NCBI GenBank assembly: GCA_964492495.1
Contig: CAZBKJ010000001.1
Coordinates: 2,251-66,250 of the forward strand
Length of the DNA: 64,000 nucleotides
Reading direction: 5' to 3'
DNA from: an uncultured Pseudomonadales bacterium
Lineage (GTDB): Bacteria; Patescibacteriota; Microgenomatia; UBA1400; UBA12028
Shown: positions 1 through 64,000 of the stretch, one piece after another
Numbering within the stretch: the first letter of the stretch is position 1
Layout of the letters: the number at the start of each line of letters is the position of its first letter
The notes under the pieces: generated by a model
The model's input: the letters and a program-made list of their open reading frames with translations, nothing else
The model's database searches: none
Told to the model about the DNA's origin: nothing
Position numbers and translations under genes: made by a program

Positions 1-1524
1 GTCTCCAGATAAGCGTTCAGACATACGGTCGATATCAAGGATAATTCCGTCGATTCCTTTTTGTAGATAGCTTTCAATTTCCCAAATCTGACTTGGAAGC
101 TGCAGCACGGGGTAGAGTCGGGTTTTACTTGACCTGACCACACCGGCCTGCATCAGTAGAGACATGGTTGTGTGGATTTTATGTGTTAGGTGAGTGCCGG
201 CTATACTCACACCAAGAGAGATGGTTGGATGGAGTTTTTTGAGTGCAATAAACGCAGTAATCTCTGTGTCGACTGCGAGTTGTGATTGATCAAGATTAAT
301 CGCGTAGAGAAAGCCTTTTGCAGGATCGATGTGCTTTGAAAGGAAATGAAATGACTGGGCAATCTGATGAACACAGACGTTTCTGGATCGTATCGTTTTC
401 TGTGCCTCAAAATGAGAAAGAATTGCATTTGTTTGAATAACAAGGTGACCTGATACTTTTTGACTTGTCGGAAGATGTCCTGATGGGGATACTGTATAGT
501 CAAGACCAAGAGGGAAACTTTCTGGCAACTGGACGTGAGATTTTTTTGGCAGTTTTTTCTCTGGACTCACGGAAGGAACGCCGACTTGTTTCACAGGTTT
601 GATCTCAAGTCTTTTTGATTCCAAAACAAAGAATTCAGTTCCATCAAATCCAAACACAACTTCTTGGGGGAAAAAGAAGTGCTGTTGTACCTTTTTTGCC
701 AATTTTGCAAGTTGTTCAAGTGATGCTTGCGACAATTTTCTCTTTTGCACCCGAGTTGCTGGTGTGAGTGTTTTTGTTGCATTCCCATTGTCCCAAAAGA
801 ACTCATGTGACTGTTTGTCGAGAGCTTTTTTTTGTTCCTCACCACTGGGAATTGAAATCCAGTAGTAGTCAGAACCGTCAAGCTCGTCAGTGAGCGCACC
901 TTCTCCCCAGACAGCCTTGATAAGGGCAGTGTGTTTTGCCGGAGTGGTGGGGTCTGTTGTATAGAGTTGTCCAGTGACAACAAATCGTGGCTGTTTTTGA
1001 ATAGTAATCGCAAATGGTAAGTCAAAATGACTCTTGTCATGTTTTAACCGATAAAAAAGCGGTTTTATATCAAAAAAATGACTCCACAACTGTCGTATTC
1101 CATCAAAGAGATTTGCATCACCCTGGTAGCCAAAGTAGGTACGATCCGAGCTGGTAAAAAGCGACGATATTTTTTCTTCCAGAAAGATGCTTGGAGACAA
1201 CATCACTCGAGGCTCTTTCATCCCAATATATTGAGCAAGAATGGGGTGGGCTATGTGTTCTGGAAACTGTCCATAGCGAATATGTTTTTGAATCTCTTTG
1301 GATTTCTTTTGCAGTAGCTTACTGTCAGTGGGGATCGGTGCTGATAAAATTTCATTGATCTTTTCGTCTAAATTGTTGTATTCACAAAACTGCTCGAATG
1401 CATGCGACGACACAATGAAGCCATTTGGAACAGGAAGTTTTGCAGACAACATGGACGAAAGTTTCTGTCCACGAGTTCCAGCTTGGATGTGTTCTGAGTG
1501 TGTATCAATTTTCATTACTACCAT
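1..1524 (-). CDS. PEP-utilizing enzyme / pyruvate,water dikinase-like protein (PPDK_N domain), truncated by the window edge (C-terminus missing)
   Basis: A continuous minus-strand frame from ATG ~1524 down to position 1 was translated by hand. It is absent from the ORF track only because no stop falls inside the window. N-terminus MKIDTHSEHIQAGTRGQKLSSMLSAKLPVPNGFIVSSHAFEQF matches the PEP/pyruvate-binding domain of PEP synthase/PPDK; GIRQLWSHFFDIKPLFYRL matches the conserved WASLF..RA.SYR region. Confidence 0.6.
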   Translation of the reverse strand, partial: MVVMKIDTHSEHIQAGTRGQKLSSMLSAKLPVPNGFIVSSHAFEQFCEYNNLDEKINEILSAPIPTDSKLLQKKSKEIQKHIRYGQFPEHIAHPILAQYIGMKEPRVMLSPSIFLEEKISSLFTSSDRTYFGYQGDANLFDGIRQLWSHFFDIKPLFYRLKHDKSHFDLPFAITIQKQPRFVVTGQLYTTDPTTPAKHTALIKAVWGEGALTDELDGSDYYWISIPSGEEQKKALDKQSHEFFWDNGNATKTLTPATRVQKRKLSQASLEQLAKLAKKVQQHFFFPQEVVFGFDGTEFFVLESKRLEIKPVKQVGVPSVSPEKKLPKKSHVQLPESFPLGLDYTVSPSGHLPTSQKVSGHLVIQTNAILSHFEAQKTIRSRNVCVHQIAQSFHFLSKHIDPAKGFLYAINLDQSQLAVDTEITAFIALKKLHPTISLGVSIAGTHLTHKIHTTMSLLMQAGVVRSSKTRLYPVLQLPSQIWEIESYLQKGIDGIILDIDRMSERLSGD

Positions 1525-1612
1525 CGTAGTGGAATATGAGCCTTTTACGCAAGTACAATCTTTTTTTTTCTGTTTGATATGGATAGGATGGTGTGATAAT
1601 GTTGCTCCTTAG

Positions 1613-2209
1613 ATGAAACTTCCACGCTCCATCCGGCAGACGATTGAGCAGTTTGAGAAACTTCCAGGTATAGGGCCAAAATCAGCACAGAGACTTGTTT
1701 TTTATCTCCTGCATAACCCTGAAAGTGAGTTGCAAAAATTTGCTCAATGTTTGGTGGACCTGAAAAAAAATACCAAAGTATGTACAACCTGCCACAATGT
1801 TGGTGAGTTTGATCCATGCGAAGTCTGCAGTGACATTTCGCGCAACCGTTCACTTTTGTGTATTGTCGAGCAACCACTCGATCTTTTGGCACTTGAACGT
1901 AGTGGAATCTATGACGGCCTGTATCACGTACTTCATGGCGCTATTTCACCCTTAAATAATATTGGACCAGACCAATTGTTTTTACGAGACATTTCCAAGA
2001 GACTTGAGAATGTCTCAGAGATTATATTGGCAACAAATCCTACAATGGAAGGTGAAGCGACAGCGTTGTATATCCAGCAAATGATTGCTGATACAGGGAC
2101 AACGCTTCAAGTTACACGCATAGGGCACGGGTTACCTATCGGTGCAGACATCGAGTATGCCGATGGCGTGACATTGGCTCGAGCCCTGGAAGGGAGGAAA
2201 AATATGTAA
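1613..2209 (+). CDS. recR: recombination protein RecR
   Basis: 198 aa; helix-hairpin-helix N-terminus (LPGIGPKSAQRL); C4 zinc finger CTTCHNVGEFDPCEVC; Toprim-like C-terminus. Confidence 0.95.
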   Translation: MKLPRSIRQTIEQFEKLPGIGPKSAQRLVFYLLHNPESELQKFAQCLVDLKKNTKVCTTCHNVGEFDPCEVCSDISRNRSLLCIVEQPLDLLALERSGIYDGLYHVLHGAISPLNNIGPDQLFLRDISKRLENVSEIILATNPTMEGEATALYIQQMIADTGTTLQVTRIGHGLPIGADIEYADGVTLARALEGRKNM

Positions 2210-2299
2210 AATACGTTCTATTTCATAGAAAGGTGTTTTTTTGAAATTTCATTTCATTTATTTTTATTTTGAGCACCAAAATAAAGAGAAAGGAATTAC

Positions 2300-2599
2300 A
2301 TGCAGGTTTCATTTACCAGCAAGAACATACTTCTTACCGACGGATTGAAAAATTTTATTACTTCTCGTGTGGGTAAACTCTCCAAATACTCTTCAAAACA
2401 GTTATCTCGTGTGCAAATCATCCTTGATGTTGATCGGCGTAAAAAAGGCAAGTCAGAAGACGCCATGGTCGAGATTGTGGGCGATATTCAAGGAAAACAT
2501 ATCATCGTACGAGAAAATGGCGATAGTTTTTACAAAGCATTTTTTGGGGCAGTGAAAAAAATGAAGACGCGACTCGTGAAATCGCGCAAAAAAATGTGA
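2300..2599 (+). CDS. hpf: ribosome hibernation promoting factor / RaiA (short form)
   Basis: 99 aa; MQVSFTSKNILLTDGLKNFI...KLSKY pattern typical of the S30AE/sigma-54 modulation protein family. Confidence 0.8.
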   Translation: MQVSFTSKNILLTDGLKNFITSRVGKLSKYSSKQLSRVQIILDVDRRKKGKSEDAMVEIVGDIQGKHIIVRENGDSFYKAFFGAVKKMKTRLVKSRKKM

Positions 2600-2600
2600 A

Positions 2601-2906
2601 TCAACAGCGATGCGTTTGTCTTACAGTGATTAACTCAAGATAGTTTATCGGATGTCCTGCAAGTTCGCGGTCACGAAAATCTCTATAGTTTTCTGGTGCA
2701 AGTAATACGTAATAACACTCAAAATCAACCTCAAAATTGGGATCGAGCTTCAGATTCGGGTTATCAAGTACATAGTGCTTGAGATAGTTTTGCAAGTTTG
2801 TGCATGTAGCTTCTCTAGATAGAGAGTACAAGCCGTACGTAGTTAACTTTCCAATTGTGCTGAAGGCTCGATATACAGGATAAGCTTTGGATTCTTGTTC
2901 GTTCAT
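2601..2906 (-). CDS. hypothetical protein
   Basis: 101-aa ORF that fills the gap between hpf and the next gene; no recognisable motif. Confidence 0.35.
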   Translation of the reverse strand: MNEQESKAYPVYRAFSTIGKLTTYGLYSLSREATCTNLQNYLKHYVLDNPNLKLDPNFEVDFECYYVLLAPENYRDFRDRELAGHPINYLELITVRQTHRC

Positions 2907-2967
2907 GATTTGGGTATTTTACACCCTTTCTTGCATCTTTCGCTTCTATTCTCTATCCTGTATTGAT

Positions 2968-3456
2968 ATGGGTGTTCTTCAATCAGCAGCATCAGCAGTA
3001 GGACAAGCAGTGTCCGACGTCGCGGCAGACGTCAAAGATGGAGTAGTGGGAGCAGCAACCGACTCAGTCAAACAAATTGCAAAAACTCCGTTGGATATTT
3101 TGGAAGAATTACTTGGGTCTTCAGGTGCTGGTGGGGGAGCAAATGAGCAGAAATCAGAAGAGGAGCAGGGAGCAAGTAGTCCAGCTAATAAAGCAGCTAT
3201 CGCACAAAAAAATGCCCAAGATGATGCGTTCAAGGTTCAACAGCATCAAGAGTTGCATCAAAAGATCATGCAGCAATCTCAAGGCTACTATGAGCAAAAA
3301 AAGCAAGCTGATGAGCAACAACGACAGATATCAGAGCAACAAAAAGAACAAGAAAAATTCCAGATAAAACAGCTGGAAAAACAAAAAAGTCATGATTATG
3401 CCTTGCAGGCAGCAAAGGATGCATCAAGCGCAGAAAAGAGAATGGGTGCAGGATAG
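2968..3456 (+). CDS. hypothetical Gln/Ala/Lys-rich low-complexity protein
   Basis: ORF track 2887..3456; the ATG at 2968 (MGVLQSAASAVGQ...) is the more plausible start. C-terminal half is Q/E/K-rich and coiled-coil-like. Confidence 0.4.
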   Translation: MGVLQSAASAVGQAVSDVAADVKDGVVGAATDSVKQIAKTPLDILEELLGSSGAGGGANEQKSEEEQGASSPANKAAIAQKNAQDDAFKVQQHQELHQKIMQQSQGYYEQKKQADEQQRQISEQQKEQEKFQIKQLEKQKSHDYALQAAKDASSAEKRMGAG

Positions 3457-3481
3457 ATAGTCTTGTGAGTTTTACATATTT

Positions 3482-3748
3482 ATGCCAAAACTTCCTGAAC
3501 AGTCTCCACTTATCTCCAAAGCATTGAAGGAAAATCCTACACCACTAAATCCATCGGGACTTGATGGTGTTTTTATCGGAAGCGTACTGATTTTTGCTGG
3601 TCTGCTTCCATCGTTGTCACCTAATTCTCTTGAGGAGTTAAAAGTACTTGCTCAGAGAACGCTTGAAACTGGTCTCGCTTTTTTTTCCATAGGATTGTTT
3701 GTTTTGGCAGCAAAAAATATGAGATCGCTCTGCGATAAACGAAAGTAA
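3482..3748 (+). CDS. small membrane protein, hypothetical
   Basis: 88 aa with two hydrophobic segments. Confidence 0.35.
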   Translation: MPKLPEQSPLISKALKENPTPLNPSGLDGVFIGSVLIFAGLLPSLSPNSLEELKVLAQRTLETGLAFFSIGLFVLAAKNMRSLCDKRK

Positions 3749-3860
3749 AACAACCTAGGAAGTGTATTTGTACTTGTTCGTGTGAATTTCTTTTGTATAC
3801 TTTATCGATATGAACACTGTTCAAAAAACCAGTTGTTGTTGCACAAGCTGATTGTTGACG

Positions 3861-3906
3861 CTTGGGCATGGTAGTATCTTGATCCGCCCAAGTTGGCGGA
3901 TTTTTT
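3861..3906 (+). promoter_or_regulatory. cysS leader attenuator: mutually exclusive antiterminator (cttgggc...gcccaag, 3861-3892) and terminator (atccgcc-caagtt-ggcggat + T-run, 3882-3906)
   Basis: Hairpins read directly from the sequence. The 3' arm of the first hairpin overlaps the 5' arm of the terminator. Located 25 nt upstream of the cysS ATG. Confidence 0.45.
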
Positions 3907-3931
3907 CTACAAAGAAGGAAGCTATACATAT

Positions 3932-5353
3932 ATGAAACTCTACAACACGCTCTCTCGAACAATTGAAGAAGTGCAACCAATCACAAAGATGCACATCGGT
4001 ATGTATGCCTGTGGTCCGACTGTGTATGACTATGCCCATATTGGTCACATGCGAAAGTACACCATGGATGATGTGCTGGTCAGGACACTCAAACATGCTG
4101 GGTTTTCAGTAGAGCACGTCATGAATATCACGGATGTGGGGCATTTGGTGTCGGACTCGGATGAGGGTGAAGACAAGATGGAAAAAGGGGCAAAAAAATA
4201 TGGAAAGACTGTCTGGGATGTGGCGAAAGAGTTTGAAGAGTTTTTTTGGAAGTGTATAGATGCGATGGATGTTGCAAGACCGGATGTGAGCTGCAAAGCG
4301 ACTGCACATATCCCTGAACAGATTGAGATGATCAAGCGACTTGAGAAACATAATCTCACGTACGTGATAGATGATGGGGTGTATTTTGATACAGAAAAAT
4401 TTCCTTCATATGGAGAACTTGCCAAACTTGATAAAGAATCAATTAAAGCAGGAGCACGAGTAGAGATGGTTGCTGGAAAGAAAAACGCGACTGATTTTGC
4501 GCTGTGGAAGTTCTCACCAAAAAATGAACAACGTGCAATGGAGTGGGGAAGTCCATGGGGGAAAGGGTTTCCAGGATGGCACATTGAGTGCAGTGCGATG
4601 GCAATACGGTATCTAGGTGAGCAATTTGATATTCACACAGGAGGAATTGATCACATTCCGATTCACCATACCAATGAGATCGCACAGGCAGAAGGGGCGA
4701 CGGGAAAGCATCCATTTGTTCGTACCTGGGTTCATCATAATTTTCTTCGGGTTGAGAATGAGAAAATGAGTAAGTCTCTAGGGAATTTCTTTACCCTTGA
4801 CGATGTGACTGCAAAAGGGTTTTCACCAATGGCTCTTAAGCTTTTGTTTTTGGGCAGTCACTATCGAAGTGAGCTGAATTTTACGTGGGCAAATCTAGAA
4901 GCATCGCAAAAAGCATATGACAAGCTTGTGGGAATACTGACACAGGCCAAAAAAGAAACAGAGCGAACAACACTTTCGCAGGAGAAAGTAAAAAAACTCA
5001 ATGACTATCGCACTCGGTTTTTTTCACAGATGGAAAACGATTTGCATACTCCTGAGGCTACGTCACTACTGTGGGAAGTAGCCAAGAGTAACATTCCTGG
5101 TGGAGATAAGTACGATTTACTCATAGAGTTTGATTCTGTTTTAGGACTTGGGCTTGCAAAAGCGTCTACACTTTCTGGTTCACCTTCCACACATGAAATT
5201 CCGTCTGGGGTGCAGATGCTTCTTGATAAACGACAAGCTGCCAGAGACAGCAAGGATTTTGTAGCGTCCGATACTCTTCGAGATGCAATCGCAAAATTGG
5301 GCTGGAGTGTAAAAGACACAAGTGAAGGACAAAAAGTCAAAAAGAATAGCTAA
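3932..5353 (+). CDS. cysS: cysteine--tRNA ligase
   Basis: HIGH motif (CGPTVYDYAHIGHMRKY) and KMSKS motif (KMSKSLGN). RBS aaggaag lies 8 nt upstream of the ATG at 3932. The ORF track start at 3893 is likely an upstream in-frame extension. Confidence 0.95.
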   Translation: MKLYNTLSRTIEEVQPITKMHIGMYACGPTVYDYAHIGHMRKYTMDDVLVRTLKHAGFSVEHVMNITDVGHLVSDSDEGEDKMEKGAKKYGKTVWDVAKEFEEFFWKCIDAMDVARPDVSCKATAHIPEQIEMIKRLEKHNLTYVIDDGVYFDTEKFPSYGELAKLDKESIKAGARVEMVAGKKNATDFALWKFSPKNEQRAMEWGSPWGKGFPGWHIECSAMAIRYLGEQFDIHTGGIDHIPIHHTNEIAQAEGATGKHPFVRTWVHHNFLRVENEKMSKSLGNFFTLDDVTAKGFSPMALKLLFLGSHYRSELNFTWANLEASQKAYDKLVGILTQAKKETERTTLSQEKVKKLNDYRTRFFSQMENDLHTPEATSLLWEVAKSNIPGGDKYDLLIEFDSVLGLGLAKASTLSGSPSTHEIPSGVQMLLDKRQAARDSKDFVASDTLRDAIAKLGWSVKDTSEGQKVKKNS

Positions 5354-5368
5354 AGAAAGGGGTCTTTT

Positions 5369-5698
5369 ATGGGAGAAGTATTTTCACCAGAGGTAGCAAC
5401 GTACGTGCAGCAGAACAAAATTGCAACTGATGATATTTTAACTTTTGAAGGAACCAACATCCCCAAATTTTTTTCGACATTACTGATAAAAACGGAATCA
5501 CAGTCGCCGTTCTATATCTATGTGCCACCATACCAGCAACTGATTGACGGAACGGTGACAAAAGATGGGGGGCTATACGGATATGATGGGGAAAAAATGC
5601 CTAGAAATTTGATCTTTTTTGCATCAGGAAGACCAAACGAGCAATTCAAAGCAATGATACGAGATACGCTCGCGCATACGACAGGCAGTCGGACATAA
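5369..5698 (+). CDS. hypothetical protein
   Basis: 109 aa; no recognisable motif. Confidence 0.4.
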   Translation: MGEVFSPEVATYVQQNKIATDDILTFEGTNIPKFFSTLLIKTESQSPFYIYVPPYQQLIDGTVTKDGGLYGYDGEKMPRNLIFFASGRPNEQFKAMIRDTLAHTTGSRT

Positions 5699-5748
5699 CG
5701 GAATACAGGTATCAGGAAATATTCATCTACTTTTCAGTTGAGTTGCGC

Positions 5749-5754
5749 TACAAT
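5749..5754 (+). promoter_or_regulatory. -10 element TACAAT(AC), 6 nt upstream of the ATG at 5761 (leaderless-type promoter)
   Basis: gcgcTACAATACggctATG; the same 14-nt motif recurs at 7431-7445. Confidence 0.4.
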
Positions 5755-5760
5755 ACGGCT

Positions 5761-6441
5761 ATGTTTCAAAAACTCCTTGTATTGTGTACTGCCAACCGAC
5801 TGAATGTAATCCGTACCATACAATTCGGATATGTCCTCCTTACTGTTTTTTTTCTCTTCGCGACCTGGGCAATATTTACCAGTAACGTCGCGTGGATGCA
5901 CTTTGTGTATGATGTTGGACTTTTATCTGGGAAACTTGCAACGTTTCTCTTTATCATCGTCACACTTCCTGGAATACTTGGTCGGTTTGGGATCAGACAT
6001 CCGCTGATAACAATTGGGATTATGTTTCGGCGGTACACTGGAATTGGAGTCTTTTTGCTTGGATTTGTTCATGGGATGACGGTCTATAGTTTGCCGATGC
6101 TAGCTGCAAAACAGCTAGTCCTACCACCTCCTTTGTTTATTACTTTTGGACTGACTGCACTTGTATTATTATTTCCACTTTTTTTGACTTCAAATACCCA
6201 GAGTGTTCAGATGCTTGGGAAAAATTGGAAACGTTTGCACTCACTAGTCTATGTTATTTTCTGGTTTATCTTCATCCATGTTGCAATGCAAGGTGAAAAG
6301 TCAGTTGCAATCCTCATCGGCCTCGCTGGATTTTTGGAGATACTTTCACTGGGGTATGCGTTTTGGAAGAAACGAACACAAGCTTCAACCACCTTTCAAT
6401 CTACTGGTACGAACTCATCAGGAAATGTACAATCTCCCTAA
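5761..6441 (+). CDS. ferric reductase-like transmembrane protein (MsrQ/YedZ-like heme-binding subunit)
   Basis: Polytopic; LGKNWKRLHSLVYVIFWFIFIHV matches the conserved (K/R)RLH..VY motif of YedZ/MsrQ. The ORF track start at 5743 is a TTG extension. Confidence 0.5.
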   Translation: MFQKLLVLCTANRLNVIRTIQFGYVLLTVFFLFATWAIFTSNVAWMHFVYDVGLLSGKLATFLFIIVTLPGILGRFGIRHPLITIGIMFRRYTGIGVFLLGFVHGMTVYSLPMLAAKQLVLPPPLFITFGLTALVLLFPLFLTSNTQSVQMLGKNWKRLHSLVYVIFWFIFIHVAMQGEKSVAILIGLAGFLEILSLGYAFWKKRTQASTTFQSTGTNSSGNVQSP

Positions 6442-6453
6442 AGGAGGTTTTGT

Positions 6454-6636
6454 ATGAAACGACTCATTCGTCCTAAGAAGGGAAGAAAAGTAGGCGGAGT
6501 TAGCCTTGCCCTTGCAAACTACATGGGCATCGATGTCACTGTCGTGCGCGTGGTCTTTGTTTTTCTTGCGCTCCCAGGTGGCTTTCCAGGTATCATTCCG
6601 TACATCGTTTTGTGGTTAGTTATCCCTGAGGAATAG
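6454..6636 (+). CDS. PspC-domain protein
   Basis: 60 aa; LIRPKKGRKVGGVSLALANYMGIDVTVVRVVFV...IIPYIVLWLVIPEE is the canonical PspC domain. Confidence 0.75.
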   Translation: MKRLIRPKKGRKVGGVSLALANYMGIDVTVVRVVFVFLALPGGFPGIIPYIVLWLVIPEE

Positions 6637-6667
6637 CTACAACGAAACAGAAAACCCGCCGTACGCA

Positions 6668-6710
6668 CAACCTCGCATGATCTACAAAAGGTCGCGAGGT
6701 TGTTTTTTTT
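6668..6710 (+). terminator. rho-independent terminator (9-bp stem caacctcgc/gcgaggttg + T8)
   Basis: Read from the sequence, immediately downstream of the PspC gene. Confidence 0.7.
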
Positions 6711-6739
6711 ATCAGAAAAAACATGAGATAACGTGAGTG

Positions 6740-7381
6740 TTATTGCTCTTGGTATTGTTTCATGAGCTCTTCAGCTTTCTTTCTCATGGCCTCTTGATCT
6801 GCCTCACTTGGAGCTGACCCGCTTTGATTTTCTTTCATCATTGTATTTGCACTTTCCATGAGTCCACTCATATCAGAGAACGTCACGTCACTTGGTGGGA
6901 CAAACTCACTATCAGCGATAGACTGCTCTTTGCAGTCAACTATATAGCCTTGATCCTCAAGTGCTTTTTTGTCTTCTTCAGACTGAATAGAGGGGACATT
7001 TTGGCCATTTTGCTCTGCGTAGTCCTCAATATTCTGATCTTCTGGAAGTGTCATCGTAAAACCTTTTTTTGTTGTTTCATCCCATGTATGGATGGTACGA
7101 CCATCGGAAATCATCATTCCTGTAGTGGATGCTCCTGTCGATCCAAAGCCTGACATCTTCATCTTTTGTCCTTTAAGAAAGTACGTCATCACTGTGTTGT
7201 CGCCCTTTTTTGTCATCGTGCATGAGACTGGACGACCAGCTTGAATTGCTCCGGCAACTGACTCAAACTCCCCAGCCATTTGTGCTTCTGTTTGAGTTTC
7301 AATTTGTGCGGATGGTGTAACGGTTTGTTTGCATCCAGCAAGAGCAATGGTGAGGACGCCAACGATGAGTGCCTTTTTCAT
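6740..7381 (-). CDS. lipoprotein, hypothetical (paralog of 8206..8781)
   Basis: ATG at 7381 preceded by RBS (rc caaggag); MKKALIVGVLTIALAGC lipobox. The longer ORF-track start at 7495 would overlap the next gene. C-terminal ...DCKEQSIADSEFVPPSDVTFSDMSG aligns with the paralog. Confidence 0.6.
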   Translation of the reverse strand: MKKALIVGVLTIALAGCKQTVTPSAQIETQTEAQMAGEFESVAGAIQAGRPVSCTMTKKGDNTVMTYFLKGQKMKMSGFGSTGASTTGMMISDGRTIHTWDETTKKGFTMTLPEDQNIEDYAEQNGQNVPSIQSEEDKKALEDQGYIVDCKEQSIADSEFVPPSDVTFSDMSGLMESANTMMKENQSGSAPSEADQEAMRKKAEELMKQYQEQ

Positions 7382-7432
7382 AGATTCTCCTTGTTTTTTT
7401 GTAGTATAAACCAAATTTACGTTTGGGTGCGC

Positions 7433-7438
7433 TACAAT
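7433..7438 (+). promoter_or_regulatory. -10 element TACAAT(AC), 7 nt upstream of the ATG at 7446 (leaderless-type)
   Basis: gtgcgcTACAATACgcactATG. Confidence 0.4.
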
Positions 7439-7445
7439 ACGCACT

Positions 7446-8192
7446 ATGACGATCACACCACTCAAGACAGCAAAAGTAACAGCAAACAAATACACTCTAG
7501 AGACTTTTTTGGATGAACATATTCACGACTTTGAAGAAAACACCGTACTAGTCGTAACTTCAAAGGTCGTATCACTGTGTGAAGGAAATATTGTCTCTCC
7601 CAATAGCATAGCTTTGGATGAACTTTTAGAGAAGGAAGCTGATTTTTTCTTGCCTCGTTCTACCAATCCGTATGGGTTTGGGATGAGCATTAAAAATAAC
7701 ACCTTAATCGCCAACGGAGGAATTGATGAGTCAAACGGAAATGGATCGTATATTCTGTGGCCAAAAGATCCTCAGTTGTCAGCCAATACTATTCGAGAGT
7801 ATCTCTGCAAGAGATTTTCTCTTTCAAAAGTAGGTGTCATTATTAGTGATAGCCATGTGCTTCCCATGCGATGGGGAACTGTCGGAACAGCAATTGCCTT
7901 CAGTGGCTTCGTACCTCTGAATGAATATATTGGTACAAACGATTTGTTTGGACGACCATTTAAGGTTACTAGATCTGGAGTAGCGGAAGGGTTGGCGGCA
8001 GCTGCGGTTGTGGCGATGGGTGAAGGGAGCGAATCGACTCCACTGGCAATACTCAGCGGTGTGTCGTTTGTGCAGTTTCAGGACAGAAATCCAACGAACG
8101 AAGAACTGGAAAAGCATACGATTTCACTCACCGAAGATATTTTTGCTCCACTTCTCACTGCTGTACCTTGGAAAAAGGGAAAAAGTTCGTAA
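7446..8192 (+). CDS. F420-0:gamma-glutamyl ligase (CofE)-like family protein
   Basis: ANGGIDESNGNGSYILWPKDP, VISDSHVLPMRWGTVGTAIAFSGF and AEGLAAAAVVAMGEG match the CofE-fold signatures (AGID.SN, DS.GR..R.G...A.G, ADE.AAAA). Likely a non-F420 homolog. Confidence 0.65.
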   Translation: MTITPLKTAKVTANKYTLETFLDEHIHDFEENTVLVVTSKVVSLCEGNIVSPNSIALDELLEKEADFFLPRSTNPYGFGMSIKNNTLIANGGIDESNGNGSYILWPKDPQLSANTIREYLCKRFSLSKVGVIISDSHVLPMRWGTVGTAIAFSGFVPLNEYIGTNDLFGRPFKVTRSGVAEGLAAAAVVAMGEGSESTPLAILSGVSFVQFQDRNPTNEELEKHTISLTEDIFAPLLTAVPWKKGKSS

Positions 8193-8205
8193 AGATGTCT
8201 TTGTA

Positions 8206-8781
8206 CTACATTCCTTGCAGTGATTCTTCGACTGTCCCTGTGATGTCTGTATAGACCACATAGCTAGCTGGCACAAATGTGTCTTCTGCAATCTGTGTTC
8301 GAACACAGTCCACGCTATATCCTTCATTGGAAAGAGTACTGATACTTTGGCTACTAGAGAGGTTAGGAATACTCATGCCCAAAGAATCTGTTTTTTGTAG
8401 CAGGACAGCAAGCTGTTCTTTTGAGGGAATTTGGCTTTTAAACCCGATTGCTGACCCTTCTTCCCAAATATAAAAGACAACACCATCTGATACGACAATT
8501 CCAGAAGTCTTACCTGATCCTAAGTTTACATGTGTCATCCGAACTCTATTTCTTTGAGTAATTGCTTGAATTGGTTGACTATCTTGTCCTTTTTGTATGG
8601 TACATGCGACAGCTTCTCCATTGTCATATGCTGCTTCAATCTCATCTGCACTCATGCTTGTGGTAGAGTCTTCCACTGGTATGAGCGTAGGAGATGGGTT
8701 CGGATTTATGGGTGTCGTACTGCATCCAGCAAGAAAGAGAGCGCAGATGGGAACTATCGAAAAGCGTTGTATTCTGGTCAT
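8206..8781 (-). CDS. lipoprotein, hypothetical (paralog of 6740..7381)
   Basis: Signal peptide plus LAGC lipobox; C-terminal ...DCVRTQIAEDTFVPASYVVYTDITG matches the paralog. Confidence 0.6.
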   Translation of the reverse strand: MTRIQRFSIVPICALFLAGCSTTPINPNPSPTLIPVEDSTTSMSADEIEAAYDNGEAVACTIQKGQDSQPIQAITQRNRVRMTHVNLGSGKTSGIVVSDGVVFYIWEEGSAIGFKSQIPSKEQLAVLLQKTDSLGMSIPNLSSSQSISTLSNEGYSVDCVRTQIAEDTFVPASYVVYTDITGTVEESLQGM

Positions 8782-8870
8782 AGAGTGGCATCATACATGA
8801 GTTGGGGTACGTCACTTTATGAGAAACGAAAGAATTATGTAAGAAAGAGATCTGGTAAGATAAAAAATAT

Positions 8871-9338
8871 ATGATGCGCTGGACACTGGGATTTGTTTTT
8901 AATTCAGATTTTTCTCAAGTTTTACTCATTCATAAAGAGCATCCGGCTCACCAAAAAGGAAAATGGAATGGATTGGGTGGAAAGTATGAAAAAGACGAGA
9001 CAGCAGAGCAGTGTATCGTACGAGAAATTCTTGAAGAATCAGGCTTACAAACCAAGGAAAAAGACTGGAAAAAAGTTGCTCTACTTCATGGAGATACCCA
9101 CACCAAAGATACAACAGGAGAATGCTGGGAAATGGATGTACTTGCTACAGCCTATTCAGGAAACCTTATTGATGCCCAAACACTCACAGATGAGAAAGTA
9201 GCGTGGTTTCTTGTCGGCTCTCTTCCAAAGACCAAACGAAACCTTCACTGGCTTATCCCATTGTGTATCGATGCGGTGTGCCACTGTGAGATTGAGAAGG
9301 TAACTGTGCTGTATACTCCAAGTGATAATTGGAAATAA
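8871..9338 (+). CDS. NUDIX hydrolase
   Basis: Nudix box GKWNGLGGKYEKDETAEQCIVREILEESGL (GX5EX7REUXEEXGU). Confidence 0.85.
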   Translation: MMRWTLGFVFNSDFSQVLLIHKEHPAHQKGKWNGLGGKYEKDETAEQCIVREILEESGLQTKEKDWKKVALLHGDTHTKDTTGECWEMDVLATAYSGNLIDAQTLTDEKVAWFLVGSLPKTKRNLHWLIPLCIDAVCHCEIEKVTVLYTPSDNWK

Positions 9339-9343
9339 TTCAT

Positions 9344-9868
9344 ATGCCAAAACTTGTCCTCCCAGACCTTCTGTACAAAAAAAGTTTTTTTGAGGCGTTT
9401 GCTGAGTACCTGAACGAGGAAACACCGCCTCCTCATTATTTGGAAACGAGAGCCTTTTTTGAAGAAGATAATTTGGAGGGGTACATACAGCGAGCCCGGG
9501 ATGGAAGACAAGGGAAAAATCTACCCAATGGGTATGTTCCATGGACAGATTATTGGCTGGTTGAAGGTAATCACTTTTTAGGACATCTCTCTTTTCGTCA
9601 TGAACTTTCAGACTGGCTCAAAAGAATTGGTGGACATATTGGCTATGACATTCGCCCCAGTGAACGTGGGAAAGGATATGGAAGCCTTATCTTGAAGCTT
9701 GGCCTTGAAAAAGCCAAAGAGCTCGGGCTTGAGAATGTGCTTATTACCTGCCAGGTTGGCAACACGGCATCAAAAAAAATTATCGAGAAAAATGGTGGAG
9801 TTTTGGAAAAAATAAATCCCGGGGAAAATGGAGAAAAGGATATTCAATTGTTTTGGATTAAAGTATGA
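9344..9868 (+). CDS. GNAT family N-acetyltransferase
   Basis: Acetyl-CoA binding motif RPSERGKGYGSLIL...; the ATG at 9344 gives a compact junction with the Nudix gene. ORF track start is 9329. Confidence 0.75.
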   Translation: MPKLVLPDLLYKKSFFEAFAEYLNEETPPPHYLETRAFFEEDNLEGYIQRARDGRQGKNLPNGYVPWTDYWLVEGNHFLGHLSFRHELSDWLKRIGGHIGYDIRPSERGKGYGSLILKLGLEKAKELGLENVLITCQVGNTASKKIIEKNGGVLEKINPGENGEKDIQLFWIKV

Positions 9869-10488
9869 AAAATCTTTTTTTAACTTCAAGTAATTGTTTT
9901 GTCATGGAAGATGTAATAAGACATGTCCCTAATTATAAAAAAGGAATGAAGTTGGTTTTCGTTCCTACTGCTGCTGAAGTAGAAAAGGGATATCTGAGTT
10001 GGATTCATGAAGATAGGCAAGCACTTATTGATGTTGGGTTTACAGTAAGTGATTTTTCTCTGGCAAATAAATCACTTGAAGAAGTACAAAAAGCATTCGA
10101 TCCAGCGCAGGTAGTGATGTTTTCGGGAGGAAACACGTATTTTTTGATGCAGGAAATCCAGCGGAGCAACTGTGCAGAATACATACGCAATAGAGTCTCG
10201 AACGGGCTTGTATATATGGGTACAAGCGCTGGTTCAATAGTAGCTGGTCCAAAAATTGATATGGTTGGTGATCTAGATGATCGAAGTCTGGCACCAGATC
10301 TTATAGGAGACGAGTGTCTTCAATTAACAGATGTAATTATTTTTCCACACTGGGGAAGTCCACATTTTGAGAAACGGTACGAAAAATGTATGCAAAACGG
10401 ATACAAAAAAGGTAATAAGATTGTGTTACTTACAGACGACCAGTATCTCTGGGTCAAAGACGATTGTTACCAGATTATCAGTATATAA
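9865..10488 (+). CDS. peptidase E-like (S51 family, class I glutamine amidotransferase fold)
   Basis: VMFSGGNTYFLMQEIQRS...YMGTSAGSIVAGP match the S51 dipeptidase E signatures. Confidence 0.7.
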   Translation: MKNLFLTSSNCFVMEDVIRHVPNYKKGMKLVFVPTAAEVEKGYLSWIHEDRQALIDVGFTVSDFSLANKSLEEVQKAFDPAQVVMFSGGNTYFLMQEIQRSNCAEYIRNRVSNGLVYMGTSAGSIVAGPKIDMVGDLDDRSLAPDLIGDECLQLTDVIIFPHWGSPHFEKRYEKCMQNGYKKGNKIVLLTDDQYLWVKDDCYQIISI

Positions 10489-10496
10489 ATCAATGT

Positions 10497-10850
10497 TTAA
10501 CTTCTTGTAGATCTTGTAATACTCTCAATGATTCCTGAAACACCCTGAGAGTCTCCTTTCATCCTTGCTATAAAAAGCAACCCTTCGATGAGCTGATGTG
10601 GTGGTCTCTCTTGAGATCTTCTGTGAATTTTTGTATGACAGTGAGAACACAATACTTGCGCATTTTCACGGCAAGCAACAAACTTACCCGGAATGTTATA
10701 TCTCTTTGCTTCACAGACCCATACATATTTATGATGAAGTTGTAGCTCATGTGGTGATAGTTTTACCGTGCACAATTCACAACGAAGTTGTACTTCCTGC
10801 TTGGCTTTTTCTTTGAGTGTTCTTCCAAAACTTCGTTGATTTTCTTCAAT
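10497..10850 (-). CDS. HNH endonuclease (small, standalone)
   Basis: CELCTVKLSPHELQLHHK...CSHCHTKIH His-Me finger. Start taken at MIEENQ (10850) so it does not overlap the alkD-like gene; ORF track gives 10497..11018. Confidence 0.65.
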   Translation of the reverse strand: MEENQRSFGRTLKEKAKQEVQLRCELCTVKLSPHELQLHHKYVWVCEAKRYNIPGKFVACRENAQVLCSHCHTKIHRRSQERPPHQLIEGLLFIARMKGDSQGVSGIIESITRSTRS

Positions 10851-10935
10851 CATTTCTTCTACTAAGACAAAAAAAGAGGAGAAAAGAAAGTCCTGTAATT
10901 TTATATAAAAATTCGATAGAATACATTTTCGGCTT

Positions 10936-11649
10936 ATGAATGATCTTTCACTATTGCGGGATGAAATGCAAAAAACAGCTTCGCCAGCACGTGCAAAAAA
11001 TCTCTCATGGTTTTTCAAGACAGGGAAAGGTCAGTATGGTGAAGGTGATGTTTTTTGTGGACTCACCGTCCCCCAGTCGCGAATAATCGCTGGTCATTTC
11101 CCAAGTCTTTCACTCAAACGTATTGAGAGTTTACTTAAAAGTCCAACTCATGAAGAGCGCTTGATTGCTCTTTTTATCTTGGTGTCTCAGTTTTCAAAAG
11201 CAGATGAAGACGAGAAAAAAAAGATTGTTGATTTTTATCTTTCACATGCAGATCGGGTAAACAACTGGGATCTCGTGGATTCCTCAGCTGATAAGATCCT
11301 CGGAGAATGGTTGCTCCTTCATCCTGATGAAAATCTCATACAAAAACTGGCAACATCTTCTTTGTTATGGGAACGACGCATAGCGATGGTGTCAACGTTT
11401 GCGTTTATAAAAAAAGGAAAACCTGAATTAACATTTTTGGTTGCACGTATGCTTCTTGCCGACAAAGAAGATCTTATTCACAAAGCAACAGGCTGGATGC
11501 TTCGGGAAGTTGGCAAACGCTGTGGAAGAGAGAAATTGATCAAGTTTTTGAGCACGTCATACAAATTCATGCCACGGACTGCCCTGCGGTATTCAATTGA
11601 GCATTTTCCACCGCAGGAGCGGAAGCGGTACTTACAGGGACTGGTGTAG
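10936..11649 (+). CDS. DNA alkylation repair protein (AlkD/AlkC-like HEAT-repeat glycosylase family)
   Basis: Whole-length pattern typical of PF08713 (ARAKNLSWFFKTGKGQYGEGDVFCGLTVP...NNWDLVD...WERRIAM...GWMLRE). Confidence 0.7.
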   Translation: MNDLSLLRDEMQKTASPARAKNLSWFFKTGKGQYGEGDVFCGLTVPQSRIIAGHFPSLSLKRIESLLKSPTHEERLIALFILVSQFSKADEDEKKKIVDFYLSHADRVNNWDLVDSSADKILGEWLLLHPDENLIQKLATSSLLWERRIAMVSTFAFIKKGKPELTFLVARMLLADKEDLIHKATGWMLREVGKRCGREKLIKFLSTSYKFMPRTALRYSIEHFPPQERKRYLQGLV

Positions 11650-12283
11650 GAGGGTTTTTCTTTTTGAGTCGAATGCCAAATTCTAGGAACACACGAAGAT
11701 ACAGTACGAGGAGTGCAAAGAACGTCAGCACTAAACGAGGTGGCGCAAGAGAATTGCGTGAGAGAAACCACTGCGTCCAGATAGCTTCTTCGAGATAAAA
11801 GGCGCGGATGATTAACAAGAGATAGGCAATGTATCCAGCTCGAAGTAATGTTCTCCAATTTTTTCCAAACATTTTGACTGCCCAGTTTGATGAGATCAGT
11901 GCCATGAATGTGAGTATCGCCATTGCTCCTAGACCGAGGAGAACATCAATATCCTTGAGTGATGATGAAAGATTTGTCCAGTACCGATCCGTATCCCGAA
12001 AAAACAGTGAGATCGAATAGGTGAGTGCGCAAAAGTATCCGGTGATTCCAAGCATTTTTCTGTACTTTAGTTTTGTATCAAAAACATCAAGAAAAAAACT
12101 TAAACCACTCAGGGCAAACGAGCAGCCAATGAGTATTCCACTCGTGAACGCAACTGATTCACTTAGTCCAACAAATGATAGTTCGCCAAGATACAACACA
12201 CTATACACAACACTGAAACCGTACAAAGCAACGGCAAAAACAAATGTTTGAAGCCAAAGGGTAGTAATATCTGGTGGTTTCAC
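11567..12283 (-). CDS. ferric reductase-like transmembrane protein (second MsrQ/YedZ-like paralog)
   Basis: FGKNWRTLLRAGYIAYLLLIIRAFY motif; polytopic; GTG start at 12283 preceded by gcTACAATAg. Confidence 0.45.
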   Translation of the reverse strand: MKPPDITTLWLQTFVFAVALYGFSVVYSVLYLGELSFVGLSESVAFTSGILIGCSFALSGLSFFLDVFDTKLKYRKMLGITGYFCALTYSISLFFRDTDRYWTNLSSSLKDIDVLLGLGAMAILTFMALISSNWAVKMFGKNWRTLLRAGYIAYLLLIIRAFYLEEAIWTQWFLSRNSLAPPRLVLTFFALLVLYLRVFLEFGIRLKKKNPPTPVPVSTASAPAVENAQLNTAGQSVA

Positions 12284-12292
12284 GATATTTCT

Positions 12293-12298
12293 ATTGTA
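12293..12298 (-). promoter_or_regulatory. -10 element TACAAT on the minus strand, 9 nt upstream of the GTG start at 12283
   Basis: The reverse complement reads atatagcTACAATAGaaatatcGTG. Confidence 0.35.
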
Positions 12299-12345
12299 GC
12301 TATATTTCGTGTCTTTGTGAAAAGAAATTTTTTTGTGAAAAAAGG

Positions 12346-13134
12346 TTATACATCTTCAGGCTTTTCTGAAGCAACGAGTCCTTTGAACGCTAAATATTCT
12401 AGTATTCCTTGTGAAAGACCATTTGCAACGTCATCTGTTCGTTGGGTGAGTATTTTTCGGTCTGAGGGATTACTTAAAAATCCGGATTCAAAAATCACCG
12501 CTGTTGTCATCGGATGAATGGAATGTTCATATCTCCACCAAGCGAATGCATAGTATCCTCGCATATTGCGAGAGACATTTGGATCGATCGACATGCCAGT
12601 TGCTTTTTGGTAGGTTTTTTCGATGGCAGACACCAAATGCTCTGCGTCCCCAGTACGGTCTCTCCATGGACCTGCTACCTTAAAGCCCGATGCTTTCAGG
12701 CTTGTACTTCCATCTGCATGAATAGCAATAAACGCATCAGCCCAATAGTCAGGAGGAACAGTCGCGGGGATGATATCAACGGCAATACTTTTTTGTTCTA
12801 AAATCTTGGCAACTTCATTTGCGATGAGTAAGTTTATTTCCCACTCAGTCTTTCCACCACCAGATGCGCCAGTATTTCCGATGAGTTTATCGAGTTCTTC
12901 TGGGAGCTCGTTGTTTTTCCAGTGTCCGACTTGGAGTCCAACTCGAACAGGGCCATCTGGTCTCTTCCACTCTTTAAGCCAACTCCACTCATCGCTTACC
13001 GGAACATCTTCCAGTGCCTCGCCATACGGGGGAGCACCACTGACTTCAGGAGCGGGAGATGAAAACAAGAAACGTGCAATTCCAACGAACAAAAGAAGAC
13101 CACAACAAAAAAGGCCGAACTTTTTCATTTTCAT
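12346..13134 (-). CDS. N-acetylmuramoyl-L-alanine amidase (Amidase_3 family)
   Basis: Signal/TM N-terminus; VGLQVGHWKNNE...DAFIAIHADGS...ESGFLSNPSD match the zinc-binding residues of MurNAc-LAA. Confidence 0.8.
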   Translation of the reverse strand: MKMKKFGLFCCGLLLFVGIARFLFSSPAPEVSGAPPYGEALEDVPVSDEWSWLKEWKRPDGPVRVGLQVGHWKNNELPEELDKLIGNTGASGGGKTEWEINLLIANEVAKILEQKSIAVDIIPATVPPDYWADAFIAIHADGSTSLKASGFKVAGPWRDRTGDAEHLVSAIEKTYQKATGMSIDPNVSRNMRGYYAFAWWRYEHSIHPMTTAVIFESGFLSNPSDRKILTQRTDDVANGLSQGILEYLAFKGLVASEKPEDV

Positions 13135-13181
13135 ACGGTAGCAATGGATACTGAATGCAACCTGAAAGATTGTGTAGAATA

Positions 13182-13664
13182 CTAGGTCACATCGGAAATT
13201 GTATATGTGACGGTTGAGGAAGGGAGCGCGACTTCTACAATGTCTCCCACTTTTTTCCCAAAAACCGCTTTTCCAATTGGGCTACTCATTGAGAGTTTAT
13301 TTTCCTTTGGGTTAGACTCATATTCAGATACCAGAAGAAAGGTAAGTGTACGAGTGTCATTTTTCAGTGTAATGGTACTTCCAAACCCAATAGTATCTTT
13401 GTTGTCTTGGCGCTGAACTACATGCCCGAAGCGAAGTTTGTAGTGAATATCACGAAGTTGTCTGCTGATATCTCCGAGCTCTTGCTTGGCATACCTGTAT
13501 GCTCCGTTTTCGGACAAGTCTCCCATTTCACGAGCTACAGAAAGTCGTATCACTACTTCTTCGCGCAGTTTTGTGAGACGCTTGAGTTCCTGGCCAATTT
13601 TTTCGTACGCATCTTTGGTAAACGGAATCGATGGAATTTTGTTTGGAATTGTTCGCATACTCCA
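13182..13664 (-). CDS. greA: transcription elongation factor GreA
   Basis: PFTKDAYEKIGQELKRL...DLSENGAYRYAKQELGDI; start taken at MRTIPNK (13664). ORF track start is 13727. Confidence 0.85.
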   Translation of the reverse strand, partial: WSMRTIPNKIPSIPFTKDAYEKIGQELKRLTKLREEVVIRLSVAREMGDLSENGAYRYAKQELGDISRQLRDIHYKLRFGHVVQRQDNKDTIGFGSTITLKNDTRTLTFLLVSEYESNPKENKLSMSSPIGKAVFGKKVGDIVEVALPSSTVTYTISDVT

Positions 13665-13680
13665 TAGTATACTGCCATGT

Positions 13681-14748
13681 ATGGAAAAGCGTGCAAAAAT
13701 AGTTGTTTTGATCACTCTTGGTATCACGTGTTTTGTTGGGTCTTTTCTATACTTTTCAAAAGGTAGAAGTACTCAGAAAGTAATTCAAGAAATCTCAAAA
13801 CCACGTATCACAAATTCACTTCCAGCACTCAAACCCTCGCCGACTAGTTTTCCGTTCCAAGAATTAACAATTCCGTACCTGCGAACACGAAGCTACGACA
13901 GTAGTATTGCAGGTCTTGTTCGTCACCAAAACAAAGCAAACTATACGTCATATACAACGTCATATCAGTCAGATGGATTGAAGATTAATGCACTGCTGAC
14001 TGAGCCAACAGGTACTCCGCCCGTGGGTGGCTGGCCAGCAATCGTATTTGTTCACGGATACATCCCTCCAAGCTCGTATCAAACGACGACACGATATATC
14101 GATCATGTTGATTATCTAGCACGCAATGGGTTTGTGGTATTAAAGATTGATCTTCGAGGACATGGTGAGTCTGAAGGCGAGCCAAATGGAGCGTACCAGT
14201 CCAGTGACTACATTGTTGATACCCTGAGTGCAATCGAGGCTCTCAAAAAACTCCCGTTTGTGCATAAAGACAAAATTGGACTCTGGGGTCATAGTATGGC
14301 GGGCAATATCATCATGCGAAGTCTAGCTGTACGACCTGAAATTCCTGCCATCGCAATCTGGGGTGGAGCTGTCTATACATACACTGATATGAAGGACTAT
14401 GGAATAGATGATGGAAGTTATCGTCCGCCTGCCAGCACGTCTCCACAAGCGGTAAAGAGACGGGCGCTCACAGAAGCACATGGTCAATTTGATCCAGACG
14501 ATGAGTTTTGGAAACTCGTTCCTGCAACAAATTTTCTTGATGGCATACAAGGGGCAGTAGGCATATTTCACGCGGTGAACGATCCCGTTGTCAGCGTGGA
14601 GTATGGTCGAAATTTAAACAAAATCTTGGACGAGACACAAATTCCCCATGAACTTCATGAGTATCCAGACGGGGGACACAATATTTCTGGAGCGAGTTTT
14701 TCCAGGGCAATGCAAGATACGGTCAACTTTTTTCAGAAGAACCTCTAA
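13681..14748 (+). CDS. alpha/beta hydrolase (dienelactone hydrolase / S9-like)
   Basis: N-terminal TM; GWPAIVFVHGY...DKIGLWGHSMAGN (GxSxG elbow); start taken at ATG 13681 (MEKRAKIVV). ORF track start is 13486. Confidence 0.7.
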   Translation: MEKRAKIVVLITLGITCFVGSFLYFSKGRSTQKVIQEISKPRITNSLPALKPSPTSFPFQELTIPYLRTRSYDSSIAGLVRHQNKANYTSYTTSYQSDGLKINALLTEPTGTPPVGGWPAIVFVHGYIPPSSYQTTTRYIDHVDYLARNGFVVLKIDLRGHGESEGEPNGAYQSSDYIVDTLSAIEALKKLPFVHKDKIGLWGHSMAGNIIMRSLAVRPEIPAIAIWGGAVYTYTDMKDYGIDDGSYRPPASTSPQAVKRRALTEAHGQFDPDDEFWKLVPATNFLDGIQGAVGIFHAVNDPVVSVEYGRNLNKILDETQIPHELHEYPDGGHNISGASFSRAMQDTVNFFQKNL

Positions 14749-14761
14749 GTTCTCTCGATGG

Positions 14762-14767
14762 TACAAT
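14762..14767 (+). promoter_or_regulatory. -10 element TACAAT(AC), 7 nt upstream of the uORF ATG at 14775
   Basis: ggTACAATACttctcATG. Confidence 0.4.
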
Positions 14768-14774
14768 ACTTCTC

Positions 14775-14930
14775 ATGAATCTTTCAGTTGGTATAGTAGG
14801 GTTGCCCAACGTCTGTCCCGGTACTAAAAACTTTATTTTTCGCAGTCGGCTTATTCAGCCGGTTCGAAAATCACGTTTTCATACAGGACTCGACAGTTCA
14901 CATAGTGCAGTAGCCAAGAGGTTTTTATGA
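14775..14930 (+). CDS. upstream ORF (51 codons). Its first 13 residues, MNLSVGIVGLPNV, duplicate the YchF N-terminus. Its TGA stop overlaps the ychF ATG (ATGA).
   Basis: Translated by hand; absent from the ORF track because it is under 60 aa. Copy 1 and copy 2 differ at three codons (ctt/tta, tca/agt, gtt/gta), all synonymous. Confidence 0.4.
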   Translation: MNLSVGIVGLPNVCPGTKNFIFRSRLIQPVRKSRFHTGLDSSHSAVAKRFL

Positions 14931-14965
14931 ATTTAAGTGTAGGTATAGTAGGGTTGCCCAACGTC
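14775..14965 (+). repeat. direct repeat of the ychF 5' end (~39 bp at 14775-14813 and 14927-14965) flanking a 113-bp unique insert
   Basis: An identical 25-mer ggtatagtagggttgcccaacgtc occurs in both copies. Confidence 0.8.
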
Positions 14966-16015
14966 GGTAAGTCCACACTTTTTAATGCGTTGTTAAAACA
15001 GCAGGTAGCTTTGGCTGCCAATTATCCTTTTGCGACCATTGAACCAAACGTTGGAATTGCTCAAGTTCCAGACGCTAGGCTAGAAAAACTGGCAGAGGTT
15101 GTCCATACAACGGTACTCAAACCCGCAACTGTTGAGTTTGTAGATATCGCGGGCTTGGTAAAGGGTGCTAGTACCGGTGAAGGCTTGGGAAATAAATTCC
15201 TCTCACATATCCGTGAAACTTCGGCAATTTGTCATGTATTGCGTGCGTTTAGCGACTCTGAAATCCTTCGTGAGGGGGCAGTTGGCCCGAAAGAAGATTT
15301 GGAAATCATCCGAACGGAGCTTCAATTAGCTGATCTTGCGACACTTGAAAAACAACCGCAACCAAAAGGTGCAGTGACTCCAGAGGCCAAAGAAAAATGG
15401 GACGTGATTGTGAAGTGTAAAGAAACAATCAACAGAGGAAAGATGGTAAACACCCTTGAGCTTACTCCCGAAGAAAAAGACATTGCCAAGGAACTCAATC
15501 TTCTCACAGCCAAAGCAGAAATCTTTGCGATCAATGTGGATGAAGGGGAAATAGCAACAAGAGGCAAGGGGGAAGAGATCAGCAAGATAGCATCAGAGTT
15601 GGGCGAGAATCCGGATTCTATAGTGGTCATTAGTGCTCGAATTGAGAGTGAACTTTCATCACTGTCAGAAAACGATCAAAAAGAATACATGAAGGAACTC
15701 GGAATAGAAAAAAGTGGATTGGAGCGCCTCGCTGAAACTGCATACAAGACACTGGGACTTCAAAGTTTCTTAACCGCTGGCGAACTAGAAGTGCGAGCGT
15801 GGACGATCAAACAAGGAACTACTGCTCCACTCGCGGCTGGGGCAATTCACACTGATTTTATTAAGAAATTTATCAAAGCGAACATTGCAACCTACGACGA
15901 TTTTATTTCATACAAAGGATGGAAGGCTCTCAAAGATGCCGGAAAAATGCGAATTGAGGGAAAAGACTACGTGATGCAGGAAGGTGATGTCGTGGAGTTT
16001 ATGATTGGTGCATAG
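14927..16015 (+). CDS. ychF: ribosome-binding ATPase YchF (Obg-family GTPase)
   Basis: G1 GLPNVGKST; TGS-like C-terminal domain; RBS aagagg 6 nt upstream. Confidence 0.95.
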   Translation: MNLSVGIVGLPNVGKSTLFNALLKQQVALAANYPFATIEPNVGIAQVPDARLEKLAEVVHTTVLKPATVEFVDIAGLVKGASTGEGLGNKFLSHIRETSAICHVLRAFSDSEILREGAVGPKEDLEIIRTELQLADLATLEKQPQPKGAVTPEAKEKWDVIVKCKETINRGKMVNTLELTPEEKDIAKELNLLTAKAEIFAINVDEGEIATRGKGEEISKIASELGENPDSIVVISARIESELSSLSENDQKEYMKELGIEKSGLERLAETAYKTLGLQSFLTAGELEVRAWTIKQGTTAPLAAGAIHTDFIKKFIKANIATYDDFISYKGWKALKDAGKMRIEGKDYVMQEGDVVEFMIGA

Positions 16016-16024
16016 ATAACTTTT

Positions 16025-16372
16025 ATGATTGAGAAAGTTGACGCTGCAAAAAAATCTATTTATTTTACGAATGTTGCACTCATAGTCGTAAATCACTGGT
16101 TGGACTTAATTACTACTCAAGGGATGATAAAAGTTCACGGCTTACACGTAGAGGCAAATGAGATAGCAAAACACTATTTTCTGAACAACCCAGAGTTTTT
16201 ATCACTATTAAAAGTTCTTGTGATACCAGCAATTATTGCAGTTCTATCCTATCTCATATATAAAAAGTATCCTCGTATTAGAGAAGCGTACATAACTGGC
16301 ATGCGTATCGCAAATGTCTGTTTGGTTTGTGTCGTTTTTACAAATGCATTTGTGATTACTTATAGAGGGTAG
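16025..16372 (+). CDS. hypothetical membrane protein
   Basis: 115 aa; three hydrophobic helices; AT-rich. Confidence 0.4.
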   Translation: MIEKVDAAKKSIYFTNVALIVVNHWLDLITTQGMIKVHGLHVEANEIAKHYFLNNPEFLSLLKVLVIPAIIAVLSYLIYKKYPRIREAYITGMRIANVCLVCVVFTNAFVITYRG

Positions 16373-16387
16373 TATCAAAACATACAT

Positions 16388-17338
16388 ATGGAAGTAATCA
16401 ATCAAGAAATAGAGGGAATTGCTTTTTCCAGTGATGATTTCTTAGGTATTTTTCAACCCCATTCGCTTCGATTGCTTGATAAAGTTGCTTTAACAAAAAC
16501 GTCAGGTATTGTTTCGAACTATGTTACAAAACGTGGAGGTAAAATTGCATTTTGTTTTGAAAATGCAGCTCAATTTACACCTCGTTTTGCAAAAATGCGA
16601 GACGACTTTAATAAGAATCCGGATAATAGTAAAAATTATAGAGATAGGGAAACTTTTCTTGGTCATTTAAGCGTCTTATCTAGAAGTGATGATCAAATCG
16701 GACATATAAAATTCATAACTGAACTATTTTTACAAACTTTTGATCTTTTGGGAAAAAATCCCAAGAAGGTCTCTGCTTTTTCTGAAAAGAATCCAGTTAT
16801 GGCTGTTTCTTCAGAAAAAACACGTGAGTTTTTTTTATCCCTTAGCACCACACATATAACCAATGAAGAAAAATATACGTCATCACTAGAGTTCTTATGT
16901 GAAATGGTTACCAGAGAGATTGTTATTTCAAGACAAATTCTTGATGCAAGGAGAAATAATACGTCTGTTATTGTTTTTAGAGGAACAGCTCACGTTGGAT
17001 TGATTCCAGCATTAGCTACACTTTCTCATATGCAGTATCCTAGTTTTGATTTTGAAAAGACCTACTCTGTACCGATGGGAGATAATAAACGACCTTTTGT
17101 TTCAGTACTATGGAATCTTCAATTCTGGAAAGATATTTTTGATGAATATGATGTAACTTTAGCTTCACTTCGCAATGAAAAAAATATCAAAAAAATAATA
17201 GAGACTTTTGAGCTTTTTATGAAAAGGAGCCAATGGGGGGATTTTATTTTATCTTCAATTGAAGATACAAGGCTTCTAGATGTCAAATCAATCATTGAAC
17301 TATCACAAACGTTGCCTGTTCATGGAAAGAGAACATAA
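16388..17338 (+). CDS. hypothetical protein
   Basis: 316 aa; AT-rich; no recognisable motif. Confidence 0.45.
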   Translation: MEVINQEIEGIAFSSDDFLGIFQPHSLRLLDKVALTKTSGIVSNYVTKRGGKIAFCFENAAQFTPRFAKMRDDFNKNPDNSKNYRDRETFLGHLSVLSRSDDQIGHIKFITELFLQTFDLLGKNPKKVSAFSEKNPVMAVSSEKTREFFLSLSTTHITNEEKYTSSLEFLCEMVTREIVISRQILDARRNNTSVIVFRGTAHVGLIPALATLSHMQYPSFDFEKTYSVPMGDNKRPFVSVLWNLQFWKDIFDEYDVTLASLRNEKNIKKIIETFELFMKRSQWGDFILSSIEDTRLLDVKSIIELSQTLPVHGKRT

Positions 17339-18105
17339 GGAACTTGCAGTTTGAATGCCTGTGACTCCATGGTTTTTTTTACTTTTTTCAATAGTTTCGG
17401 ATCGATGCTCTCACTACTTTCTTGTAAAAGAATCGATAGTGCTTTATCCGCATCTTCATAGCTAAATCCCATCTCTTGTTCATCCGTTTGGTTGTCCCAC
17501 AAGCCCGCACTTGGAGCTTTGCTGACAAAAACCTCAGGAAGATTCAAAAATGATGCAAGTTGTCGTACTTGGGTTTTATACAAATGACAGATCGGCTCGA
17601 TATCGCTTGCGCTATCACCAAATCGAGTGAAGTATCCTAAGTAGTGTTCTGACTTGTTTTCAGTTCCACAAACGAGCGCATCAAGCTCCTTTGCTGTATC
17701 AAAAACGACAATCATTCGGGTACGCGCCATGATATTACCAATACGAATTTTTTCGATGCTGGACCCCGGATAAGGCTCCTCATCGCTGCTTGTACCGGGA
17801 TGACAAAGCGTATCAGAAAAGACATCTACCATCCGTTTAATATCAATTGTTCTCCAGTTTTTCTCTGGAATATTGTTCCACTTGGCAATCAACATGCTAT
17901 CTTCTACAGATTGATCTCCATACGGCAAAAAGAGAGGAAAAACAAATTCTTTTCCGATGGCTTTCGTAAGAAGGGTGAGTGAAAGTGCAGAGTCAATTCC
18001 TCCAGAAACGGCAATCACTGCGTTCTTTTTTCCTTGGGTTTGAAAGGTTTTTTGTAAAAATGAGCGAATTTTTTCAATTTCTTCCTCAGGGTTGCTTTGG
18101 TTCAT
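17320..18105 (-). CDS. nadE: NH3-dependent NAD+ synthetase
   Basis: PP-loop AVIAVSGGIDSALS; GTENKSEHYLGYFTRFGD; start taken at MNQSNPEEE (18105). ORF track start is 18141. Confidence 0.85.
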   Translation of the reverse strand: MNQSNPEEEIEKIRSFLQKTFQTQGKKNAVIAVSGGIDSALSLTLLTKAIGKEFVFPLFLPYGDQSVEDSMLIAKWNNIPEKNWRTIDIKRMVDVFSDTLCHPGTSSDEEPYPGSSIEKIRIGNIMARTRMIVVFDTAKELDALVCGTENKSEHYLGYFTRFGDSASDIEPICHLYKTQVRQLASFLNLPEVFVSKAPSAGLWDNQTDEQEMGFSYEDADKALSILLQESSESIDPKLLKKVKKTMESQAFKLQVPYVLFP

Positions 18106-18152
18106 ACGTCTTTCATTGGTAGTATTGGCATGAGAGTACAATTCAATCTATC

Positions 18153-18800
18153 ATGATGTCAACGCCTGATCCCTTTTCACTCCCTGCACTCGACATACTA
18201 TGCTTTTTTGGCACGTTTAATCCACCGCACCTGGGTCATACGCAGGCACTACAATCGGCTCTCCGTGCTCTTCCTGATCTCGAAAAAATACTTGTTATTC
18301 CTCCAGCTTTTCATGTCTGGGGAAAGAAACCGGTTTCTTTTGATCATCGGATACAGATGGCACGGCTTGCGTTTGAAAAACTGGATTCTCGAGTGGAGGT
18401 GAATGATATAGAAAAAACCAACAATCTCTCAGGCTACACCGTAGAGACACTTTCACTGCTTCAAAAAGACTATAGAGGAAAGAAGATAGGTATTCTTTTA
18501 GGATCTGATAGTATGGAAACGTTTGATACTTGGAAGGAGTTTGATGGAATACTCAAGGTTGCCTCGATTTTTGTCGCTCCACGAGGAAAAAAGAAGCAAC
18601 ATGAGGTTATCTCCATTTTGCCTGAAAAACTTGTTTTGTATCTGGGAAGACGAATTTTTTTCTTGCCTGATCAGATAGAGAACAAGGCACTCTTTACCTC
18701 TTCTACTGCTGTTCGCTTGGAGATTCCCACCCATGGGGTCGTTGAGCTCGATCCAGAAGTCCTCTCGTATATTACAACCCATCATCTCTATACAGAATAA
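18153..18800 (+). CDS. nadD: nicotinate-nucleotide adenylyltransferase
   Basis: FFGTFNPPHLGH (HxGH nucleotidyltransferase motif). Divergent from nadE with a 47-bp gap that contains TACAAT. Confidence 0.85.
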   Translation: MMSTPDPFSLPALDILCFFGTFNPPHLGHTQALQSALRALPDLEKILVIPPAFHVWGKKPVSFDHRIQMARLAFEKLDSRVEVNDIEKTNNLSGYTVETLSLLQKDYRGKKIGILLGSDSMETFDTWKEFDGILKVASIFVAPRGKKKQHEVISILPEKLVLYLGRRIFFLPDQIENKALFTSSTAVRLEIPTHGVVELDPEVLSYITTHHLYTE

Positions 18801-18812
18801 TTTCCCCTGATC

Positions 18813-18821
18813 TGGTATAAT
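18813..18821 (+). promoter_or_regulatory. extended -10 promoter TGgTATAAT upstream of rpsF, followed by a ~90-nt structured leader
   Basis: Exact match to the TGnTATAAT consensus. The leader contains the hairpin cccgggaaagctcggg and an RBS aaaggag. Confidence 0.5.
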
Positions 18822-18912
18822 AGTCCATTCAAGCCTCCCGGGAAAGCTCGGGATCCAATACCTTTTGGCTTGAGAGATGTCCCATACGTGGGTACAAGAA
18901 AGGAGTTGACCT

Positions 18913-19260
18913 ATGGTCAAACAATACGAATTGATGGTTCTGCTTCCTGCAGGATTTAGCGCTGAACAAATGAAGACATTTGTTGACAGCATCTCCAAAT
19001 TGATAGCAAAAAATGAAGGAAAAGTCCTTTCCAATGAATCATTGGGAAAGCGATCCTTGGCTTATCAGATCAAAAAGCAAACTGAGGCTTTTTTCGTGCT
19101 TTTTACTCTGGAACTTGATACTGCAGTGGTTCAAGCTTTCGAGCGTGAAGTACGTTTGATGGAAGATGTATTACGTTGTCTTTTGTTGATCATTGAACCA
19201 AAAAAAGCAAATTCAAAGAAGAAAAGATCTGTTACGATAGAAGAAGAGAAGCAAGTATAA
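18913..19260 (+). CDS. rpsF: 30S ribosomal protein S6
   Basis: YELMVLL...LGKRSLAYQI...; sits in the canonical rpsF-ssb-rpsR order. Confidence 0.9.
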   Translation: MVKQYELMVLLPAGFSAEQMKTFVDSISKLIAKNEGKVLSNESLGKRSLAYQIKKQTEAFFVLFTLELDTAVVQAFEREVRLMEDVLRCLLLIIEPKKANSKKKRSVTIEEEKQV

Positions 19261-19273
19261 AGAGGGAGGCATC

Positions 19274-19753
19274 ATGTCAGCACGTTCACTAAATTTGGTA
19301 CAGTTAATCGGAAATCTTACAAGAGACCCAGAACTTCGTTTTATTCCAAACGGCACTGCTGTGTGTACAATCGGACTCGCAACGAACCGAAGTTGGAATA
19401 CACAAGACGGTGGAGGTCAGCGACAAGAAGAAACAACATATCACCGTATCGTGGTATGGGGGAAGTTAGCTGAAATTTGTGGACAGATGCTCAAAAAAGG
19501 AAGTAAAGCCTATGTGCAAGGCAGACTTCAAAATCGCAAATGGACAACCAAAGAAGGACAGGAACGCGAAACTGTAGAAATCGTTGCTGATCAAGTCATT
19601 GTGCTCAGTCCTTCCAACCGTTCAGATGCACCATCAGGTTCTGGTTCTTCAGACTATTCGTACCCTGACGAACCAAACACAGTACAAAATGACGCGACCC
19701 CATCTGCACCAATTATCAATGCAGATGATGTAAGTGAAGATATACCATTTTAA
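19274..19753 (+). CDS. ssb: single-stranded DNA-binding protein
   Basis: OB-fold N-terminus (LNLVQLIGNLTRDPELRF...ETTYHRIVVWGKLAE); acidic C-terminal tail DDVSEDIPF. Confidence 0.9.
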   Translation: MSARSLNLVQLIGNLTRDPELRFIPNGTAVCTIGLATNRSWNTQDGGGQRQEETTYHRIVVWGKLAEICGQMLKKGSKAYVQGRLQNRKWTTKEGQERETVEIVADQVIVLSPSNRSDAPSGSGSSDYSYPDEPNTVQNDATPSAPIINADDVSEDIPF

Positions 19754-19768
19754 TTAGAGAAAGCACTT

Positions 19769-20005
19769 ATGCAAAAAAAACCAACAAAACGACCAATCCT
19801 GATTGGAAGAGCAATCGCTCGAAAAGGTGAAGAGTTTGATTTCGACTATAAAGATGTCGCCACACTCGCTCGCTTTATCAGTGAATCAGGAATCATAATC
19901 CCAAGAGAGCGAACTGGGCTTGCAAACAAGCAACAGAGAGCACTTGCTCGTGAGATTAAAAGAGCACGATTTCTCGGGATGTTACCATTTGTCACAACAC
20001 TCTAA
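19769..20005 (+). CDS. rpsR: 30S ribosomal protein S18
   Basis: [27 protein letters not shown]...[19 protein letters not shown]. Confidence 0.9.
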
Positions 20006-20054
20006 AGCGTTTGTCGTACAGAGATGCTTGTGACTAGGATCTTGTATCGTAGGT

Positions 20055-21338
20055 GTGATACACTTCTGTCTCATGTCAAAAGGTCTTATCTTTTTACGAT
20101 CAGTTGTCGTTGTAACCCTCCTCATAATGCTTGGTGGAGTGATTGGCTATAAGCTTGGAAGTGGTGGGCGTGTTCCACTATTTTCCAAAGCTTTTGCTGT
20201 CCTTCCATCAACCAAAATTATTAATACACAGGTTCCTCAAGAATATAAAAATGTCGACTTCACAGAATTTTGGGAAGTCTGGAAACGACTCGAACAGCAG
20301 TACCAAGATCCAAGTAAACTTGACGCACGCAAAATGGTCGACGGTGCAATTTCCGGAATGACTTCCTCCCTAGGAGATCCCTACACAATTTACCTTCCTA
20401 AAGAAGATCAAAAACGCTCCTCTGATGACTTGAACGGAAGTTTTGAAGGAGTTGGAATTCAGCTTGGATACAAAAACCAAATTTTAGCAGTGATCGCTCC
20501 ATTAAAAGGTTTGCCTGCAGAGCGTGAAGGAATACTTGCTGGAGATTACATTGTCAAAATCAAAGATGAGGAAAAAGGAATTGATAAAGAAACAGCAGGA
20601 CTTTCACTGCCAGAAGCGGTATCGATGATACGTGGACCAAAAGGGAGTCCGGTGACACTGACTTTTGTTCGTGACGGTGGGGAACCATTTGAAAAAACAC
20701 TCGCACGAGAAACAATCGTGGTTCCTTCAGTTGAGTTACAGTTTATCGAAAAAGATGGAAAGAAAGTCGCTCACTTAAAGCTCTCACAATTTGGTGGTCG
20801 TACTGATGAAGAGTGGAAGAAGGCAGTCGATGAAATTCTCGCTGCCAAAGATACATCTGGAATCATCCTGGATCTTCGAAATAATCCAGGAGGGTACCTC
20901 AGTGAAGCGGTCAATATCTCAAGTGAATTTATCAAAGATGGAATAGTAGTCACGCAAGAAGGTCGTGTCGAAAAGATTCCGTACTATGCAACAGGCAAGG
21001 GAAGACTTACCACAACTCCAGTAGTTGTCCTTATCAACAAAGGTAGTGCAAGTGCGTCGGAAATTGTTGCTGGAGCCCTTCGCGATCGAAGAAGCGCGAC
21101 TCTCGTTGGAGAGAACAGCTTTGGAAAAGGCACTGTACAAGATGCACAAGAGCTTTCTGGAGGATCAGGAGTGCATATTACTGTTGCTCGCTGGCTTATC
21201 CCAAGTGGAGACTGGATTCATGATAAAGGTCTAAAACCAACCGTCGAGGTAAAAGTGACAAGTGAAGAAGCTCTCAAAAATCTTGAAGAGAAAAAAGATC
21301 CACAGCTTGATAAAGCAATTGAAGAGATACTACAATAA
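20055..21338 (+). CDS. ctpA: C-terminal processing peptidase (S41, tail-specific protease) with PDZ domain
   Basis: N-terminal TM; PDZ region; catalytic region LINKGSASASEIVAGALRDRRSATLVGENSFGKGTVQ. Confidence 0.85.
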   Translation: MIHFCLMSKGLIFLRSVVVVTLLIMLGGVIGYKLGSGGRVPLFSKAFAVLPSTKIINTQVPQEYKNVDFTEFWEVWKRLEQQYQDPSKLDARKMVDGAISGMTSSLGDPYTIYLPKEDQKRSSDDLNGSFEGVGIQLGYKNQILAVIAPLKGLPAEREGILAGDYIVKIKDEEKGIDKETAGLSLPEAVSMIRGPKGSPVTLTFVRDGGEPFEKTLARETIVVPSVELQFIEKDGKKVAHLKLSQFGGRTDEEWKKAVDEILAAKDTSGIILDLRNNPGGYLSEAVNISSEFIKDGIVVTQEGRVEKIPYYATGKGRLTTTPVVVLINKGSASASEIVAGALRDRRSATLVGENSFGKGTVQDAQELSGGSGVHITVARWLIPSGDWIHDKGLKPTVEVKVTSEEALKNLEEKKDPQLDKAIEEILQ

Positions 21339-21401
21339 ATCGTTTTGTTTTTTCAGCTTGTTCTCAGAATGCGGGACTATATATACTTTGATATATCTTC
21401 T

Positions 21402-22589
21402 ATGCAACCTGTAAAAAATCTTACCATCGCTGTTCTTTTCTTTGTCTTGCTCGTCATATCCGCTCTAGGCGGAGCATTGGCCGACAGACTTTTTGTGTTC
21501 AAACCGCTTGATAGTATTACCAAAAAAATTTCCGGAACGAGTGTCTCAAGTAACGAACCTCTTACTCGCTCAATCGTGCATGAACAGTCAGATGTGATTG
21601 ATGTCACAGAGAAAGTGTCAGCTGGTGTAGTCACTGTCTCAATTACCAGAGAGCAAAGAATCCGGCAACGATCGCCACTTTTGGATATGGATCCATTTGG
21701 GATATTTGGATTACCACAACAGGAAGAATCAGGACAAACCCGAGAGATAAATCAAGATATTGGGAGTGGATTTGTCGTCAATGCATCCGGACTTATTGTG
21801 ACGAATAAACACGTCGTGTCCGATACAACTGCCAAATACCATATTATTACGAAAGAAGGAAAAGAATATGATGTGCAAAAAGTGTATCGAGATCCGGTCA
21901 ACGATTTGGCAATTCTCCAAGTAGAAGCATCACTGCAGTCCATGGATTTAGGGAACTCTGATGACCTAAAAGTAGGACAGTTTGTCATCGCAATCGGTAC
22001 TGCCCTTGGAGAGTTTCGACACACAGTAACAACTGGAGTGATCTCAGGTCTTGGTCGCGGAATCACCGCAGGAGATGGATTTTCATTTGCAGAGCGACTG
22101 GATAATGTCATCCAAACAGATGCAGCGATTAACCCAGGAAATTCAGGAGGGCCACTCCTCAATTCCTCTGGTCAAGTGATCGGTGTCAACGTGGCAGTGG
22201 CACAGGGAGCAAACGGAATTGGCTTTGCTCTTCCAATCAATGTGGTGAAGGATTCTATCAAAAACTTTGAAGCTACAGGAAAATTCTCTCGACCGTTCCT
22301 TGGAGTCCAGTATCGAATTATTCCAAAACGAACTGCTCTACTCAATGACATGCCGGCCGGGGCTGTCATCATCGAAGTTGTGGAAGGTGCGAGTGCTGAC
22401 AAGGCAGGACTTGAACCAGGTGATGTCATTACAAAATTTGATGGTGTTGATCTCACAAGTGATTCAAACGAGAATGCACTCTCAAAAGAGATCTCAACAC
22501 ACAAGGTTGGCGACAAGGTGGAGGTGGAATACATCCGCGATGGAGAGAGAAAAACGACAACTGTTACGTTGGAGGAGAGTGGAGAGTAA
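21402..22589 (+). CDS. htrA: HtrA/DegP-family serine protease with C-terminal PDZ domain
   Basis: GSGFVVNASGLIVTNKHVV (His), D, and GNSGGPLLNSSGQVIGVN (Ser). Start taken at MQPVKNL (21402); ORF track start is 21345. Confidence 0.85.
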   Translation: MQPVKNLTIAVLFFVLLVISALGGALADRLFVFKPLDSITKKISGTSVSSNEPLTRSIVHEQSDVIDVTEKVSAGVVTVSITREQRIRQRSPLLDMDPFGIFGLPQQEESGQTREINQDIGSGFVVNASGLIVTNKHVVSDTTAKYHIITKEGKEYDVQKVYRDPVNDLAILQVEASLQSMDLGNSDDLKVGQFVIAIGTALGEFRHTVTTGVISGLGRGITAGDGFSFAERLDNVIQTDAAINPGNSGGPLLNSSGQVIGVNVAVAQGANGIGFALPINVVKDSIKNFEATGKFSRPFLGVQYRIIPKRTALLNDMPAGAVIIEVVEGASADKAGLEPGDVITKFDGVDLTSDSNENALSKEISTHKVGDKVEVEYIRDGERKTTTVTLEESGE

Positions 22590-22750
22590 AGGCAAGGTTC
22601 AAGGTTTCAGAGCTTCTCGACTGCGGCTAGCTGGGCTAGCCTGCGCTCGAAGAATAAAAACTATATTTCGGTGGACAGGTAGTTTACAGAACGACAGCGG
22701 GGACAAGGTATCAGAGGTAGGGTACAACGGACTAGGAACGAGTTACGAGT
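22563..22750 (+). repeat. dispersed intergenic repeat, copy A (GA-rich degenerate units + core cttctcgactgcg-GGCTAGC-tgg-GCTAGCC-tgcgctcgaagaataaaa)
   Basis: Shares its core, the GA-rich gaggcaagg / gtatcagaggt units and the stop-codon context GGAGAGTAAAGG with copy B at 39125-39420. Confidence 0.7.
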
Positions 22751-22753
22751 AAT

Positions 22754-23563
22754 TTGATACAAGAAGATAGCTGGATTCCCATATTCATGGGAATGACTGT
22801 GATACAAGTGTATACTTCATTTATGTCCAGTAACATTCGTATTCTCCTTTTAATTCTCTTACTAGTTGGTTCTGCTTTTTTTAATTTTCACCAATATAAC
22901 ACAATTCAAAATCTCCAAAGTAAAAATCTACAACTTTTCAAGGAAAGAGATGGTTTGCAGGCTCAGCTCAAAGAACTTCAAAAAAACTATCAGCTCGTTT
23001 TTGAAGATAGAGCAGAGTTTATAGAGCCAAATTCTCCAGAGGAAACGTTCTCATTTCAAACGTTTGGAATTAACTCTCCACTTTTTGAAACAAAAAAAGT
23101 TGAATCACAGGAATATTTATACCGAGGAAAAACAATTATTCGAAAAACTATTTATTTAGATTCAAAGAGTGATTCCGTCTATTCATATGGGGTAAGCGTC
23201 TGGCAGTTCCCAGATACAAAAAAAGATTTTGATCCCTTATATCTTTCCATCTTTGATGGGTATGAAAATAGAGGAAACCCTCATCGTATCTCTGATGTTA
23301 TTGCGGAAGCGGCAGGGAAATATGTAACAAAAAACAACATCCAACTACATTGGTCCGTAGATACAAGCGACCTATATTCAACAAAACTAATAAATTTCAA
23401 CGGTATTTCTTTGTATGCAACAGATAATTCTGTTATTTTAGACGGACCTATATTTTACCGAGTCTTTGCATCACTGCATGTAGAAGAAGAGAATCTTCAT
23501 TCAGTCTCGAAAATTGCTACAAAAGAATTGATGAGAATTGCGGACACTATTACGTTTCGATAA
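22754..23563 (+). CDS. hypothetical membrane-anchored protein
   Basis: 269 aa; N-terminal TM (IRILLLILLLVG), then a coiled-coil region; AT-rich. Confidence 0.4.
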   Translation: MIQEDSWIPIFMGMTVIQVYTSFMSSNIRILLLILLLVGSAFFNFHQYNTIQNLQSKNLQLFKERDGLQAQLKELQKNYQLVFEDRAEFIEPNSPEETFSFQTFGINSPLFETKKVESQEYLYRGKTIIRKTIYLDSKSDSVYSYGVSVWQFPDTKKDFDPLYLSIFDGYENRGNPHRISDVIAEAAGKYVTKNNIQLHWSVDTSDLYSTKLINFNGISLYATDNSVILDGPIFYRVFASLHVEEENLHSVSKIATKELMRIADTITFR

Positions 23564-23570
23564 ACAGAGT

Positions 23571-24491
23571 TTATTCATCACTATCTTGTGCGTCACCTTC
23601 TTTTTCCCAGTTCTTTTCATCCTGCAGGGCAGTGACTACGGGATCAAGGTATCCTTCAACGATATTTTCCAAATCATACCAAGACTCATGAATTCGATGA
23701 TCCGTCACTCTATTCTGTGGGAAGTTGTAGGTACGAATTTTCTCTGCTCGCATTGCTCTACCGATTGCTTGGCGGGCAGTTCCCATTTCTTTAGTACGCT
23801 TGGCTTCTTCAGCTTCCCAGAGTTTTCCTCGTAAAAGCTCTAGAGCTATTTGTCTATTTTGAGCTTGATATCGTTCGGTTCTGGCTGAAATCACGATCCC
23901 TGAGGGTTTGTGGGTCAAGCGAACGGCTGTAGAAACTTTGTTTACATTTTGACCACCGTGTCCACCCGCACGTGTAAACTGCCATTCCAAGTCATCGTCT
24001 CTGATCTCAACAGCTGATTCAGGAAGTTCTGGAATGACAGCTACAGAGGCAGTTGAGGTGTGGACACGTCCTTGGGATTCTGTCGCAGGGACACGCTGGA
24101 CGCGGTGCACTCCAGATTCATATGAAAAGAGTTCATACGCACCTTTTCCAATAATTTTGACTACACCCTCATCTATGGATTCAACTTTATACTTTTTCAT
24201 TTCTGCGAATCGAGAATACAGGCGAAGGAGTTCACCTGCCCATAGCTTCGCTTCATCTCCACCAGCACCAGCTCGAATTTCGATAATACAGTTGTTGTAG
24301 ACTGCTTGTTGACTGGTTTTTGCCATTGCGGTATTCACTTGATCCAAAGAATCCTGAAGCAATTTTTGTTGTTCCTTCAAGCTTTCAATTTCGCGCTTGG
24401 CAAGTTCTTGGAGTTCTGGGTCTGACAAAAGCTGCTCATTTTCAGAGATTTTTTGATTGATCTCATCTATTTGTTGCTGAATATAGTCCAT
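23571..24491 (-). CDS. prfA: peptide chain release factor 1
   Basis: PAT tripeptide ([15 protein letters not shown]), which is specific to RF1; GGQ motif ([11 protein letters not shown]). Confidence 0.85.
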
Positions 24492-24559
24492 AGAGAAAGT
24501 TTATAGTTGATTGTTTATAGTTTATAGCAGGAATGCACTATATAAAAACATCCCGGATA

Positions 24560-24612
24560 CATATCACGTACATATACGGATAAATCCCCGGGATATTTGT
24601 TTTATTTGCTAA
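24560..24612 (-). terminator. long imperfect hairpin + T-run between rpmE and prfA (terminator / possible attenuator)
   Basis: Minus-strand read: atcccgggg...(structured 30-nt loop)...tatccgggat gttttt. Confidence 0.4.
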
Positions 24613-24613
24613 T

Positions 24614-24949
24614 CTAAACAACGTTTTCACTAGATTCTGCGGCTGCGAGTTTTGATTTTTCGTCAGCAAGCATCTCTTTGAGAGTTTTGCTTTCGGCTTT
24701 TGGAGCATCTTTCTTGTCGCCTTTTTTCTTTTTGCCGGCAGTTGTTTGAGCGGCTGATCGCATCTTCATGAAGCGTTCAACACGACCTTGTGTATCCACA
24801 AATTTCATTGATCCAGTATAGAAAGGATGACATGCTGAACAAATATCCAGCTGAATAGTATCGAGCGTTGATCCTGTTTCAAACGTGTTTCCACAGGCGC
24901 AGGTTACAACAGCTTGATGATTCCATTTGGGGTGAATTGATTTTTTCAT
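24614..24949 (-). CDS. rpmE: 50S ribosomal protein L31 (with Lys/Ala-rich C-terminal extension)
   Basis: [28 protein letters not shown]...[10 protein letters not shown] zinc ribbon. Confidence 0.85.
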
Positions 24950-25034
24950 ACGAGTTCCTTTTCTTTCTCTGGCGAGTATACCAAAGAGCGGAAATTATAG
25001 CAGAAAATAGCTATTTTTTCAAAGTGCGGTCAAT

Positions 25035-26561
25035 TTATCTCCACATTGGGAAGACCTTAAACACGGTATCAACGTACTGTTGAGGCATTGGGTAGCCAGT
25101 AAACATAGGGAACAACAGTATAAACGCGACGATAATCATGACAATTGTAGCTAGAATGACCGCTTTTCCATAGGTTCTTTTCTCAAAACGCAGAAGAAAG
25201 TACGAGAGAAGTATGCAGAGCAGAGGAACTGCCGGTGCGTAGTGGTAAAAGAACATAATACGAGGCGATACTGTCCATGGTATCCATACCATGGCGTAGA
25301 GCGTGAGAAGAAACGAGAGTTCCAGAGGAATCGCGGTTTGCAGTTTTGAGGGTTTGACTCCCAGTATAAACATCCCAATACGAGGGAAGATCAACAATGA
25401 AAGCTCTACAGCAAGAATGAGGGATGCTGTGAGGCCAAACCAGAAAAGTAAGGGATTTCCAGCACCGTAGACATTCCCCACGACACCTTCTGCATTTTTT
25501 GTGTAATCAACGTGCATCCAAACTGGTTTTAGGTCGAGTGCCCATTGCCACGGGCGAGACTGATAGGGATGTGTTGCTTTGAGTGTGGTCTGATACCACC
25601 AAATTTGATTATGAAGCTCAGAAAAATGAGATATCATGCGTTTGCATCCACCACGAGCTTCTAGGCTTTCAAAATATGGACGCTGTCCTGGAGCTAGCTT
25701 TGAGAGTCCTTCCACCCACCAACTTGAGTCTTGGTGACAGTAACACTGAGTCTGTTCGACTTGCGATCCGGTACAGACTAGGCTTTTTCCTTGTAAAAAC
25801 ATGTGAGAATACGAAAGCAGGTAGATAACAATCGGCAGCAGAATAAGGGTAGCGAAACGAATTGCAATACTTTTGAATGGCTTTTTCAACAACGTCTGTT
25901 TTGATGTAAAAAAATGAATAGCCTCAAATAAGCAAATTGTGACTAACACAAAAATCCCAGACCATTTACTTCCCATCGCGAGGCCACTGAGTAGTCCAAC
26001 AAGAGAAAGGTACTTCACTGATACTCCTGTATCATGGGTAAATCTCTGTGTGAGTTTTCGGTATCGTATGTAGCTCCAAGCTGCAAGAATAATACAAAAA
26101 GTCACGTGGATATCATTCATTGCGATACGTGATTGAGCTAAGAGCAGTCCATCTAGCGAGGCAAGGAATGCGGCAAGTAGGGTCAGTTTGTTGTTGCCAA
26201 ATGCAGTATGCGCAATTAGTGCTGTCGCTGCGATCACTGCAACTCCAAACACCACCGAACTTATTCTCCAACCAAAACTATTTTCACCAAAAATTCTCAT
26301 TCCAAATGCTTGGGTGTATTTGGCAAGTGGAGGATGTAACCAATCAACGGCAGTATCAGGTTCCGGTGCAGGGTTCCACCATTCATAGGCAGCTTTATCA
26401 CCTCGCGATATCAGTTTTGAGGTGACTGCGTGATAGACTTCGTCAAAGAAATACGTGGGTGGTGTTGATACCCTGTAGATACGTGTGAGAAACGCAAAGA
26501 GCAAAATTAGCCCAAGAAGGATTGTAAAGCCTTTTTTTGTTTGTAATACTAACAAAGACAT
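25035..26561 (-). CDS. GT-C membrane glycosyltransferase, PMT/GT39-like (dolichyl-phosphate-mannose protein mannosyltransferase family)
   Basis: YFFDEVYHA DE-motif in the first extracytoplasmic loop; more than 10 TM helices. Confidence 0.65.
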   Translation of the reverse strand: MSLLVLQTKKGFTILLGLILLFAFLTRIYRVSTPPTYFFDEVYHAVTSKLISRGDKAAYEWWNPAPEPDTAVDWLHPPLAKYTQAFGMRIFGENSFGWRISSVVFGVAVIAATALIAHTAFGNNKLTLLAAFLASLDGLLLAQSRIAMNDIHVTFCIILAAWSYIRYRKLTQRFTHDTGVSVKYLSLVGLLSGLAMGSKWSGIFVLVTICLFEAIHFFTSKQTLLKKPFKSIAIRFATLILLPIVIYLLSYSHMFLQGKSLVCTGSQVEQTQCYCHQDSSWWVEGLSKLAPGQRPYFESLEARGGCKRMISHFSELHNQIWWYQTTLKATHPYQSRPWQWALDLKPVWMHVDYTKNAEGVVGNVYGAGNPLLFWFGLTASLILAVELSLLIFPRIGMFILGVKPSKLQTAIPLELSFLLTLYAMVWIPWTVSPRIMFFYHYAPAVPLLCILLSYFLLRFEKRTYGKAVILATIVMIIVAFILLFPMFTGYPMPQQYVDTVFKVFPMWR

Positions 26562-26608
26562 GTCTGTTATTGTATCGACCCTTTTGTATTCTGGGTAGTG
26601 AGTAAATT

Positions 26609-28261
26609 ATGAAAAAAATACTTCATCGTCATTGGGTTAGCATCGTTTTTTTTCTCACCCCCTGGATTGTGTTTTTTTCTGTGCAGTGGCCACGGATGCT
26701 CTCAATGAGAGCAGATGGACTGTATTCGGGACATCCGTATCTTTGGTCTGATTGGTCGATGCACCTTACCCTGGTGTCAATGTTTGCATACCGTCCACCT
26801 GCTCATTGGTTTGATTCACTCCCAGTCTATGCAGGAGCCAATGTCACGTATCCATTTGTGACAAATTTGTTGTCAGGACTCCTGGTTCGGCTGGGAACTG
26901 GATTTCCATTTGCAACGACGGCGCCTTCACTTGTGTTTACGATCAGTGCGTTAGTACTTTTGTATGCGTTTTTATCATATCTTTGCTCATCAAAGATATG
27001 GGCAGTAGTGGCGGGATGGATTATTTTGTGTTCAGGTGGACTGGGGTTTTTCTTACAGTCACAAGAATTTAGCGTCTATCAGGTGTTCACTGACTCAACC
27101 CTTACTCTTACGCAAGACGGCCCGACTGGACTTGAAGTGAACTCACTTATTCCTTCGATGATTTTTCCACAACGAGCATTTACCCTAGGATTTCCTGTTG
27201 GGCTTTCTATTTTTCTAATTCTCCTTGTGAATTTTTGGCGCGTACACCCACAGGTATTTCCTCGTTTTGAAATACTTCGCAAACGCAAAACACTCGTTGT
27301 CGCTGGGATTTTTGCTGGACTACTTCCGATAATTCATACGCACACCTTTTTGGTCATTTTTCTTTTCAGTGCTTGGAGTTTCTTATTTTCATATAAGCAT
27401 TTTAAAGATTGGATGTATTTTGCTATTCCAGCTGCAATTTTGTCACTCTTTTGCTATATAACCTTTTTATCAAAGTCCGTCTACCCGTCCACTTTTTTTT
27501 CGTACAATCCGTGGTGGGTATCACAAGATGGTTTATTTCCTTGGCTTCTGTTTTGGTGGAAAAATTGGGGAGTCTTTGGGCCTCTTGCTATCATTGGAAT
27601 GATTTTTTTGTGGAGGAAGAAATCAAAAACGCTATTTTTGTTTTCACTGTTCTTTTTTCTTTTGTTTATTGTGTCCAATGTCCTGCAGTTTCAGCCACAA
27701 GTATGGGACAACACAAAAATGTTTGCATGGAGTTATATTGGTCTTTCTGTAGCCGTAGTCGAAACGCTTCGGCTTGTACATAAACATGCGACCGTAGGAA
27801 TTTCCCATGCGATTATCGGCATCCTGCTTTTTTGTTTGATGATTTCTGGAGGGCTAGACGTCATTCATACGTTGGATGCAAAGACAAAAACATTTCGCAT
27901 GCTTTCAAGTGAGGAGTTAACTCTGGCATCCTGGGTACGAAGGAACACGCCACCAGATGCGGTTTTTTTAACTGCATTTAGTGTCACAAATCCTGTGTCG
28001 ATGGCTGGAGGAAGATCAGTTCTTTCAGGACACCCAGGGTGGGCATATAGTTATGGACTTCCACATCTCAAGCGTGAAGAAGATATTAAGAATATGCTTA
28101 AAAACCCCTCATACTACCTAGCTCTATTTGATTCGTTGTCTGTAAACTACGTCATGATTGGACCCGCAGAACTAGAGCATACTCCCGACGTTGTGTTTTT
28201 TGAATCTGTGTTTTCTCCAGTCTATACAAATGGAACGCATACTATCTACAAGCGACTATGA
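26609..28261 (+). CDS. large polytopic membrane protein, GT-C-like (paralog A of a tandem pair)
   Basis: 550 aa. Shares YLWSDWSMH, YPFVTNLLSGLLVRLG, PQRAFTLGFPVGL and a C-terminal soluble domain (REEDIKNM) with 28258..29904. Confidence 0.4.
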   Translation: MKKILHRHWVSIVFFLTPWIVFFSVQWPRMLSMRADGLYSGHPYLWSDWSMHLTLVSMFAYRPPAHWFDSLPVYAGANVTYPFVTNLLSGLLVRLGTGFPFATTAPSLVFTISALVLLYAFLSYLCSSKIWAVVAGWIILCSGGLGFFLQSQEFSVYQVFTDSTLTLTQDGPTGLEVNSLIPSMIFPQRAFTLGFPVGLSIFLILLVNFWRVHPQVFPRFEILRKRKTLVVAGIFAGLLPIIHTHTFLVIFLFSAWSFLFSYKHFKDWMYFAIPAAILSLFCYITFLSKSVYPSTFFSYNPWWVSQDGLFPWLLFWWKNWGVFGPLAIIGMIFLWRKKSKTLFLFSLFFFLLFIVSNVLQFQPQVWDNTKMFAWSYIGLSVAVVETLRLVHKHATVGISHAIIGILLFCLMISGGLDVIHTLDAKTKTFRMLSSEELTLASWVRRNTPPDAVFLTAFSVTNPVSMAGGRSVLSGHPGWAYSYGLPHLKREEDIKNMLKNPSYYLALFDSLSVNYVMIGPAELEHTPDVVFFESVFSPVYTNGTHTIYKRL

Positions 28262-29904
28262 GATGGCGACACACACTTCCATTGCTGTTGTTATTTGTTA
28301 CGTTTGGAGTTTTTTTCATCGTGTTGTTTTCTCGCATGCTCGTCATCAATGAAAAAGGGTCATTTGTGTACCAGTCTCATGTGTGGAGTGACTGGGGGCT
28401 TCATATTTTCATGATCAACAGATTTGCGCACACAGATCCTTCAGAATGGTTTACACATAATCCAGCGTTTGCATACGGAAAGTTTACCTATCCATTTGTG
28501 GTGAATCTGATTTCAGGAATCCTTATCAGGTTAGGACTCACGCTCCAACTTGCGATCGCACTGCCATCGATACTCTTCTCATTTGCAATCATTGCAGGAC
28601 TCTATTTTGCAAATTTTTTACTATCAAAGTCTCGTGCCGTCTCTGTCATTGCTGTCTTTCTGTTTTTAACTGGTGCAGGAATGGGATTTGTTTCGTTTGT
28701 TCGTGAGTTCGCAGACAACCCCTCACTGCAGTTTTTTCTCTCCCTGAAAGATTACTCATCGTATGGTGAGTATCAGTGGTGGACAGGAAATATCGTTTCT
28801 GGAATGCTTCTTCCTCAGCGAGCATTTTTGCTCGGATTTGCGGTAGGGATCTGGATCATAGTGGGAATTATGTATGCAGTGTTGCGGTCTTCTTGCCGAT
28901 ACAGCAAGGAGATTCTTTTTTTCACTGGAATTGCATTTGGCTTTTTACCTATTATTCATGTGCATACTTTTATTGTTCTTTCGATTCTTCTTTTTTTCTA
29001 TTTTCTTGAACAGCGAAAGCATGTGCGATTACTTCTTTGGTTTGCCACTCCAGCTTTTTTTCTATCAGTTTTTTTCTTGCTTCGTTTTGTTCTCGTTGGC
29101 CTTTCAAGTGGCTCATTTCTTCAGTGGAGACCCGGATGGACAGCGACCAAAAATATCCAAGAGTGGATACACCTGTGGTGGAAACTCTGGGGAGTTTCAA
29201 TTCCTCTGAGCTTGATGGGGCTTCCTATTCTTTTGAGAAAAAAACAAATGCATGGATGGAGTATTGCGCTTGGATTTTTGTCGGTTTTTATCTTAGCAAA
29301 TCTCTTTTTATTCCAACCAAATTCTTGGGACAATTCGAAGTTATTTGCTTGGGTGTATCTGTATGTTTCTCTTTGCGCTGCGTATCTGTGTGTTTTTATA
29401 TGGAAACAATCTGTTATCGGAAAAGGTGTTGCGGTTTTCTTACTTCTCTGTCTTTGTGGAACTGGCATTCTAGAGCTGATCCATAATCTCAACCTAAAGC
29501 GCACCCCAACAGAATTAAACTCAGCCGAGGATATGCGACTGGGTTTTGAAATACGCTTGAAAACGCGTGCGGATGCTGTGTTTTTGACTGCCCCCACGAT
29601 CCATGAACCGATCATGACTTGGGGGGCGCGCCAAATTATGATGGGGTATTGGGCTTGGGCGTGGAACTATGGCTTTGATAATGGAAAACGGGAAGAGGAT
29701 ATCAAACAAATGTATACAGGAAGTGATGAAGGACTGGAGCTGATACGAAACTATCAGATATCCTATGTCGTGATTGGCCCTGCTGAAATTAATGATGTTA
29801 AACCAAACCAAGAATTCTTTACACGATTTCCTGTCGCTTTTTCAAACTCTTCATACAAAGTGTACGATGTTTCCGAACTGTCTTCAGGCTTAATACAACC
29901 ATAG
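28258..29904 (+). CDS. large polytopic membrane protein, GT-C-like (paralog B)
   Basis: 548 aa. HVWSDWGLH, YPFVVNLISGILIRLG, PQRAFLLGFAVGI and REEDIKQM show co-linear similarity to paralog A. It overlaps paralog A by 4 nt. Confidence 0.4.
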   Translation: MRWRHTLPLLLLFVTFGVFFIVLFSRMLVINEKGSFVYQSHVWSDWGLHIFMINRFAHTDPSEWFTHNPAFAYGKFTYPFVVNLISGILIRLGLTLQLAIALPSILFSFAIIAGLYFANFLLSKSRAVSVIAVFLFLTGAGMGFVSFVREFADNPSLQFFLSLKDYSSYGEYQWWTGNIVSGMLLPQRAFLLGFAVGIWIIVGIMYAVLRSSCRYSKEILFFTGIAFGFLPIIHVHTFIVLSILLFFYFLEQRKHVRLLLWFATPAFFLSVFFLLRFVLVGLSSGSFLQWRPGWTATKNIQEWIHLWWKLWGVSIPLSLMGLPILLRKKQMHGWSIALGFLSVFILANLFLFQPNSWDNSKLFAWVYLYVSLCAAYLCVFIWKQSVIGKGVAVFLLLCLCGTGILELIHNLNLKRTPTELNSAEDMRLGFEIRLKTRADAVFLTAPTIHEPIMTWGARQIMMGYWAWAWNYGFDNGKREEDIKQMYTGSDEGLELIRNYQISYVVIGPAEINDVKPNQEFFTRFPVAFSNSSYKVYDVSELSSGLIQP

Positions 29905-31002
29905 GCCTTTGATGAAAATATCTAATCCAAACAATGCTAGAGATCCGAAAATAAGTACGAGTGCAATGTATACGGGAAAGACACGTTCTGTCAGATCTTC
30001 AAGAATAAGGTACAGCGGAATAACAAGACCAAGGTAGCGAGCATTTGAGAGCCAATACGTTTGGGATGCTACAAGAAAAAAATTTCCAAGAATCCATACA
30101 ATCCATATGAGATTTGCTTTTCTTCTTTTCACAACAAGATACAAAACCAAGAGAAGTGGTGTTCCGAGCGTGATCGTTTGATCAACAAGATAGGTTGGTA
30201 AATCTTGTCTGGGCAGCGTTGCCAGTTTTTGAAAAGAAAAAGACTGTACTTCTTCCTTGTAGCGCGAAATAGGATCTGTAGCTGTTTTATGCCAATTGTT
30301 TGCTTGAATTTTTTGCCATGCAAGGGGATCGTTGTACAGTGCGATATTGATACTGGTATAGAGTAGAAATCCTGAAAGGATAATCGCTACAGCAGATAGT
30401 TTCTGAACTTTTTGTTTGAAGTGAAGCGTGGTATCTAGAAGTATTGTTCCTGCAAAAGGGAGAATAAATAAGAGTCCAGGAAGTCTGGTCATTGTTGCAG
30501 TAGCCCCAGCAAAAGAGGCATAGAGGTATTTTTTTTGAACTAGCAGATAGAGAAACAAACACGTCAAAAGAAGGAAGAGTCCTTCAGTATACAAAAGCAT
30601 GAAGTAAACAGCAGTAGGGCTTACGCACAGTAGTACAAACGCACGTATTTTTTTGTGTTGGCTGTACCCAATTTTTTCTAGGTACAGCAAAAAAAACGCA
30701 TGACCCGCAATCGAGGTGATGGCTGTTATTGTGATCGCAGAAAGTGTGGGTGAGATATAAAAAAGTGGATTTGCTCTGATAAGTAGAGGATACAAAGGAT
30801 AAAAAACAATGAAATTCCGTTCATCACCACTTGTGGAATATCCGTGTTCTGCTAGATACAAATAGTGTCGTGCATCCCACATAGAAAAACGCTGTGAGAG
30901 AAGGGAAAGTGACACTGAGGAATTATTTTTGAAAAGAAAAATCCCGAGGACAGCAACAAGTACGACCTGGTACATAACAGACCAGACCAACGCCCTTTTC
31001 AT
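29890..31002 (-). CDS. GT-C mannosyltransferase, PIG-V/GT76-like
   Basis: SQRFSMWDARHYLYLAEHGY...FIVFYPLYPLLIR matches the WDa.hYl.IA..GY ... FFPlyP signature of Mannosyltransf_2 (PIG-V). About 9 TM helices. Confidence 0.5.
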   Translation of the reverse strand: MKRALVWSVMYQVVLVAVLGIFLFKNNSSVSLSLLSQRFSMWDARHYLYLAEHGYSTSGDERNFIVFYPLYPLLIRANPLFYISPTLSAITITAITSIAGHAFFLLYLEKIGYSQHKKIRAFVLLCVSPTAVYFMLLYTEGLFLLLTCLFLYLLVQKKYLYASFAGATATMTRLPGLLFILPFAGTILLDTTLHFKQKVQKLSAVAIILSGFLLYTSINIALYNDPLAWQKIQANNWHKTATDPISRYKEEVQSFSFQKLATLPRQDLPTYLVDQTITLGTPLLLVLYLVVKRRKANLIWIVWILGNFFLVASQTYWLSNARYLGLVIPLYLILEDLTERVFPVYIALVLIFGSLALFGLDIFIKGLWLY

Positions 31003-31685
31003 GCAATGCTCCCAAGAAGGTCAGTGAACGTTTCTACTTTCAGTGAAGCAGATCCTACAAGAAAGCCATCTATCTCAGGTGACGTGAGTAGCTTCCTATC
31101 ACTAGTGGAGTTCACACTTCCACCATAGAGAAATGGCACGTTCCCAAATGCGGTTTTGACATGTTCCTTTACATCCAGAATATGTTCAATCGTATCTGTT
31201 TCATCTGATCCAATATGCTCGATTGGTTCAAAAGTAACAAGGAGTTTTTTGCGATCTGACTCATCGATCGCATTGGCTTGTGCATTTATTTCATCTTTTG
31301 TCACACAAATAATAGGAACTATATTGTGTTCGATACATTCACGAACTTTATTTGCGACGTCTGTATTTGTTTCATGAAAATATCGACGGCGTTCGCTGTG
31401 TCCAATAATCGCATATTTCACGCCAAGGCCTTCGAGGTTCAAACTTGAAACCGCACCAGTATAGGATCCCGCGGGATATGGACTGATATCTTGCACGCCG
31501 ATAAAAACAGTAGTGATTTTTTGTACCTCGTCAAACAGTGACAGATGAGGAAAAGCAGGGCAGAGGACGATCGTCGTTGATCGGTCGTAGTTTGTCTTTT
31601 GAAGTTGAGGAGCGAACTGCTTAACCCAATCAGCTATTTCTTCTGAATTTTTATTCGATTTGAAGTTGGCGATGACGTATTTCAT
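30999..31685 (-). CDS. tpiA: triosephosphate isomerase
   Basis: ANFKSNK, AIIGHSERR, VPIICV...GGSV; start taken at MKYVIANFKSNK (31685). ORF track start is 31745. Confidence 0.9.
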   Translation of the reverse strand: MKYVIANFKSNKNSEEIADWVKQFAPQLQKTNYDRSTTIVLCPAFPHLSLFDEVQKITTVFIGVQDISPYPAGSYTGAVSSLNLEGLGVKYAIIGHSERRRYFHETNTDVANKVRECIEHNIVPIICVTKDEINAQANAIDESDRKKLLVTFEPIEHIGSDETDTIEHILDVKEHVKTAFGNVPFLYGGSVNSTSDRKLLTSPEIDGFLVGSASLKVETFTDLLGSIA

Positions 31686-31805
31686 AGTGGAAAGTTTTTT
31701 TCTACTCTTGAATTGGACTATAAACGATAAACTACTTGCCCGCAATGCTTTCTATAGTTTGTAATTCTGTAGGCGAGTCAAGTTTTGGTGTGATACTATG
31801 GCGAA

Positions 31806-33875
31806 ATGGATATCTCCAAAGCACTCGATATACTCAATGAGGCACAGCGACAAGCGGTACAACATCCAATTGGAGTTCCTGCCATGGTGATGGCTGGTGC
31901 TGGATCGGGAAAAACGAGGGTGTTGACGACAAGAGTTGCCCACTTGGTTGCAAATCACAGTGTACATCCTTCTGGAGTTTTACTCGTTACGTTTACAAAT
32001 AAAGCCGCAGCTGAGATGACTACCCGTGTCAGTATGCTCACCGGATCAGGATTGCCTTTTTCAGGGACATTTCATCGTATATGCGCGCGGATTTTGCGAG
32101 CATCAGGAAAAAGTATCGGGCTTGATCCAAACTTCACGATCTATGATAGCGATGATCAGATTTCTCTGGTGACGCAAATCGAAAAGGAACTCGGAATTTC
32201 AACAAAGGAGTATCGACCGGCATCAATTCTGTCATTAATTTCGGGAGCCAAAAACGAACTTGTGACACCCATTGAGTACCACTCCCTTGCCAAAGGAAGA
32301 TTTCAAGAAACAGCCAGCCGTGTCTATCCTATTTATCAGCGACGACTGGCGCAAAATGGGGCTGTAGATTTTGATGATTTACTTATGAAAACCGTGGAGC
32401 TTCTGTCACAAGATGAGCCAACTCGCCGGTACTACCAACAACTTTTTTCCCACATTCTCATTGATGAGTATCAAGATACAAACACCGCGCAGCTCACTCT
32501 CACAAAACTTCTGTTAAATAGTGATCACAATCTTTTTGTGGTTGGAGACTTTTCTCAAGCAATTTATAGCTGGAGAGGTGCGGATTTTCGCAACATGATG
32601 TCTCTGCAAACACAGTTTCCTGAAATGAAAACCTATGAACTGTCACAGAACTACCGCAGTACCCAACCAATATTGGAAGCTGCAAGCGCTGTGATTGCCC
32701 ATAACAGTAGTCATCCTGTACTGGAGCTCTGGACAGATAAAAATGAAGGAGAAAAGTTGGTGTTGTTTGAAGCAGACACTGACAGAGAAGAAGTGAAGCA
32801 TGTGGTGAGAGAGACAGCAAGTTATCTACAGAAAAATCCTTTTGCAACTATTGCTGTGTTATATCGAACCAATGCCCAAAGTCGCGCGTTTGAAGAAGGA
32901 TTTTTGTCTGCAGGAATTTCGTACAGACTAGTTGGTGGACTGCGATTTTATGCTCGCAAAGAAATAAAAGATATTTTGGCGTACTTGCGACTGTACGTAC
33001 ACGCGGAAGATGAAATTGCCAAGGGAAGAATTGAAAAATTGGGAAAAAGAAAAGCTGCCGTTTTTTTCCAATGGCTTGAACAAGAAAAAGCAAGAGAAGA
33101 AGAAGCTGTACAACGAATGCAGACAGAAACAACAGACTCTGTAGAACAAGCACGAGCTGCATTTGAAATTCCCAATGCCAAAGGAAGTGAACAAGAGCAT
33201 GTGGAACAAAATGAGACTTCTGCGCTAGTCGTGGTTGACAAGATTTTAGAAAACACGAAATACATACAGAGTTTTGACGAGCATGATGAAGAAGATCGTG
33301 GAAGACTTGAAAATATTCAGGAGTTTCGATCTGTAGCCGCAAGTTACCCAACCATTCTTTCACTGCTTGAAGCGGTTTCTTTGATTGAGGAAGAAGCTCT
33401 GCGCAAGGAAACTGATGAAGATAGCTCTCGCGTAACGCTTATGAGTATTCATGGAGCCAAAGGGCTTGAGTTTGATCGTGTCTTTATTGTCGGGATGGAA
33501 GAAGGAATCTTCCCACATTCACGATCACTTCTTGCCCCTCAAGAGATGGAGGAAGAACGACGACTTTGTTATGTTGCAATGACTAGAGCGCGAAGTCATC
33601 TCACTCTGAGTTTTGCTCGCCAAAGACTCTTGTATGGACGTATCAGTGGCTCAGTGGTTTCCCGCTTTATTGCTGAAATTCCCAAAGATGTCGTGCAAGC
33701 AACTCTCTCCCCAAGAGTAGGACAGATGGTGTCACGTTTTACAGGAAGACAAAATTCATCCTTTGGTCAGCCAAAACCAGTAGAACGCAAGCAAGTATTT
33801 ACCTCTTTTGATGATCCTAGTATTGATGACTTTTTGGAAGGAAACATGGATATCGATGCCTTCCTATCTTCGTAA
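31806..33875 (+). CDS. pcrA: ATP-dependent DNA helicase PcrA/UvrD
   Basis: LNEAQRQAV, Walker A AGAGSGKT; SF1 helicase motifs throughout. -10 TGATACT lies 8 nt upstream (leaderless-type). Confidence 0.9.
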   Translation: MDISKALDILNEAQRQAVQHPIGVPAMVMAGAGSGKTRVLTTRVAHLVANHSVHPSGVLLVTFTNKAAAEMTTRVSMLTGSGLPFSGTFHRICARILRASGKSIGLDPNFTIYDSDDQISLVTQIEKELGISTKEYRPASILSLISGAKNELVTPIEYHSLAKGRFQETASRVYPIYQRRLAQNGAVDFDDLLMKTVELLSQDEPTRRYYQQLFSHILIDEYQDTNTAQLTLTKLLLNSDHNLFVVGDFSQAIYSWRGADFRNMMSLQTQFPEMKTYELSQNYRSTQPILEAASAVIAHNSSHPVLELWTDKNEGEKLVLFEADTDREEVKHVVRETASYLQKNPFATIAVLYRTNAQSRAFEEGFLSAGISYRLVGGLRFYARKEIKDILAYLRLYVHAEDEIAKGRIEKLGKRKAAVFFQWLEQEKAREEEAVQRMQTETTDSVEQARAAFEIPNAKGSEQEHVEQNETSALVVVDKILENTKYIQSFDEHDEEDRGRLENIQEFRSVAASYPTILSLLEAVSLIEEEALRKETDEDSSRVTLMSIHGAKGLEFDRVFIVGMEEGIFPHSRSLLAPQEMEEERRLCYVAMTRARSHLTLSFARQRLLYGRISGSVVSRFIAEIPKDVVQATLSPRVGQMVSRFTGRQNSSFGQPKPVERKQVFTSFDDPSIDDFLEGNMDIDAFLSS

Positions 33876-33893
33876 TACAGTTCGCTTTCCTAC

Positions 33894-34130
33894 TTGCACT
33901 TTGTGGTAAAAATTACTACGCTTATCTATAGTATGAAAAAAGCAAAAACAAAACGAAGTGGTGTCAGCAAAAAAACACAATCTCACAGAGCAGTCTTTTG
34001 TGACTGTGGATCACTCTTGTGTGATAAGAGTACTGGCTTTTGGGGAAAAGACCAACCAATGGTGCTTTTATTGTCAGCAGGAATTGTCATCCTTATCGTC
34101 GTTGGCTTATATCTGACGGGTTGGTTATAA
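33894..34130 (+). CDS. small protein with CxC...C motif and C-terminal TM helix, hypothetical
   Basis: 78-aa ORF; weak support. Confidence 0.3.
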   Translation: MHFVVKITTLIYSMKKAKTKRSGVSKKTQSHRAVFCDCGSLLCDKSTGFWGKDQPMVLLLSAGIVILIVVGLYLTGWL

Positions 34131-34139
34131 TAAACCCCT

Positions 34140-35171
34140 ATGCTCGTTCGTCCTCTTGGAAGTATTGATAGAACTGCGCTTGATGCAGTGGCTGTTCATC
34201 CTTTGCAGTCATATGCGTGGGGGGAGTTTCGAGGCGAAACTGGTCAGAGTGTCGAGCGAGTTGGATTCTTTGATCAAGGGAAGCTCAATTCCGTTCTCAC
34301 TGTCACGTTTCATAAAGTTCCAAAAACATCGTACACAATTGGCTACGTTCCACGTGGAAGTATGCCAGATGAAACGATGCTTGCGACACTTCGAGCGCTG
34401 GGTGAAAAATACAACGCAATTTCTATTAAACTTGAACCCAACGTGTCTGCTCCCGTCGCAAATACCGCTTCCCATGAAGTCACAACCAAATTTTTACTTT
34501 CGCATGGCTGTGTAGTTGGAAAACCATTGTTTACTCCCTATACATTTGTCCTTTCTCTTGAGCCTTCTGAAGAAGAGCTACTTGCAAACATGCACCAAAA
34601 AACCAGGTACAACATCAACGTTGCCATCAAAAAGGGTGTGCAGGTTGTCGAAGACAGTACGGAAGGCGGGCTTGAAGAGTACTTCACTCTCTTGGAAGAA
34701 ACTACCAAGCGCCAAGGATTTTATGCGCATGACAGAGAGTATTACCAAAAACTCTGGAAGATTTTATCCAAAGAAGGTATAGCCCATATTTTCAAAGCGG
34801 TATATGAAGGAAAGACCCTTGGTATCTGGGTTGTGTTTGTGTTTAACAAAACAATCTATTATCCATACGGGGCATCATCTCGAGAGAATCGAGAAGTGAT
34901 GGGAAACAATCTTCTAGCCTGGGAAGTAATAAAATTTGGGAAAAAGATGGGGTGTACCAAGTTTGATATGTGGGGAAGCTTAGGGCCAGAACCAAATCCG
35001 AAAGATCCTTGGTTTGGCTTTCATAAGTTCAAGGAAGGCTACGGTGGAACCCTCATGCAGTTTATTGGCACGTATGACTTAGTTTTGAATCCTCGCATGT
35101 ATGGTATAGTGCAAAAGCTCGATTCCATCCGATGGAAAGTGCTACGTATCAAGTCTAAATTTGGATTGTAG
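34140..35171 (+). CDS. FemAB-family peptidoglycan aminoacyltransferase (FemX/MurM-like)
   Basis: 343 aa; ANMHQKTRYNINVAIKKGVQV and the overall two-GNAT-lobe length match FemABX (PF02388). Confidence 0.65.
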   Translation: MLVRPLGSIDRTALDAVAVHPLQSYAWGEFRGETGQSVERVGFFDQGKLNSVLTVTFHKVPKTSYTIGYVPRGSMPDETMLATLRALGEKYNAISIKLEPNVSAPVANTASHEVTTKFLLSHGCVVGKPLFTPYTFVLSLEPSEEELLANMHQKTRYNINVAIKKGVQVVEDSTEGGLEEYFTLLEETTKRQGFYAHDREYYQKLWKILSKEGIAHIFKAVYEGKTLGIWVVFVFNKTIYYPYGASSRENREVMGNNLLAWEVIKFGKKMGCTKFDMWGSLGPEPNPKDPWFGFHKFKEGYGGTLMQFIGTYDLVLNPRMYGIVQKLDSIRWKVLRIKSKFGL

Positions 35172-35189
35172 AACTCTTGAAAGGAGTTG

Positions 35190-35916
35190 TATGTCACAAA
35201 ATATTGTTCCTGCGTATAAACGTATCCTCCTCAAACTTGGTGGGGAAATTATGCTGGGGAAGCGTGAGCATGGCGTCGACCCTGAGGCTGCGATGGAAAT
35301 TGCTTCTCAAATCAAAGAAGTCTACGAGACTGGTGTGCAGGTCGCAATTGTTATTGGTGGTGGTAATATTTTTCGTGGAATGGCTGGATCAAAAAACGGC
35401 ATCGATCGAGCCACAGCTGATTACATGGGGATGCTTGCGACCGTCATGAACGCGCTGGCATTACAAGATGCTCTGGAAAAAGTGGGAGTTCCAACCCGAG
35501 TACAATCAGCTTTGTTGATGCCAGCAGTGGCCGAAAGTTTTATTCGACGAAAAGCCCTTCGTCATATGGAAAAAGGAAGAGTCGTGATTCTAGCTGCAGG
35601 AACTGGCGTTCCGTACGTGACAACTGATACTGGTGCAACACTTCATGCATTGGAGCTTCACTGTGACATCGTCATGAAAGCAACAAAAGTTGATGGTGTG
35701 TATGACAAAGATCCAATGAAACACAAGGACGCAAAGCGATACAAGAAATTGACGATCATGGAAGCTATCCAAAATCCAGATATTGGAGTGATGGATACAG
35801 CTGGTCTTACCATGTGTATGGAAAACAAAATGAAAATTCTTGTTTTTAATGCATTTGAAAAAGGAAACTTACTTCGAGCTGTTGCTGGAGATGATATCGG
35901 AACACTGGTGGAGTAA
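35190..35916 (+). CDS. pyrH: UMP kinase
   Basis: KRILLKLGGE...IVIGGGNIFRG...; RBS aaggag 5 nt upstream of ATG 35190. ORF track start is 35161. Confidence 0.9.
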
Positions 35917-35948
35917 TCGAAAATTTCTGCAGTTGCGGGGAGACAGTT

Positions 35949-36194
35949 ATGAATAAAGAAAGAAGATTTGAATACCAAGAAGTTCCTTTAATAAAGGGAA
36001 TACTTGATTATGTAAAAAAGTATGGTCCAGTAAATATGGCTGATATATGGCAAGGGGGAAGAAACACAGGATGGATTTCTCCACAGGCTACGGAAAACGA
36101 AGTTAGAACATCAGTAGATAGGTTGCTTGAATCTGGAGAGTTGATATATACAAACTCATTTCGATTAAAAGCCTGTCCATCCGTTGAGAAGTAA
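35949..36194 (+). CDS. hypothetical protein
   Basis: 81 aa; AT-rich. Confidence 0.3.
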   Translation: MNKERRFEYQEVPLIKGILDYVKKYGPVNMADIWQGGRNTGWISPQATENEVRTSVDRLLESGELIYTNSFRLKACPSVEK

Positions 36195-36207
36195 GTTCAA
36201 ATATTTC

Positions 36208-38832
36208 TTAAGCCACCAATGCGAGCTTCACCACTTCATCCATGTGATCGACAAAGTGTGGCGTAATATCTTTTTTGATATTCTCTGGCATTTTTGCCCA
36301 ATCTTTTGCGTTGGGTTTTGGAGCAATGATCGTACGGATCCCTGCACGGTGAGCTGCGATCACTTTTTCTTTTAGTCCTCCAATTTCAAGCACTCGTCCA
36401 CGAAGTGTTACTTCTCCAGTCATCGCGATATCATGGCGAACTGCTTTTCCAGTAAGAGCTGAGAGAACAGCAATTGTCATGGTGATTCCAGCACTAGGAC
36501 CATCTTTTGGTACGGCACCTTCTGGAACGTGGATGTGAATCTCACTTTTTTTCAGAATCTCATCGGACACTTTGAGTTTCTTTGCATTTGCCTGCACGTA
36601 GGTTAAAGCGGCTCTGGCTGACTCTTGCATGACTTTCCCAAGTTTTCCAGTCAAAATAAGATTGCCACCTTTTCGGTTCGGGATGATTGCGACTTCAACT
36701 GGGAGTGTTTCTCCGCCGACACTTGTCCACGCCATTCCGGTTGCAAGACCTATGCTGTCTTCTTTTTCCATTGACGTATCTTCGTAAATATAAGGACCCA
36801 AGAATTCCACAACTGCTTTTTCATCAACTGTGACGACAGTCTTTTTCCCTTCAGCAATAATTCGAGCAATTTTTCTACATACTTTACTGATATATCGCTC
36901 AAGACCTCTGACTCCTGCTTCTCGTGTGTAGTGACTGATGATCGAGCGAAGTACGTCATCACTGATCTTTACCTGTTTGTCAGTCAATGCATTAAACCCA
37001 ATTTGTTTTGGGAGTAGGTATCTCTTGGCAATTTCAAATTTCTCATCCATCGTATAGCCTGAGTAGCTAATAATTTCGAGACGATCACGAAGAGCGGGAG
37101 GAATCGTATCCAGGACGTTTGCGGTTGTAATAAACATGACCTGAGAGAGATCGAATGGAACGTCGAGGTAGTGATCTTCAAATCCATGGTTTTGTTCTGG
37201 GTCTAAAGCCTCAAGAAGTGCTGCAGATGGATCACCTCGATAATCAAGACCGATCTTGTCTACTTCATCAAGCATAAAGACAGGATTGAGTTTGCCAGCC
37301 TGTTTCATTCCACTGATGATGCGTCCAGGCATGGATCCCACATAGGTACGTCTGTGACCTCGAATTTCCGCTTCATCACGAATACCACCCAACGAGACTT
37401 TGACGAATTCTCGACCCAAAGCCTTGGCTATGGATTTCCCAAGGGAGGTTTTTCCAACACCAGGAGCACCAACAAAACACAAGATTGTTGGCATGTGATT
37501 TCTTTCATGCTTGGTAGGTGTCTTTGATTTGCCTTTGAGCTTATCAAGTTTTTTCTGCACACTGGCAGAAACTGATCCTGAGGATTTTTGTTCCTGATCC
37601 TGTCGAAGTTTCAAAACAGCTAAGTGCTCAAGGATACGATCTTTGACTTCCTCTAGTCCATAGTGATCACTATCCAAAATTTCTTTAGCTTTTTCTAGAG
37701 AAAACATCTTCTTACTCATTTTTCCCCACGGAAGTTCGACCAAGGTATCAAGCCAAGTTCGCACATAGCCACTTTCTGATGACATCTCAGGCATGGCAAT
37801 GAGTCGGCGAAGTTCCTTTAAGGCTTTTTTCTTGATCTCTGCAGGCATGGCGCTTCGCTGAATTGTTTTTCGAAGACTATCGAGTTCTTGTTCTTCTTCA
37901 TCTTCGTCAGAAATATCTCCCAGTTCTCGTTGGATAATTCGCATGCGTTCACGCAAAATATTTTCCTTGGCATGCTTATCAAATTTTTTCTGTGTTTTTG
38001 AGGTGATATTCTTTTCGATTTCTAAAACTTTGATTTCTTCTTCTAGATAGATCAACACGGACTGCAGTCTTTTTTGCACATCACGTTCTTCCAAGAGTGC
38101 TTGTTTTTTCTTGCTAGGTAAATCAAGGGTAGATGCGATTTGATCAGCAAGCTCAGACGGGTTGACTCCGCCCATGAGTTTCATGAAGTTTAGAAACTCC
38201 ACTGGTTTTCCTAAGTTTACGGCTTTTCGAAATTGTGTCGTTAAGATTTTGCACATCGCAGACACTTCTGCATTCTCGATAATGACATCTTCGATCGGTT
38301 CGATCTCACACTCGCTGTAACTTTCTTCAACAAATACTTTTTTAATTTTCACTCGGGTAATTGCATGGACGAGCGCGTTGAGTTCGTGTTCTCCTTTTAA
38401 GATTCGCTCAATCGATGCGATGACACCTGTCTCATAGAGGTCTTTTTGTTCAGGATCATTGGAGTTATCACGTCGTTGTGTTACTAAAACCACATTCTTT
38501 CGTGTGCGAATGGCTTCTTCGATTGCGTTGACTGATTTTGTGCGGGCAAACGCAAGAATATTTTCTGTGTGAGGAAACACAACACCTTCACGTAGTGGAA
38601 CTAATGGAAGTTTGTTGACGGGAATTTCTATTGTGGGAACACTTGGAAGTGTATTTTCTTTTTCTGGTGCTTCTTCCTTAGACGATACAGTTTCCTTTAC
38701 AGAAACTTCATCTTTTTTTACTGGTTTTTTCCCAGAAAAAATGACATTTTCGTCGTTTGAATTGGATGAATCTTTAGGGTCTGACATAGGTTTTGGCAGT
38801 TTATATTTTCGAGTGCTAAAAGTCAATCGCAA
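36208..38832 (-). CDS. lon: ATP-dependent Lon protease
   Basis: LON N-domain, AAA+ Walker [16 protein letters not shown], and a protease domain with catalytic Ser ([21 protein letters not shown]). The start may instead be the downstream MSDPKD (38787). Confidence 0.95.
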
Positions 38833-38889
38833 AATACAGGGAAAAACGTGAGCTTTGGGTAATATATCCTTTACATTCTCTCTTTATTC

Positions 38890-39150
38890 GTGTTTACTTT
38901 TTCTATGTTCCATACAATAGGCGAAAAGGTAGAGGTGGCTGGTGTCTATGCCAAAGGGTATTTTACCCCAAAAAAGCTCAAGTGGGGAACAAAAATCCTT
39001 CAAATAGAGAAAGTTACCCTGGTTTCTGAGATTCGAGATGGAGATACAAAGAAGAGAATCTACTCCTTTACCTCTGGAAAAGAGCTCTACAGGCTGTTAT
39101 TTGACCGAGAAACGGAAGTTTGGGTATTAGAAGAGTTGTGGGTGGAGTAA
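38890..39150 (+). CDS. hypothetical small protein
   Basis: 86 aa. The last ~8 codons and the stop lie inside repeat copy B. Confidence 0.35.
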   Translation: MFTFSMFHTIGEKVEVAGVYAKGYFTPKKLKWGTKILQIEKVTLVSEIRDGDTKKRIYSFTSGKELYRLLFDRETEVWVLEELWVE

Positions 39151-39420
39151 GGGAGAGAAAGAGGCAAGGGGTCAGAGGCAAGGGGCGAGGTATCAGAGGT
39201 CAGGGGCAAGGAGTCGGGAGATAGCAGGGGCAAGAGGTCAGAGGTCAGGTATCAGGGACGAGGCAAGTTTGTCGTTTATCGAAAGCTAGCAAGAACAGAT
39301 CTTCTCGACTACGGCCAGCTACGCTAGCCTTCGCTCAGGATGACAAACGGAGGGCTTCTCGACTGCGCTCGAAGAATAAAAGGGAAATTGCCTCAACGGC
39401 AAACTTGAGTAGTCGAAGAA
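39125..39420 (+). repeat. dispersed intergenic repeat, copy B (GA-rich degenerate ~14-nt units x6, one full core with hairpin, one core with the hairpin deleted)
   Basis: gtcagaggcaagggg / gtcaggggcaagga / gtcagaggtcaggt units; cttctcgactacggccagctacgctagccttcgctc and cttctcgactgcgctcgaagaataaaag. Confidence 0.7.
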
Positions 39421-39493
39421 AAAAGTGGGAGATTAGTAGATTAGGACAAACAAACGGGAGAGACGTAAGAGATCAGAAAAAAGAACAATTTCT

Positions 39494-40720
39494 ATGCAAA
39501 AGATTTTTTTTCATGTGGATATCAATGCGTACTTTGCGACCATGCTTCAGCAGGAAAATCCGGCCTTACGAGGAAAACCTGTGGGGGTGGTAAAAGCAGA
39601 AGGACGAACCTGTATCATCGCCTCTTCCAATGAAGCAAAAAAATTTGGAATCGCAACAGGATCGCTCGTCAAAGATGCCAGGAAACTCGCTCCTGATCTA
39701 GTGTTAATCCCAGCGAACTTTGACATCATGCTGTCTGCGACTCGAAAATTGAAAAAGATTTTTGAAGAGTTTTCACCTAGTGTGCATGTATTCTCACTGG
39801 ATGAAGTATTTTTAGATCTTACTGGCTGTGAAGCAATCATGGGAGTGCCGCTCACCTATGCTGACACGATTCAAAAACGGATCAAAGAAGTGTTGGGTGA
39901 GTGGGTGAAGTGTAATGTGGGAATTTCTCACAACAAATTACTTGCAAAAATGGCGAGTGAAATCGCCCCAAAAGGAACTGCTCTCACTATTGATGCATCA
40001 AATGTTACTGAAGTTTTATCCACGGTTGAGTTTAAGGATGTCTGTGGAATAGGAAGGGGCTTGTCAAAAAAACTACACTACTTAGGAGTTCATCACCCAA
40101 TAGAGATTAATTTGCTTGATGACAAAACTCTACACGATACCTTTGGTCCACATTGGGCAGTGGAACTCAAAAAAATTGCACGAGGGGAAGAAACACATTT
40201 GTTTACGCATGAGAAAGAAGTGACGTACCAACAATCAGTCGGGCGAACCATCACGGGGTGGAAGCTCTGTGATGATGAAGAACAGATCCAACGAGTTCTT
40301 CTCAATTTACTGGAAGAAGCGACACACAAGCTTCGGGCTATGGATTTGGTGGGACGAAAAGTAGGTGTATCTTTGTGGGGACATGACAGACATTGGGGAG
40401 AATATCGAACTTTGCAGTATTGGGTACGACATACCGATGAAATTTGGAAACTCCTCTATGATGGGATGTATAAAAAATGGAGACGAGACTTTCCGGTTAT
40501 CAAATTTGGTGTGTGGATTGGGGAGTGTAAACCAACTTCAGTAAGTCCTCAGTGTTTTCTGCCAGAATGGGAAAAGAGAGAAAAGATCTATGGTATAGTT
40601 GATAGTATTAATGATAAGTTTGGATCATTTACGCTCTATCCAGCAAAGCTATTAGGAGCCCCAATTATCAAGCCGGAAGTGACAGGATATTTGGGAGATA
40701 GAGTATATTTAGGGTTATAA
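39494..40720 (+). CDS. dinB: Y-family DNA polymerase (DinB/Pol IV-like)
   Basis: FFHVDINAYFATMLQQENPALRGKPVGVV...SLDEVFLDLTG (catalytic D..D/E motifs of ImpB/UmuC). Confidence 0.8.
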   Translation: MQKIFFHVDINAYFATMLQQENPALRGKPVGVVKAEGRTCIIASSNEAKKFGIATGSLVKDARKLAPDLVLIPANFDIMLSATRKLKKIFEEFSPSVHVFSLDEVFLDLTGCEAIMGVPLTYADTIQKRIKEVLGEWVKCNVGISHNKLLAKMASEIAPKGTALTIDASNVTEVLSTVEFKDVCGIGRGLSKKLHYLGVHHPIEINLLDDKTLHDTFGPHWAVELKKIARGEETHLFTHEKEVTYQQSVGRTITGWKLCDDEEQIQRVLLNLLEEATHKLRAMDLVGRKVGVSLWGHDRHWGEYRTLQYWVRHTDEIWKLLYDGMYKKWRRDFPVIKFGVWIGECKPTSVSPQCFLPEWEKREKIYGIVDSINDKFGSFTLYPAKLLGAPIIKPEVTGYLGDRVYLGL

Positions 40721-40725
40721 AAAAT

Positions 40726-41424
40726 ATGGCAGAAAAACAAGTTACAGAAAAACAACCTGACCGAACAGTAGTAGGAAGGCTTGTTAACTTCTTTAGACCA
40801 TCCAGGAGAGGACAAGGGCCTGCTCATTTGGAAAATGAACTGACCATATATGAACGATGGCAAAAAATGAATGCTAAAGCTATTGATGCTTCCACACCTT
40901 CCAAACAAGAAGAGGTGATTTTACCTGAGGAAAATGAAGAGCTGCAAAAAATTAAAATGTTGTCACTAGATGACCTTAGAACATTAGATGCCGAAACATT
41001 ACAGGAATATGCGTATCTGTTAGAAAAGGAAATGCAATATTTTAGATCGATGACAGAGTCACAACGAGAGTATGTTATTGATAAATTCAAAAAAAATCGT
41101 ATGTATGTAGAGATGATTAAAACGGCACTAGATGGTTTACAACCAGAGAAAAAAGAAAATAAATATTCGGAAACAGTTGATTCTCTTCTTGCTGGGGTCT
41201 CAACAGTTGTTGAGAAATATGCAAATAAAACGGAAAATGAAATGCAAGCTATTGCATCTGGGAATCTTAGTAGATTTAAGGATGAAATAAAACTCTTAAG
41301 AGAGATAAGATCTACTCTTCATGAGTTAACGCGAAACAAAATTCCGTATCAAAGGGAGTCAATAAAAAATTTGAGAAGAACTGTAGAAAAAATGGAAGAA
41401 ATTGTGCGTTTTATTGAGAGATAA
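40726..41424 (+). CDS. hypothetical alpha-helical protein
   Basis: 232 aa; AT-rich; coiled-coil-like composition. Confidence 0.4.
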   Translation: MAEKQVTEKQPDRTVVGRLVNFFRPSRRGQGPAHLENELTIYERWQKMNAKAIDASTPSKQEEVILPEENEELQKIKMLSLDDLRTLDAETLQEYAYLLEKEMQYFRSMTESQREYVIDKFKKNRMYVEMIKTALDGLQPEKKENKYSETVDSLLAGVSTVVEKYANKTENEMQAIASGNLSRFKDEIKLLREIRSTLHELTRNKIPYQRESIKNLRRTVEKMEEIVRFIER

Positions 41425-41454
41425 TGCACTCAGATATGAGATTCAAACTTTCCT

Positions 41455-42267
41455 ATGTATGAACAATCGACACCAGATCAAACGTTGGAAGTTGATAATA
41501 CCCGAAAAGGGTATGAGTCTTTCTTTGACAAAATAGATTTTAGCAAGGAATTTCCAAAGCAGGAGTATAGAGGTACATTGGAGAGTGCAATTGACGCTTT
41601 ATCAGAGGAGCTAAAGGCAGATCAACCTGATGTGGCGAGTCTTATTTTGTATCCGCCTCGATTAATGAGAGCAATTATTGATACGAGAGTAGAGTTTCCA
41701 GAGGATGAAGGTTTAATAGATCTCTATTACAAGACGCTTTTAATAATAACTTCGGTATATTCATCGGATGCAAAATCACTTAAATTACTTGGAGATTTTA
41801 GGCGACAATTGCAAGAACAACCTTCTCTACTTAAAAGAGAAATTCAACAGAAAAAAGATGCAGCAAGTTGGTATGCTGGCGAACCAGAAAATGCAGAACG
41901 AGCTGTAGGTCAACTTGAAACATTGACAGGAGGAACGGATATCGTATTTTTACCATTAGCTCACGGAGGTGTTGCAACTGGGTATGATATTTTTCTTCGT
42001 TACATTCAAAATACGTCTTCTATAAATTCTGTTGCTTTTCCTATACGGTTTTCAAGAAATAAGATGAAGGATGAAGAACCACAAGTTGATGAGGAACTAA
42101 AGGATATGATCGGAAAATTCTGTGATGGAAGAACTGTCGTGATTTATGAAGAGGATACGGTTACAGAAAAAACAATTTTATCAGCTGAGGCTTTTTTCAA
42201 AAAAAACTTTCCAGATGCAAAAATCGTTAAATTAAGCAGTTCGGATTCCATTAATTGGAGTTGGTAA
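41455..42267 (+). CDS. hypothetical protein with PRTase-like C-terminal half (weak)
   Basis: GGTDIVFLPLAHGGVATGYDIFLRY and GRTVVIYEEDTVTEKTI resemble the two type-I phosphoribosyltransferase motifs, but the PRPP loop is degenerate (TEKT instead of TGGT). Confidence 0.35.
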   Translation: MYEQSTPDQTLEVDNTRKGYESFFDKIDFSKEFPKQEYRGTLESAIDALSEELKADQPDVASLILYPPRLMRAIIDTRVEFPEDEGLIDLYYKTLLIITSVYSSDAKSLKLLGDFRRQLQEQPSLLKREIQQKKDAASWYAGEPENAERAVGQLETLTGGTDIVFLPLAHGGVATGYDIFLRYIQNTSSINSVAFPIRFSRNKMKDEEPQVDEELKDMIGKFCDGRTVVIYEEDTVTEKTILSAEAFFKKNFPDAKIVKLSSSDSINWSW

Positions 42268-42311
42268 GATATCTAAAATTTTGCATATTATATTTTTTAT
42301 AAGGAGAAAAT

Positions 42312-42725
42312 ATGAGCAACGAGTTAACAGCAGAACAACAACTTCTACAAAAAACAGGGGCTTCAAATGTTGAAGCTGTTCGTGAAGGAATGCATGCTGA
42401 TATAGCAGAAGAATATGTAGGAGAAATAGCTTTAGAACAAGGTTTGGGAAAAGAAGGATACACAAGATTAAATAAGCTACGAAAGAGTATAAATACTCTT
42501 TCTTTTATAGATTTGACAAGTACTCTTGATCAAATGTTCAATGACATTGAAGGCTCCAGTTTGGGTTCAAAGGGAAAAGCTGATGCTTTATTGGCAGTAG
42601 GAGAAGTTGTGAAAAATGCAAAGGCATCGTGGGCTACAGAGTACAGAGAGGATGTTCAAAGAATTCAGGATACGTTACAACAAAAAATCTTTGAATTATC
42701 TGTACCAAAGGTAGACAGAGATTAA
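42312..42725 (+). CDS. hypothetical protein
   Basis: 137 aa; RBS aaggag 7 nt upstream. Confidence 0.4.
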   Translation: MSNELTAEQQLLQKTGASNVEAVREGMHADIAEEYVGEIALEQGLGKEGYTRLNKLRKSINTLSFIDLTSTLDQMFNDIEGSSLGSKGKADALLAVGEVVKNAKASWATEYREDVQRIQDTLQQKIFELSVPKVDRD

Positions 42726-42740
42726 AGATTGTTTATTGTT

Positions 42741-44597
42741 TTATTGATCATACACAACAATCGACTCTTTAAGTAACCCTACATTTGTCACACTGGCTAC
42801 AGCAGTTCCAATTGTCGTGGGTCGTCGAGATTTTTTTTCCTGAATTTCTGCATTTTTTATCGTCTCGTTGTGATCATGCGAATCCGTATTTCCATGTTCA
42901 TCCATAAGTCCGAGTGTGTACTTCATCTCGCAAGCGGGACAAATACTACACTCCCCAACATACGTTGACCTGCATCCATCTGTGCGACAAACCCCTGTAT
43001 GAAATCTCGTATGATCAAGTCCAAATTTGTTGCAAAAAGAACGTAATTCACTCTCAGAAGAAATCCCTTTTTGTGATGCTGTAGAAAGCATGTCAATTGC
43101 TCCTGCTCCAAAGAGCCCATCAATTTTGCCTGTAAGCTGTGTCGGACTGAGATTTTTCATTCCACCAAGTACTGTGCCAGTTCCACAGTCAATCAGTGAT
43201 GTCACACGTGTACCGATATCTGGATAATGAATTGCTCGCAGTCCATCAAGAATATTTTTTGCGGCTAATGGATTTTGGGCATATAAAGGATCTGAAAATA
43301 TTGTTTTGTATGCTTGTAGAAGTTCTTCTACATTGAGTGTATTTGCACGAAGTGCAGAGTGCATGATTGTTTCCGTCGGCTGGGCTAATCGTTCACGAAT
43401 ACTCTTGTACAGATGTGGATACGCTGAAAGAAGTTGTTCTTCAAAATCAAAAATAGACTCTAAATACTCAATCTGAGAATCAAAGGATCGTTCTGTGGTG
43501 GTTATTACATTTTCTCCAACAGGGACTTCTGGGAAATGGCCAAGCTTCTCCACTATGAGAGAGAAAAGTGCGTGGGGAGGATAGTCTTTGTACGCCTGTG
43601 CAAGAATGGAAATTTGCGCGAGGATGTCTGTGGGACTTTCTGGTAGCGGAAAGTGGTTTTCTGCTAGCGTATGAAATTGAGCAATCTCATGGTTTTTGTA
43701 GGCCGTAAAAAATCCAGCTTCTAAAAACACAAAAGAGTCTGTTTTGGGGATGTACACCAGTCGCATGTGCCTTGCGATACTTGTTTCTCCTTTGTGGTAG
43801 GCAAAAAACCGAGGAGAAGTCAGAATCAAGCGCTCTGGATGTTCATACATCTCTACATACGCATCATCACCAAGGCTTGGAAGGAGTGCTTGTAAGCCCT
43901 CTGATACCAATGCATGTTCATCAGAGTTTCGATGGATAAATCCCTTCAAAAGAAGCTCTTGAACAAGAGCCTTTTTGTCTGGATATCCAATATACTGCTC
44001 AATGCCTAAAAGCAGTTTTTGCCACGAGCGTTCCCATGTGGAGAATTCTTGTTTGTACCGGTCTCTAATGAGCGGATGCGGTTCGTTTTCCTGCTGAGCA
44101 TGCTGTCCAGCGATCACATCATTGTAAAAGAGATTGGAGAAGACAATGCGATCTGATTGCTCATTGAGTCCCGGGACTGCAAACGCTCGACTCACAAGAG
44201 TACCGTACTCATGAATATGTTTGGCGCCAATTCCTTCTTGGGTATAGGTACGAATATTGGTACTCAGCAACGCTCGTCGTCGTTCTTTCGCCAATTCTCT
44301 AGAGATCCCAGATTGCAGATCTTGAAGGTATTTTTCAAAAACAGCGAACGCACTGAAATCCTCTATTTTTGGCTTGGATAAGCGCTCGGTGATTTTTTGA
44401 AAAAAAGACCGTTCCGGTGGTGGTTGGTAGGAATGTGGTGAACGCTCAGATCGTAGCATAGTATGTATGCCCGAGTGAGTGTTTACTGTGAGTACCCAAC
44501 AGACGATGTCTGAAGGAAGAAGGAGTAAAACTGTACGAAAAAAAGGGAAAAAAACTATCAAGACAAACCCTTTTCTCGCCCTGCTCGGGGATTTCAA
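42741..44597 (-). CDS. large hypothetical protein with C-terminal Cys-rich zinc-ribbon-like motif
   Basis: 618 aa; HTGVCRTDGCRSTYVGECSICPAC; LIDCGTGTVLGGMKNL; no family recognised. Confidence 0.45.
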   Translation of the reverse strand: MKSPSRARKGFVLIVFFPFFRTVLLLLPSDIVCWVLTVNTHSGIHTMLRSERSPHSYQPPPERSFFQKITERLSKPKIEDFSAFAVFEKYLQDLQSGISRELAKERRRALLSTNIRTYTQEGIGAKHIHEYGTLVSRAFAVPGLNEQSDRIVFSNLFYNDVIAGQHAQQENEPHPLIRDRYKQEFSTWERSWQKLLLGIEQYIGYPDKKALVQELLLKGFIHRNSDEHALVSEGLQALLPSLGDDAYVEMYEHPERLILTSPRFFAYHKGETSIARHMRLVYIPKTDSFVFLEAGFFTAYKNHEIAQFHTLAENHFPLPESPTDILAQISILAQAYKDYPPHALFSLIVEKLGHFPEVPVGENVITTTERSFDSQIEYLESIFDFEEQLLSAYPHLYKSIRERLAQPTETIMHSALRANTLNVEELLQAYKTIFSDPLYAQNPLAAKNILDGLRAIHYPDIGTRVTSLIDCGTGTVLGGMKNLSPTQLTGKIDGLFGAGAIDMLSTASQKGISSESELRSFCNKFGLDHTRFHTGVCRTDGCRSTYVGECSICPACEMKYTLGLMDEHGNTDSHDHNETIKNAEIQEKKSRRPTTIGTAVASVTNVGLLKESIVVYDQ

Positions 44598-44705
44598 GAA
44601 AATATGTATCGGGTCTGGCTATACAGTAGCGGCACTGCTTGCGGTTTAAACGCAATTCCGATGTGGAGTTTGTTATACGCAGTTTGAAAAAGACAATCAA
44701 GTAGT

Positions 44706-45266
44706 TCAAACCACATCATCTTTTTTTTCTACCTCAAAGGGTCGTTCTGCTGATCCCAGTTGTGCATTGACCGTGCATCGAAGCACGTAGAGAAAATCAG
44801 ATAATCGATTGATGTACTGAAGTATACGTGGAGAAACATTTTCTTGCAGGCTATAGGAAACGATCAGTCGTTCACATCGTCTGCACACAGTTCTTGCGAT
44901 ATCAAGATATGCACCTTCTTCACTTCCTCCTGGGAGTAAAAATTTTGTTGCCCACTGTCCATCTTTTTCTAACTCTGTTTGAAGCAGGTGCACTTGTGCT
45001 TCTAGTTGTTCAAGTTTCTTTTTGTGTAGGAGTGTTTTATGTGAGCCAGCAATTTCTGCTCCAATATGAAAAAGAGTATCTTGAATTTCAAAGAGAATTT
45101 TTTGTGAGGGGGAAGCTGAGAGTTTTACCGCACATAATCCAAGATGAGAATTCAGTTCATCAAGTGTTCCAAGCACTTCAAAAATGAGATTGCTTTTGGA
45201 AAGTCGCTGCCCGTTGGCTAGCCCGCTCTCTCCTTTGTCACCGGTTTTTGTAGAGACTGATTGCAT
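44706..45266 (-). CDS. ATP:cob(I)alamin adenosyltransferase, PduO-type
   Basis: TKTGDKGESGLANGQRLSKSNLIFEVLGTLDELNSHLG matches the PduO/MMAB N-terminal signature. Confidence 0.75.
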   Translation of the reverse strand: MQSVSTKTGDKGESGLANGQRLSKSNLIFEVLGTLDELNSHLGLCAVKLSASPSQKILFEIQDTLFHIGAEIAGSHKTLLHKKKLEQLEAQVHLLQTELEKDGQWATKFLLPGGSEEGAYLDIARTVCRRCERLIVSYSLQENVSPRILQYINRLSDFLYVLRCTVNAQLGSAERPFEVEKKDDVV

Positions 45267-45269
45267 AGG

Positions 45270-45953
45270 TTAGATTTTACTTCCTCCAAAAATAAAAACG
45301 ACAGCAAGTCCTTGAATCCCGATACCCACATGACTCCACGCGGTATTTAACTGGTTTTTGTTGTGCCCTTCGTCAGACGCATAGATCCATTCGATTTGAT
45401 GGACACCAATGAGCTTGTATCCGTATCCAGAGTTTTCACCCAATGACCAAAATCCTAGCGCCCGTACATTATCTTCACTCTCAACATATTCGATAAAACC
45501 TTTGTGCTTATCGGTTGTTTTGATGAAGTTGAGATGTTTGGCTCGATCTGATGCAAAGGAAGCCAGTCTGTCATCCCACGTCAGGGGTCCCGCACTATGG
45601 CGCTCTCTATATGCATTAAGCGCTTGCAAGGTCTCCTGTGGAGTCGCCATGCGTTCGTCTTCCCCGATCTTCATAGTCCACGTTACATCATCAATTTGCT
45701 GTGCAACTCCCCAAGGTCGCGTATCTGCAGGTTGGGTTTTCTTTACAGCCGGCTTTGGAGAAGGCGCGAGTGTAGCGACTATTGATTCTTCTGGCAACTC
45801 TACAGACAGAGAAGTGGGGGAAGGAGAAACAACTGGAATCGACTCATATGACGGAAATCTCAGCTGATCCCCAAACTCTGAAAGCAAGAATAGATCCACT
45901 CCTGCCAACACACTTAAGATAGTTATTCGTAGTGCGAATTTTTTCGACATCAT
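45270..45953 (-). CDS. secreted CAP/SCP/PR1-like domain protein
   Basis: N-terminal TM/signal; LNAYRERHSAGPLTWDDRLASFASDRAKH...HKGF...LGENSGYGY (CAP motifs). Confidence 0.7.
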   Translation of the reverse strand: MMSKKFALRITILSVLAGVDLFLLSEFGDQLRFPSYESIPVVSPSPTSLSVELPEESIVATLAPSPKPAVKKTQPADTRPWGVAQQIDDVTWTMKIGEDERMATPQETLQALNAYRERHSAGPLTWDDRLASFASDRAKHLNFIKTTDKHKGFIEYVESEDNVRALGFWSLGENSGYGYKLIGVHQIEWIYASDEGHNKNQLNTAWSHVGIGIQGLAVVFIFGGSKI

Positions 45954-45963
45954 TATCCCTCTA

Positions 45964-46371
45964 TTGTACCGGAAAGAAGATAATGGGTCATTTCAGTTGT
46001 ATACTGAGCTCATGAATAAACGCGCCATGTATTTTCTTCTGAGTTTTTTGTGTGTTGGCCTCGCTTTGTTACTTGCGACTCGTACATTTTTTTCGGTGCG
46101 ACATAGGCCATTTCCCTTGCCGCGAGAAACAAATAGTAGTCTGATCCAAGACTGGATGACAATAACGTATGTATCAAGAACATACGGAGTCCCGGATCGA
46201 GTTTTTGCTGAAAAACTTTCGATTGATGAGAGCAAGCTTCGCAGAGTAAGCATCAAAGAACTTGCCCGATCAGAATCAATAGACACTGCAACACTTCTCA
46301 TCAAAATTCAAGAAATCATTCGTGATTTTCAAGCTGAACATACAGCCCCACCCAAACCACCACAACCATAA
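45964..46371 (+). CDS. hypothetical membrane-anchored protein
   Basis: 135 aa; one TM helix; Pro-rich C-terminus. Confidence 0.35.
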   Translation: MYRKEDNGSFQLYTELMNKRAMYFLLSFLCVGLALLLATRTFFSVRHRPFPLPRETNSSLIQDWMTITYVSRTYGVPDRVFAEKLSIDESKLRRVSIKELARSESIDTATLLIKIQEIIRDFQAEHTAPPKPPQP

Positions 46372-46995
46372 ATGACTCAAATACTTCACATTTTCTTGAC
46401 ACTGCTTTTACTCTACGGATATCCTGTAGTTGCCTTGATCGTGTTTGTCGGTACCCTGGGCATTCCACTCCCTGTAACGTCGATTTTGTTAGCTGCAGGA
46501 TCATTTAGCAGTGAGGGGATTCTCAATGGCTATGTTTTGGTAGCCACAATCACAATTACTGCAGTTATTGGAGACATTCTTGGGTATTTTGTCGGCTTAA
46601 AAGTGGGGAAGGAGAGGATAGAGCTTCATGGTAAAAGGCTGGGATTCACTGCTACTCGTCTTTTACATGTAGATGTCTTTTTTCACAAATGGGGTGGAGG
46701 AAGTATTTTTATTTCTCGCTGGTTGATTACACCCCTGTGTGTCCCAATTAATTTGATTGCTGGAATTGAGAAATATTCTTTCAAAAAATTCTTACTTTAT
46801 GTGATTTCAGGAGAGTTGTTGTGGGCGAGTATGTATACCTACTTAGGGTATATATTTGGAGCAAACTGGCAAGTACTTTTAGACTATATTTCCAATGCTC
46901 CACTAATCTTCGCGCTTCTTTTTACTGCATTCTTCTTACTTTTTTTGGCAGTGCGAATGAAAAGGAGAGGAAAAATTATTCATTTGAGCAAATAA
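46372..46995 (+). CDS. DedA/TVP38 family membrane protein
   Basis: VTT-domain pattern (GIPLPVTSILLAAG...GYFVG...RWLITPLCVPINLIAG). Confidence 0.8.
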   Translation: MTQILHIFLTLLLLYGYPVVALIVFVGTLGIPLPVTSILLAAGSFSSEGILNGYVLVATITITAVIGDILGYFVGLKVGKERIELHGKRLGFTATRLLHVDVFFHKWGGGSIFISRWLITPLCVPINLIAGIEKYSFKKFLLYVISGELLWASMYTYLGYIFGANWQVLLDYISNAPLIFALLFTAFFLLFLAVRMKRRGKIIHLSK

Positions 46996-47674
46996 GTCCA
47001 GAAGCATCTATCCATTGCTGAGAATAAGATACTGGCTCGGAATCTGTTTGGTCAGAGGGAGAAGAAAGGTCAGTGTTAGGTCTAAAAAAGACTTGCATTC
47101 CATCTAGCCTTCCTCTTGATTGGTATTCAGAAAAATCTTCATAATCAAGTTCTATGATTGTTCCCATGTAGCATGCTCTTTCATACTGATGGATTGCAGC
47201 GGCACAATCTCCAACAAGGAATGGCCCTCTCCATGTGTCGTTATCGCCTTTTCGTATCCATGCTACCATTCCAATATACCCACAGCTGTCTGTAGCGATC
47301 GCACCTATGAAATCTTCTGGATTAAGATTCCATCGTTCTGCTTTCTCAGTGAGTACTCCTTGCAAAAACCCTCTTCGAGTATAAGTGGCAGAACCTTCAA
47401 GTAAATTTCCGGGATTAAATGTATGTAAATCCTCAGGTGCCAATCCAGGAACAAAAGAACCGAGAGCACCATAATACCCTTGTTCAAGATTTTCCAATGG
47501 AATTTCCCATGAATATAAATCACAGGTTTGTAAATCTACAAAGCCATCATTGGCATAGCAATTATCAGGAAGTTTTTCTTGAGCTTCTGCATGCAAAGCA
47601 GTCTGCATACTCAGCAACAGAAAAAATAGTAATAAACTAATTTCAGTTCTTTTTTTAAAAATTTCTTTTCTCAT
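46976..47674 (-). CDS. secreted hypothetical protein (possible Cys/His hydrolase)
   Basis: Signal peptide; DSCGYIGMVAW...GDCAAAIHQYE. Confidence 0.4.
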   Translation of the reverse strand: MRKEIFKKRTEISLLLFFLLLSMQTALHAEAQEKLPDNCYANDGFVDLQTCDLYSWEIPLENLEQGYYGALGSFVPGLAPEDLHTFNPGNLLEGSATYTRRGFLQGVLTEKAERWNLNPEDFIGAIATDSCGYIGMVAWIRKGDNDTWRGPFLVGDCAAAIHQYERACYMGTIIELDYEDFSEYQSRGRLDGMQVFFRPNTDLSSPSDQTDSEPVSYSQQWIDASGLICSNE

Positions 47675-47765
47675 ATGCGAAATACTTTTTCTAATTCATT
47701 GGAAAAGTAATGGTATAGGAATTCGTAGAGGATGTGGAGGGCAGAAATTGAAAGCAAATGCGTTT

Positions 47766-48404
47766 TTATGTCCGATCTGGATACGAACAGATATGGATAC
47801 ATGCCAAGGTGCCAAAAACCCCATCACTTCCTGATTTGTAGCGTGTTTCATAAATGACGTGGCATCTTCCTTCTTCTTCAAACTCTGAAAGTATTTTTAT
47901 AAGCGCATGAATGTAGTCGCTTGTAAATGATGGATGTTTTGAATTAATTGGTTCATTTCCACGATAATAGCCTGCCGGATCAATATCGATAGCCGCGCCA
48001 GCAAAGTGAGCACTCCATCCAATAGCAGCAAATGGACTTGTTTGTCGTAACTTTTGTTGAATTTCTTCCGTACGATACAAAGAAGTAACGGGTAGAAAGA
48101 TGTTGTCTGAGGGCTCTGAACTTCTATGTGTTTGTTGTTTCCACATAAGCATAATCTGCATGAAAAGTTCATATGCAGATTTTCGAACGGCTCGAGGTTC
48201 CTCATTCCTTCGAAGTACCCCTATCAAACGGTAATTCAACTCAGGATCTTCATCTGGAAGTTCAATAAAAAGTCCTGTTTTCAAGGCATCTGGTAAATCA
48301 AGAATGATTTCATCCTTCCAGCGATAGCTTTCCAAAAGTACTTGGTCTTGTACGCGAGCAGATTCATTCGCCTGAAGTTGTGAAGGAATATCTCGAACAT
48401 TCAT
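47766..48404 (-). CDS. peptidase M15 (VanY / D-Ala-D-Ala carboxypeptidase-like)
   Basis: SAHFAGAAIDID equals the SxHxxGxAxD zinc-binding motif of the LAS/VanY family. Confidence 0.6.
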   Translation of the reverse strand: MNVRDIPSQLQANESARVQDQVLLESYRWKDEIILDLPDALKTGLFIELPDEDPELNYRLIGVLRRNEEPRAVRKSAYELFMQIMLMWKQQTHRSSEPSDNIFLPVTSLYRTEEIQQKLRQTSPFAAIGWSAHFAGAAIDIDPAGYYRGNEPINSKHPSFTSDYIHALIKILSEFEEEGRCHVIYETRYKSGSDGVFGTLACIHICSYPDRT

Positions 48405-48519
48405 AGATGTTCTATTTTATCATTTTGTTCGTTTTCTCATTATGGGTGAAAATCTATTTTGGAACTCTTTTTGTCTCGTAGTGCTGTAAAATACCTCAAT
48501 TAATAGCATACGACTACGT

Positions 48520-49653
48520 ATGATCAGTAAAGAAGCTTCAGCTCCACAAATTCACTCATACTCTCACACATACATTCCTCAGGTCATCGATATACCATTC
48601 CAACTCAACGACGGTAATTTTGATATACCTCTAGGTTGGCACAATGTTGTTCCTTCACTTGCATACTTAGTGGACTATAGTTCGATTCAGCCAGTTCATA
48701 ATGGTGATCAGGTGGCAGAAAAAAAATCACAAGTCGAAAGAGAAAAAGACGTGCGACAAGCTATCGAAAATGATCTAAAAGATAAAGAAATTCGAATCAA
48801 GCAAATCTTCATGGAAGGTCAAAGTAGTGCTGACACTGTCAAACTCAATTATTTGTATTCTGTTCAGGAAAGAGCAGAAAGTAATCATGAAGAAAATATC
48901 CAAAACGCACAAGAATATGTTCTTCAAGCACTAGATGATGCTCGATCATTTTTTCCATCAACGCAAAGAATTCATTTTGAAATTTGGGTTCTCCCCATAG
49001 ATGAACAACAGCAGGAAAACAGTGAGTATGTATTTTCATCTCTATTTGCTGACCTTGGAAGCTTAATAAAGCGACGAGGAATATCAGTATCTGGAGGAAG
49101 CAGCTGTTTTATTATCTGTCTTCCAAAAAAAAGCTTCAGGGACTATATTCCAGATTCTTTCTCAGGAATCGAAACAAATACTATAAAAAGCAGTTTTGAT
49201 CAAAGTCTCTATGTACAAATACGGCATGAGATAACACACGGAATTCAAACAACTCTTGAAGGAGATAGCGATTTTGCAACAGAAGGTGTAGCAATGCTCG
49301 TAGAGGGTCTTTATCTTAACTCGAACTTTATTCATGGAAAAGTGCGTCGAGAAGATATCAATGTTGAAGAGATACTGGAGCTGGCGAATAAGCGCGATTA
49401 TGAAGGCTACTCTTCTTCAGAGCATATGCTCTACTGGGTATCACATTCACTCTTTCGGTTTATCTATGATTACTTTTACAGAGATGCAAATAAATTTGGA
49501 GAATTGCTAGACCTTCTGCGAAAGCCACAAAAACTATCCTTTTCAGAGGCATTTTATACAGTTTTTCAGATGAAATTTGAAGCACTTGTACCCATGTGGA
49601 AACATGAGATTTTCAGAGGTGAATTTCAAATAGAAAAATGGGAGAGCGAATGA
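48520..49653 (+). CDS. hypothetical protein with HExxH (HEITH) motif, putative zinc metallopeptidase
   Basis: 377 aa; AT-rich; VQIRHEITHGIQ. Confidence 0.4.
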   Translation: MISKEASAPQIHSYSHTYIPQVIDIPFQLNDGNFDIPLGWHNVVPSLAYLVDYSSIQPVHNGDQVAEKKSQVEREKDVRQAIENDLKDKEIRIKQIFMEGQSSADTVKLNYLYSVQERAESNHEENIQNAQEYVLQALDDARSFFPSTQRIHFEIWVLPIDEQQQENSEYVFSSLFADLGSLIKRRGISVSGGSSCFIICLPKKSFRDYIPDSFSGIETNTIKSSFDQSLYVQIRHEITHGIQTTLEGDSDFATEGVAMLVEGLYLNSNFIHGKVRREDINVEEILELANKRDYEGYSSSEHMLYWVSHSLFRFIYDYFYRDANKFGELLDLLRKPQKLSFSEAFYTVFQMKFEALVPMWKHEIFRGEFQIEKWESE

Positions 49654-50858
49654 AGAACAATATCGGCAGAAACGACCCTTGTCCTTGTGGAGCAATCAAC
49701 GCGGAAACAGGAAAACCAGTAAAGTACAAGAAATGTTGTTTCATTCATCCCATAGATATGCCATCTCAACTTGAATTTATGCAGATGAAGGTTGAAATGA
49801 TGCAAAAAGCAGTCACTATGAGAAACGTATTGAAAACTAAAGGCATTTTTATTGATTTCCCAGCCCCTGTAGTTTTCAAAGGAAAATCAATTTGGGCATT
49901 TGGCAGTGGGTTGTATTTCTATCCAAAAGAACACATGACCTTTCACGAGGGACTAATTTTTGTCCTTAGAAATCTTCTAGCAAAGGATAAAAAGTGGGTA
50001 GCAGAGCAAGAAGCAGTACCATTAGAAAAACGACACTTTATTTTGAAGTGTTATCACGAGTATCTTAAATGGAGAAATAAAAATAGTACACCTGAAAACC
50101 AAATAGGAGATGAAAAATGGAGAGCAATCCCAGACGGATTGACCAAATCTTTACTATCATTGGCATTTGACGTAGCTTGCATTATCCACGTTCATGGCCA
50201 CATACCTGAAAAAATCATTGAGCGATTGAAGAAAACCGACAACATCTATCAAGGTGCGAGATACGAAATAGCAGTTGCAGCAATTTTTGCTCGACTAGGA
50301 TGCAAGTTCGAGTTCTTAGATGAAAAACTAGATCATCTTACTCAAACACCTGGCCACTGCGAGTTCTTTGCGACAGATGAGGAAACGAACACTATTGTTG
50401 CAGTTGAAGCGAAAAGTAAGGTAAGAAAAGGTGTGTTGCATCAACCTGGGCAATCTACTGAGTTTCAACTATGGAACAATGTCACAGGTCCGTATAGAAA
50501 TGCCCTCAAGCAGAGTCCTGAGGATGTTCCGTTTATTGTATTTGTTGACGTAAACTCACCACCAACTCCCGGTCTAGATAAATTTGAAAAGCCATGGGCT
50601 AAGGAAATCTTAGAAAGTAGAGAGAAAACTCCACTGAACAAACCAGGGAAACCAGATCCTTGCACACTAATAGTCTATACAAACTATTCATACCATTACC
50701 AAACTGGTACTGAGGCTAAGGCAAATGAAGCAATTACAGTTGCTCCTGCTTATCCTAAGCACGCTGTCTCTGAATTATTTTTGAATAAGTTACAAATGGC
50801 AATAGAAAACTATAGCTTTATTCCAAATATTGAGTACGATGGTACAGTTAAAGGATAA
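49650..50858 (+). CDS. SEC-C motif-containing protein of unknown function
   Basis: N-terminal RNDPCPCGAINAETGKPVKYKKCC is a SEC-C zinc-binding motif; the rest is unassigned. ORF track start is 49638. Confidence 0.5.
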   Translation: MKNNIGRNDPCPCGAINAETGKPVKYKKCCFIHPIDMPSQLEFMQMKVEMMQKAVTMRNVLKTKGIFIDFPAPVVFKGKSIWAFGSGLYFYPKEHMTFHEGLIFVLRNLLAKDKKWVAEQEAVPLEKRHFILKCYHEYLKWRNKNSTPENQIGDEKWRAIPDGLTKSLLSLAFDVACIIHVHGHIPEKIIERLKKTDNIYQGARYEIAVAAIFARLGCKFEFLDEKLDHLTQTPGHCEFFATDEETNTIVAVEAKSKVRKGVLHQPGQSTEFQLWNNVTGPYRNALKQSPEDVPFIVFVDVNSPPTPGLDKFEKPWAKEILESREKTPLNKPGKPDPCTLIVYTNYSYHYQTGTEAKANEAITVAPAYPKHAVSELFLNKLQMAIENYSFIPNIEYDGTVKG

Positions 50859-50975
50859 GAGAGCAGCTCATTTCATGAATGTAATAAACTCTAAGGGTGT
50901 GACTCTTGAATGTCTGGAACAGTTTTGTCACATAGTTTGTGATCTGAACCTAACAGTAATTAATAAAGGCTGATA

Positions 50976-51737
50976 CTACTTGAAGATGTGACTTAACTGT
51001 TCAACCTCTTTGATCATCGATTCTAAAACTGTAGTTACTGGTTTCCCCTCAATAATGCTCTTTTCATTCAGAACAACCTCAAAGCGAAATTGCATTTTAA
51101 GGTTTGGCTCTGCATCAAGGGAATCCACAAAGAGCACATCACCAGGTTTAAGGGGAAAAAGGTTATCTGCAGGTCTAATAAATAATGGCATATCAGGAAT
51201 ATCATTGTCTTTCATTAATTTTTTCATTTGAGCAATCATTAGTGACCCTATATCCACGCTTCCAAAAGTTGAACCAACTGTAATAAGCAATCTATGCTTG
51301 TCAATGTTATTAAGCATTGCTATCGTCCAAAGAGTATCATTTCCTCCTTTGTATGGTTGTATGGAATCAATAAGTTTTAATTTTTTGCCAGATATACCTT
51401 TTGTCTTTCTCACTTTTTCTTTTTCATAAGTTTGAAGATCCTTTTCTATTGGGAAATATATATGCTTTGAGGATACTGTACCTTTGTTCTCTGAAATAAA
51501 TAAATCATAAGCTAAATGATCTAATGCGCTTCTGAGATTCTGAATAACATCACCAGAAATCAAGGCGATCTTATCAGGTACACTTGCTACATCCGTCAAA
51601 TAGTAGACGAGGCGTTTTGTCTGAGAATCTCTCCTGGTACCAATTCTGTATGGATTCGATGCGAAGAAAGCACTAATTTCTATTTGGAGCTCTCCCAAGT
51701 GTTGTTTGGCTCGATCAATTTTATTTATCCAGTTCAT
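50976..51737 (-). CDS. hypothetical protein
   Basis: 253 aa; AT-rich. Confidence 0.4.
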   Translation of the reverse strand: MNWINKIDRAKQHLGELQIEISAFFASNPYRIGTRRDSQTKRLVYYLTDVASVPDKIALISGDVIQNLRSALDHLAYDLFISENKGTVSSKHIYFPIEKDLQTYEKEKVRKTKGISGKKLKLIDSIQPYKGGNDTLWTIAMLNNIDKHRLLITVGSTFGSVDIGSLMIAQMKKLMKDNDIPDMPLFIRPADNLFPLKPGDVLFVDSLDAEPNLKMQFRFEVVLNEKSIIEGKPVTTVLESMIKEVEQLSHIFK

Positions 51738-51940
51738 ATTCAGGTTCTAAAATGTAAGTTTGGATACGTAGGAGCGATATTAGCAGAGACATAGTGCATT
51801 TTTGAGCAGGAGTATGGGTCGCACTGGACCTTGTGATATTTCGGACCCACCCCGTCACCGCCAGCTGGCGGTTCCCACCACTTCTTATCTGCTAGAATCA
51901 AAAACTACAAAAAAAACCGCGGGAAGCGGCTTTTTTATTG

Positions 51941-51960
51941 TTTGTGACCCCACCCGAATT
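51941..51960 (-). repeat. direct repeat of the 3'-terminal ~19 nt of tRNA-Glu (gaattcgggtggggtcaca), 125 bp downstream of the intact tRNA
   Basis: Plus-strand tgtgaccccacccgaattc occurs at 51942-51960 and again at 52085-52103. The interval between them contains a 12-bp hairpin and a truncated T-arm-like remnant. Confidence 0.7.
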
Positions 51961-52049
51961 CTCCCCGCAAGGGGGATGGGGCAGGTCACCTCATTGGTGA
52001 CTTGCCCTTAGAATCGGATTCGACTCCTATTCTGTGAGGAGTACAAGGT

Positions 52050-52079
52050 AAAAAAAATCAGGCTATAGCCTGATTTTTT
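52050..52079. terminator. bidirectional rho-independent terminator (A8-tcaggc-tata-gcctga-T6), 3' of tRNA-Glu
   Basis: Perfect palindrome flanked by A-run and T-run. Confidence 0.7.
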
Positions 52080-52085
52080 CACCTG

Positions 52086-52158
52086 TGACCCCACCCGAAT
52101 TCGAATCGGGGTTACCAGGATGAGAACCTGGTGTCCTAGGCCTCTAGACGATGGGGCC
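52086..52158 (-). tRNA. tRNA-Glu (anticodon CUC), 73 nt, CCA not encoded
   Basis: Reverse complement reads GGCCCCA-TC-GTC-TAGAGGCCTAG-GAC-A-CCAGG-TTCTCAT-CCTGG-TAAC-CCCGA-TTCGAAT-TCGGG-TGGGGTC-A. This gives a 7-bp acceptor stem (one GU), a 3-bp D stem as in bacterial tRNA-Glu, and a TTCGAAT T-loop. Confidence 0.85.
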
Positions 52159-52419
52159 ATGCGCCATTTTTTCTAAATGGTCCGTAAGCATGATCTTTAC
52201 AGCTCTTTTACCTTTTGTAGTTTTTAAGTAATTTTCTCTTCTTCTCGCATCTTTCTCTGAAAGAAACGCTTCGTAGAATATGAGTCGGACAGTACCCATT
52301 CTTTTTGTTGAATACACACCTTTACTGAGATGCTTACGGATTCTTTCTTTTAAGTTTGCCGTAAATCCTGTGTATATTTTCCCAGTATCTCTACTTTGTA
52401 AGAGATATACGTAATACAT
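52144..52419 (-). CDS. GIY-YIG nuclease superfamily protein (small, UPF0213-like); its last ~5 codons overlap the 5' end of tRNA-Glu
   Basis: YYVYLLQSRDTGKIYTGFTANLKERIRKH (GIY...YIG). The ATG is at 52419; the ORF track uses TTG at 52425. Confidence 0.7.
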   Translation of the reverse strand: MYYVYLLQSRDTGKIYTGFTANLKERIRKHLSKGVYSTKRMGTVRLIFYEAFLSEKDARRRENYLKTTKGKRAVKIMLTDHLEKMAHGPIV

Positions 52420-52488
52420 TAGCAATACTCTATCATGAACCAGAATAAATTCGATTCATGACCATGAACCGTGCTTTGCACTGGTTCA

Positions 52489-52625
52489 CGGGACGATGGG
52501 GCCAAGCTGAGCTTGGCTATACTTGCGCTTAGCGCAAGTGCCTCTTCAAACCAATACTAATCCGAGCTTAGCTCGGGTGCCAAACTGATGACTATCTTAC
52601 TTACGCTGGGCGCAAGTGCCTCTAT
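52489..52625. repeat. array of short perfect hairpins plus repeats: tRNA-Glu 5'-end fragment copy (gacgatggggcc), three 7-bp-stem/3-nt-loop hairpins (52501-17, 52522-38, 52562-76), and a 14-mer gcgcaagtgcctct x2
   Basis: Read directly from the sequence between the two GIY-YIG genes. Confidence 0.6.
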
Positions 52626-52628
52626 TAA

Positions 52629-52919
52629 TCATGTATTGTACTTGAGTTTTTCAAAAATATGTCTTAACTGTATCTTTAGCTCTTTTTTTCCTTTACCACC
52701 TTTTAGATAAGTTTCTCTCTGCTTTGCGTCACTTTGTTCGACATACGCTTCGTAATATATGAGGACAAGTGGTCTTCTATACTTTGTGGCACTTACGAAT
52801 CCGTTTACATGAGCTTTATATCGAGATTTCAAATCGTGCGTAAAACCCGTATAAAGTTGCTTGTCTTTTCCTGAATACAAGATGTACATGTAATACATTT
52901 GTACATTTAATTTTATCAC
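52629..52919 (-). CDS. GIY-YIG nuclease superfamily protein (second tandem copy)
   Basis: MYYMYILYSGKDKQLYTGFTHDLKSRYKAH; the true start is probably MYYMYIL (52895). Confidence 0.7.
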   Translation of the reverse strand: MIKLNVQMYYMYILYSGKDKQLYTGFTHDLKSRYKAHVNGFVSATKYRRPLVLIYYEAYVEQSDAKQRETYLKGGKGKKELKIQLRHIFEKLKYNT

Positions 52920-52930
52920 GAAATGGGAGG

Positions 52931-53500
52931 TCAGATTCGTTCAGCCTGGATGATGAGTCGCTTCGTATCTAGAAAGCCTGTACAGGTATAGATTGTCAGC
53001 AATTCACTTTCAGTCGGGGCAATGTACTCAAGCTTGTCTGGAGAGGTTGTGACTTTTTTCGTGATTGTATACTCAAAAACAGTTTCATTGGCGGTTGTGA
53101 CACTGATAGTTTCTCCCACATTCACCTCATGAAGCTTTCCGAGGAGCTTTTTGTTGTTGTGACCGTAAAAAACGGTATTTCCTGGCGTTCCAGGCAGGGA
53201 TGATTCACTCCAAAACACGACGTGTGTAGGGGAAAGTACCCAAAAATCGTTCTTTTTTGCAAAAGCCTCCACTGGAGCGTCAATTTTGTCGGCTATTTTG
53301 ATCTGAACGGGGAATGTTGGGACAGACTCAGTCATGTTTTCGTTGGTACGTTCTTCTCTTGCCTGGGTGACGATTTGTTCCTCCTTGAGTACAGAGATGA
53401 CTGAAAATCCTAAAAACAGGACTCCAAGGAACATGAACAGGACTCCAAACCGCGTTTTATGTTTGGAAATCTGCATACGAGTCCGTATTGATTTCTGCAT
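52931..53500 (-). CDS. sortase (class unassigned)
   Basis: N-terminal TM anchor; catalytic His in TVFYGHNN; TLxTC motif (LLTIYTCTG); beta-barrel length. Confidence 0.7.
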   Translation of the reverse strand: MQKSIRTRMQISKHKTRFGVLFMFLGVLFLGFSVISVLKEEQIVTQAREERTNENMTESVPTFPVQIKIADKIDAPVEAFAKKNDFWVLSPTHVVFWSESSLPGTPGNTVFYGHNNKKLLGKLHEVNVGETISVTTANETVFEYTITKKVTTSPDKLEYIAPTESELLTIYTCTGFLDTKRLIIQAERI

Positions 53501-53646
53501 ATATTTGTATTAAAAATTATGTAGAGTGTTGCTCTCACAACACCTATAGTAATGATTAAAAGACTATTATAGAGGAAGAACGCGTAAACGCAATGTTATA
53601 GGTCTTCTCGTGTGAAATCCCCTCTGAGGTGAACCAGAATTACTGT

Positions 53647-53676
53647 TTGACTATAGGATAGTATTCTTGGTATAAT
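53647..53676 (+). promoter_or_regulatory. sigma70-type promoter: -35 TTGACT, 18-nt spacer, extended -10 TGgTATAAT
   Basis: Read from the sequence about 50 nt upstream of the 1605-aa ORF. Confidence 0.55.
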
Positions 53677-53726
53677 CCACTTCGCTTTTCTATCTGGAGC
53701 CGAATGCTGAAAACATCCTTTTATTC

Positions 53727-56700
53727 ATGGCCAATCTTGACATTATCATTCCAGTCTTTAATGAAGAAGCGACCATTGGCCCGTTAATTTCGCGGATCGA
53801 TAAGATACTTCGCAAAGAACACATCCCATATCATATAATTGTTGTGGATGATCGCTCTACTGACAGAAGCCTAGAACGAGTAAAAAAGGCAAGTCAAAGT
53901 TTCCCAATCACAGTTCTTAAGAAAAAAGGCCAGCAAGGAAAAGCTTTTTCTATTCTTGAGGGTATAAAAGCCTCGACCAGTGACTACATCTGTATGATCG
54001 ATGCCGATCTGCAGTATCCTCCTGAAGCAATTCCAGCGTTGTTTGATCTTGCACAGATATCCGGTGTCGCAGTAGCTCGTCGTATCACCTACGGTGGTTC
54101 TGTTGTCAGACGTATTGGAAGCAGAATACTTGCTTTTGTCCTAGGAAAGCTTCTGCATGGAATCCACTGCGATATGCAGTCGGGACTTAAGGTTTTTAAG
54201 AAAGAAATCACTGAGTTTATTAATGTCGACGAGATTACTCCTTGGGCTTTTGATCTTCCATTACTTCATGCCGCCAAACAAATGGGGTATGACATAGCAG
54301 AAGTTCCTATCGATTTCACTGAACGAGAAAATGGTGATTCAAAACTCACTCTTCTTGGTCCAACTGTACAGATTGCCAAGGGCGCGCTTCGATTAAAGTT
54401 CACAACGATCCATCCGCGAGTGATTCTTCCAGATACAAAAGAATCCATGAAAGGTGCAGGTTTTGTCCATAAAGGCAAGCGATTTATCACGCACTCAACA
54501 CTTCATCACTCAAAGAGTGCACTGCTTGTGATAACCCCAAGTCAAAAAACAGTTTTCTTTATTATTCTTGCTCTTTTTTGTTTTGGGGCAGTATTTGCGA
54601 CACTTTTTACCTTTAAGATTGCTGTTGCCATACTTTCATTTGTCTACTTTATTGATGTGTTGTTTAACTTTTTCCTTATCCTTCGAAGTCTTCAATCACC
54701 TCCAGAAATTAGTTCAGACAAGAACGAGATCTTGGCACTCAAAGATAAAGATCTCCCTGTCTATTCGATTCTATGTCCGTTGTATAAGGAAGCCCATGTT
54801 ATTCCTCAATTTGTTGAAAGTATTTCCAATCTTGATTGGCCAAAATCAAAGCTTGAAGTAATGCTTCTCTTGGAAGAAGACGATACGGAGTCAATCGAAG
54901 CAGTCAAAGACATGAACTTGCCTTCATATATTCGAAGTGTCGTTGTTCCAAACTCTCAACCAAAAACCAAACCAAAAGCATGTAACTACGGACTCAGTCA
55001 CGCGAAAGGCGAGTACTTGGTCATTTTTGATGCAGAAGACAATCCAGATCCACTTCAATTAAAGAAAGCGTACTTGGGATTCCAGAAGGTTGGTCCAAAT
55101 ATTCGCTGTTTGCAAGCAAAGCTTAATTACTACAACCCAACACAAAATGTCCTTACCCGCATGTTTACTGCAGAGTATTCACTCTGGTTTGACGTCATTT
55201 TGACGGGACTTCAATCCATTCAAACGACAATTCCTTTGGGTGGAACCAGTAATCACTTCCGCACAAAAGATCTGTTGGAGCTTGAAGGATGGGATCCGTT
55301 TAACGTCACAGAAGACTGTGACCTCGGAATCAGACTGTTTAAGCACGGCTACAAAACCGCAATCATCGACTCAACGACTCTTGAAGAAGCAAACAGTAAT
55401 GTTCTCAACTGGATTAGACAGAGAAGCAGATGGATTAAAGGCTACATGCAGACATATCTTCTCCACATGCGAGATCCTTTAGACTTTTTTAGTACACAAG
55501 GAATTCATGCATTATTGTTCCAGCTGACCGTTGGTGGAAAGATTGCCTTTATTTTAATCAACCCAATTTTGTGGGTTTTGACGATTTTGTACTTTACCTT
55601 AAATGCAGTTGTCGGGCCGACGATCGAAGCTCTGTACCCGTCAATTGTGTTCTACATGGCCGTGACATCACTTGTTTTTGGAAACTTCATGTTTATTTAC
55701 TACTACATGTTGGGTGCAGCAAAGCGTGAACAGTGGTGGCTCATGAAATGGATCTATCTTGTTCCGATCTATTGGTTGATGGTCAGTGTGGCTGCCTGCA
55801 TGGCTCTGTATCAACTGATAGTAAAACCACACTACTGGGAAAAGACCATTCACGGTCTACACCTAAAAAAAAAGCTTGAAAATGAAGCAAAAGAGACTGC
55901 AAAGGTTGTAACTGCATCTATTTTAGCCGAAGTTGAAACCAAAAAACCTCCTGTACAGCCAAGTGAGAGCACAGCCTACACAAAAAAAAGAATACAGTCG
56001 TTTGGAGTTTTCTCAAATCTTTTGAAGTATCGAAGAAGTTTCACTGGTATTTTCTCCAAGATTATCAAAGGTGAGTATCGTGGAGGAGCTTTACTTGTAG
56101 CGGCAACGATGGCAGCAAATGTGCTGAACATGGGAACAAACTTCTACATGGGGCATGCACTACGATTGACTGATTTTGCACTCTTTAATACATACCTCAG
56201 TTTGTTAAACATTATCTCAATCTTTTCTTCATCGCTTGGAACAACTGTCAATCAACGCTCAGCACACTTACTTGGAAAAATTGGGCATACACGTGCCGTC
56301 AATTTCTGGAGACATATAAAGAATCGAGTATTCTTTGTTTCTCTTATCCTCACTGGGCTGTGGGTCATCTGTATCCCGATGACAAGTTCATTTTTAAGTA
56401 TTGATTCCAATATACCGCTCTTATTGTTTACTCCAATTTTGCTTCTTCTTGGTATTAATGCTGTGAATCAAGGGTATTTGCGTGGAGCACTCGCCTTTGA
56501 ACTCGTTGCTGTTGTGACGATACTTCAGCCACTGACCCGGTTACTATCGACGATAATTTTCGGAGAGCTCACCTATGGTGAGTATGCGTACTTGTCGATT
56601 CCTACCGGAGTTGTAGTTGCAGCATTGGTTTCTCACTTCTTTGCGAGAAAAGGTGAGTCTGTGGAGATTGCACACAAAGATTTGAAGCTTCCAAAGACAT

Positions 56701-58544
56701 TTTTCTTTTTGGCTTTGCTTGCGAACCTCTCTTCTATTGGGTTCTTTAGTCTTGATAACATTTTTGTGGCTCACTATCTGACTGCACAAGAAACTGGACA
56801 GTATGGAATTCTGGGACTACTTGGCAAAATGATCTTCTTCTCCGGAAGTCTGATTACCGGCTTTATCCTTCCGATTACGGCTTTTCGTGAAGGAAAAGGG
56901 TTGTCATCAGATGCTGTGTTCAAGAAACTGCTTCTTGTTACTGTCGCAATTTCAACCCTCGCCTTCTTGGCTATCGGGGTAGGAATTCCCCTCATTGCAC
57001 CATACATGTTTGGGGCGAAGATCAATGCAATCAGGCCGTTCCTGACACTCTATAGTGCAAGTATTCTCCTCTATACAGTTTCTCAGGCAATTGTTCAGTT
57101 TCATCTAGCAAAGAAGAACTATGTGTTTGCTGTGGCTTCATTTGCGGTCACCTTGATTCAAGGGCTTTTACTCGCGCTGTTTCATCGAACTTTGGGTGAA
57201 GTGGTCATCGCCATGTTTGCCACAAGTGTGGTGAATATCGGGGTTTTATTGATTCTTCATGTGTTTTTAGAGCGGGTCACGATCGTACTTTCAAACATCA
57301 GAGATTTCTTTGATCTGCTTTTTGGAAAACTGCGACAGTCTTCTCGTTCGTTTGAAAAGAAAGATACCTATAGAGTTCTCATCTTTAACTGGAGAGATAC
57401 AAAACATAAATGGGCAGGTGGAGCAGAGATGTATGTTCATGAAATGGCCAAGAATCTTGTCAAAAAAGGACACAAGGTTACGGTCTTTTGTGGAAACGAT
57501 GGGAAGTCAGTTCGAAATGAAGTTGTTGATGGAGTACAGGTGATTCGTCGCGGTGGATTTTATACGGTCTATTTCTGGGCGTTTTTATACTATACTCTTC
57601 GACTTCGAAACTATGTTGATATTGTTATCGATAGTGAAAATGGAATCCCATTTTTAACTCCATTCTATGTGCGAAAACCAATCTATTTACTGATTCATCA
57701 TGTGCATCAGGAAATATTTCGAACGCAACTGCGATTCCCTTTATCTGAAATTGCATTGTTTATCGAAGGTGACCTGATGCCATTCTCGTACAAGAGACAT
57801 TCAGTTATTACGGTTTCAGAGTCCTCAAAAGAAGAAATCATTGATCTGGGTCTTGGAAGTGCAAAGACTATCAAAGTCATCAACCCTGGAATCGATCATA
57901 GTTTGTTTGGTCGTCAAAAGAAAACAGCCTATCCATCTTTAGTATATGTTGGTAGGCTGAAACCATATAAGAATATTGACACTGCATTGTATGCGTTTGC
58001 GACTGTTTTGGAAAAGTTCCCGCAGGCAAAGTTCTCTATCGCTGGACTCGGAGAAAGCCTACGTTCCTTGAAAGAACTAGCAAAGAAATTAGAGATTGAA
58101 CATGCGGTGACATTCTTGCAAAAAATTGATGACAAAGAAAAAGCACGTTTATTTGCTCGAAGCTGGGTGGCAGTCCAGCCATCAATGATTGAAGGCTGGG
58201 GAATCACAGTCATTGAATCAAACGCATCTGGAACACCTGTCGTTGCTTCCAATGTCAAAGGACTCAAAGATTCCATCAAAGACAAAGAAACGGGAGTATT
58301 GGTAGAGGTTGCTAATACAAAAGCGTTCGCTACTGCCATCGTTGATCTCTTTTCAAATGAAAAGAAACGAAACCAGATGAGTGAATCCGCATTGAACTGG
58401 TCGCAAAAATTTACCTGGGAAATAAGCACAAAAGCGTTTGTAACGGAGTTTAATTCTGGAATGCATGTGGAAGCACAATCACGAAAGAAACTTTCGTTTG
58501 ATCGTATGCCTGTGACGGCAAAAATGTATGAAAAAAGTCGATAA
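53727..58544 (+). CDS. 1605-aa multidomain glycosyltransferase fusion: GT2 (DPM1-like), TM, processive GT2 (QxxRW), ~430-aa polytopic domain (flippase/polymerase-like), GT4
   Basis: Uninterrupted ORF in the track. GT2-1: IIIPVFNEE...VVDDRSTD...DADLQYP. GT2-2: VYSILCPLYKE...FDAEDNPDP...QRSRWIKG. Polytopic block of more than 12 hydrophobic helices spans residues ~760-1190. GT4: YRVLIFNWRDTKHKWAGGAEMY... and EGWGITVIESNASGTPVVAS...ETGVLVE (EX7E). Confidence 0.8.
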   Translation: MANLDIIIPVFNEEATIGPLISRIDKILRKEHIPYHIIVVDDRSTDRSLERVKKASQSFPITVLKKKGQQGKAFSILEGIKASTSDYICMIDADLQYPPEAIPALFDLAQISGVAVARRITYGGSVVRRIGSRILAFVLGKLLHGIHCDMQSGLKVFKKEITEFINVDEITPWAFDLPLLHAAKQMGYDIAEVPIDFTERENGDSKLTLLGPTVQIAKGALRLKFTTIHPRVILPDTKESMKGAGFVHKGKRFITHSTLHHSKSALLVITPSQKTVFFIILALFCFGAVFATLFTFKIAVAILSFVYFIDVLFNFFLILRSLQSPPEISSDKNEILALKDKDLPVYSILCPLYKEAHVIPQFVESISNLDWPKSKLEVMLLLEEDDTESIEAVKDMNLPSYIRSVVVPNSQPKTKPKACNYGLSHAKGEYLVIFDAEDNPDPLQLKKAYLGFQKVGPNIRCLQAKLNYYNPTQNVLTRMFTAEYSLWFDVILTGLQSIQTTIPLGGTSNHFRTKDLLELEGWDPFNVTEDCDLGIRLFKHGYKTAIIDSTTLEEANSNVLNWIRQRSRWIKGYMQTYLLHMRDPLDFFSTQGIHALLFQLTVGGKIAFILINPILWVLTILYFTLNAVVGPTIEALYPSIVFYMAVTSLVFGNFMFIYYYMLGAAKREQWWLMKWIYLVPIYWLMVSVAACMALYQLIVKPHYWEKTIHGLHLKKKLENEAKETAKVVTASILAEVETKKPPVQPSESTAYTKKRIQSFGVFSNLLKYRRSFTGIFSKIIKGEYRGGALLVAATMAANVLNMGTNFYMGHALRLTDFALFNTYLSLLNIISIFSSSLGTTVNQRSAHLLGKIGHTRAVNFWRHIKNRVFFVSLILTGLWVICIPMTSSFLSIDSNIPLLLFTPILLLLGINAVNQGYLRGALAFELVAVVTILQPLTRLLSTIIFGELTYGEYAYLSIPTGVVVAALVSHFFARKGESVEIAHKDLKLPKTFFFLALLANLSSIGFFSLDNIFVAHYLTAQETGQYGILGLLGKMIFFSGSLITGFILPITAFREGKGLSSDAVFKKLLLVTVAISTLAFLAIGVGIPLIAPYMFGAKINAIRPFLTLYSASILLYTVSQAIVQFHLAKKNYVFAVASFAVTLIQGLLLALFHRTLGEVVIAMFATSVVNIGVLLILHVFLERVTIVLSNIRDFFDLLFGKLRQSSRSFEKKDTYRVLIFNWRDTKHKWAGGAEMYVHEMAKNLVKKGHKVTVFCGNDGKSVRNEVVDGVQVIRRGGFYTVYFWAFLYYTLRLRNYVDIVIDSENGIPFLTPFYVRKPIYLLIHHVHQEIFRTQLRFPLSEIALFIEGDLMPFSYKRHSVITVSESSKEEIIDLGLGSAKTIKVINPGIDHSLFGRQKKTAYPSLVYVGRLKPYKNIDTALYAFATVLEKFPQAKFSIAGLGESLRSLKELAKKLEIEHAVTFLQKIDDKEKARLFARSWVAVQPSMIEGWGITVIESNASGTPVVASNVKGLKDSIKDKETGVLVEVANTKAFATAIVDLFSNEKKRNQMSESALNWSQKFTWEISTKAFVTEFNSGMHVEAQSRKKLSFDRMPVTAKMYEKSR

Positions 58545-59451
58545 CACAACTGTATTTCCAGCAAAAATACAACACTACACATTGTTTGAAGTTTTGTCAG
58601 ACATCAACGAAAAAAGTGCATATCATTTTGCGATCTACACAAACAGATCCGGAAAGAAGTTTTTTTGCAAGCTCTGGACTGGTGAAAAGAAGGATCAAGA
58701 TTTTACCTGGATAAGCAATGAAATCGGCGTGTACCAATTCTTTGATTCTACCTACAAAACGCATCAAAAAGAAATCAAAAAAAACTTTCCTGACATTAAA
58801 ATTCCAAAAATGTATGTTTCAAGCATAGAAGACTCACTAGCCTATTTCCTTACTGACTTTATTGAAGGTAAACCACTGGAAGGTTTGAGTGACGACAAGA
58901 AAGCTGTCGTTTTTCAACGAGTGATTCAGTATTTTCATTTCATGAGCTCACTGGCAGTTTCACAGCAAAAAACATTACGAGTTTTTGGAGCCACACGGTT
59001 GTTCTTACTTTTTCACTACTACATCATAAAAGTAGCTTTGAGTTCAAAAATTCATTACAAAAGTTTGCTTCAGATTCTTTGGAAGTTTTATGTCGGGTTT
59101 TTTGAGCTTATACGAACAAATCATTTGTCGTTTGTACATAGAGATCTGGGATTTGCTGATAACATTATTTTGCAAGGCAAAACGATTGCTATTATCGACT
59201 TTCAACTTTCAGTGCTTTCCAATCCACTCATGGAGATTGCAAATATCACAATCGCTTTGTGGAATGAAAAGAAACTTCGTACCAAGTTCTTAAACTCTCG
59301 ATATGTAAGTAGTTTACTTGATGATGAAGGAAAGAAAAAACAAATGAATGCCTTCTTAGCTCATGCATTTTTAGTATCAACCGCACTGCAGTTAAATCTC
59401 AAGAAGTTTAATGGAACGTATATGATCAAACGATTTTCACCAATCGTGTAG
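58528..59451 (+). CDS. protein-kinase-like fold phosphotransferase (APH/choline-kinase family)
   Basis: SFVHRDLGFADNIIL (HxD...N catalytic loop) and IAIIDFQ (DFG-equivalent). Confidence 0.5.
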   Translation: MKKVDNTTVFPAKIQHYTLFEVLSDINEKSAYHFAIYTNRSGKKFFCKLWTGEKKDQDFTWISNEIGVYQFFDSTYKTHQKEIKKNFPDIKIPKMYVSSIEDSLAYFLTDFIEGKPLEGLSDDKKAVVFQRVIQYFHFMSSLAVSQQKTLRVFGATRLFLLFHYYIIKVALSSKIHYKSLLQILWKFYVGFFELIRTNHLSFVHRDLGFADNIILQGKTIAIIDFQLSVLSNPLMEIANITIALWNEKKLRTKFLNSRYVSSLLDDEGKKKQMNAFLAHAFLVSTALQLNLKKFNGTYMIKRFSPIV

Positions 59452-59463
59452 AACACTCTTCTT

Positions 59464-60384
59464 ATGAAAAAACCTTCAGTGTCTATCGCGATTCCAGCAT
59501 ATAACGAAGAAACGATGATTGAGTCGGTTCTTCTGTCGCTTGTGGCGCAAAAAGCGAAAAAAATATCACTGACTGATATTACGATCTATTCAGACAATAG
59601 CACCGATAAAACCCATGCAATTGTTCGAAGTCTTGCAAAGAAATACACGCTTATCAAACTCAAAGCAAGTACACAGAGAATTGGGAAATACTACCGAATG
59701 GGTCAGATGTTTGCACACTGCACCAGTGATGCTCTTGTGGTTTTGGATGCGGATATTGCGATTGTTCAAGATAATTTTTTGGAAAAGCTAGTCGAGGTTC
59801 TGGTAAAAGATCCCAAAGCCACAATGGTCGCTGCTCATCAGAAGTTGATTCGACCAAAAGATGTGATGGGGAAGATACTGCACACCCATTTTGTTCTCTG
59901 GGATTTTGTACGATGGAGTGTTCTTGACTTCCAAAACGCCAATAATTTTTATGGCTCAGCTACCGCATTTCGTGGTTCATTTGCTCGAAGTATCAAGATA
60001 CCAAAAAACCTCACTGATCCACATCTCTACTTGTACTTACTTGCAGACAAAGTAAAAGGGTTTCGCTATACAATGAACGCTGTTATTTTACAACAATCGA
60101 TCAGTACCTGGAGTGATTTCGAAAAGTTCTTGGACAGACCATTGGGCAAAAAAGATGAGGAGCTAGAAAAAATTACTGGTGTTGATTCAGAGACAGTTCA
60201 CCTTATACCTTGGAAATATAAAATCAAGGGAATACTTCGCTGTTTCTTGTGGCAACCGATCTATACTTTTCCGGCTCTTGCCCTCGTGGTGTATATGAAA
60301 ATACGTCCCGCGAAGAAAACCTACACATCTTCGCTCTGGAAGATTGTGAAGTCTACCAAAAAACCCATTTCCCATGAAAACTAA
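59464..60384 (+). CDS. glycosyltransferase family 2
   Basis: VSIAIPAYNEE...IYSDNSTD...LDADIAIV (the DxD region). Confidence 0.8.
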   Translation: MKKPSVSIAIPAYNEETMIESVLLSLVAQKAKKISLTDITIYSDNSTDKTHAIVRSLAKKYTLIKLKASTQRIGKYYRMGQMFAHCTSDALVVLDADIAIVQDNFLEKLVEVLVKDPKATMVAAHQKLIRPKDVMGKILHTHFVLWDFVRWSVLDFQNANNFYGSATAFRGSFARSIKIPKNLTDPHLYLYLLADKVKGFRYTMNAVILQQSISTWSDFEKFLDRPLGKKDEELEKITGVDSETVHLIPWKYKIKGILRCFLWQPIYTFPALALVVYMKIRPAKKTYTSSLWKIVKSTKKPISHEN

Positions 60385-61483
60385 CAAGCGCCTGCGTGTC
60401 GTATTCTCTAGTTACGATGATGTTACCAACCCCTATTATGCAGGTGGTGGTGCTCGTGCAATTCATGAAGTTGCAAAAAACATGCGACAAGATTTTGATA
60501 TTCGTGTAATTAGTTGGAATCATAGTGGGAAATCACATGAAAAAATTGACGGAGTTACCTATAGACGAATTGGCTTTTCCTTCATCCCGCCAAGAGTTGG
60601 GATGTTTTTGTTTCAGCTGTTGTTACCGCTGTTTTGTCTAACCCAATCATTTGATGTGTGGATTGAGAGCTTTGGACCTCCATTTACCACGTCATTCTTA
60701 CCTTGGTTTACGCGTAAACCTGTGGTTGGTGTAGTTCATATGCTTGCGTCTGCTGAAATTAAAAGAAAATATGGAATCGATCTTTCTTCACTCGAAAATC
60801 TTGGAATTTCCCAATACTCAAAAATCATAGCGACTCAGCCAGCCATGCAAAAAGAAATTATGAGAATCAATCCTCAAGTTGTCTGCAGTGTGATTGAAAA
60901 TGGAGTAAACCTGCCAACTATTTCAAGAAAAGAGAAGAACACAATTCTTTTCCTGGGGCGAATAGAAATGAATCAAAAAGGCATTGACTTGCTTTTGAAG
61001 ATATTCTCACTCTTACCTGTGAAGTTTCAACAGCGATACACATTAGCTATTGCGGGTAGTGGCTTGAAAAAAGAAGAAGAGAAACTCAAAAAAGCGATTG
61101 CCGCTGTAAACAAACATGGCTCGATACAGTTTTTAGGAAGGGTAGAAGGAACGAAAAAAGAAACATTGCTTGCAGAGTCTTTATGTATGATGATTACATC
61201 CAGGTTTGAAACCTACTCGATGGTGGCACTTGAAGCCTTGATTTCTGGATTACCAGTCCTGTGTTTTGATATCCCAGGTTTACAGTGGATGCCAGAAAAT
61301 GGAGTGAAAAAAATACCAAGCTTTGATACCAAGAAGTTCTCATCCTCACTTCGACTTCTGCTTGAAGATACGCAGTCACGAAAACGGATGAGTACAGCTG
61401 GAAGAGCATACGCAAAAACTCGTACTTGGGATCATGTCGCTGATGCCTATATCTCGTATATACACAAACAGTTCTCTGTATGA
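60374..61483 (+). CDS. glycosyltransferase family 4
   Basis: GT-B C-terminal lobe with E..7..E (ETYSMVALEALISGLPVLCFD). Confidence 0.8.
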   Translation: MKTNKRLRVVFSSYDDVTNPYYAGGGARAIHEVAKNMRQDFDIRVISWNHSGKSHEKIDGVTYRRIGFSFIPPRVGMFLFQLLLPLFCLTQSFDVWIESFGPPFTTSFLPWFTRKPVVGVVHMLASAEIKRKYGIDLSSLENLGISQYSKIIATQPAMQKEIMRINPQVVCSVIENGVNLPTISRKEKNTILFLGRIEMNQKGIDLLLKIFSLLPVKFQQRYTLAIAGSGLKKEEEKLKKAIAAVNKHGSIQFLGRVEGTKKETLLAESLCMMITSRFETYSMVALEALISGLPVLCFDIPGLQWMPENGVKKIPSFDTKKFSSSLRLLLEDTQSRKRMSTAGRAYAKTRTWDHVADAYISYIHKQFSV

Positions 61484-62241
61484 TTTCCAATTCACTTGTC
61501 ACTAAAATCATTGAAAGCAAAAAAGAATGTGTGTTTATTTCACCACATTTTGATGATGTCATCCTTTCATGCGGTGAGCTTTTGCGACAGCTATCAGGCA
61601 AAGTGACGATCACTGTCGTAAACGTCTTTACCAAAGCACATTCAGGTCCGTACACAATCTCGGCAAAGAAGTTTTTGAAAGATTCAGGACACACAATGGA
61701 TGCTGTGAAACTGTATAAGAAGCGTCTTTTGGAAGATACAGATGCTTTTGCTGAGTTTGATGTCAAGGTAGTGAATCTTGGGCTGACGGATGCTCTTTTT
61801 CGAAAAAAGAAAAATCCATCTATATTCGGAAAAGTGCTTGCTGAGTTTGATCATGTCTACCCTACATACCGATGGCATATGACAGCACTATCATCCAAAG
61901 ATGAGGCACTGACAACCTTAGAAAGCAAATTGCATGCGTACACTGGAGAAGACACCCTAGTGTTTTCTCCTATTGGGATTGGCAGTCATGTCGACCATCT
62001 TGTTGTGAAAAAAGTATGCGAAAAGTTGTTCCCGCATATCGTTTTTTATGAAGATTTTCCATACAACGTGCGAATTGGTCAAACAAAACAGCAAACGTCA
62101 CTCAAAGAACGATTTGAAGTCGTTCCCACAATGGAGCAGAAAACCAAAGATATTCAAAAATACGCTTCACAATATGTTGGCCTTTTTGAAGGAAAAAGCG
62201 TACCTCTACACACTGAAGTGTATTTTTCAAAAGCACTATGA
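61480..62241 (+). CDS. PIG-L/LmbE family N-acetylglucosaminyl deacetylase
   Basis: ISPHFDDVILSCGE and GIGSHVDHLVV (the metal-binding HxDD/HxxH motifs of PF02585). Confidence 0.75.
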   Translation: MISNSLVTKIIESKKECVFISPHFDDVILSCGELLRQLSGKVTITVVNVFTKAHSGPYTISAKKFLKDSGHTMDAVKLYKKRLLEDTDAFAEFDVKVVNLGLTDALFRKKKNPSIFGKVLAEFDHVYPTYRWHMTALSSKDEALTTLESKLHAYTGEDTLVFSPIGIGSHVDHLVVKKVCEKLFPHIVFYEDFPYNVRIGQTKQQTSLKERFEVVPTMEQKTKDIQKYASQYVGLFEGKSVPLHTEVYFSKAL

Positions 62242-63302
62242 TCACAACAAAAAAATTTACCACACTCGATGAATCATTTCTCTCCGAATGGTTAGAACTC
62301 TGGAAGAATTCGTCAGAGAAAAATTTTGTGAACTCACCTGCGTGGATCGCTGCGATCAAAGAAGCATTTGGATTTACAGAGAATGTGTTTATAGGGGTGT
62401 ATAAAAACTCAGAACTGGTAGGGGCTGCTGGCTTTGTAAAAGAGAAAAGATTTGGACTTTCGTGCTACACCGTTCCTCCTGGTGATTTCGTCTCAGGCGT
62501 ACCACTACTTCTAGACTCGAGCGACTTTGCTGTGGTACGTGCATTTGTAAGGGAGTTTGTACAACTTGGCACTGTATTTTTTGACAATGTTCCAGAATCC
62601 TTTGTATCCGTACTTCAAAAAGAGACAACAAAGATTCTGGCTGTGCCTTTTAGTATCAATTTGTTCCTTCGATTTGAAGCTGATGAGAAGGGAAAAGTAA
62701 TCATCACCAAACGAAAAAGGCTTCTTCGGGAGTCAAAGCCAATCGAAGATAAAATTCGGTTTGAGTCCTTTGAAGGAAACAATGAAGAGCTTTTGCAAAT
62801 TGCTTTCGACATTGATCGTAAAAGCACAAAACACAGTAAAGGCTACGATGCATTTGCTGATAAAACTATCCAGAAATTTTATCGCTCTCTTGCGAGCTAT
62901 TTTGGTTCGTACCTGCGACTAAACTTCTTGTATATCGATAGCGTACCGGTAGTCTATGAGATGGGATTTTTGATTGGGGATACGTACTACGGTAGTCAAA
63001 TTGCATTTGATGAAAAATACAGAGAGTTCTCACCGGGTAAAGCATTTGAAGTGAAGCTCATTGAATGGCTCTTTGCAAATGAAGTGAAAAAGATTGATTA
63101 CGGTTCAGGAGATAACTTTATTAAACGCACACTGTGTACTGAGCACAACCAACTGTATAAAGTCGTTGTATCTGCAAACATTTTTGTGAGGCTGTATATA
63201 GGTTTGTTATATTTTTCTAAAGATCGTGTCTTTACATTTCTGACAAATAATCCACGACTGTACTCACTGTATCGTTCTATCCGAAAAAGCATTGGACTAT
63301 GA
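62238..63302 (+). CDS. FemAB-like/BioF2-like GNAT acyltransferase (Acetyltransf_6 / CelD-like)
   Basis: 354 aa; WLELWKNSSEKNFVNSPAWIAA...; C-terminal GNAT core (KIDYGSGDNFIKR). Confidence 0.5.
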   Translation: MITTKKFTTLDESFLSEWLELWKNSSEKNFVNSPAWIAAIKEAFGFTENVFIGVYKNSELVGAAGFVKEKRFGLSCYTVPPGDFVSGVPLLLDSSDFAVVRAFVREFVQLGTVFFDNVPESFVSVLQKETTKILAVPFSINLFLRFEADEKGKVIITKRKRLLRESKPIEDKIRFESFEGNNEELLQIAFDIDRKSTKHSKGYDAFADKTIQKFYRSLASYFGSYLRLNFLYIDSVPVVYEMGFLIGDTYYGSQIAFDEKYREFSPGKAFEVKLIEWLFANEVKKIDYGSGDNFIKRTLCTEHNQLYKVVVSANIFVRLYIGLLYFSKDRVFTFLTNNPRLYSLYRSIRKSIGL

Positions 63303-64000
63303 ACAGATACACCATACAAATATTCCAGCAGGTTGACGATCAATTGAAAAAATCTTGGAGAGAATTGTGGGAAACAAGTAGTAACGGAAATGTCTTTAAT
63401 TCGTACGAGTGGTTTGAGATGAGTCTTCAATCACTTTCGTTTACTCGCTATGAAATTGTCGCCTGTTTTGAAGGAAAGAAGCTCGTAGCAGTATTCCCGC
63501 TCACACCATCCAAATGCTTTGGAATACCAGTATGGGTACCAGTCGGACATGAGTTTATTGTCGATACAACACTGCTACTTCAAGATTATTCAAAAGAGTT
63601 GGTTTCTTTCTTTTTTTCTCAGGTTTTGAGAAATAGGAATGTGTACATAACAACGCTCGATGAACGGATCGTGTCGCTTCTTTCGGAGATCGATTCAAAG
63701 CTCTTTTTCTCGCTTATTTCTGTGAATCCATACATTGATTTTGGTAAAGATCCACTTCGATATGTCTCAGGTTCAAATAAAAAAACGATGCGTAAAGTTA
63801 TCAAAAATATGGGGTCTGACCTCGAGTTTGTCGAGTGTGTCACTCAAGAAGAGAAGGAAGAAGGATTTGCCAAAATGGTTGAAATTGAGCAAAAGAGCAG
63901 TAAAAAACAGCAGTCTAAGGATATCTTCGCCAAAGCTGAAAATGTCAATTTTTACTCGAATATAGTAAAATACAGTGGTAGGTTCGTGAGAATCTTTTTT
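63299..64000 (+). CDS. second FemAB-like/BioF2-like GNAT acyltransferase (paralog), truncated by the window end
   Basis: Hand-translated MNRYTIQIFQQVDDQLKKSWRELWETSSNGNVFNSYEWFEM... parallels the N-terminus of the preceding gene. ATGA start/stop overlap; not in the ORF track because no stop falls in the window. Confidence 0.5.
   Translation, partial: MNRYTIQIFQQVDDQLKKSWRELWETSSNGNVFNSYEWFEMSLQSLSFTRYEIVACFEGKKLVAVFPLTPSKCFGIPVWVPVGHEFIVDTTLLLQDYSKELVSFFFSQVLRNRNVYITTLDERIVSLLSEIDSKLFFSLISVNPYIDFGKDPLRYVSGSNKKTMRKVIKNMGSDLEFVECVTQEEKEEGFAKMVEIEQKSSKKQQSKDIFAKAENVNFYSNIVKYSGRFVRIFF

Follow-up and report, generated by a model that had tools for sequence, protein, structure and literature searches.

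Two stacked small GIY-YIG nuclease cassettes at a bacterial tRNA-Glu gene, probable members of a widespread class of selfish elements on stable-RNA genes

Two small GIY-YIG nuclease genes, g1 and g2, are stacked on the minus strand next to a tRNA-Glu(CTC) gene, the only tRNA gene in the 64-kb stretch of DNA analysed here (the window). The reading that we favor, and that we consider probable, is that these are two different selfish cassettes of a widespread small class, in which homing-endonuclease-like UPF0213 nucleases travel with stable-RNA genes and restore the tRNA. Each cassette consists of an 85-90-aa GIY-YIG gene that encodes a catalytic domain only (UPF0213/Slx1-type) and a palindromic hairpin module specific to its subfamily, and such cassettes sit co-oriented inside or at the ends of tRNA, tmRNA, RNase P RNA, and 23S rRNA genes. 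In the relatives examined, the g1 lineage is restricted to tRNA-Glu; g2 belongs to another subfamily and has its own GCTNAGC hairpins beside it. Both cleavage and mobility at this locus are putative.

On the minus strand, a sortase gene comes first, followed by g2 and by a spacer that holds four hairpins (3-nt loops), a copy of the first 12 nt of the tRNA, and a double hairpin; then come g1, tRNA-Glu(CTC), a terminator, and finally a second tRNA remnant (Table 1). The g2 gene starts 32 nt past the stop codon of the sortase gene; its listed ORF covers 52919-52629, and homology places the start at the ATG at 52898. The g1 ORF starts at a TTG at 52425 or, by homology, at an ATG at 52419 and ends at 52144, with the start codon 8 nt beyond the resumed tRNA sequence TAGAG. 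The tRNA gene supplies its stop codon: tRNA nt 1-15 provide its last 5 codons and the TAG (52146-52144), a 15-nt overlap. A promoter scan was not informative (2 sites versus 4.2 expected).

Table 1. Features of the tRNA-Glu(CTC) locus, with positions in the window.
Feature	Position	Strand	Remark
g2, 89-aa stand-alone GIY-YIG (UPF0213-type) nuclease gene, distal cassette	52629-52898	-	Pfam PF01541, E = 2.1e-12
Four-hairpin array, 3-nt loops	52501-52620	-	three are exact GCTNAGC-centred palindromes
Orphan copy of tRNA-Glu nt 1-12, GGCCCCATCGTC	52492-52503	-	match extends to 15/16 over 52507-52492, with 4 upstream nt included
g1-type double-hairpin module H	52433-52491	-	pairing conserved across 6 loci
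TAGAG, tRNA-Glu nt 13-17, tRNA sequence resuming after module H	52428-52432	-	
g1, 91-aa stand-alone GIY-YIG (UPF0213-type) nuclease gene, proximal cassette	52144-52419	-	Pfam PF01541, E = 1.7e-15
Intact tRNA-Glu(CTC)	52085-52158	-	ARAGORN; Rfam RF00005, 53.9 bits
Intrinsic terminator-like perfect palindrome and T run, directly after tRNA	52050-52079	-	
Second tRNA remnant	51943-52007	-	hairpin, tRNA nt 2-9, mini hairpin, 19-nt copy of tRNA 3' end
Second terminator-like hairpin, after tRNA remnant	51910-51936	-	

Much of this layout agrees with the initial annotation of the sequence. The two ~90-aa minus-strand GIY-YIG ORFs that it described are present and both match the Pfam GIY-YIG family, g1 does read 15 nt into the 5' end of the tRNA-Glu gene, a copy of that end does lie between the ORFs, and the duplicated 14-mer is AGAGGCACTTGCGC (52623-52610 and 52545-52532). 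The annotation also counted three perfect 7-bp hairpins with 3-nt loops; the loop length stands, but there are four hairpins, with stems of 6-8 bp and one G-T pair. The double hairpin at 52491-52433, the resumed TAGAG, and the 19-nt copy of the tRNA 3' end at 51961-51943 had been overlooked.

The g1 and g2 proteins score 57.5 and 47.6 bits, respectively, against a Pfam PF01541 cut-off of 22.6. The domain spans residues 1-74 of their 89-91 aa, the C-terminal tail of g1 varies among relatives in a protein alignment, no second Pfam or NCBIfam domain was found in the 85-91-aa proteins, and the separate DNA-binding domain of Seg-like homing endonucleases is absent. To the question raised earlier of whether these proteins are closer to UPF0213/YhbQ or to homing endonucleases, the solved structures answer in favor of UPF0213: the best PDB match of g1 is BH0048 (1zg2, E = 2e-8), and further matches are 1ywl (E = 0.012) and SLX1 (7wme, E = 0.078). 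With UPF0213 proteins as nearest solved relatives and a single domain of ~90-100 aa, g1 and g2 are of the UPF0213/Slx1 type, and they share both single-domain size and catalytic residues with BH0048, EF2693 (1ywl), Escherichia coli YhbQ, and Bacillus subtilis YazA. Orthology to Slx1 itself was rejected, as no sequence lies past the catalytic domain and there is no C-terminal PHD/RING zinc finger; Slx1 has a C-terminal zinc finger and a partner, Slx4, both absent here. Residues Y3, Y5, Y16, G18, R26, H30, and E62 are invariant in 15 aligned sequences that include g1, g2, and BH0048, and the invariance of Y, Y, R, H, and E makes it probable that both ORFs are active. The two proteins are 43% identical to each other; for each of them, proteins elsewhere reach 70-76% identity, and the g2 relatives with 60-74% identity, of 90 aa, come from Parcubacteria and Microgenomates. 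Judged by where homologues come from and by the tRNA-Glu sequence itself, the window probably derives from Patescibacteria (Microgenomates-like). The UPF0213 family comprises 3,447 cluster representatives at 50% identity, and the phage and plasmid collections contained no homologue at E ≤ 1e-6.

Fragments of the tRNA gene flank the intact copy on both sides. In the window, GGCCCCATCGTC has 2 matches, a number that shuffled sequences never reached, with 0.13 expected; here and at most other loci, the orphan is identical to the functional 5' part. The downstream remnant consists of a hairpin (52007-51979), GCCCCATC (51982-51975), corresponding to nt 2-9 of the tRNA, and a mini hairpin (51974-51963). 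It is completed by 19 nt (51961-51943), 141 nt downstream, that repeat the tRNA 3' end exactly and for which 0 matches are expected. This remnant region, which may be what is left of a lost cassette, folds as a four-way junction (z = -7.4). No ORF lies in the 122 nt between the 19-nt repeats, and no integrase domain was found with Pfam and NCBIfam in the flanking ORFs of 253, 406, and 377 aa. An integrase-type tRNA island was rejected because there is no recombinase gene between the tRNA-end repeats. A group I intron was rejected as well: RF00028 had no match in the window region or at 10 related loci, and the tRNA is intact. Only about 70 nt separate the orphan fragment from the g1 ORF, a distance that likewise counts against a group I intron.

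Hairpins fill much of the spacer between the two ORFs. The four stems of the array have 8 bp with one G-T pair (52617-52599), 6 bp (52576-52562), 8 bp (52539-52521), and 7 bp (52517-52501); the first three hairpins are each preceded by GGCAC, with a 39-nt period, and the fourth hairpin extends with its 3' arm 3 nt into the orphan tRNA fragment. The 209-nt g2-g1 spacer, whose fold the initial annotation had proposed examining over 52426-52628, folds much better than its shuffles (z = -6.95). Module H, which splits the orphan tRNA copy at the nt 12/13 boundary, consists of CCGTGAACC..GGTTCATGG followed by TCATGAATC..TGGTTCATGA, two adjacent hairpins with conserved structure as in double-hairpin elements. 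Across 6 loci, pairing holds in 95% of its cells and 14/25 pairs have changes on both sides, a level reached by 0/500 shuffles; in slid controls, ~30% of cells were paired. Hairpin type is specific to the subfamily, with RWACC..GGTWY for g1 and GCTNAGC palindromes for g2. Two copies of the latter lie upstream of 17/17 g2 relatives with at least 60% identity and of 0/156 other ORFs; in the window, the g2-type hairpins lie downstream of g2, as opposed to upstream in all relatives. Within the 64-kb window, the g2-type stem word is not enriched outside the locus, in contrast to the many dispersed copies of double-hairpin elements, and a dispersed repeat was rejected for the GGCAC hairpins over the same 64 kb. 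Also rejected was a CRISPR-like 39-nt array, given only three degenerate units, each palindromic, with "spacers" of 13-17 nt. No Rfam family matched the hairpin modules in the window region or at 10 loci under E-value thresholds.

Related ORFs were surveyed in 164 fetched loci (denoted L below) plus the window, a total of 188 ORFs, with the first 147 loci contributing 168 ORFs. A same-strand tRNA abuts 105/188 ORFs and, after removal of redundancy, 59/114 clusters, with 30 tRNA species involved. In the first 147 loci, a same-strand tRNA starts between -50 and +60 nt from the stop codon of 57 ORFs and ends at most 300 nt upstream of 47 ORFs, whereas the opposite-strand equivalents number 0 and 2, respectively. 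The stop codon lies inside the tRNA in 18/37 ORF-then-tRNA clusters, and the tRNA-associated relatives are spread over many phyla. Other stable RNAs also serve as hosts to co-oriented ORFs: RNase P RNA at 7 loci, 23S rRNA at 7 loci (9 ORFs), and tmRNA, within about 120 nt, at L059 and L127/L128. A hand tally that adds stack members, tRNAs 84-91 nt downstream, and the contig-edge-cut tRNAs of L100 and L148 puts the share linked to a stable RNA at ~70% of the 188 ORFs, leaving roughly 30% with no recognised stable RNA nearby. The initial annotation had suggested a small selfish or homing-type module or an RNA-processing or regulatory structure specific to this locus. Co-orientation and recurring orphans support a module tied to tRNA, but the data do not support a structure specific to the locus. 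Two observations had been named as counting against that suggestion, GIY-YIG paralogs elsewhere in the genome free of tRNA association and a hairpin region not conserved in close relatives; neither was made, as relatives systematically abut tRNA genes and both hairpin types are conserved, with covariation in the g1 type.

The closest relatives of g1 repeat the arrangement in the window. All six non-redundant relatives (58-76% identity) are at tRNA-Glu among unrelated neighboring genes, so that one protein lineage is bound to one target site, as with Seg-like enzymes. Their breakpoint is 12/13 (five by exact match, L067 by eye), and both hairpins are kept in five of the six, with one in L064. 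The same 12-nt orphan is found upstream of the g1 relatives L064, L066, L068, L069, and L070; that of L067 is present and diverged, differing from the tRNA copy at 4/12 positions. The resumed tRNA sequence, which matches the locus's own tRNA, is 8 nt in L069 and L070 (TAGCGGCC) and 13 nt in L067. A search for homologues of the sortase neighbor returned only the sortase itself. An exact look-up of g1, g2, and P0001 in the assembly index had no match. As the genome has no close relative in the databases, no cassette-free allele of the window tRNA-Glu locus was found, so there is no empty-site comparison for this locus and the case for its mobility comes from relatives.

Scars of the kind found in the window recur across the survey. 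An exact upstream copy of at least 9 nt of the tRNA 5' end is present in 33/57 ORF-then-tRNA cases; there, as in the window, the ORF lies between the functional gene and a displaced copy of its end, the arrangement of fungal mobile ORFs. The orphan copies span 9-58 nt across loci, are often decayed, and reach nt 35-36, the anticodon, in 9 cases. Most are cut by a palindromic module of 22-114 nt, after which tRNA sequence resumes, and, once redundancy is removed, the breakpoints are concentrated at D-arm positions 10-21 and at the anticodon. In most tRNA-then-ORF cassettes, the tRNA 3' duplicate is missing, and a tRNA 3' fragment downstream of the cassette was seen at few loci only (L104, L155). 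Several other significant tRNA 3' matches were simply the next tRNA. In the 23S rRNA gene of L105, ORF-bearing inserts of ~300 nt are present that are absent at the same site in L136 and L015, the genes compared being 85-95% identical. Diverged copies are stacked at one RNA gene in the window, L001, L066, and L164, and L001 contains two visibly near-identical 403-nt units, each beginning with tRNA-Gln nt 1-36.

Under the mechanism that we propose, a cassette would have entered the tRNA gene at nt 12/13, and the 5' part would have been brought along or regenerated; the tRNA would therefore have been kept intact, with its displaced 5' end left as an orphan. The ORFs may be co-transcribed with the tRNA, the start probably being either the old tRNA promoter or a point upstream of g2, and RNase P would then free the tRNA from the ORF transcript. 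Spread would occur by homing, as for T4 SegB, with the nuclease breaking a cassette-free RNA gene and recombination repairing it from the filled copy. Repeated invasion and decay could have built up the stacks, hairpin arrays, and tRNA remnants.

Several findings count against this reading. The proteins have no DNA-binding domain, so site-specific recognition of a tRNA gene is left without an explanation. The intact tRNA beside the ORF keeps the presumed target, and a simple homing model thus predicts self-cleavage. The orphan usually has the same sequence as the functional 5' part, as would be expected of a local origin or of gene conversion more than of a foreign donor. The position of the g2-type hairpins differs from that in all relatives, most tRNA-then-ORF cassettes are without a tRNA 3' duplicate, and roughly 30% of the ORFs have no recognised stable RNA nearby; no homologue was found on phages or plasmids that could have served as transfer vehicles.

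Known systems each share part of these features. The window locus is like that of phage T4 SegB in having a free-standing GIY-YIG nuclease gene among tRNA genes. SegB is ~220 aa with a DNA-binding part and is phage-borne, and its gene lies between tRNA genes without orphan fragments or hairpin modules, whereas the window proteins are 85-91 aa, catalytic domain only, and chromosomal, with putative cleavage. The homing enzyme SegB, a GIY-YIG protein encoded in a tRNA gene cluster, has a recognition site that includes the conserved tRNA T-loop motif, and its gene and the neighboring tRNA genes are preferentially inherited after the gene-less allele is cleaved (PMC2330249). Fungal mitochondrial mobile ORFs (Allomyces atp6; Glomus atp6/atp9/cox2/nad3) duplicate gene termini: the endonuclease ORF (LAGLIDADG or GIY-YIG) enters a gene with a replacement terminal copy, and the native end is left as a fragment (PMC3630166). 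These act at the 3' ends of protein-coding mitochondrial genes, whereas here a bacterial tRNA is targeted, usually in its 5' part; the orphan copy in the window is itself split by a hairpin module, and the two tRNA copies are usually identical rather than foreign. In mitochondria, mobile ORFs are linked with double-hairpin elements. According to the passages that cite Paquin et al. (2000) in PMC3787672 and PMC10085805, the latter occur in the same genomes, are small, have two hairpins, and are considered mobile.

Insertions in rRNA genes of CPR bacteria encode GIY-YIG proteins, and these genes were described as sparse and possibly not spread by homing, in a paper that mentions tRNA 0 times (PMC11270868). 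Small GIY-YIG ORFs inside stable-RNA genes of Patescibacteria are a shared feature, also seen here in 23S genes of other phyla; that paper describes neither flanking tRNA cassettes nor orphan fragments, nor RNase P RNA or tmRNA as hosts (PMC11270868). Integrase-borne tRNA islands likewise target a tRNA gene, whose end is restored by a copy that the element carries, with a direct repeat left behind, such as the 19-nt 3' copy in the window. In contrast to them, no integrase is present here, the repeats are of the 5' part, the elements are ~0.35 kb, and the 3' repeat encloses only 122 nt. We found no description in the literature of small GIY-YIG genes linked to tRNA genes; coverage was limited, and this is no proof of novelty.

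Other explanations start from different parts of the same evidence. The hairpin modules could be the primary mobile units, like REP/RAYT or mitochondrial double-hairpin elements, with the GIY-YIG protein as a structure-specific nuclease that cuts hairpins or the cloverleaf-folded single-stranded DNA of RNA genes, and with the tRNA fragments as by-products of insertion or repair. Modules do interrupt tRNA-derived sequence precisely, twice in one copy in L081 and L024, module arrays without an ORF exist (window 52620-52501; L028, L063), hairpin type tracks protein subfamily, and the protein is of the structure-specific Slx1 type. Removal of the GGCAC and hairpin units also makes the window spacer resemble the post-ORF spacer of L164, with which it shares an exact 13-mer found in 1/164 loci. 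We nevertheless regard this explanation as unlikely: the hairpin types are not dispersed elsewhere in the 64-kb window, modules are seen only beside ORFs or RNA genes, we know of no GIY-YIG enzyme with a hairpin transposase role, and palindromes can stay paired without selection for mobility. Somewhat less likely still, in our estimate, is that these are ordinary host genes for a UPF0213 nuclease of DNA repair or RNA processing, placed in operons with stable-RNA genes for co-expression, the fragments and hairpins being recombination debris or processing or terminator signals. The strict same-strand placement and tight spacing do resemble operons, the catalytic residues are conserved, and UPF0213 proteins of model bacteria (YhbQ, YazA) are not known as mobile. 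Against host genes stand several diverged copies stacked at one RNA gene (window, L001, L066, L164), 30 tRNA species and four kinds of RNA gene in use, some ORFs inside rRNA and RNase P RNA helices, an insert present or absent between near-identical 23S genes, orphan tRNA copies, and unrelated neighboring genes around close relatives.

An RNA-level device, in which the orphan fragment and hairpins act as a leader in the regulation or processing of the ORF-tRNA transcript or in which the fragment is a tRNA-derived guide for the nuclease, seems very improbable to us. The hairpins are always in the presumed 5' leader of the ORF and their stems covary, in the window and in L068 the orphan's acceptor strand has its first nt tied up in hairpins, and RNase P cleavage would remove the stop codon in about half of the ORF-then-tRNA clusters; on the other hand, no Rfam family matched, 85 aa is a very small size for an RNA-guided enzyme, orphan fragments of 9-58 nt are often decayed, and covariation of palindromes is equally expected for DNA hairpins. 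The initial annotation had proposed that one unit of tRNA fragment and GIY-YIG gene was tandemly duplicated at the locus. Recent tandem duplicates do exist elsewhere, as in the 403-nt units of L001, but we can give this idea hardly any credence, as the identity between g1 and g2 is only 43%, far below that of each to proteins of other genomes, their hairpin types differ, and no tRNA fragment precedes g2.

The cassette reading can be taken further, to a proposal that we find possible and at the same time doubtful. Together with their cognate palindromic modules, minimal UPF0213 nucleases would then make up a class of structure-directed mobile elements that specialise on stable-RNA genes and have so far gone unrecognised. 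Folded DNA (hairpin or cloverleaf), rather than a long sequence, would be what the enzyme reads; it would cut the tRNA D arm or anticodon or the helix tips of rRNA and RNase P RNA, and repair would install the module and ORF and regenerate the RNA gene.

If the cassette reading is correct, the common "hypothetical GIY-YIG nuclease" of Patescibacteria and other phyla would be the cargo of selfish cassettes and not a housekeeping enzyme, and miniature cassettes would be colonising the genes with the highest conservation and transcription in the cell. Stray tRNA fragments, hairpin arrays near tRNA genes, and ORFs that run into tRNAs would be explained, as would the oversized RNase P RNA and 23S rRNA genes of metagenome-assembled genomes, and annotators would be warned of pseudo-tRNAs and misplaced RNA-gene ends. 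The orphan-fragment scars would be a readable record of past invasions, and the cassettes would offer a compact, testable system for target finding by an 85-aa nuclease without a DNA-binding domain. Were the structure-directed proposal also true, it would give a role to UPF0213, a large family of unknown function.

Re-reading of the minus strand confirmed, with minor corrections, the elements listed in the initial annotation, all of which are present (see the table). The stop codon of g1, the proximal GIY-YIG ORF, lies within the tRNA-Glu gene, which it overlaps by 15 nt; g2 is the distal ORF, after the sortase gene. Four hairpins, each with a 3-nt loop, lie in the g2-g1 spacer, and three of them head units that start with GGCAC and recur with a period of 39 nt. 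On the 3' side of this array lies GGCCCCATCGTC, an exact copy of tRNA-Glu nucleotides 1-12 that occurs twice in the window versus 0.13 times expected. The double hairpin is followed by TAGAG (tRNA nucleotides 13-17), with the g1 start codon 8 nt further on, and the whole spacer has a folding z of -6.95. A search of the 64-kb window found no other tRNA genes or GIY-YIG homologs besides this locus.

Features of the GIY-YIG locus (window positions) and of repeat arrays in related loci
Feature	Position	Strand	Size	Remark
Sortase gene	53500-52931	minus		first in minus-strand order
Spacer, sortase gene to g2		minus	32 nt	
g2, GIY-YIG ORF	52898 (ATG) to 52629	minus	89 aa	
Spacer, g2 to g1		minus	203 nt	
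Double hairpin	52491-52433	minus	59 nt	directly after orphan tRNA copy
g1, GIY-YIG ORF	52419 (ATG) to 52144	minus	91 aa	
tRNA-Glu(CTC)	52158-52085	minus		
Terminator-like palindrome	52079-52050	minus		after tRNA-Glu
Array in L027	2560-2890		149-nt unit, three copies	partial tRNA + hairpin
Array in L028	2690-2915		113-nt unit, two copies	partial tRNA + hairpin
Array in L063	2717-2990		~91-nt unit, three copies	partial tRNA + hairpin

The two ORFs had been read as a tandem duplication of one unit. This reading fails, and the ORFs belong to different cassettes, as g1 and g2 are only 43% identical and each has closer relatives elsewhere: g1 in metagenomes (66-76% identity), and g2 in a compact family (60-74% identity) of 90-aa proteins from Parcubacteria, Levybacteria, and Woesebacteria. 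Both proteins retain the GIY-YIG catalytic residues in a protein alignment, and the best solved-structure matches of both are UPF0213 proteins.

We analyzed 63 genome and 80 metagenome loci encoding g1 relatives, plus 21 loci around specific relatives (L001-L164), and found a general, co-oriented association of these ORFs with stable-RNA genes. Among the 168 ORFs of the first 147 loci, a same-strand tRNA starts between -50 and +60 nt from the stop codon of 57 ORFs and ends ≤300 nt upstream of another 47, the opposite-strand equivalents being 0 (tRNA downstream) and 2 (tRNA upstream). Across the 164 loci and the window, a same-strand tRNA adjoins 105 of 188 ORFs. Clustering the ORFs at 90% identity gives 114 clusters, of which 59 are linked to a tRNA, with 30 tRNA species represented, and the stop codon is inside the tRNA in 18 of 37 ORF-then-tRNA clusters. 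The tRNA is truncated by the contig edge in L100 and L148, and L163 begins too near its ORF for a flanking RNA gene to be judged. By a hand tally that also counts ORFs in stacks and those with a tRNA 84-91 nt downstream, ~70% of all 188 ORFs are at a stable-RNA gene. The suggestion of a locus-specific structure is not upheld in this sample. Stacks of two cassettes are also present in L001, L020, L022, L066, and L164. One locus (L115) has a group I intron at 188-436 (Rfam, 69.5 bits), 186 nt upstream of a GIY-YIG ORF, and two tRNA genes come after that ORF.

For loci that have no tRNA, Rfam scans identified other hosts, and the ORF is on the strand of the host RNA gene in all RNase P RNA, tmRNA, and 23S rRNA cases. 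RNase P RNA genes contain or adjoin the ORF in seven loci (L004, L010, L017, L039, L090, L097, and L099), where it occupies a helix tip and has an 18-19-nt inverted repeat around it (for example, CCCCGCACATAACTCCTAA / TTAGGAGTTATGTGCGGGG, immediately 5' of the conserved AGGAAAGTCCG); Rfam calls only part of such genes, or a 705-nt span versus the 367-nt model. Genes for tmRNA lie 91-121 nt upstream of GIY-YIG ORFs (L059, 1485-2136; L127/L128, 984-1737), and 23S rRNA genes have the ORF inside in L015, L019, L036, L105, L117, L136, and L146. One of these provides a clean presence/absence case: the 23S rRNA gene of L105 has a 304-nt insert with an ORF (1469-1773), with CTGCACTTATTTTAA / TTAAAATAAGTGCAG as a 15-nt inverted repeat at its boundaries, that is absent at the same site from the L136 (2339-2356) and L015 (about 4884-4905) genes, the compared genes being about 86-95% identical. 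L105 has a second such insert at 440-786. Presence/absence evidence of mobility is limited to relatives because a search via g1, g2, and the sortase neighbor found no related genome for the window locus.

Upstream of the ORF, the tRNA 5' end recurs exactly over at least 9 nt in 33 of 57 ORF-then-tRNA cases, which we read as a scar of insertion. This orphan copy reaches nucleotide 12-13 in the g1 lineage and extends to nucleotide 35-36, at the anticodon, in nine cases (including L001, L025, L028, L033, L048, L066, and L077). Most copies are interrupted by a 22-114-nt palindromic module, usually of two hairpins, after which the tRNA sequence resumes at the next nucleotide. The module follows nucleotide 35 in L066 (resuming as 36-48), 36 in L025 (37-41), and 12 in L069 and L070 (13-20), and two modules share one copy in L081 and L024. 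Breakpoints in a non-redundant set concentrate at the anticodon and in D-arm positions 10-21. Three loci have partial-tRNA and hairpin units in tandem next to GIY-YIG ORFs (see the table). In L025 (4495-4604), the last 37 nt of the GIY-YIG ORF recur ahead of a second tRNA-Arg(GCG) copy, which opens a 1.4-kb stretch missing from the 97%-identical L087; the junction of ORF end and tRNA is duplicated there along with extra DNA.

The hairpin type is specific to the protein subfamily. Palindromes centered on GCTNAGC are upstream of 17 of 17 g2-family ORFs (about five independent loci) and 0 of 156 others, and RWACC..GGTWY hairpins are upstream of 10 of 14 g1-family and 0 of 18 g2-family ORFs. The six non-redundant g1 relatives (L064/L065, L066, L067, L068, L069, and L070; 58-76% identity) are all at tRNA-Glu, amid unrelated neighboring genes. 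Five have the 12/13 breakpoint by exact match (L067 by eye), and five keep the same two hairpins (L064 has only one). When the stems of six loci are aligned, 95% of positions pair, 14 of 25 pairs have changes on both sides, 0 of 500 shuffles do as well, and slid controls are ~30% paired. Relatives of g2 are canonically arranged as tRNA, two hairpins, and ORF, with the last tRNA nucleotides forming one arm of the first hairpin. The window is an exception, since its g2-type hairpins are downstream of g2, where they adjoin the old 5' end of tRNA-Glu. L164 has the order ORF, hairpin-bearing spacer, tRNA, and its spacer holds, after the ORF, the exact 13-mer TAGTATTGGTTTG (1017-1029) common to window 52559-52547, the sole match in 164 loci. 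The two spacers look similar once the GGCAC-plus-hairpin units are taken out, as if these units were discrete insertions.

A second tRNA-Glu remnant lies 3' of the real tRNA (52007-51910, minus strand). In it, GCCCCATC (tRNA nucleotides 2-9) and a mini hairpin precede 19 nt identical to the tRNA 3' end (51961-51943), after which comes a terminator-like hairpin of its own, the second at this locus. The region folds as a four-way junction resembling a cloverleaf (z = -7.4), and the remnant may be left over from a cassette lacking an ORF or may represent a tRNA-like element. Farther 3', at 48520-51737, are three ORFs of 377, 406, and 253 aa for which no significant Pfam or NCBIfam match was obtained and among which no integrase was seen; the 406-aa ORF has an N-terminal SEC-C-like CPCG..CC motif, and this stretch may represent a tRNA-associated island. 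Divergent from the sortase gene is a 1,605-aa ORF (53727-58544, plus strand) that looks like glycosyltransferase domains fused to a long multi-pass membrane segment.

We propose that the cassettes are selfish, that they would enter RNA genes or adjoining sites and regenerate those genes, that they are probably co-transcribed with the RNA gene, and that they could spread through nuclease-induced recombination. Several points weaken this proposal: a DNA-binding domain is missing from the 85-91-aa proteins, the supposed target persists in the intact tRNA next to the ORF, orphan and functional tRNA 5' parts are usually identical, a 3' duplicate is absent from most tRNA-then-ORF cassettes, and no carrier was found in the phage and plasmid collections searched. 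They allow for an alternative that we consider improbable, namely that the true mobile agents are the hairpin modules and that a structure-specific nuclease recognizes these modules in folded DNA form.

Three documented systems come closest to the proposed selfish endonuclease-gene cassettes: T4 SegB, which recognizes a site that contains the tRNA T-loop motif (PMC2330249); mobile ORFs of fungal mitochondria, which bring a replacement gene end with them on insertion, the native end staying behind (PMC3630166); and the GIY-YIG genes, themselves sparse, of CPR rRNA insertions (PMC11270868). For fungal mitochondrial genomes, two reports also regard double-hairpin elements as mobile (PMC3787672, PMC10085805). 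The literature searched contained no description of GIY-YIG cassettes of this small size beside tRNA genes or within RNase P RNA or tmRNA genes, and as far as it shows, the stable-RNA-gene variant is undescribed. The finding is genuine and broader than first supposed: the locus stacks two members of a widespread endonuclease-gene cassette variant on stable-RNA genes.

Follow-up and report, generated by a model that had tools for sequence, protein, structure and literature searches.

A single continuous ORF (positions 53727..58544, forward strand) in the 64,000-nt stretch of genomic DNA analyzed here (the window) encodes a 1605-aa polypeptide that is a genuine conserved single-chain membrane protein of the ultra-small CPR/Patescibacteria. 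From the N to the C terminus, it comprises a putative lipid-sugar synthase module (GT2a), a second GT2 module of the predicted processive synthase type (GT2b), a MOP-superfamily module of the Wzx type, and a GT4 glycosyltransferase module, and this one chain appears to merge two surface-sugar assembly routes that are normally separate. In the reading favored here, to which a probability of about one-half is assigned, the ORF belongs to a surface-glycan operon that couples the two routes, in that a backbone made by GT2b would be joined by flipped lipid-linked sugars attached by GT-C enzymes. The original prediction for this locus knew of no described case of such a four-module protein, and none was found in the literature searched.

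A Conserved Single-Chain Fusion

The ORF begins with ATG and is free of internal stop codons. That it is uninterrupted and holds four modules in the order GT2a, GT2b, MOP, and GT4 had been proposed from the sequence, and all four module calls proved correct by Pfam, motifs, and fold. The predicted layout is a cytoplasmic GT2a, two TM helices, a cytoplasmic GT2b with its interface and TM helices, a cytoplasmic linker, a 12-TM MOP domain, and a cytoplasmic GT4. Upstream lies a putative sigma-70-type promoter (53647..53676, forward strand), consisting of TTGACT, an 18-nt spacer, and the extended −10 element TG-n-TATAAT; with 11 of 12 consensus matches plus the TG extension, it agrees with the near-consensus extended −10 promoter originally predicted. 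It is the best site within 52900-59600 and the only one of such quality, in a region where the total count of promoter-like sites does not exceed the shuffle expectation.

More than 120 full-length orthologs were identified (1527-1638 aa, 46-62% identity, 97-100% coverage), mostly in Microgenomates-type Patescibacteria, and the genome collection holds at least 595 relatives in all. Among these relatives, the modules occur in at least 10 architectures, as fused or adjacent genes, and some relatives have them as separate genes or lack individual modules. The catalytic motifs of all modules are invariant across 120 orthologs, and the catalytic modules therefore look active.

Any artefactual origin, by which an assembly error or a frameshift would have joined separate genes into one long ORF, has next to no probability and is effectively refuted. 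GT2a and the remainder of the protein are in overlapping ORFs in L001, L017, and L019, and L026 is interrupted inside the MOP module, so frameshifts, whether real or from sequencing, do arise in this family. Against such an origin, the full-length orthologs are independent and stem from differing projects and assemblers, approximately 19 of 80 species-representative loci carry the full-length single ORF, and the reading frame runs through the linker between conserved flanks. The concern about an assembly-created fusion that accompanied the original prediction is thereby answered. Natural splits, which that prediction had also considered, do exist among the relatives; they support functional coupling of the modules and do not refute the fusion.

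Module Architecture and Predicted Functions

GT2a (aa 1-232; 53727..54422, forward strand) matches PF00535 above the gathering score at residues 6-131, and its closest solved relatives are the Pyrococcus DPMS (5mlz, E=1e-25, aa 4-208), ArnC (1e-15), and GtrB (2e-12). Its DAD motif (aa 92-94) lies inside DADLQYPPE (aa 92-100), which aligns with DADLQHPPE of DPMS and DADLQNPPE of ArnC, and residues D92, D94, Y97, and P99 are invariant in the 120 orthologs. A second segment, RENGDSK (aa 200-206), aligns with RARGESK of DPMS and REFGDSK of ArnC, with the shared pattern R..G(D/E)SK, and this motif too is invariant. Judged by these motifs and solved relatives, GT2a is probably a polyprenyl-phosphate sugar synthase of the DPM1/ArnC/GtrB-like group. 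It is followed by a conserved juxtamembrane motif (GAG..HK.K.FITHT.L.H..SAL) and the N-terminal pair of synthase TM helices (aa 238-323; 54438..54695, forward strand), recognized by hydropathy and placed at 271-290 and 292-323 in the AF2 model. The TM helices at 271-323, common to GT2b, supply the membrane anchor of GT2a. Wherever GT2a is fused in relatives, it is N-terminal and directly joined to GT2b, and relatives with GT2b only start at approximately query residue 230-250.

The catalytic domain of GT2b (aa 330-580; 54714..55466, forward strand), identified by Pfam, motifs, AF2, and Foldseek, is matched by PF13641/PF13632 above the gathering score at 346-627. It carries D385/D386, D435-A-E-D438, G505-G-T-S-N-H-F-R512, T528-E-D530, and Q565-R-S-R-W569, and the D, DxD, TED, and QRSRW (565-569) motifs are invariant in 120 orthologs. 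Hydropathy and AF2 place the C-terminal interface and TM helices at aa 584-699 (55476..55823, forward strand). The GT2b model (pLDDT 84) gave CvHAS (4e-16), BcsA, XlHAS1, and Chs1 as its top Foldseek matches, over the whole module (approximately 460-510 columns); the superposition on BcsA has a TMq of 0.55 and an rmsd of 6.5-6.9, with a spanning-helix count after the catalytic domain that is ambiguous from secondary structure. By motifs and predicted fold, GT2b is a predicted processive membrane GT2 of the hyaluronan/cellulose/PNAG-synthase type. Its near-full-length NCBIfam match is to PgaC/IcaA (8e-29), and since all NCBIfam scores are far under every equivalog cut-off (e.g., 101 bits versus 422 for PgaC), the product of GT2b cannot be named. 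A JGI label, "XagB," yielded nothing beyond papers on Xanthomonas biofilms and did not identify the product. GT2b shares with HAS, BcsA, chitin synthase, PgaC/IcaA, and NodC the D, DxD, G..FR, TED, and QxxRW motifs, an N-terminal pair of TM helices, and post-catalytic interface and TM helices. It differs from the HAS/BcsA/PgaC class in having neither a PilZ/c-di-GMP module nor a BcsB- or PgaD-type partner, and in being fused or linked to GT2a, MOP, GT4, and GT-C.

A variable Lys/Arg-rich linker (aa 700-779; 55824..56063, forward strand) separates the synthase from the MOP module. It has the lowest conservation, contains indels, and is predicted to be cytoplasmic, with 25 K+R versus 9 D+E between the flanking TM segments. 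The MOP-superfamily (Wzx-type) module (aa 780-1200; 56064..57326, forward strand) is the least conserved of the modules. When taken alone, the central block (~780-1200) gave no Pfam match even at E=10, and the two junction regions gave nothing or noise; a profile of the block found among PDB sequences only a spurious orexin-receptor TM match. A word-indexed homolog search returned just three matches, its candidate list being saturated by hydrophobic words, and an exhaustive search of representatives was used instead. PF01943 was matched by 14 of 42 orthologous central segments (best 3e-11), MatE by three, and PF13440 by one, and two standalone PF01943 proteins match the MOP segment of the window at E=5e-13 and 4e-10. 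The AF2 model (pLDDT 91.5, pTM 0.88) was built on an alignment of the window segment with full-length database proteins. It has 12 TM helices, six in each half, and its top Foldseek match is WzxE (9g95, E=1e-7, TM-score 0.71/0.73, approximately 429 columns), followed by MATE and MurJ. Natural deletions in relatives take away 6 or 12 TM helices, so that the variants have 12, 6, or approximately 0. By ortholog scans and predicted fold, the central block is a MOP domain that resembles the lipid III flippase WzxE and is predicted to have flipping activity. The suspicion that this flippase-sized block might be an ordinary extension of the GT2 can be set aside on the strength of the WzxE match; of the 12-14 helices once estimated, 12 are borne out and 14 are not. 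Relative to Wzx/WzxE, with which it shares the 12 helices, the two halves, and the best structural match, the module differs in being embedded mid-chain, in being highly divergent (the window copy has no Pfam match), and in belonging to a locus that has no Und-PP-forming initiating enzyme.

The C-terminal GT4 module (GT-B, retaining type; aa 1216-1575; 57372..58451, forward strand) matches PF00534 (146 bits) and PF13439 (61 bits) above the gathering score at 1231-1557. Both Glu residues of its EX7E motif (E1489..E1497) are invariant in the 120 orthologs, and its solved relatives are MshA (3c4q, 3e-18), BshA, and PimA. Matches to PF20706 ("GT4-conflict") were discounted as generic GT4 similarity.

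Operon Context and Co-Occurrence of GT-C Enzymes

The 1605-aa ORF is the first gene of its operon. Divergent from it is a sortase gene (52931..53500, reverse strand), and on the forward strand it is followed by an APH-family kinase-like gene that overlaps it by 17 nt and has an ortholog in the same position in the collinear locus L082 (58528..59451), a 306-aa soluble GT2 (59464..60384) of a family present in 47 of 80 loci, a second GT4 of 369 aa (60374..61483), a PIG-L/LmbE-family de-N-acetylase (61480..62241), a 354-aa FemAB-like Acetyltransf_6 protein assigned by Pfam and L082 synteny (62238..63302), and a second FemAB-like gene that is truncated where the window stops (63299..64000; 45% identity to Fem2 of L082). 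The identities of these neighbors, from the sortase through the first FemAB-like gene, agree by Pfam with those first proposed. A segment scan found no TM or signal segments in the tailoring enzymes, the PIG-L protein included. Upstream genes at 47769-51737 were excluded from the system, as they lack TM segments and their adjacency to the family is not conserved.

In the family, the operon also encodes two PMT_2-like GT-C enzymes, designated GT-C_A (family c1) and GT-C_B (family c3), a secreted hydrolase-like protein (family c4), and cytoplasmic tailoring enzymes. HMMs of c1, c3, c4, c6, and c7 had no match anywhere in the window. The GT-C and c4 genes would lie beyond its 3′ end, by synteny with L082, where the orthologous ORF (60% identity) belongs to an operon that continues with GT-C_B (624 bits), GT-C_A (764 bits), and c4 (357 bits). 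The description of the ORF as an "all-in-one" or "self-contained" machine thus does not hold, given this larger conserved operon and the relatives in which modules are separate or missing.

Across the loci whose downstream sequence extends for 9 kb or more, GT-C_A is present in 52 of 54 and GT-C_B in 40 of 54. GT-C_B tracks the GT4 module (38/42 versus 2/12 loci, p=2.3e-6), and MOP and GT4 are likewise associated across loci (p=6e-4). Two tiers are visible, a core of GT2b and GT-C_A, usually with GT2a and the secreted hydrolase-like protein, and an accessory tier of MOP and GT4 with GT-C_B. The repeated fusion or adjacency of the modules, together with their co-occurrence, supports functional coupling. 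Some lineages without MOP (L034, L035, and L048) keep both GT-Cs, suggesting that flipping is dispensable or supplied in trans.

The core tier bears on an alternative, considered unlikely, in which the system would be a lipid-primed assembly line: GT2a would prime polyprenyl phosphate, GT2b would elongate the primer while threading it across the membrane, and GT-C_A would transfer the chain en bloc to the wall, a lipid anchor, or a protein, leaving MOP, GT4, and GT-C_B as a side branch. The fixed N-terminal junction of GT2a with GT2b is consistent with this scheme, as are the minimal loci L039, L042, and L046, where GT-C_A comes directly after GT2a and GT2b, the many Chloroflexota proteins (~990-1450 aa) in which GT-C_A is fused to the C terminus of GT2b, and the occurrence of the core without MOP or GT4. 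The scheme is at odds with GT2b-GT-C_A fusions that have no GT2a within approximately 9 kb (L078), and it leaves the insertion of MOP between GT2b and GT4 unexplained. Moreover, no polyprenyl primer requirement is known for the solved synthases of the HAS/BcsA/Chs class.

PMT_2 is matched weakly by 10 of 34 c1 members and four of 36 c3 members, the GT-C families also match PMT and TMEM260-like models, and the fused GT2b-GT-C homologs carry a precomputed PF13231 assignment; a search of PDB sequences with the GT-C_A profile found no solved relative. As PMT_2, PMT, and TMEM260-like models are those of protein O-mannosyltransferases, a protein O-glycosylation system is conceivable, if quite improbable, in which the sugar loaded by GT2a and flipped by MOP would be transferred by the GT-Cs to Ser/Gly-rich secreted proteins, including sortase-anchored LAxTG proteins, and the polymer made by GT2b would be a product in its own right. 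The clustering of the Ser/Gly-rich LAxTG family (18 loci), the secreted c4 protein (35 loci), and sortase (within 10 kb in 21 related loci, and just upstream of the ORF in the window) with the operon fits such a system. The LAxTG family is nevertheless missing from the window and from most loci, and it is the synthase, rather than such proteins, that GT-C_A accompanies or is joined with. PMT_2 also includes ArnT-like modifiers of lipids and glycans, so PMT_2 matches leave the type of acceptor unspecified.

A classical repeat-unit pathway encodes an initiating phosphoglycosyltransferase and a Wzy polymerase with its flippase (PMC11127046). Neither was found among the recurrent operon families (those in at least two of 120 representatives) or in L081 and L082; a teichoic acid-like product found no support. 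It is accordingly very improbable that the chain combines a Wzx/Wzy-type pathway with an unrelated synthase, the modules being merely co-translated and uncoupled. MOP/Wzx proteins with GT4 and GT2 enzymes are indeed typical of repeat-unit pathways (PMC11127046), and in a few loci there is an additional canonical flippase of the Polysacc_synt family. Ligase families, like those for initiation and Wzy, do not recur in the operons, and the same four modules have repeatedly been fused, split, and re-fused with order and adjacency kept, which is unexpected for unrelated functions.

Proposed Mechanism and Comparison with Known Systems

The favored reading, in which a surface-glycan operon links two routes of assembly, starts from the observed modules, motifs, predicted folds, fusion conservation, and gene linkage; from there we infer the substrates, the order of the steps, and the pairing of GT-Cs with donors. 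Starting from a nucleotide sugar, GT2b would polymerize a beta-linked backbone, which would be extruded through the synthase's own membrane channel. At the inner leaflet, GT2a would charge polyprenyl phosphate with a sugar that is probably a hexosamine, and the lipid-linked sugar may then be modified by the PIG-L or a CE4 de-N-acetylase, FemAB-like N-acyl/aminoacyl transferases, extra GT2/GT4 enzymes, and the fused GT4. The MOP domain would flip the lipid-linked product, and outside the membrane the two downstream PMT_2-like GT-Cs would draw on lipid-linked donors and decorate either the polymer as it emerges or its acceptor. Counting against this reading are the MOP-less lineages that keep both GT-Cs, the loci in which GT-C_A stands beside GT2b though GT2a is not nearby (L076-L078), the low conservation of the MOP block, whose window copy matches no Pfam model, and the weakness of the PMT_2 matches of the GT-Cs, whose genes lie outside the window.

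Three-component extracytoplasmic glycosylation systems encode a GtrB-like GT2, a flippase, and a GT-C together (PMC11127046). In the Group A carbohydrate, GacI (GT2) makes GlcNAc-P-Und, GacK of the Wzx family is the proposed flippase, and GacL is the GT-C (bioRxiv 10.1101/180810). The same hallmark set is present here, with GT2a and MOP in the ORF and the GT-C genes expected past the 3′ end of the window from L082. The system thus resembles GtrB/GtrA/Gtr*, ArnC/ArnEF/ArnT, CsbB/GtcA/YfhO, and GacI/GacK/GacL in bringing together a DPM1/GtrB-like GT2, a flippase, and GT-C(s), and resembles the last of these also in having a Wzx-family flippase; by analogy with ArnD, the PIG-L/CE4 genes plausibly deacetylate the lipid-linked sugar. 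Unlike in these systems, GT2 and flippase share a polypeptide, to which a predicted processive synthase and a GT4 module also belong; two GT-Cs accompany it; and the acceptor polymer apparently comes from the synthase instead of an ABC-transporter or Wzy route. A further parallel is the cellulose synthase:pEtN-transferase complex BcsA-BcsG (PDB 9fmv and 9fmz), where a modifier is physically coupled to the synthase and the polymer is decorated on emergence outside the membrane; the difference is that the modifier here would be a GT-C dependent on a lipid-linked sugar that has been flipped, and that the enzymes supplying the donor share a chain with the synthase.

Precedents also exist for fusing or grouping such components. 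MprF joins lysyl-phosphatidylglycerol synthase to the flippase of its product and so offers a lipid-modifying synthase-flippase fusion, although folds and substrates differ from those here. In archaeal N-glycosylation, Haloferax AglD, AglR, and AglS comprise a DPM1-like GT2, a MOP-like flippase candidate, and a GT-C, which are the same component types as here but are separate proteins.

Biological Implications

Routes for bacterial surface polysaccharides are usually taught as alternatives that are synthase-, Wzx/Wzy-, or ABC-dependent. Here, one conserved chain holds the hallmark proteins of two routes together with a putative polyprenyl-phosphate sugar synthase, and the splitting and rejoining of its modules over hundreds of species amounts to a natural map of steps that must work together. 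The fixed stoichiometry and proximity of loader, flippase, and synthase would also be attractive for structural work on the hand-over of lipid-linked sugars to a flippase.

Somewhat short of even odds, the system may represent an undescribed hybrid form of glycan assembly, in which a synthase and a lipid-carrier branch (GtrB-type loader, Wzx-type flippase, and GT4) in one chain act with dedicated GT-Cs, so that the backbone would be decorated or anchored on exit from its channel. Its evolutionary core, the synthase and GT-C, would then be shared with the abundant GT2-PMT_2 fusions of Ktedonobacteria/Chloroflexota; this reach of the synthase-GT-C linkage into Chloroflexota suggests a general, undescribed partnership. 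The hosts are almost all uncultured, and their envelopes are poorly known. Being large, conserved, and first in its operon, the family makes a good candidate for the chief machinery behind the wall or surface glycans of these cells, and for Microgenomates-type Patescibacteria the hybrid assembly may be the main system that makes the envelope glycopolymer.

The megaenzyme gene and its surroundings

The megaenzyme open reading frame (ORF; 53727-58544, + strand) starts with ATG and comprises 1605 codons with zero internal stops, based on ORF listing and translation. Pfam matches above gathering score place a GT2 domain at residues 6-131, a second GT2 domain (Glyco_tranf_2_3/Glyco_trans_2_3) at 346-627, and a GT4 (Glyco_transf_4 plus Glycos_transf_1) at 1231-1557, while Kyte-Doolittle hydrophobic stretches fall at ~272-318, 593-694, and 868-1177. 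The top promoter-like site of the region (53647-53676; TTGACT, 18-nt spacer, TG-preceded TATAAT) matches 11/12 positions, with the total count of such sites not above shuffle expectation. A divergent sortase gene lies upstream; the five genes that follow overlap or abut one another by 4-17 nt and encode, in order, an APH-like kinase, a GT2, a GT4, a PIG-L/LmbE deacetylase, and a FemAB-like Acetyltransf_6 protein. Thus, the uninterrupted ORF, its near-consensus extended -10 promoter, and the neighbors named in the original prediction are confirmed in every detail.

The kinase-like gene of the APH family located directly 3′ of the megaenzyme (58528-59451, +) is shared by 11 of the loci retrieved from other genomes for carrying megaenzyme relatives, and is listed with L003:8022-8951 (-). 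Together with nucleotidyl-transferase genes present in some loci, such kinases could conceivably form a sugar-1-kinase/uridylyltransferase salvage pair feeding the pathway. Between the sortase and an unknown gene are two tandem ~95-aa ORFs (52147-52425 and 52632-52919, both -) with GIY-YIG-like N-termini (YVYLLQS..GKIYTGFT and YMYILYS..KQLYTGFT) and weak homologs in L020, L041, and L058. A 406-aa protein (49638-50855, +) bears an N-terminal SEC-C-type metal-binding motif (CPCG...KKCC) and no Pfam match; its sole homolog within 80 loci is upstream of the synthase in L057.

Identity and conservation of the four modules

For GT2a (residues 1-232), the closest solved structures are all polyprenyl-monophosphate glycosyltransferases, namely Pyrococcus dolichol-phosphate mannose synthase (E=1e-25, residues 4-208), ArnC (1e-15), and GtrB (2e-12), and alignments reveal a common "DADLQxPPE" motif and a juxtamembrane "R-x-x-G-(D/E)-S-K". 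The AlphaFold model of GT2b (residues ~238-700; pLDDT 84) contains two N-terminal transmembrane (TM) helices, a GT-A domain, a QRSRW-bearing interface helix, and additional membrane helices. Its top Foldseek ranks are Chlorella-virus and Xenopus hyaluronan synthases, BcsA, and chitin synthases (~460-510 columns aligned), and its best near-full-length NCBIfam match is PgaC/IcaA, far under cut-off; the product cannot be named from these matches. GT4 (residues 1216-1575) resembles retaining enzymes of the MshA, BshA, and PimA type.

The central block (residues 780-1200), scanned alone, matched no Pfam model. It was matched by two standalone PF01943 proteins (E=5e-13 and 4e-10), and PF01943 was matched by 14 of 42 orthologous central segments, with MatE or PF13440 matched by others. 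The predicted structure (pLDDT 91.5, pTM 0.88) contains 12 long helices and one more at the C terminus; it is most similar to the lipid III flippase WzxE (TM 0.71/0.73), with MATE and MurJ transporters ranking next. Taken together, these sequence matches, ortholog scans, and modeled fold identify the block as a predicted divergent Wzx-type MOP domain. The possibility that it is an ordinary extension of the synthase is ruled out by the PF01943 relatives and the WzxE-like fold. All four modules were therefore identified in the order originally proposed, with the flippase-sized polytopic region now assigned to the MOP class.

Among 5.8 billion proteins, 1384 matched the megaenzyme at E<=1e-10. 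Apart from one, the 120 best matches measure 1527-1638 aa, at 46-62% identity and 97-100% coverage; they derive from NCBI, JGI, ENA, and Logan assemblies. Full-length homologs across independent assembly sources answer the earlier concern about an assembly-created fusion: the long ORF is not an artefact, a reading to which we assign almost no weight. Named homologs are annotated "glycosyltransferase" of Patescibacteria, Microgenomates, Gottesman-, Woese-, or Levybacteria, and database naming of the relatives goes no further than that word. In one-genome-per-species contigs, relatives are encoded in at least 595 stretches. This Patescibacteria-type gene, with neighbors of the same type, also occurs under titles such as "MAG TPA_asm: uncultured Gammaproteobacteria", "Bdellovibrionales", or "Pseudomonadales" in many records (among them L001, L002, L009, L010, L012, and L014), the taxonomic labels of which look unreliable.

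Across the 120 aligned orthologs, each of the three transferases retains its catalytic signature without exception: D41/D42 and D92-A-D94 in GT2a; D385/D386, D435..D438, T528-E-D530, and Q565-R-S-R-W569 in GT2b; and E1489..E1497 in GT4. Conservation is highest in GT2b and lowest in the central block, and linker 701-800 is variable and gappy.

Modular relatives and topology

Scoring of architectures with module HMMs across 80 retrieved loci found the full fusion in about 19. Others encode GT2b+MOP+GT4 without GT2a; GT2a+GT2b and MOP+GT4 as neighboring genes (8 loci); a GT2b gene adjoining either a MOP+GT4 or a MOP gene; GT2a+GT2b+GT4 without MOP; GT2a+GT2b alone; or GT2b alone, often with a separate nearby DPM1-like gene (L054, L059, L069, and L071). 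In two loci (L036:743-6513 and L045:9923-15576), the fusion retains only the C-terminal 6-helix MOP half and the very next gene encodes a complete, standalone MOP, an arrangement that looks like an intermediate of domain replacement or gene fission. An exhaustive representative search with the MOP segment returned 122 clusters at E<=1e-30, in which the segment is standalone (~410-470 aa), followed by ~400 aa (~720-860 aa), or internal (~1300-1610 aa). Module order (GT2a, GT2b, MOP, GT4) is constant, and MOP presence is associated with GT4 presence (p=6e-4). At the sequence level, this spread of fused and split forms is a Rosetta-stone pattern.

All of the transferase domains (three) must lie on the cytoplasmic side, and the charge of the synthase-MOP linker (25 K+R versus 9 D+E) fits cytoplasmic placement. 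By crude peak counts, the GT2b-GT4 spacer is ~450-540 aa with ~12 hydrophobic peaks in 30 proteins, 262-283 aa with 6 peaks in L029, L036, and L045, and 56-123 aa with 0-2 peaks in 6 proteins, suggesting that natural deletions take out either a full 6-helix half or all of MOP. Such deletions would leave GT4 inside the cell, and these variants support an N-in/C-in MOP.

A larger operon with predicted GT-C enzymes

Clustering of all neighbor ORFs of the retrieved loci identified same-strand, downstream families: GT-C_A (c1; ~542 aa, ~10 TM) in 58 loci, GT-C_B (c3; ~517 aa, ~12 TM) in 47, c4 (~419 aa, one TM) in 35, and the CE4 deacetylase c7 in 18. Also downstream is c6 (18 loci), and sortases occur in 21 loci. 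No member of c1, c3, c4, c6, or c7 is within the window, which ends inside a second FemAB-like gene. In locus L082, which carries a collinear ortholog (60% identity), gene order is identical over all seven genes, and c3, c1, and c4 come next. The conserved operon thus reaches past the megaenzyme and, judging by L082, past the window, contrary to the proposal of a self-contained system.

Both GT-C assignments draw on weak matches: PMT_2 was matched by 10 of 34 c1 members (best 4.6e-8) and 4 of 36 c3 members, PMT by two c1 members, and a TMEM260-like model by one c3 member. The two families are distant paralogs (hhalign probability 97%). Of the 54 loci with >=9 kb downstream, 52 contain c1 irrespective of architecture, and c3 tracks the GT4 module (38/42 versus 2/12, p=2.3e-6); some lineages retain both GT-Cs with no nearby MOP. 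In Chloroflexota, the synthase is joined directly to c1 (L070:10387-14328, L076:4238-7240, L077:3781-6780, and L078:9776-12781). A database search with one such fusion returned >100 proteins of ~990-1450 aa with GT2 and PF13231, mostly from Ktedonobacteraceae, annotated merely as glycosyltransferase or cellulose-synthase-like. Single proteins combining synthase-type GT2 and PMT_2-type GT-C are abundant in Ktedonobacteraceae and Chloroflexia (>100 database clusters). A possible, though less favored, account of the system is a lipid-primed assembly line, with GT2a as the priming enzyme, GT2b as the elongating one, and GT-C_A as an en bloc ligase.

Family c4 combines a CarboxypepD_reg domain with weak Glyco_hydro_cc matches. 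The ~200-aa, Ser/Gly-rich c6 proteins (e.g., L011:23885-24520, L016:12249-13124, L030:22607-23230, and 15 other loci) are secreted, end in LAxTG, a TM helix, and a basic tail, and are usually encoded beside a sortase at the operon's distal end. Their sorting signal is non-canonical (LANTG, LATTG, LASTG, or LAPTG), and they are probable sortase substrates in Patescibacteria. Protein O-glycosylation, with secreted c4 and the sortase-anchored LAxTG proteins as targets, is a rather unlikely alternative purpose for the system.

Proposed pathway

Among 120 representatives of unclassified operon genes, no recurring family of initiating phosphoglycosyltransferase, Wzy, or ligase was found; recurring instead were more GT2/GT4, CE4 and PIG-L deacetylases, methyltransferases, pyruvyl transferases, and FemAB-like proteins, in agreement with precomputed Pfam tables for L081 and L082. 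An ordinary Wzx/Wzy pathway with a merely co-translated synthase, despite the Wzx-type MOP, is accordingly improbable. Some operon genes (L081:23372-23992 among them) vary between loci; they encode methyltransferases, NodS-like and other, as well as polysaccharide pyruvyl transferases (3 representatives), DegT-type aminotransferases, and RmlD/epimerase proteins, and suggest lineage-specific glycan decoration.

The window kinase, GT2, PIG-L, and FemAB-like proteins, and most CE4 members, have neither TM nor signal segments, so that tailoring, as predicted from sequence, must happen on the cytoplasmic side of the membrane, with a nucleotide- or lipid-linked sugar as substrate. Three-component systems comprise a GtrB-type undP-sugar synthase, a flippase, and a GT-C enzyme (PMC11127046); likewise, GacK, a Wzx-family flippase candidate, acts alongside GacI and GacL, with a polymer as acceptor (bioRxiv 10.1101/180810). 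The DPM1/ArnC-type GT2a, flippase-type MOP, cytoplasmic tailoring, and GT-C enzymes match this logic. In the best overall explanation, to which we give a probability of roughly one-half, GT2b would make and export a backbone polymer; GT2a, the fused GT4, and soluble tailoring enzymes would build polyprenyl-phosphate-linked sugars; MOP would flip them; and GT-C enzymes would attach them outside the cell, GT-C_A belonging with the synthase core and GT-C_B with the MOP+GT4 branch.

A full-text literature search found no description of the fusion or of the synthase-GT-C partnership. Each module is of a known kind; the novelty lies in the architecture and in the coupling that it implies between a synthase-dependent route and a lipid-carrier/flippase/GT-C route.

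Follow-up and report, generated by a model that had tools for sequence, protein, structure and literature searches.

A candidate sugar-tailoring cassette between conserved genes of a Patescibacteria surface-glycoconjugate locus

What could be made by a kinase, two glycosyltransferases, a deacetylase and two related acyltransferases, encoded one after the other behind a giant glycosyltransferase, is the question raised by the end of the window, the whole 64,000-nucleotide stretch of DNA analysed here. An ORF check of the sequence found six ORFs, all on the forward strand and all with an ATG start, from 58528 to the window end, and their directions, starts and junctions are as a previous sequence-only reading had described them. 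The features of the region are the following:

52931..53500, - strand, sortase gene (Pfam Sortase, E 1.4e-20), divergent from the locus
53647..53676, + strand, sigma-70-like promoter, TTGACT-18-TATAAT with an extended -10 TG, a consensus match only
53727..58544, + strand, giant multidomain glycosyltransferase, 1605 aa, the conserved "backbone" gene
58528..59451, + strand, APH/ChoK-type kinase, 307 aa
59464..60384, + strand, GT2, 306 aa
60374..61483, + strand, GT4, 369 aa
61480..62241, + strand, PIG-L/LmbE, 253 aa
62238..63302, + strand, AT6A (PF13480), 354 aa
63299..64000, + strand, AT6B (PF13480), cut by the window end; full length 366 aa (P0011)

The giant glycosyltransferase and kinase genes overlap by 17 nt and, of the five junctions within the six genes, four are overlaps (11 nt at GT2/GT4 and a 4-nt ATGA at each of GT4/PIG-L, PIG-L/AT6A and AT6A/AT6B) and one, kinase/GT2, is a 12-nt gap (59452-59463). 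Comparison shows that these are genuine genes and not chance ORFs, because about 19 independent loci have orthologs in the same order, with protein identities of 31-65%. The best promoter-like site of the region 52800-64000 (53647-53676, 11/12 matches) lies about 50 nt upstream of the giant glycosyltransferase gene, and a consensus scan of the same region found no comparable forward-strand site inside the cluster. This predicted promoter is probably the start of the transcription unit holding the six genes and, since the only near-consensus site is upstream of the giant glycosyltransferase, they most likely form the middle of a longer unit rather than a separate operon. The junctions agree with the co-directional, overlapping arrangement described earlier, and the unit would extend upstream, to the giant glycosyltransferase and the promoter, and past the window end. 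According to hydrophobicity prediction, the cassette proteins have no TM segments and would therefore act on the cytoplasmic face.

The giant glycosyltransferase opens with an ArnC/GtrB/DPM1-like GT2, after which come predicted TM segments. A second GT2, of processive-synthase-like type, carries a QRSRW motif and has TM helices; it is followed by a MOP/Wzx-like flippase region (about aa 780-1185), and a GT4 lies at the C-terminus. In all, the protein has about 14-16 hydrophobic segments. Its Pfam/NCBIfam profile matches are to ArnC (E 1.4e-20, aa 3-210), PgaC/IcaA (E 8.2e-29, aa 329-700), CelA (E 4.1e-22) and GT4, and a stand-alone gene of locus L006 that matches Polysacc_synt_3 shares 33% identity with aa 784-1184. 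Orthologs of this 1605-aa protein, whose co-occurrence with the cassette had been put forward as a check, are found near the cassette in 11/11 loci with enough flanking sequence.

Downstream of the cassette, related loci encode X and Y, two polytopic membrane proteins, then Z, a membrane-anchored secreted protein, and W, a sortase-type substrate; the window ends inside AT6B, and these four are inferred for the source genome from its relatives. X is a putative membrane glycosyltransferase, and the model of Y has a GT-C fold at moderate confidence (pLDDT 75.8). The Y family counts more than 2000 proteins, is unannotated, and its named members come from Patescibacteria. X-Y lies near the cassette in 11/11 evaluable loci. 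W, with which the conserved part of the locus ends in relatives, carries an LAxTG-type sorting signal, and a sortase gene also follows the locus in L006; a link between the sortase of the window and the glycan locus is possible.

Synteny comparison, as the sequence-only reading had advised, found the gene order conserved in relatives at 31-54% identity. Within the cassette, GT4, PIG-L and AT6A form in this order an invariant core, to which AT6B and GT2 are usual additions and the kinase a rare one. L015 and L016 keep the giant glycosyltransferase and X-Y around other middle cassettes, made up of GT4, DegT and GT2 genes and, in L016, also of an APH::CE4 fusion, and in L025 the giant glycosyltransferase gene and X-Y-Z form one contiguous block, from which the cassette is detached and to which it is convergent. 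As the flanks (giant glycosyltransferase; X-Y-Z-W) are kept and the middles differ, we regard the six genes as a variable tailoring cassette within a surface-glycoconjugate locus that is itself conserved, and the word "accessory" used for them before is apt, related genomes keeping the giant glycosyltransferase and the downstream genes and swapping the cassette.

GT2 is a soluble enzyme of the GT-A fold family with a DAD motif and no TM segments (Pfam Glycos_transf_2, E 8.6e-22), whose orthologs (39-65% identity) stand right before GT4 in most loci and are missing from L011 and L014. GT4, of the GT-B fold family (Pfam Glycos_transf_1, E 9.3e-26), lies directly upstream of PIG-L in 14/14 evaluable loci; its NCBIfam similarities, to MshA, BshA and GlcNAc-PG synthase among others, are weak and all far below cut-offs. 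To our knowledge, every well-studied pair of a GT4 and an LmbE/PIG-L enzyme transfers GlcNAc and then deacetylates it, exposing an amine; such pairs are MshA/MshB, BshA/BshB, PIG-A/PIG-L and the glycosyltransferase and deacetylase of 2-DOS aminoglycosides. With the deacetylase as its invariant partner, GT4 is probably a GlcNAc transferase. The PIG-L protein itself is a soluble member of the zinc de-N-acetylase family (PF02585, 35.9 bits, cut-off 28.2), in which 9 orthologs keep the motifs P22-H23-x-D25-D26 and H170-x-D172-H173 without change, and its gene is directly upstream of AT6A in 16/17 evaluable loci.

The kinase, also soluble, passes Pfam APH (PF01636) marginally (24.3 bits, cut-off 23.2), so that the three families proposed earlier, PF01636, PF02585 and PF13480, hold, the first of them narrowly. 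Its catalytic set (K48, E65, H204-R205-D206, N212, D224) is conserved, and its PDB profile matches to Ser/Thr kinases are as weak as those to choline kinases. It is the least conserved member of the cassette, with orthologs in 2/19 loci, the window and L002; its slot holds an extra GT2 in L018 and L023, and in L016 the same position is taken by the APH::CE4-deacetylase fusion, to whose kinase domain it is 24% identical (E 1e-8). Among 39 multidomain relatives the fusion partners are PIG-L (12), CE4 deacetylase (4), GT2 (5), GT4 (1) and PF13480 (1), and these recurrent fusions tie the family to sugar chemistry and not to protein phosphorylation. The relatives match APH in 26/39 cases and Pkinase in 2/39, which, with the fusions, speaks against the Ser/Thr protein kinase without sugar link that the sequence-only reading had kept in mind. 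We consider it an accessory component and, probably, a sugar kinase.

AT6A is a tandem-GNAT protein that matches Pfam Acetyltransf_6 (PF13480; 59.5 bits, cut-off 22) and, in the same Pfam search, not FemAB (PF02388); a PDB sequence search gave no sequence-level match for AT6. Its AF2 model (pLDDT 90.2, pTM 0.86) ends in a helical, partly hydrophobic extension, which suggests membrane association. The best Foldseek match of the model is FemX of W. viridescens (E 5e-15, TM 0.68/0.72), the second Sba18/Sbb17 (TM 0.62/0.75), a structure solved with the amino sugar substrate streptothrisamine, and other top matches are FemA and aa-PG synthases. Relatives are few, only 7-11 in 5.8e9 proteins by word-indexed search. 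The part of AT6B inside the window has no Pfam match. Over 234 aa it agrees at 100% identity with a 366-aa NCBI protein, P0011, which lies on the same 81,241-bp contig and has a precomputed PF13480 match. With the second PF13480 gene of a relative, L002, which is full-length and scores 73 bits on PF13480, it shares 45% identity. AT6B follows AT6A in 14/18 loci, the two share about 23-27% identity and the invariant family residues, and in a tree they form two clean clades of mirrored topology; they are paralogs that diverged long ago and were inherited together. Of the two FemAB-like acyltransferases first announced, the tandem pair stands; the Pfam family is PF13480 and not FemAB, and the likeness to FemX is structural.

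Observed are the arrangement of the genes, their families and folds, the conserved catalytic motifs, the strict adjacency of GT4, PIG-L and AT6A, the modularity of the cassette and the kinase fusions. The reading we somewhat favour is that of a cytoplasmic tailoring cassette of a Patescibacteria (Saccharimonadales-type) surface-glycoconjugate locus, with a scheme for which we infer every substrate, every donor and the reaction order. The cassette probably turns N-acetylglucosamine into an amino-acid- or acyl-decorated glucosamine. The conserved flanks would be the machinery, with a giant glycosyltransferase in which one GT2 resembling polyprenyl-phosphate-sugar synthases and another resembling processive synthases are joined to a MOP flippase and a GT4, and the cassette would set the chemistry of one sugar unit. 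GT4 would place GlcNAc on a membrane-bound (lipid-linked) acceptor at the cytoplasmic face, PIG-L/LmbE would remove the N-acetyl group to give GlcN, and the freed amine would be substituted by the FemX-like AT6A and then by AT6B. The soluble GT2 would add a further sugar, and the APH-like kinase, where present, would phosphorylate a sugar hydroxyl. The MOP domain would then flip the product, and GT-C enzymes would transfer or extend it outside the membrane; the locus itself shows no initiating phosphoglycosyltransferase.

The fold similarity of AT6A does not determine the donor, and we favour aminoacyl-tRNAs, to which we give an even chance and which would yield aminoacyl- or dipeptidyl-GlcN. 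A real but lesser possibility leaves the role of the cassette unchanged and makes AT6A and AT6B acyl-CoA-dependent N-acyltransferases that place a non-acetyl acyl group on the GlcN amine, with no tRNA, by the deacetylate/re-acylate logic of the teicoplanin type or as proposed for HfsK after HfsH deacetylation, where the authors suggest acyl transfer to the amines exposed by the deacetylase (PMC5362036). PF13480 belongs to the GNAT clan and bears the name of an acetyltransferase family, and among the acetyl-CoA tandem GNATs, which give significant but weaker structural matches, is a glucosamine N-acetyltransferase (5kf1). The AT6 family also has an invariant S/x-P-G-K segment after the central strand of the second GNAT domain, a position that, from the sequence, we take to be where GNATs bind CoA pyrophosphate. 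Against such a donor, the ten best structural neighbours of AT6A are all aminoacyl-tRNA-dependent (TM 0.55-0.72) whereas the acetyl-CoA tandem GNATs reach TM 0.38-0.47, and swapping acetyl for another short acyl group requires a second acyl-CoA pool, in organisms thought to be poor in such pools.

It is improbable that the product is a soluble small molecule, either a mycothiol-/bacillithiol-like GlcN conjugate or an aminoglycoside-like compound with the APH kinase for self-resistance, the giant glycosyltransferase being an incidental neighbour. GT4 with LmbE, amine substitution and a tandem GNAT mirror MshA/MshB/MshC/MshD, the weak NCBIfam similarities of GT4 include MshA and BshA, and the APH kinases, DegT aminotransferases and FAD enzymes of related loci resemble aminoglycoside clusters; but the cassette sits between the giant glycosyltransferase and X-Y in 11/11 evaluable loci, a place that other sugar-tailoring cassettes take in its stead, overlapping genes link it to the giant glycosyltransferase, the hydrophobic C-terminal helix of AT6A points to the membrane, and the loci showed neither an MshC/BshC-type ligase nor an inositol-phosphate synthase nor a 2-deoxy-scyllo-inosose synthase. 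Very improbably, AT6A and AT6B build peptidoglycan interpeptide bridges like FemX/A/B and merely lie beside a glycan operon, as FemX as top structural match and the Gram-positive-like, sortase-bearing wall of Patescibacteria might suggest, against which stand the lack of a PF02388 match, loci without mur/peptidoglycan genes, the adjacency of AT6A to PIG-L (16/17 loci) and an AT6 subfamily very rare (11 proteins by word-indexed search) beside the more than 2000 of Y, unlike a core wall function.

Among known systems, FemX, FemA and FemB share the tandem-GNAT fold with AT6A and include paralogs acting in series; AT6A differs by having no PF02388 match, no peptidoglycan context and another C-terminal extension, and the coiled-coil insertion of FemA is not predicted in it. 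Orf11, FemABX-like and Gly-tRNA-dependent, aminoacylates streptothrisamine, an amino-sugar intermediate (PMC12945691). Orf11 and Sba18/Sbb17 (streptothricin-type, BD-12) resemble AT6A in fold, amino-sugar aminoacylation by aminoacyl-tRNA being a feature of Orf11, but belong to a Streptomyces secondary-metabolite pathway with a soluble substrate, have only 10-11% identity and form no paralog pair.

That paired FemAB-like paralogs are unusual outside peptidoglycan synthesis, as had been claimed, is overstated, since HfsK of the Caulobacter holdfast polysaccharide pathway is a FemX-like tandem GNAT with two paralogs, CC2278 and CC1244, in a pathway that also has the deacetylase HfsH; its C-terminal extension is needed for membrane association (PMC5362036). 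HfsH/HfsK share with the cassette, by description, a polysaccharide pathway with de-N-acetylation and FemX-like tandem-GNAT paralogs, and the C-terminal extension of AT6A recalls that of HfsK. By contrast, HfsH is a CE4 enzyme where the cassette has PIG-L, c-di-GMP control is not indicated here, and HfsK is no guide to donor or acceptor.

Compared with Arn (L-Ara4N lipid A modification) and the Gtr/CsbB-GtcA-YfhO lipid-carrier glycosylation systems, the locus has PIG-L instead of CE4 as its deacylase and a MOP-type flippase that is part of the giant glycosyltransferase, and it adds a synthase-like GT2 as well as two GT-C paralogs and a pair of FemX-like enzymes. The core pathway of the eukaryotic GPI anchor (PIG-A, PIG-L, PIG-M and other GT-C enzymes, DPM1) differs in that there is no sign here of a phosphatidylinositol acceptor, ethanolamine-phosphate transferases or a transamidase, and the FemX-like step of the cassette has no GPI counterpart. 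As proposed for the cassette, the mycothiol and bacillithiol pathways place an LmbE/PIG-L zinc deacetylase (MshB, BshB) directly after a GT4 GlcNAc transferase (MshA, BshA) and then attach an amino acid to the GlcN amine so exposed, and MshD is a tandem GNAT; the cassette differs by having no MshC/BshC-type ATP-dependent ligase, by GNATs that are FemX-like PF13480 proteins and by its place in a membrane glycan-assembly locus instead of a soluble thiol pathway. The cassette is a new combination of known enzyme types, not a new kind of system.

The six genes lie on the forward strand directly after a giant glycosyltransferase (GT) gene, and a mechanical ORF list reproduced the coordinates that the sequence-only reading had given for all six of them, a kinase, a GT2, a GT4, a PIG-L deacetylase and the two paralogous tandem-GNAT proteins AT6A and AT6B:

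52931-53500 (-), sortase, divergent, upstream of the giant GT
53727-58544 (+), giant GT, 1605-aa ORF directly before the six genes
58528-59451 (+), kinase, 307 aa, ATG start
59464-60384 (+), GT2, 306 aa, ATG start
60374-61483 (+), GT4, 369 aa, ATG start
61480-62241 (+), PIG-L, 253 aa, ATG start
62238-63302 (+), AT6A, 354 aa, ATG start
from 63299 (+), AT6B, ATG start, running past the end of the window

The giant GT and kinase genes overlap by 17 nt, a 12-nt gap (59452-59463) separates the kinase from the GT2, the GT2 and GT4 genes overlap by 11 nt, and the GT4/PIG-L, PIG-L/AT6A and AT6A/AT6B junctions are each a 4-nt ATGA overlap. By consensus matching, a promoter-like site was found upstream of the giant GT at 53647-53676 (TTGACT-18-TATAAT, 11/12 plus TG) and no other near-consensus site in 52800-64000, so that the six genes appear to lie in the middle part of a longer transcription unit, as far as such sequence signals tell. 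No convincing internal terminator was found, the terminator-like sites numbering 10 against 8.3 expected. Two antisense ORFs, one of 217 aa over the giant GT/kinase junction (57929-58582, -) and one of 190 aa over the GT4 and PIG-L genes (61194-61766, -), are most likely shadow ORFs. A tRNA-Glu(CUC) at 52085-52158 (-), about 1.5 kb upstream of the locus, is the sole RNA gene detected in the window.

The domains that had been proposed for the kinase and the deacetylase both score above the Pfam thresholds, the kinase marginally (APH, PF01636; 24.3 bits, cut-off 23.2) and PIG-L (PF02585) with 35.9 bits where the gathering score is 28.2 (E 1.2e-8, covering positions 1-126 of the 129 in the model). 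All 9 PIG-L orthologs compared keep P22-H23-F-D25-D26 and H170-V-D172-H173; we take an (A/P)-H-x-D-D near the N-terminus with a later H-x-x-H to be the zinc/catalytic signature of MshB/LmbE enzymes and, judged by these residues, this signature is intact. The GT2 (Pfam E 8.6e-22) carries a DAD motif and the GT4 (Pfam E 9.3e-26) an E-x7-E motif. No TM segments are predicted in the kinase, GT2, PIG-L or AT6A, and the cassette would thus work on the cytoplasmic side.

The kinase residues K48, E65, H204-R205-D206, N212 and D224, which correspond to the beta3 Lys, the alphaC Glu, HRD...N and the metal-binding Asp, are kept in the proteins of the window and of the related loci L002 and L016. Profile matches in the PDB are equally weak to choline kinases, Ser/Thr kinases and a hygromycin kinase (E 1e-4 to 1e-3). 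An exhaustive search returned 214 cluster representatives of the family at E <= 1e-10, and among 39 multidomain relatives APH is matched by 26 (best E 3e-18) and Pkinase by 2; the fusion partners are PIG-L (12), GT2 (5), the CE4 polysaccharide deacetylase (4) and, more rarely, GT4, PF13480 and DUF2334 (1 each). GrpB is also a partner, in 6/39. The window kinase is 24% identical over 231 residues (E 1e-8) to the kinase half of an APH::CE4 fusion that occupies the equivalent position in L016. With PIG-L, CE4, GT2, GT4 and PF13480 among the partners, fusions of this "Rosetta-stone" kind would link the kinase to the same sugar-deacetylation/tailoring chemistry and argue for a sugar substrate. A Ser/Thr protein kinase with no sugar link, the case that the sequence-only reading had named against itself, was set aside in view of the fusions to deacetylases and GTs and the predominance of APH over Pkinase matches.

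Fusions of the kinase family to CE4 (Polysacc_deac_1) or PIG-L were recorded at L016:6644-8416, in the database protein P0145 and in 15 further proteins. Another APH-like gene, L004:3514-4545 (343 aa, Pfam APH E 2.4e-8), lies after AT6B rather than before the GT2; in its product Ala replaces the catalytic Asp (HRALH...N), and by this substitution the kinase may be inactive or divergent. The idea that a divergent kinase hides in the 1-kb gaps of L018 and L023 was rejected, the slot where the window has its kinase being filled there by an extra GT2.

AT6A matches Acetyltransf_6 (PF13480; CelD/BioF2-like GNAT) with 59.5 bits against 22, and this family only, with no match to FemAB (PF02388) at E <= 0.01. 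The 234 residues of AT6B within the window have no Pfam match alone; all 234 are identical to P0011, a 366-aa NCBI protein of the same 81,241-bp contig that represents full-length AT6B and is precomputed as PF13480, and AT6B is 45% identical to the full-length second PF13480 gene of L002, itself at 73.1 bits on that model. AT6A and AT6B are about 23-27% identical to each other. The profile of the AT6 family has no match among PDB sequences at E <= 10, and relatives were sought with the predicted structure of AT6A (pLDDT 90.2, pTM 0.86). Its best structural neighbour is W. viridescens FemX (7z6a; E 5e-15, TM 0.68/0.72), with TM 0.62/0.75 for Sba18/Sbb17, aminoacyl-tRNA-dependent peptide synthases whose structures were solved with the amino sugar streptothrisamine; S. 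aureus FemX/FemA are among the next-best matches, the alanyl-/lysyl-PG synthase domains of MprF give TM ~0.55 and acetyl-CoA-dependent tandem GNATs 0.38-0.47, and the best 10 matches are all aminoacyl-tRNA-dependent enzymes. The model confirms a FemX-type tandem-GNAT fold outside Pfam FemAB; the earlier description of the pair as FemAB-like holds for the predicted fold and fails for the sequence family, which is PF13480. K296 is invariant in AT6 and is a candidate, from the alignment, for the equivalent of the catalytic K305 of FemX.

The AT6 subfamily is rare: word-indexed searches returned 7, then 11 proteins among 5.8 billion, and pattern scans of genome and metagenome collections, for which an AT6A-only alignment served as query, the combined AT6A and AT6B alignment being too diverse, gave another dozen loci. 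In a neighbour-joining tree the AT6 proteins fall cleanly into clades A and B, whose internal topologies mirror each other; this indicates, at the level of sequence, an old duplication with both copies co-inherited. That paired FemAB-like paralogs are unusual outside peptidoglycan, as had been remarked, is partly right, with a polysaccharide counterexample in Caulobacter: HfsK, a FemX-like tandem GNAT with two paralogs, acts in a polysaccharide pathway with the deacetylase HfsH and needs a C-terminal extension for membrane association (PMC5362036). AT6A also has a C-terminal extension, of two extra helices, one of them hydrophobic. A literature search for PF13480 function gave nothing relevant and no reported donor for PF13480 tandem GNATs, HfsK included. 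By analogy, a direct precedent for the aminoacylation proposed below would be Orf11 of the BD-12 pathway, documented in a review as FemABX-like and dependent on Gly-tRNA, which aminoacylates streptothrisamine, an amino sugar intermediate (PMC12945691).

A tblastn search with the window proteins over all collected loci gave about 19 distinct AT6A-encoding loci; each count takes in only those loci where the relevant flank exists. The sequence-only reading had proposed to compare synteny and co-occurrence with the 1605-aa gene, and both bear it out: gene order is kept in the relatives, and the giant GT is <= 10 kb away in 11/11 loci. The consensus order is giant GT-(kinase)-GT2-GT4-PIG-L-AT6A-AT6B-[0-3 kb insert]-X-Y-Z-W, where X (~530 aa), Y (~543 aa), Z (~330-420 aa) and W (~190 aa) are genes seen downstream in the relatives and predicted from them for the window genome. 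The GT4 is immediately 5' of PIG-L in 14/14 loci and PIG-L immediately 5' of AT6A in 16/17, the exception (L007) being the most divergent AT6A copy, whose sole neighbour is a GT2; AT6B immediately follows AT6A in 14/18, a GT2 is present in 12 loci, X-Y are close by in 11/11, and the kinase ortholog is confined to the window and L002.

One or two FAD_binding_3-type monooxygenase genes recur between AT6B and X, mostly on the opposite strand (L006:12143-14891 (-), L010, L012/L022, L019, L023, L024:11202-12527, L028 and L018:17685-18977). The loci nearest the window lack them where this stretch is available (L002, L004, L008). Their products may contribute an additional, oxidative step to the tailoring. 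Orf1 of the BD-12 pathway, which N-formimidoylates glycinothricin, is likewise an FAD enzyme (PMC10156733).

The named relatives are labelled Candidatus Saccharimonadales or "Patescibacteria group", and the many orphan ORFs of the window, its sortase and its 38-45% GC are consistent with a placement in Patescibacteria. Some carriers of the locus have deviant MAG labels (Pseudomonadales, Gammaproteobacteria, Candidatus Sulfotelmatobacter, Methylomirabilota; records L009, CAYOQI010000003.1; L011, CAZLSZ010000010.1; L012, DATMOG010000031.1; and P0078) and are probably mis-binned contigs or wrongly labelled. Upstream of the locus in L006 (1-973, -) lies a gene for a WhiB-domain protein of 591 aa; WhiB proteins are chiefly known from Actinobacteria, and gene exchange with actinobacterial hosts may be its source.

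For a survey of the locus we used Y, its best-conserved protein (55-81% identity), as probe. Two loci of other lineages keep the giant GT and X-Y around different middle cassettes: L015 has two GT4, a DegT aminotransferase and three GT2, and L016 a GT4, DegT, GT2 and the APH::Polysacc_deac_1 fusion of 590 aa. In L025, giant GT-X-Y-Z are contiguous and a GT2-GT4-PIG-L-AT6A(-GT4-DegT) cassette stands convergent beside the block. Since the flanks are kept with different cassettes, the six genes form, by gene content, the variable "tailoring" centre between the conserved flanks of the locus.

In these flanks, the N-terminal GT2 of the giant GT resembles ArnC/PgfS/Dol-P-hexose transferases (E 1.4e-20, for ArnC, to 2.2e-14), with scores all far below the equivalog cut-offs, and TM segments are predicted after it; next comes a GT2 resembling PgaC/cellulose synthase, with TM helices and a QRSRW motif, then a polytopic part and a C-terminal GT4. 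The polytopic segment of the window alone has no Pfam match and is 33% identical to a stand-alone ortholog in L006 that matches Polysacc_synt_3 (MOP flippase; E 1.6e-6). X matches the NCBIfam model "LA_3751/LA_3752 putative glycosyltransferase" (E 1.6e-12). Neither X nor Y has a Pfam match, and the profiles of X, Y and Z found nothing meaningful among PDB sequences, so that a fold search was needed; in the predicted structure Y (L002:13789-15420, ~543 aa, homologs P0012-P0131 among >2000) would have a GT-C glycosyltransferase fold. The family of Y comprises at least 2007 proteins, all of them "hypothetical" and covered by no Pfam or NCBIfam model, the named ones coming from Patescibacteria, and an N-D-A-R-S-H segment in the first loop after TM1 is invariant. 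In Z, an N-terminal membrane anchor accompanies a conserved domain whose GEFG and ECENG motifs recall, in our reading, clan GH-A hydrolases. W carries a signal peptide and a linker rich in Pro/Thr or Gly/Ser/Thr, and its C-terminal sorting signal, [L/F/I]A-x-T-G, comes with a hydrophobic helix and a basic tail; the divergent sortase of the window and another after W in L006 (20049-20603) fit W as a sortase substrate.

Elsewhere in the window, two ORFs that overlap (26609-28261 and 28258-29904, +) encode 550 and 548 aa and include hydrophobic stretches; their only family match is a weak one to DUF6798 (E 8.7e-5), and they were rejected as X/Y paralogs, showing no similarity despite their like size and pairing. 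The ORF at 29890-31002 (-) weakly matches a "cell surface glycopolymer formation protein" family (E 4.8e-4).

To our knowledge, all characterised pairs of a GT4 and an LmbE/PIG-L enzyme add GlcNAc and then remove its acetyl group, exposing an amine. Such pairs are MshA/MshB, BshA/BshB, PIG-A/PIG-L and the GT/deacetylase pairs of 2-deoxystreptamine aminoglycosides, and the exposed amine then stays free or receives an amino acid. Putting the invariant order of GT4, PIG-L and AT6A together with the FemX-like fold and the streptothrisamine precedent, we propose that GlcNAc would be transferred to a membrane-bound acceptor and de-N-acetylated, and that the freed amine would be substituted by AT6A, then AT6B. 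As optional steps, the GT2 would glycosylate and the kinase phosphorylate; the product would be flipped by the MOP domain and used outside the membrane by X and Y as GT-C enzymes, and candidates for the final acceptor are a wall polymer, a glycolipid and the Pro/Thr-rich linker of W. Every substrate assignment in this scheme is one that we infer.

That the donors of AT6A and AT6B are aminoacyl-tRNAs, as for the closest structural neighbours of AT6A, we consider about evenly balanced. The pair may instead re-acylate the amine from acyl-CoA, a reading that keeps the same architecture and changes the donor alone, and which we hold to be somewhat unlikely though serious; acetyl-CoA-dependent enzymes are the more distant in structure. 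A soluble mycothiol- or aminoglycoside-like product, to which a GT4/deacetylase pair might also lead, is improbable, as the cassette is embedded between membrane glycan-assembly genes in 11/11 loci and no ligase or cyclitol genes were seen in the loci, an MshC/BshC-type cysteine ligase being absent from every fetched locus. Peptidoglycan bridge formation, however FemX-like the pair, is very improbable given AT6A's place beside PIG-L and GT4, the absence of mur/peptidoglycan genes from any examined locus, the rarity of the subfamily and the missing PF02388 match.

On the aminoacyl-tRNA reading, we put forward, as a tentative and rather doubtful proposal, that the paired FemX-like enzymes build an aminoacyl or dipeptidyl group from aminoacyl-tRNAs on the de-N-acetylated glucosamine of a lipid-linked surface glycoconjugate, giving a tRNA-dependent "peptido-sugar" in the primary envelope metabolism of Patescibacteria, displayed by the GT-C machinery, possibly on LAxTG-anchored W, and varying between lineages like O-antigen. 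We know of tRNA-dependent aminoacyl chemistry so far only in peptidoglycan stems, membrane lipids (MprF) and a few antibiotics.

The enzyme families are all known and glycan-tailoring gene clusters are commonplace. What is new is the invariant GT4-PIG-L-FemX-like triad with its second FemX-like paralog, the place of this triad among several cassettes exchanged for one another in a widespread and so far undescribed locus of Patescibacteria, the large unannotated family of Y with its predicted GT-C fold, and a kinase family in which fusion to PIG-L or CE4 deacetylases is habitual. Patescibacteria, as far as cultivated, live attached to host cells, and surface chemistry is therefore central to their biology. 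Our literature search found no description of this locus or of Patescibacteria (CPR) surface glycoconjugates; the EPS genes SEML1_0081-0083 are reported to be important in Southlakia (PMC10633639). With conserved flanks and a variable centre, the widespread locus is a testable candidate for lineage-specific surface decoration, and the triad is a tractable system for asking whether PF13480 tandem GNATs use aminoacyl-tRNA and, as a second question, which function the fused PIG-L/kinase family has. If the chemistry is only N-re-acylation of a polysaccharide, this would be an ordinary though well-delimited glycan-tailoring cassette.

Among known systems, O-antigen and capsule loci have a like organisation of conserved flanks and variable centre, and the overall logic of the locus parallels that of Arn (ArnC/ArnD/ArnT), of Gtr/CsbB-YfhO and of GPI core assembly, the L016 cassette with its DegT, GT2 and CE4 being strikingly Arn-like.
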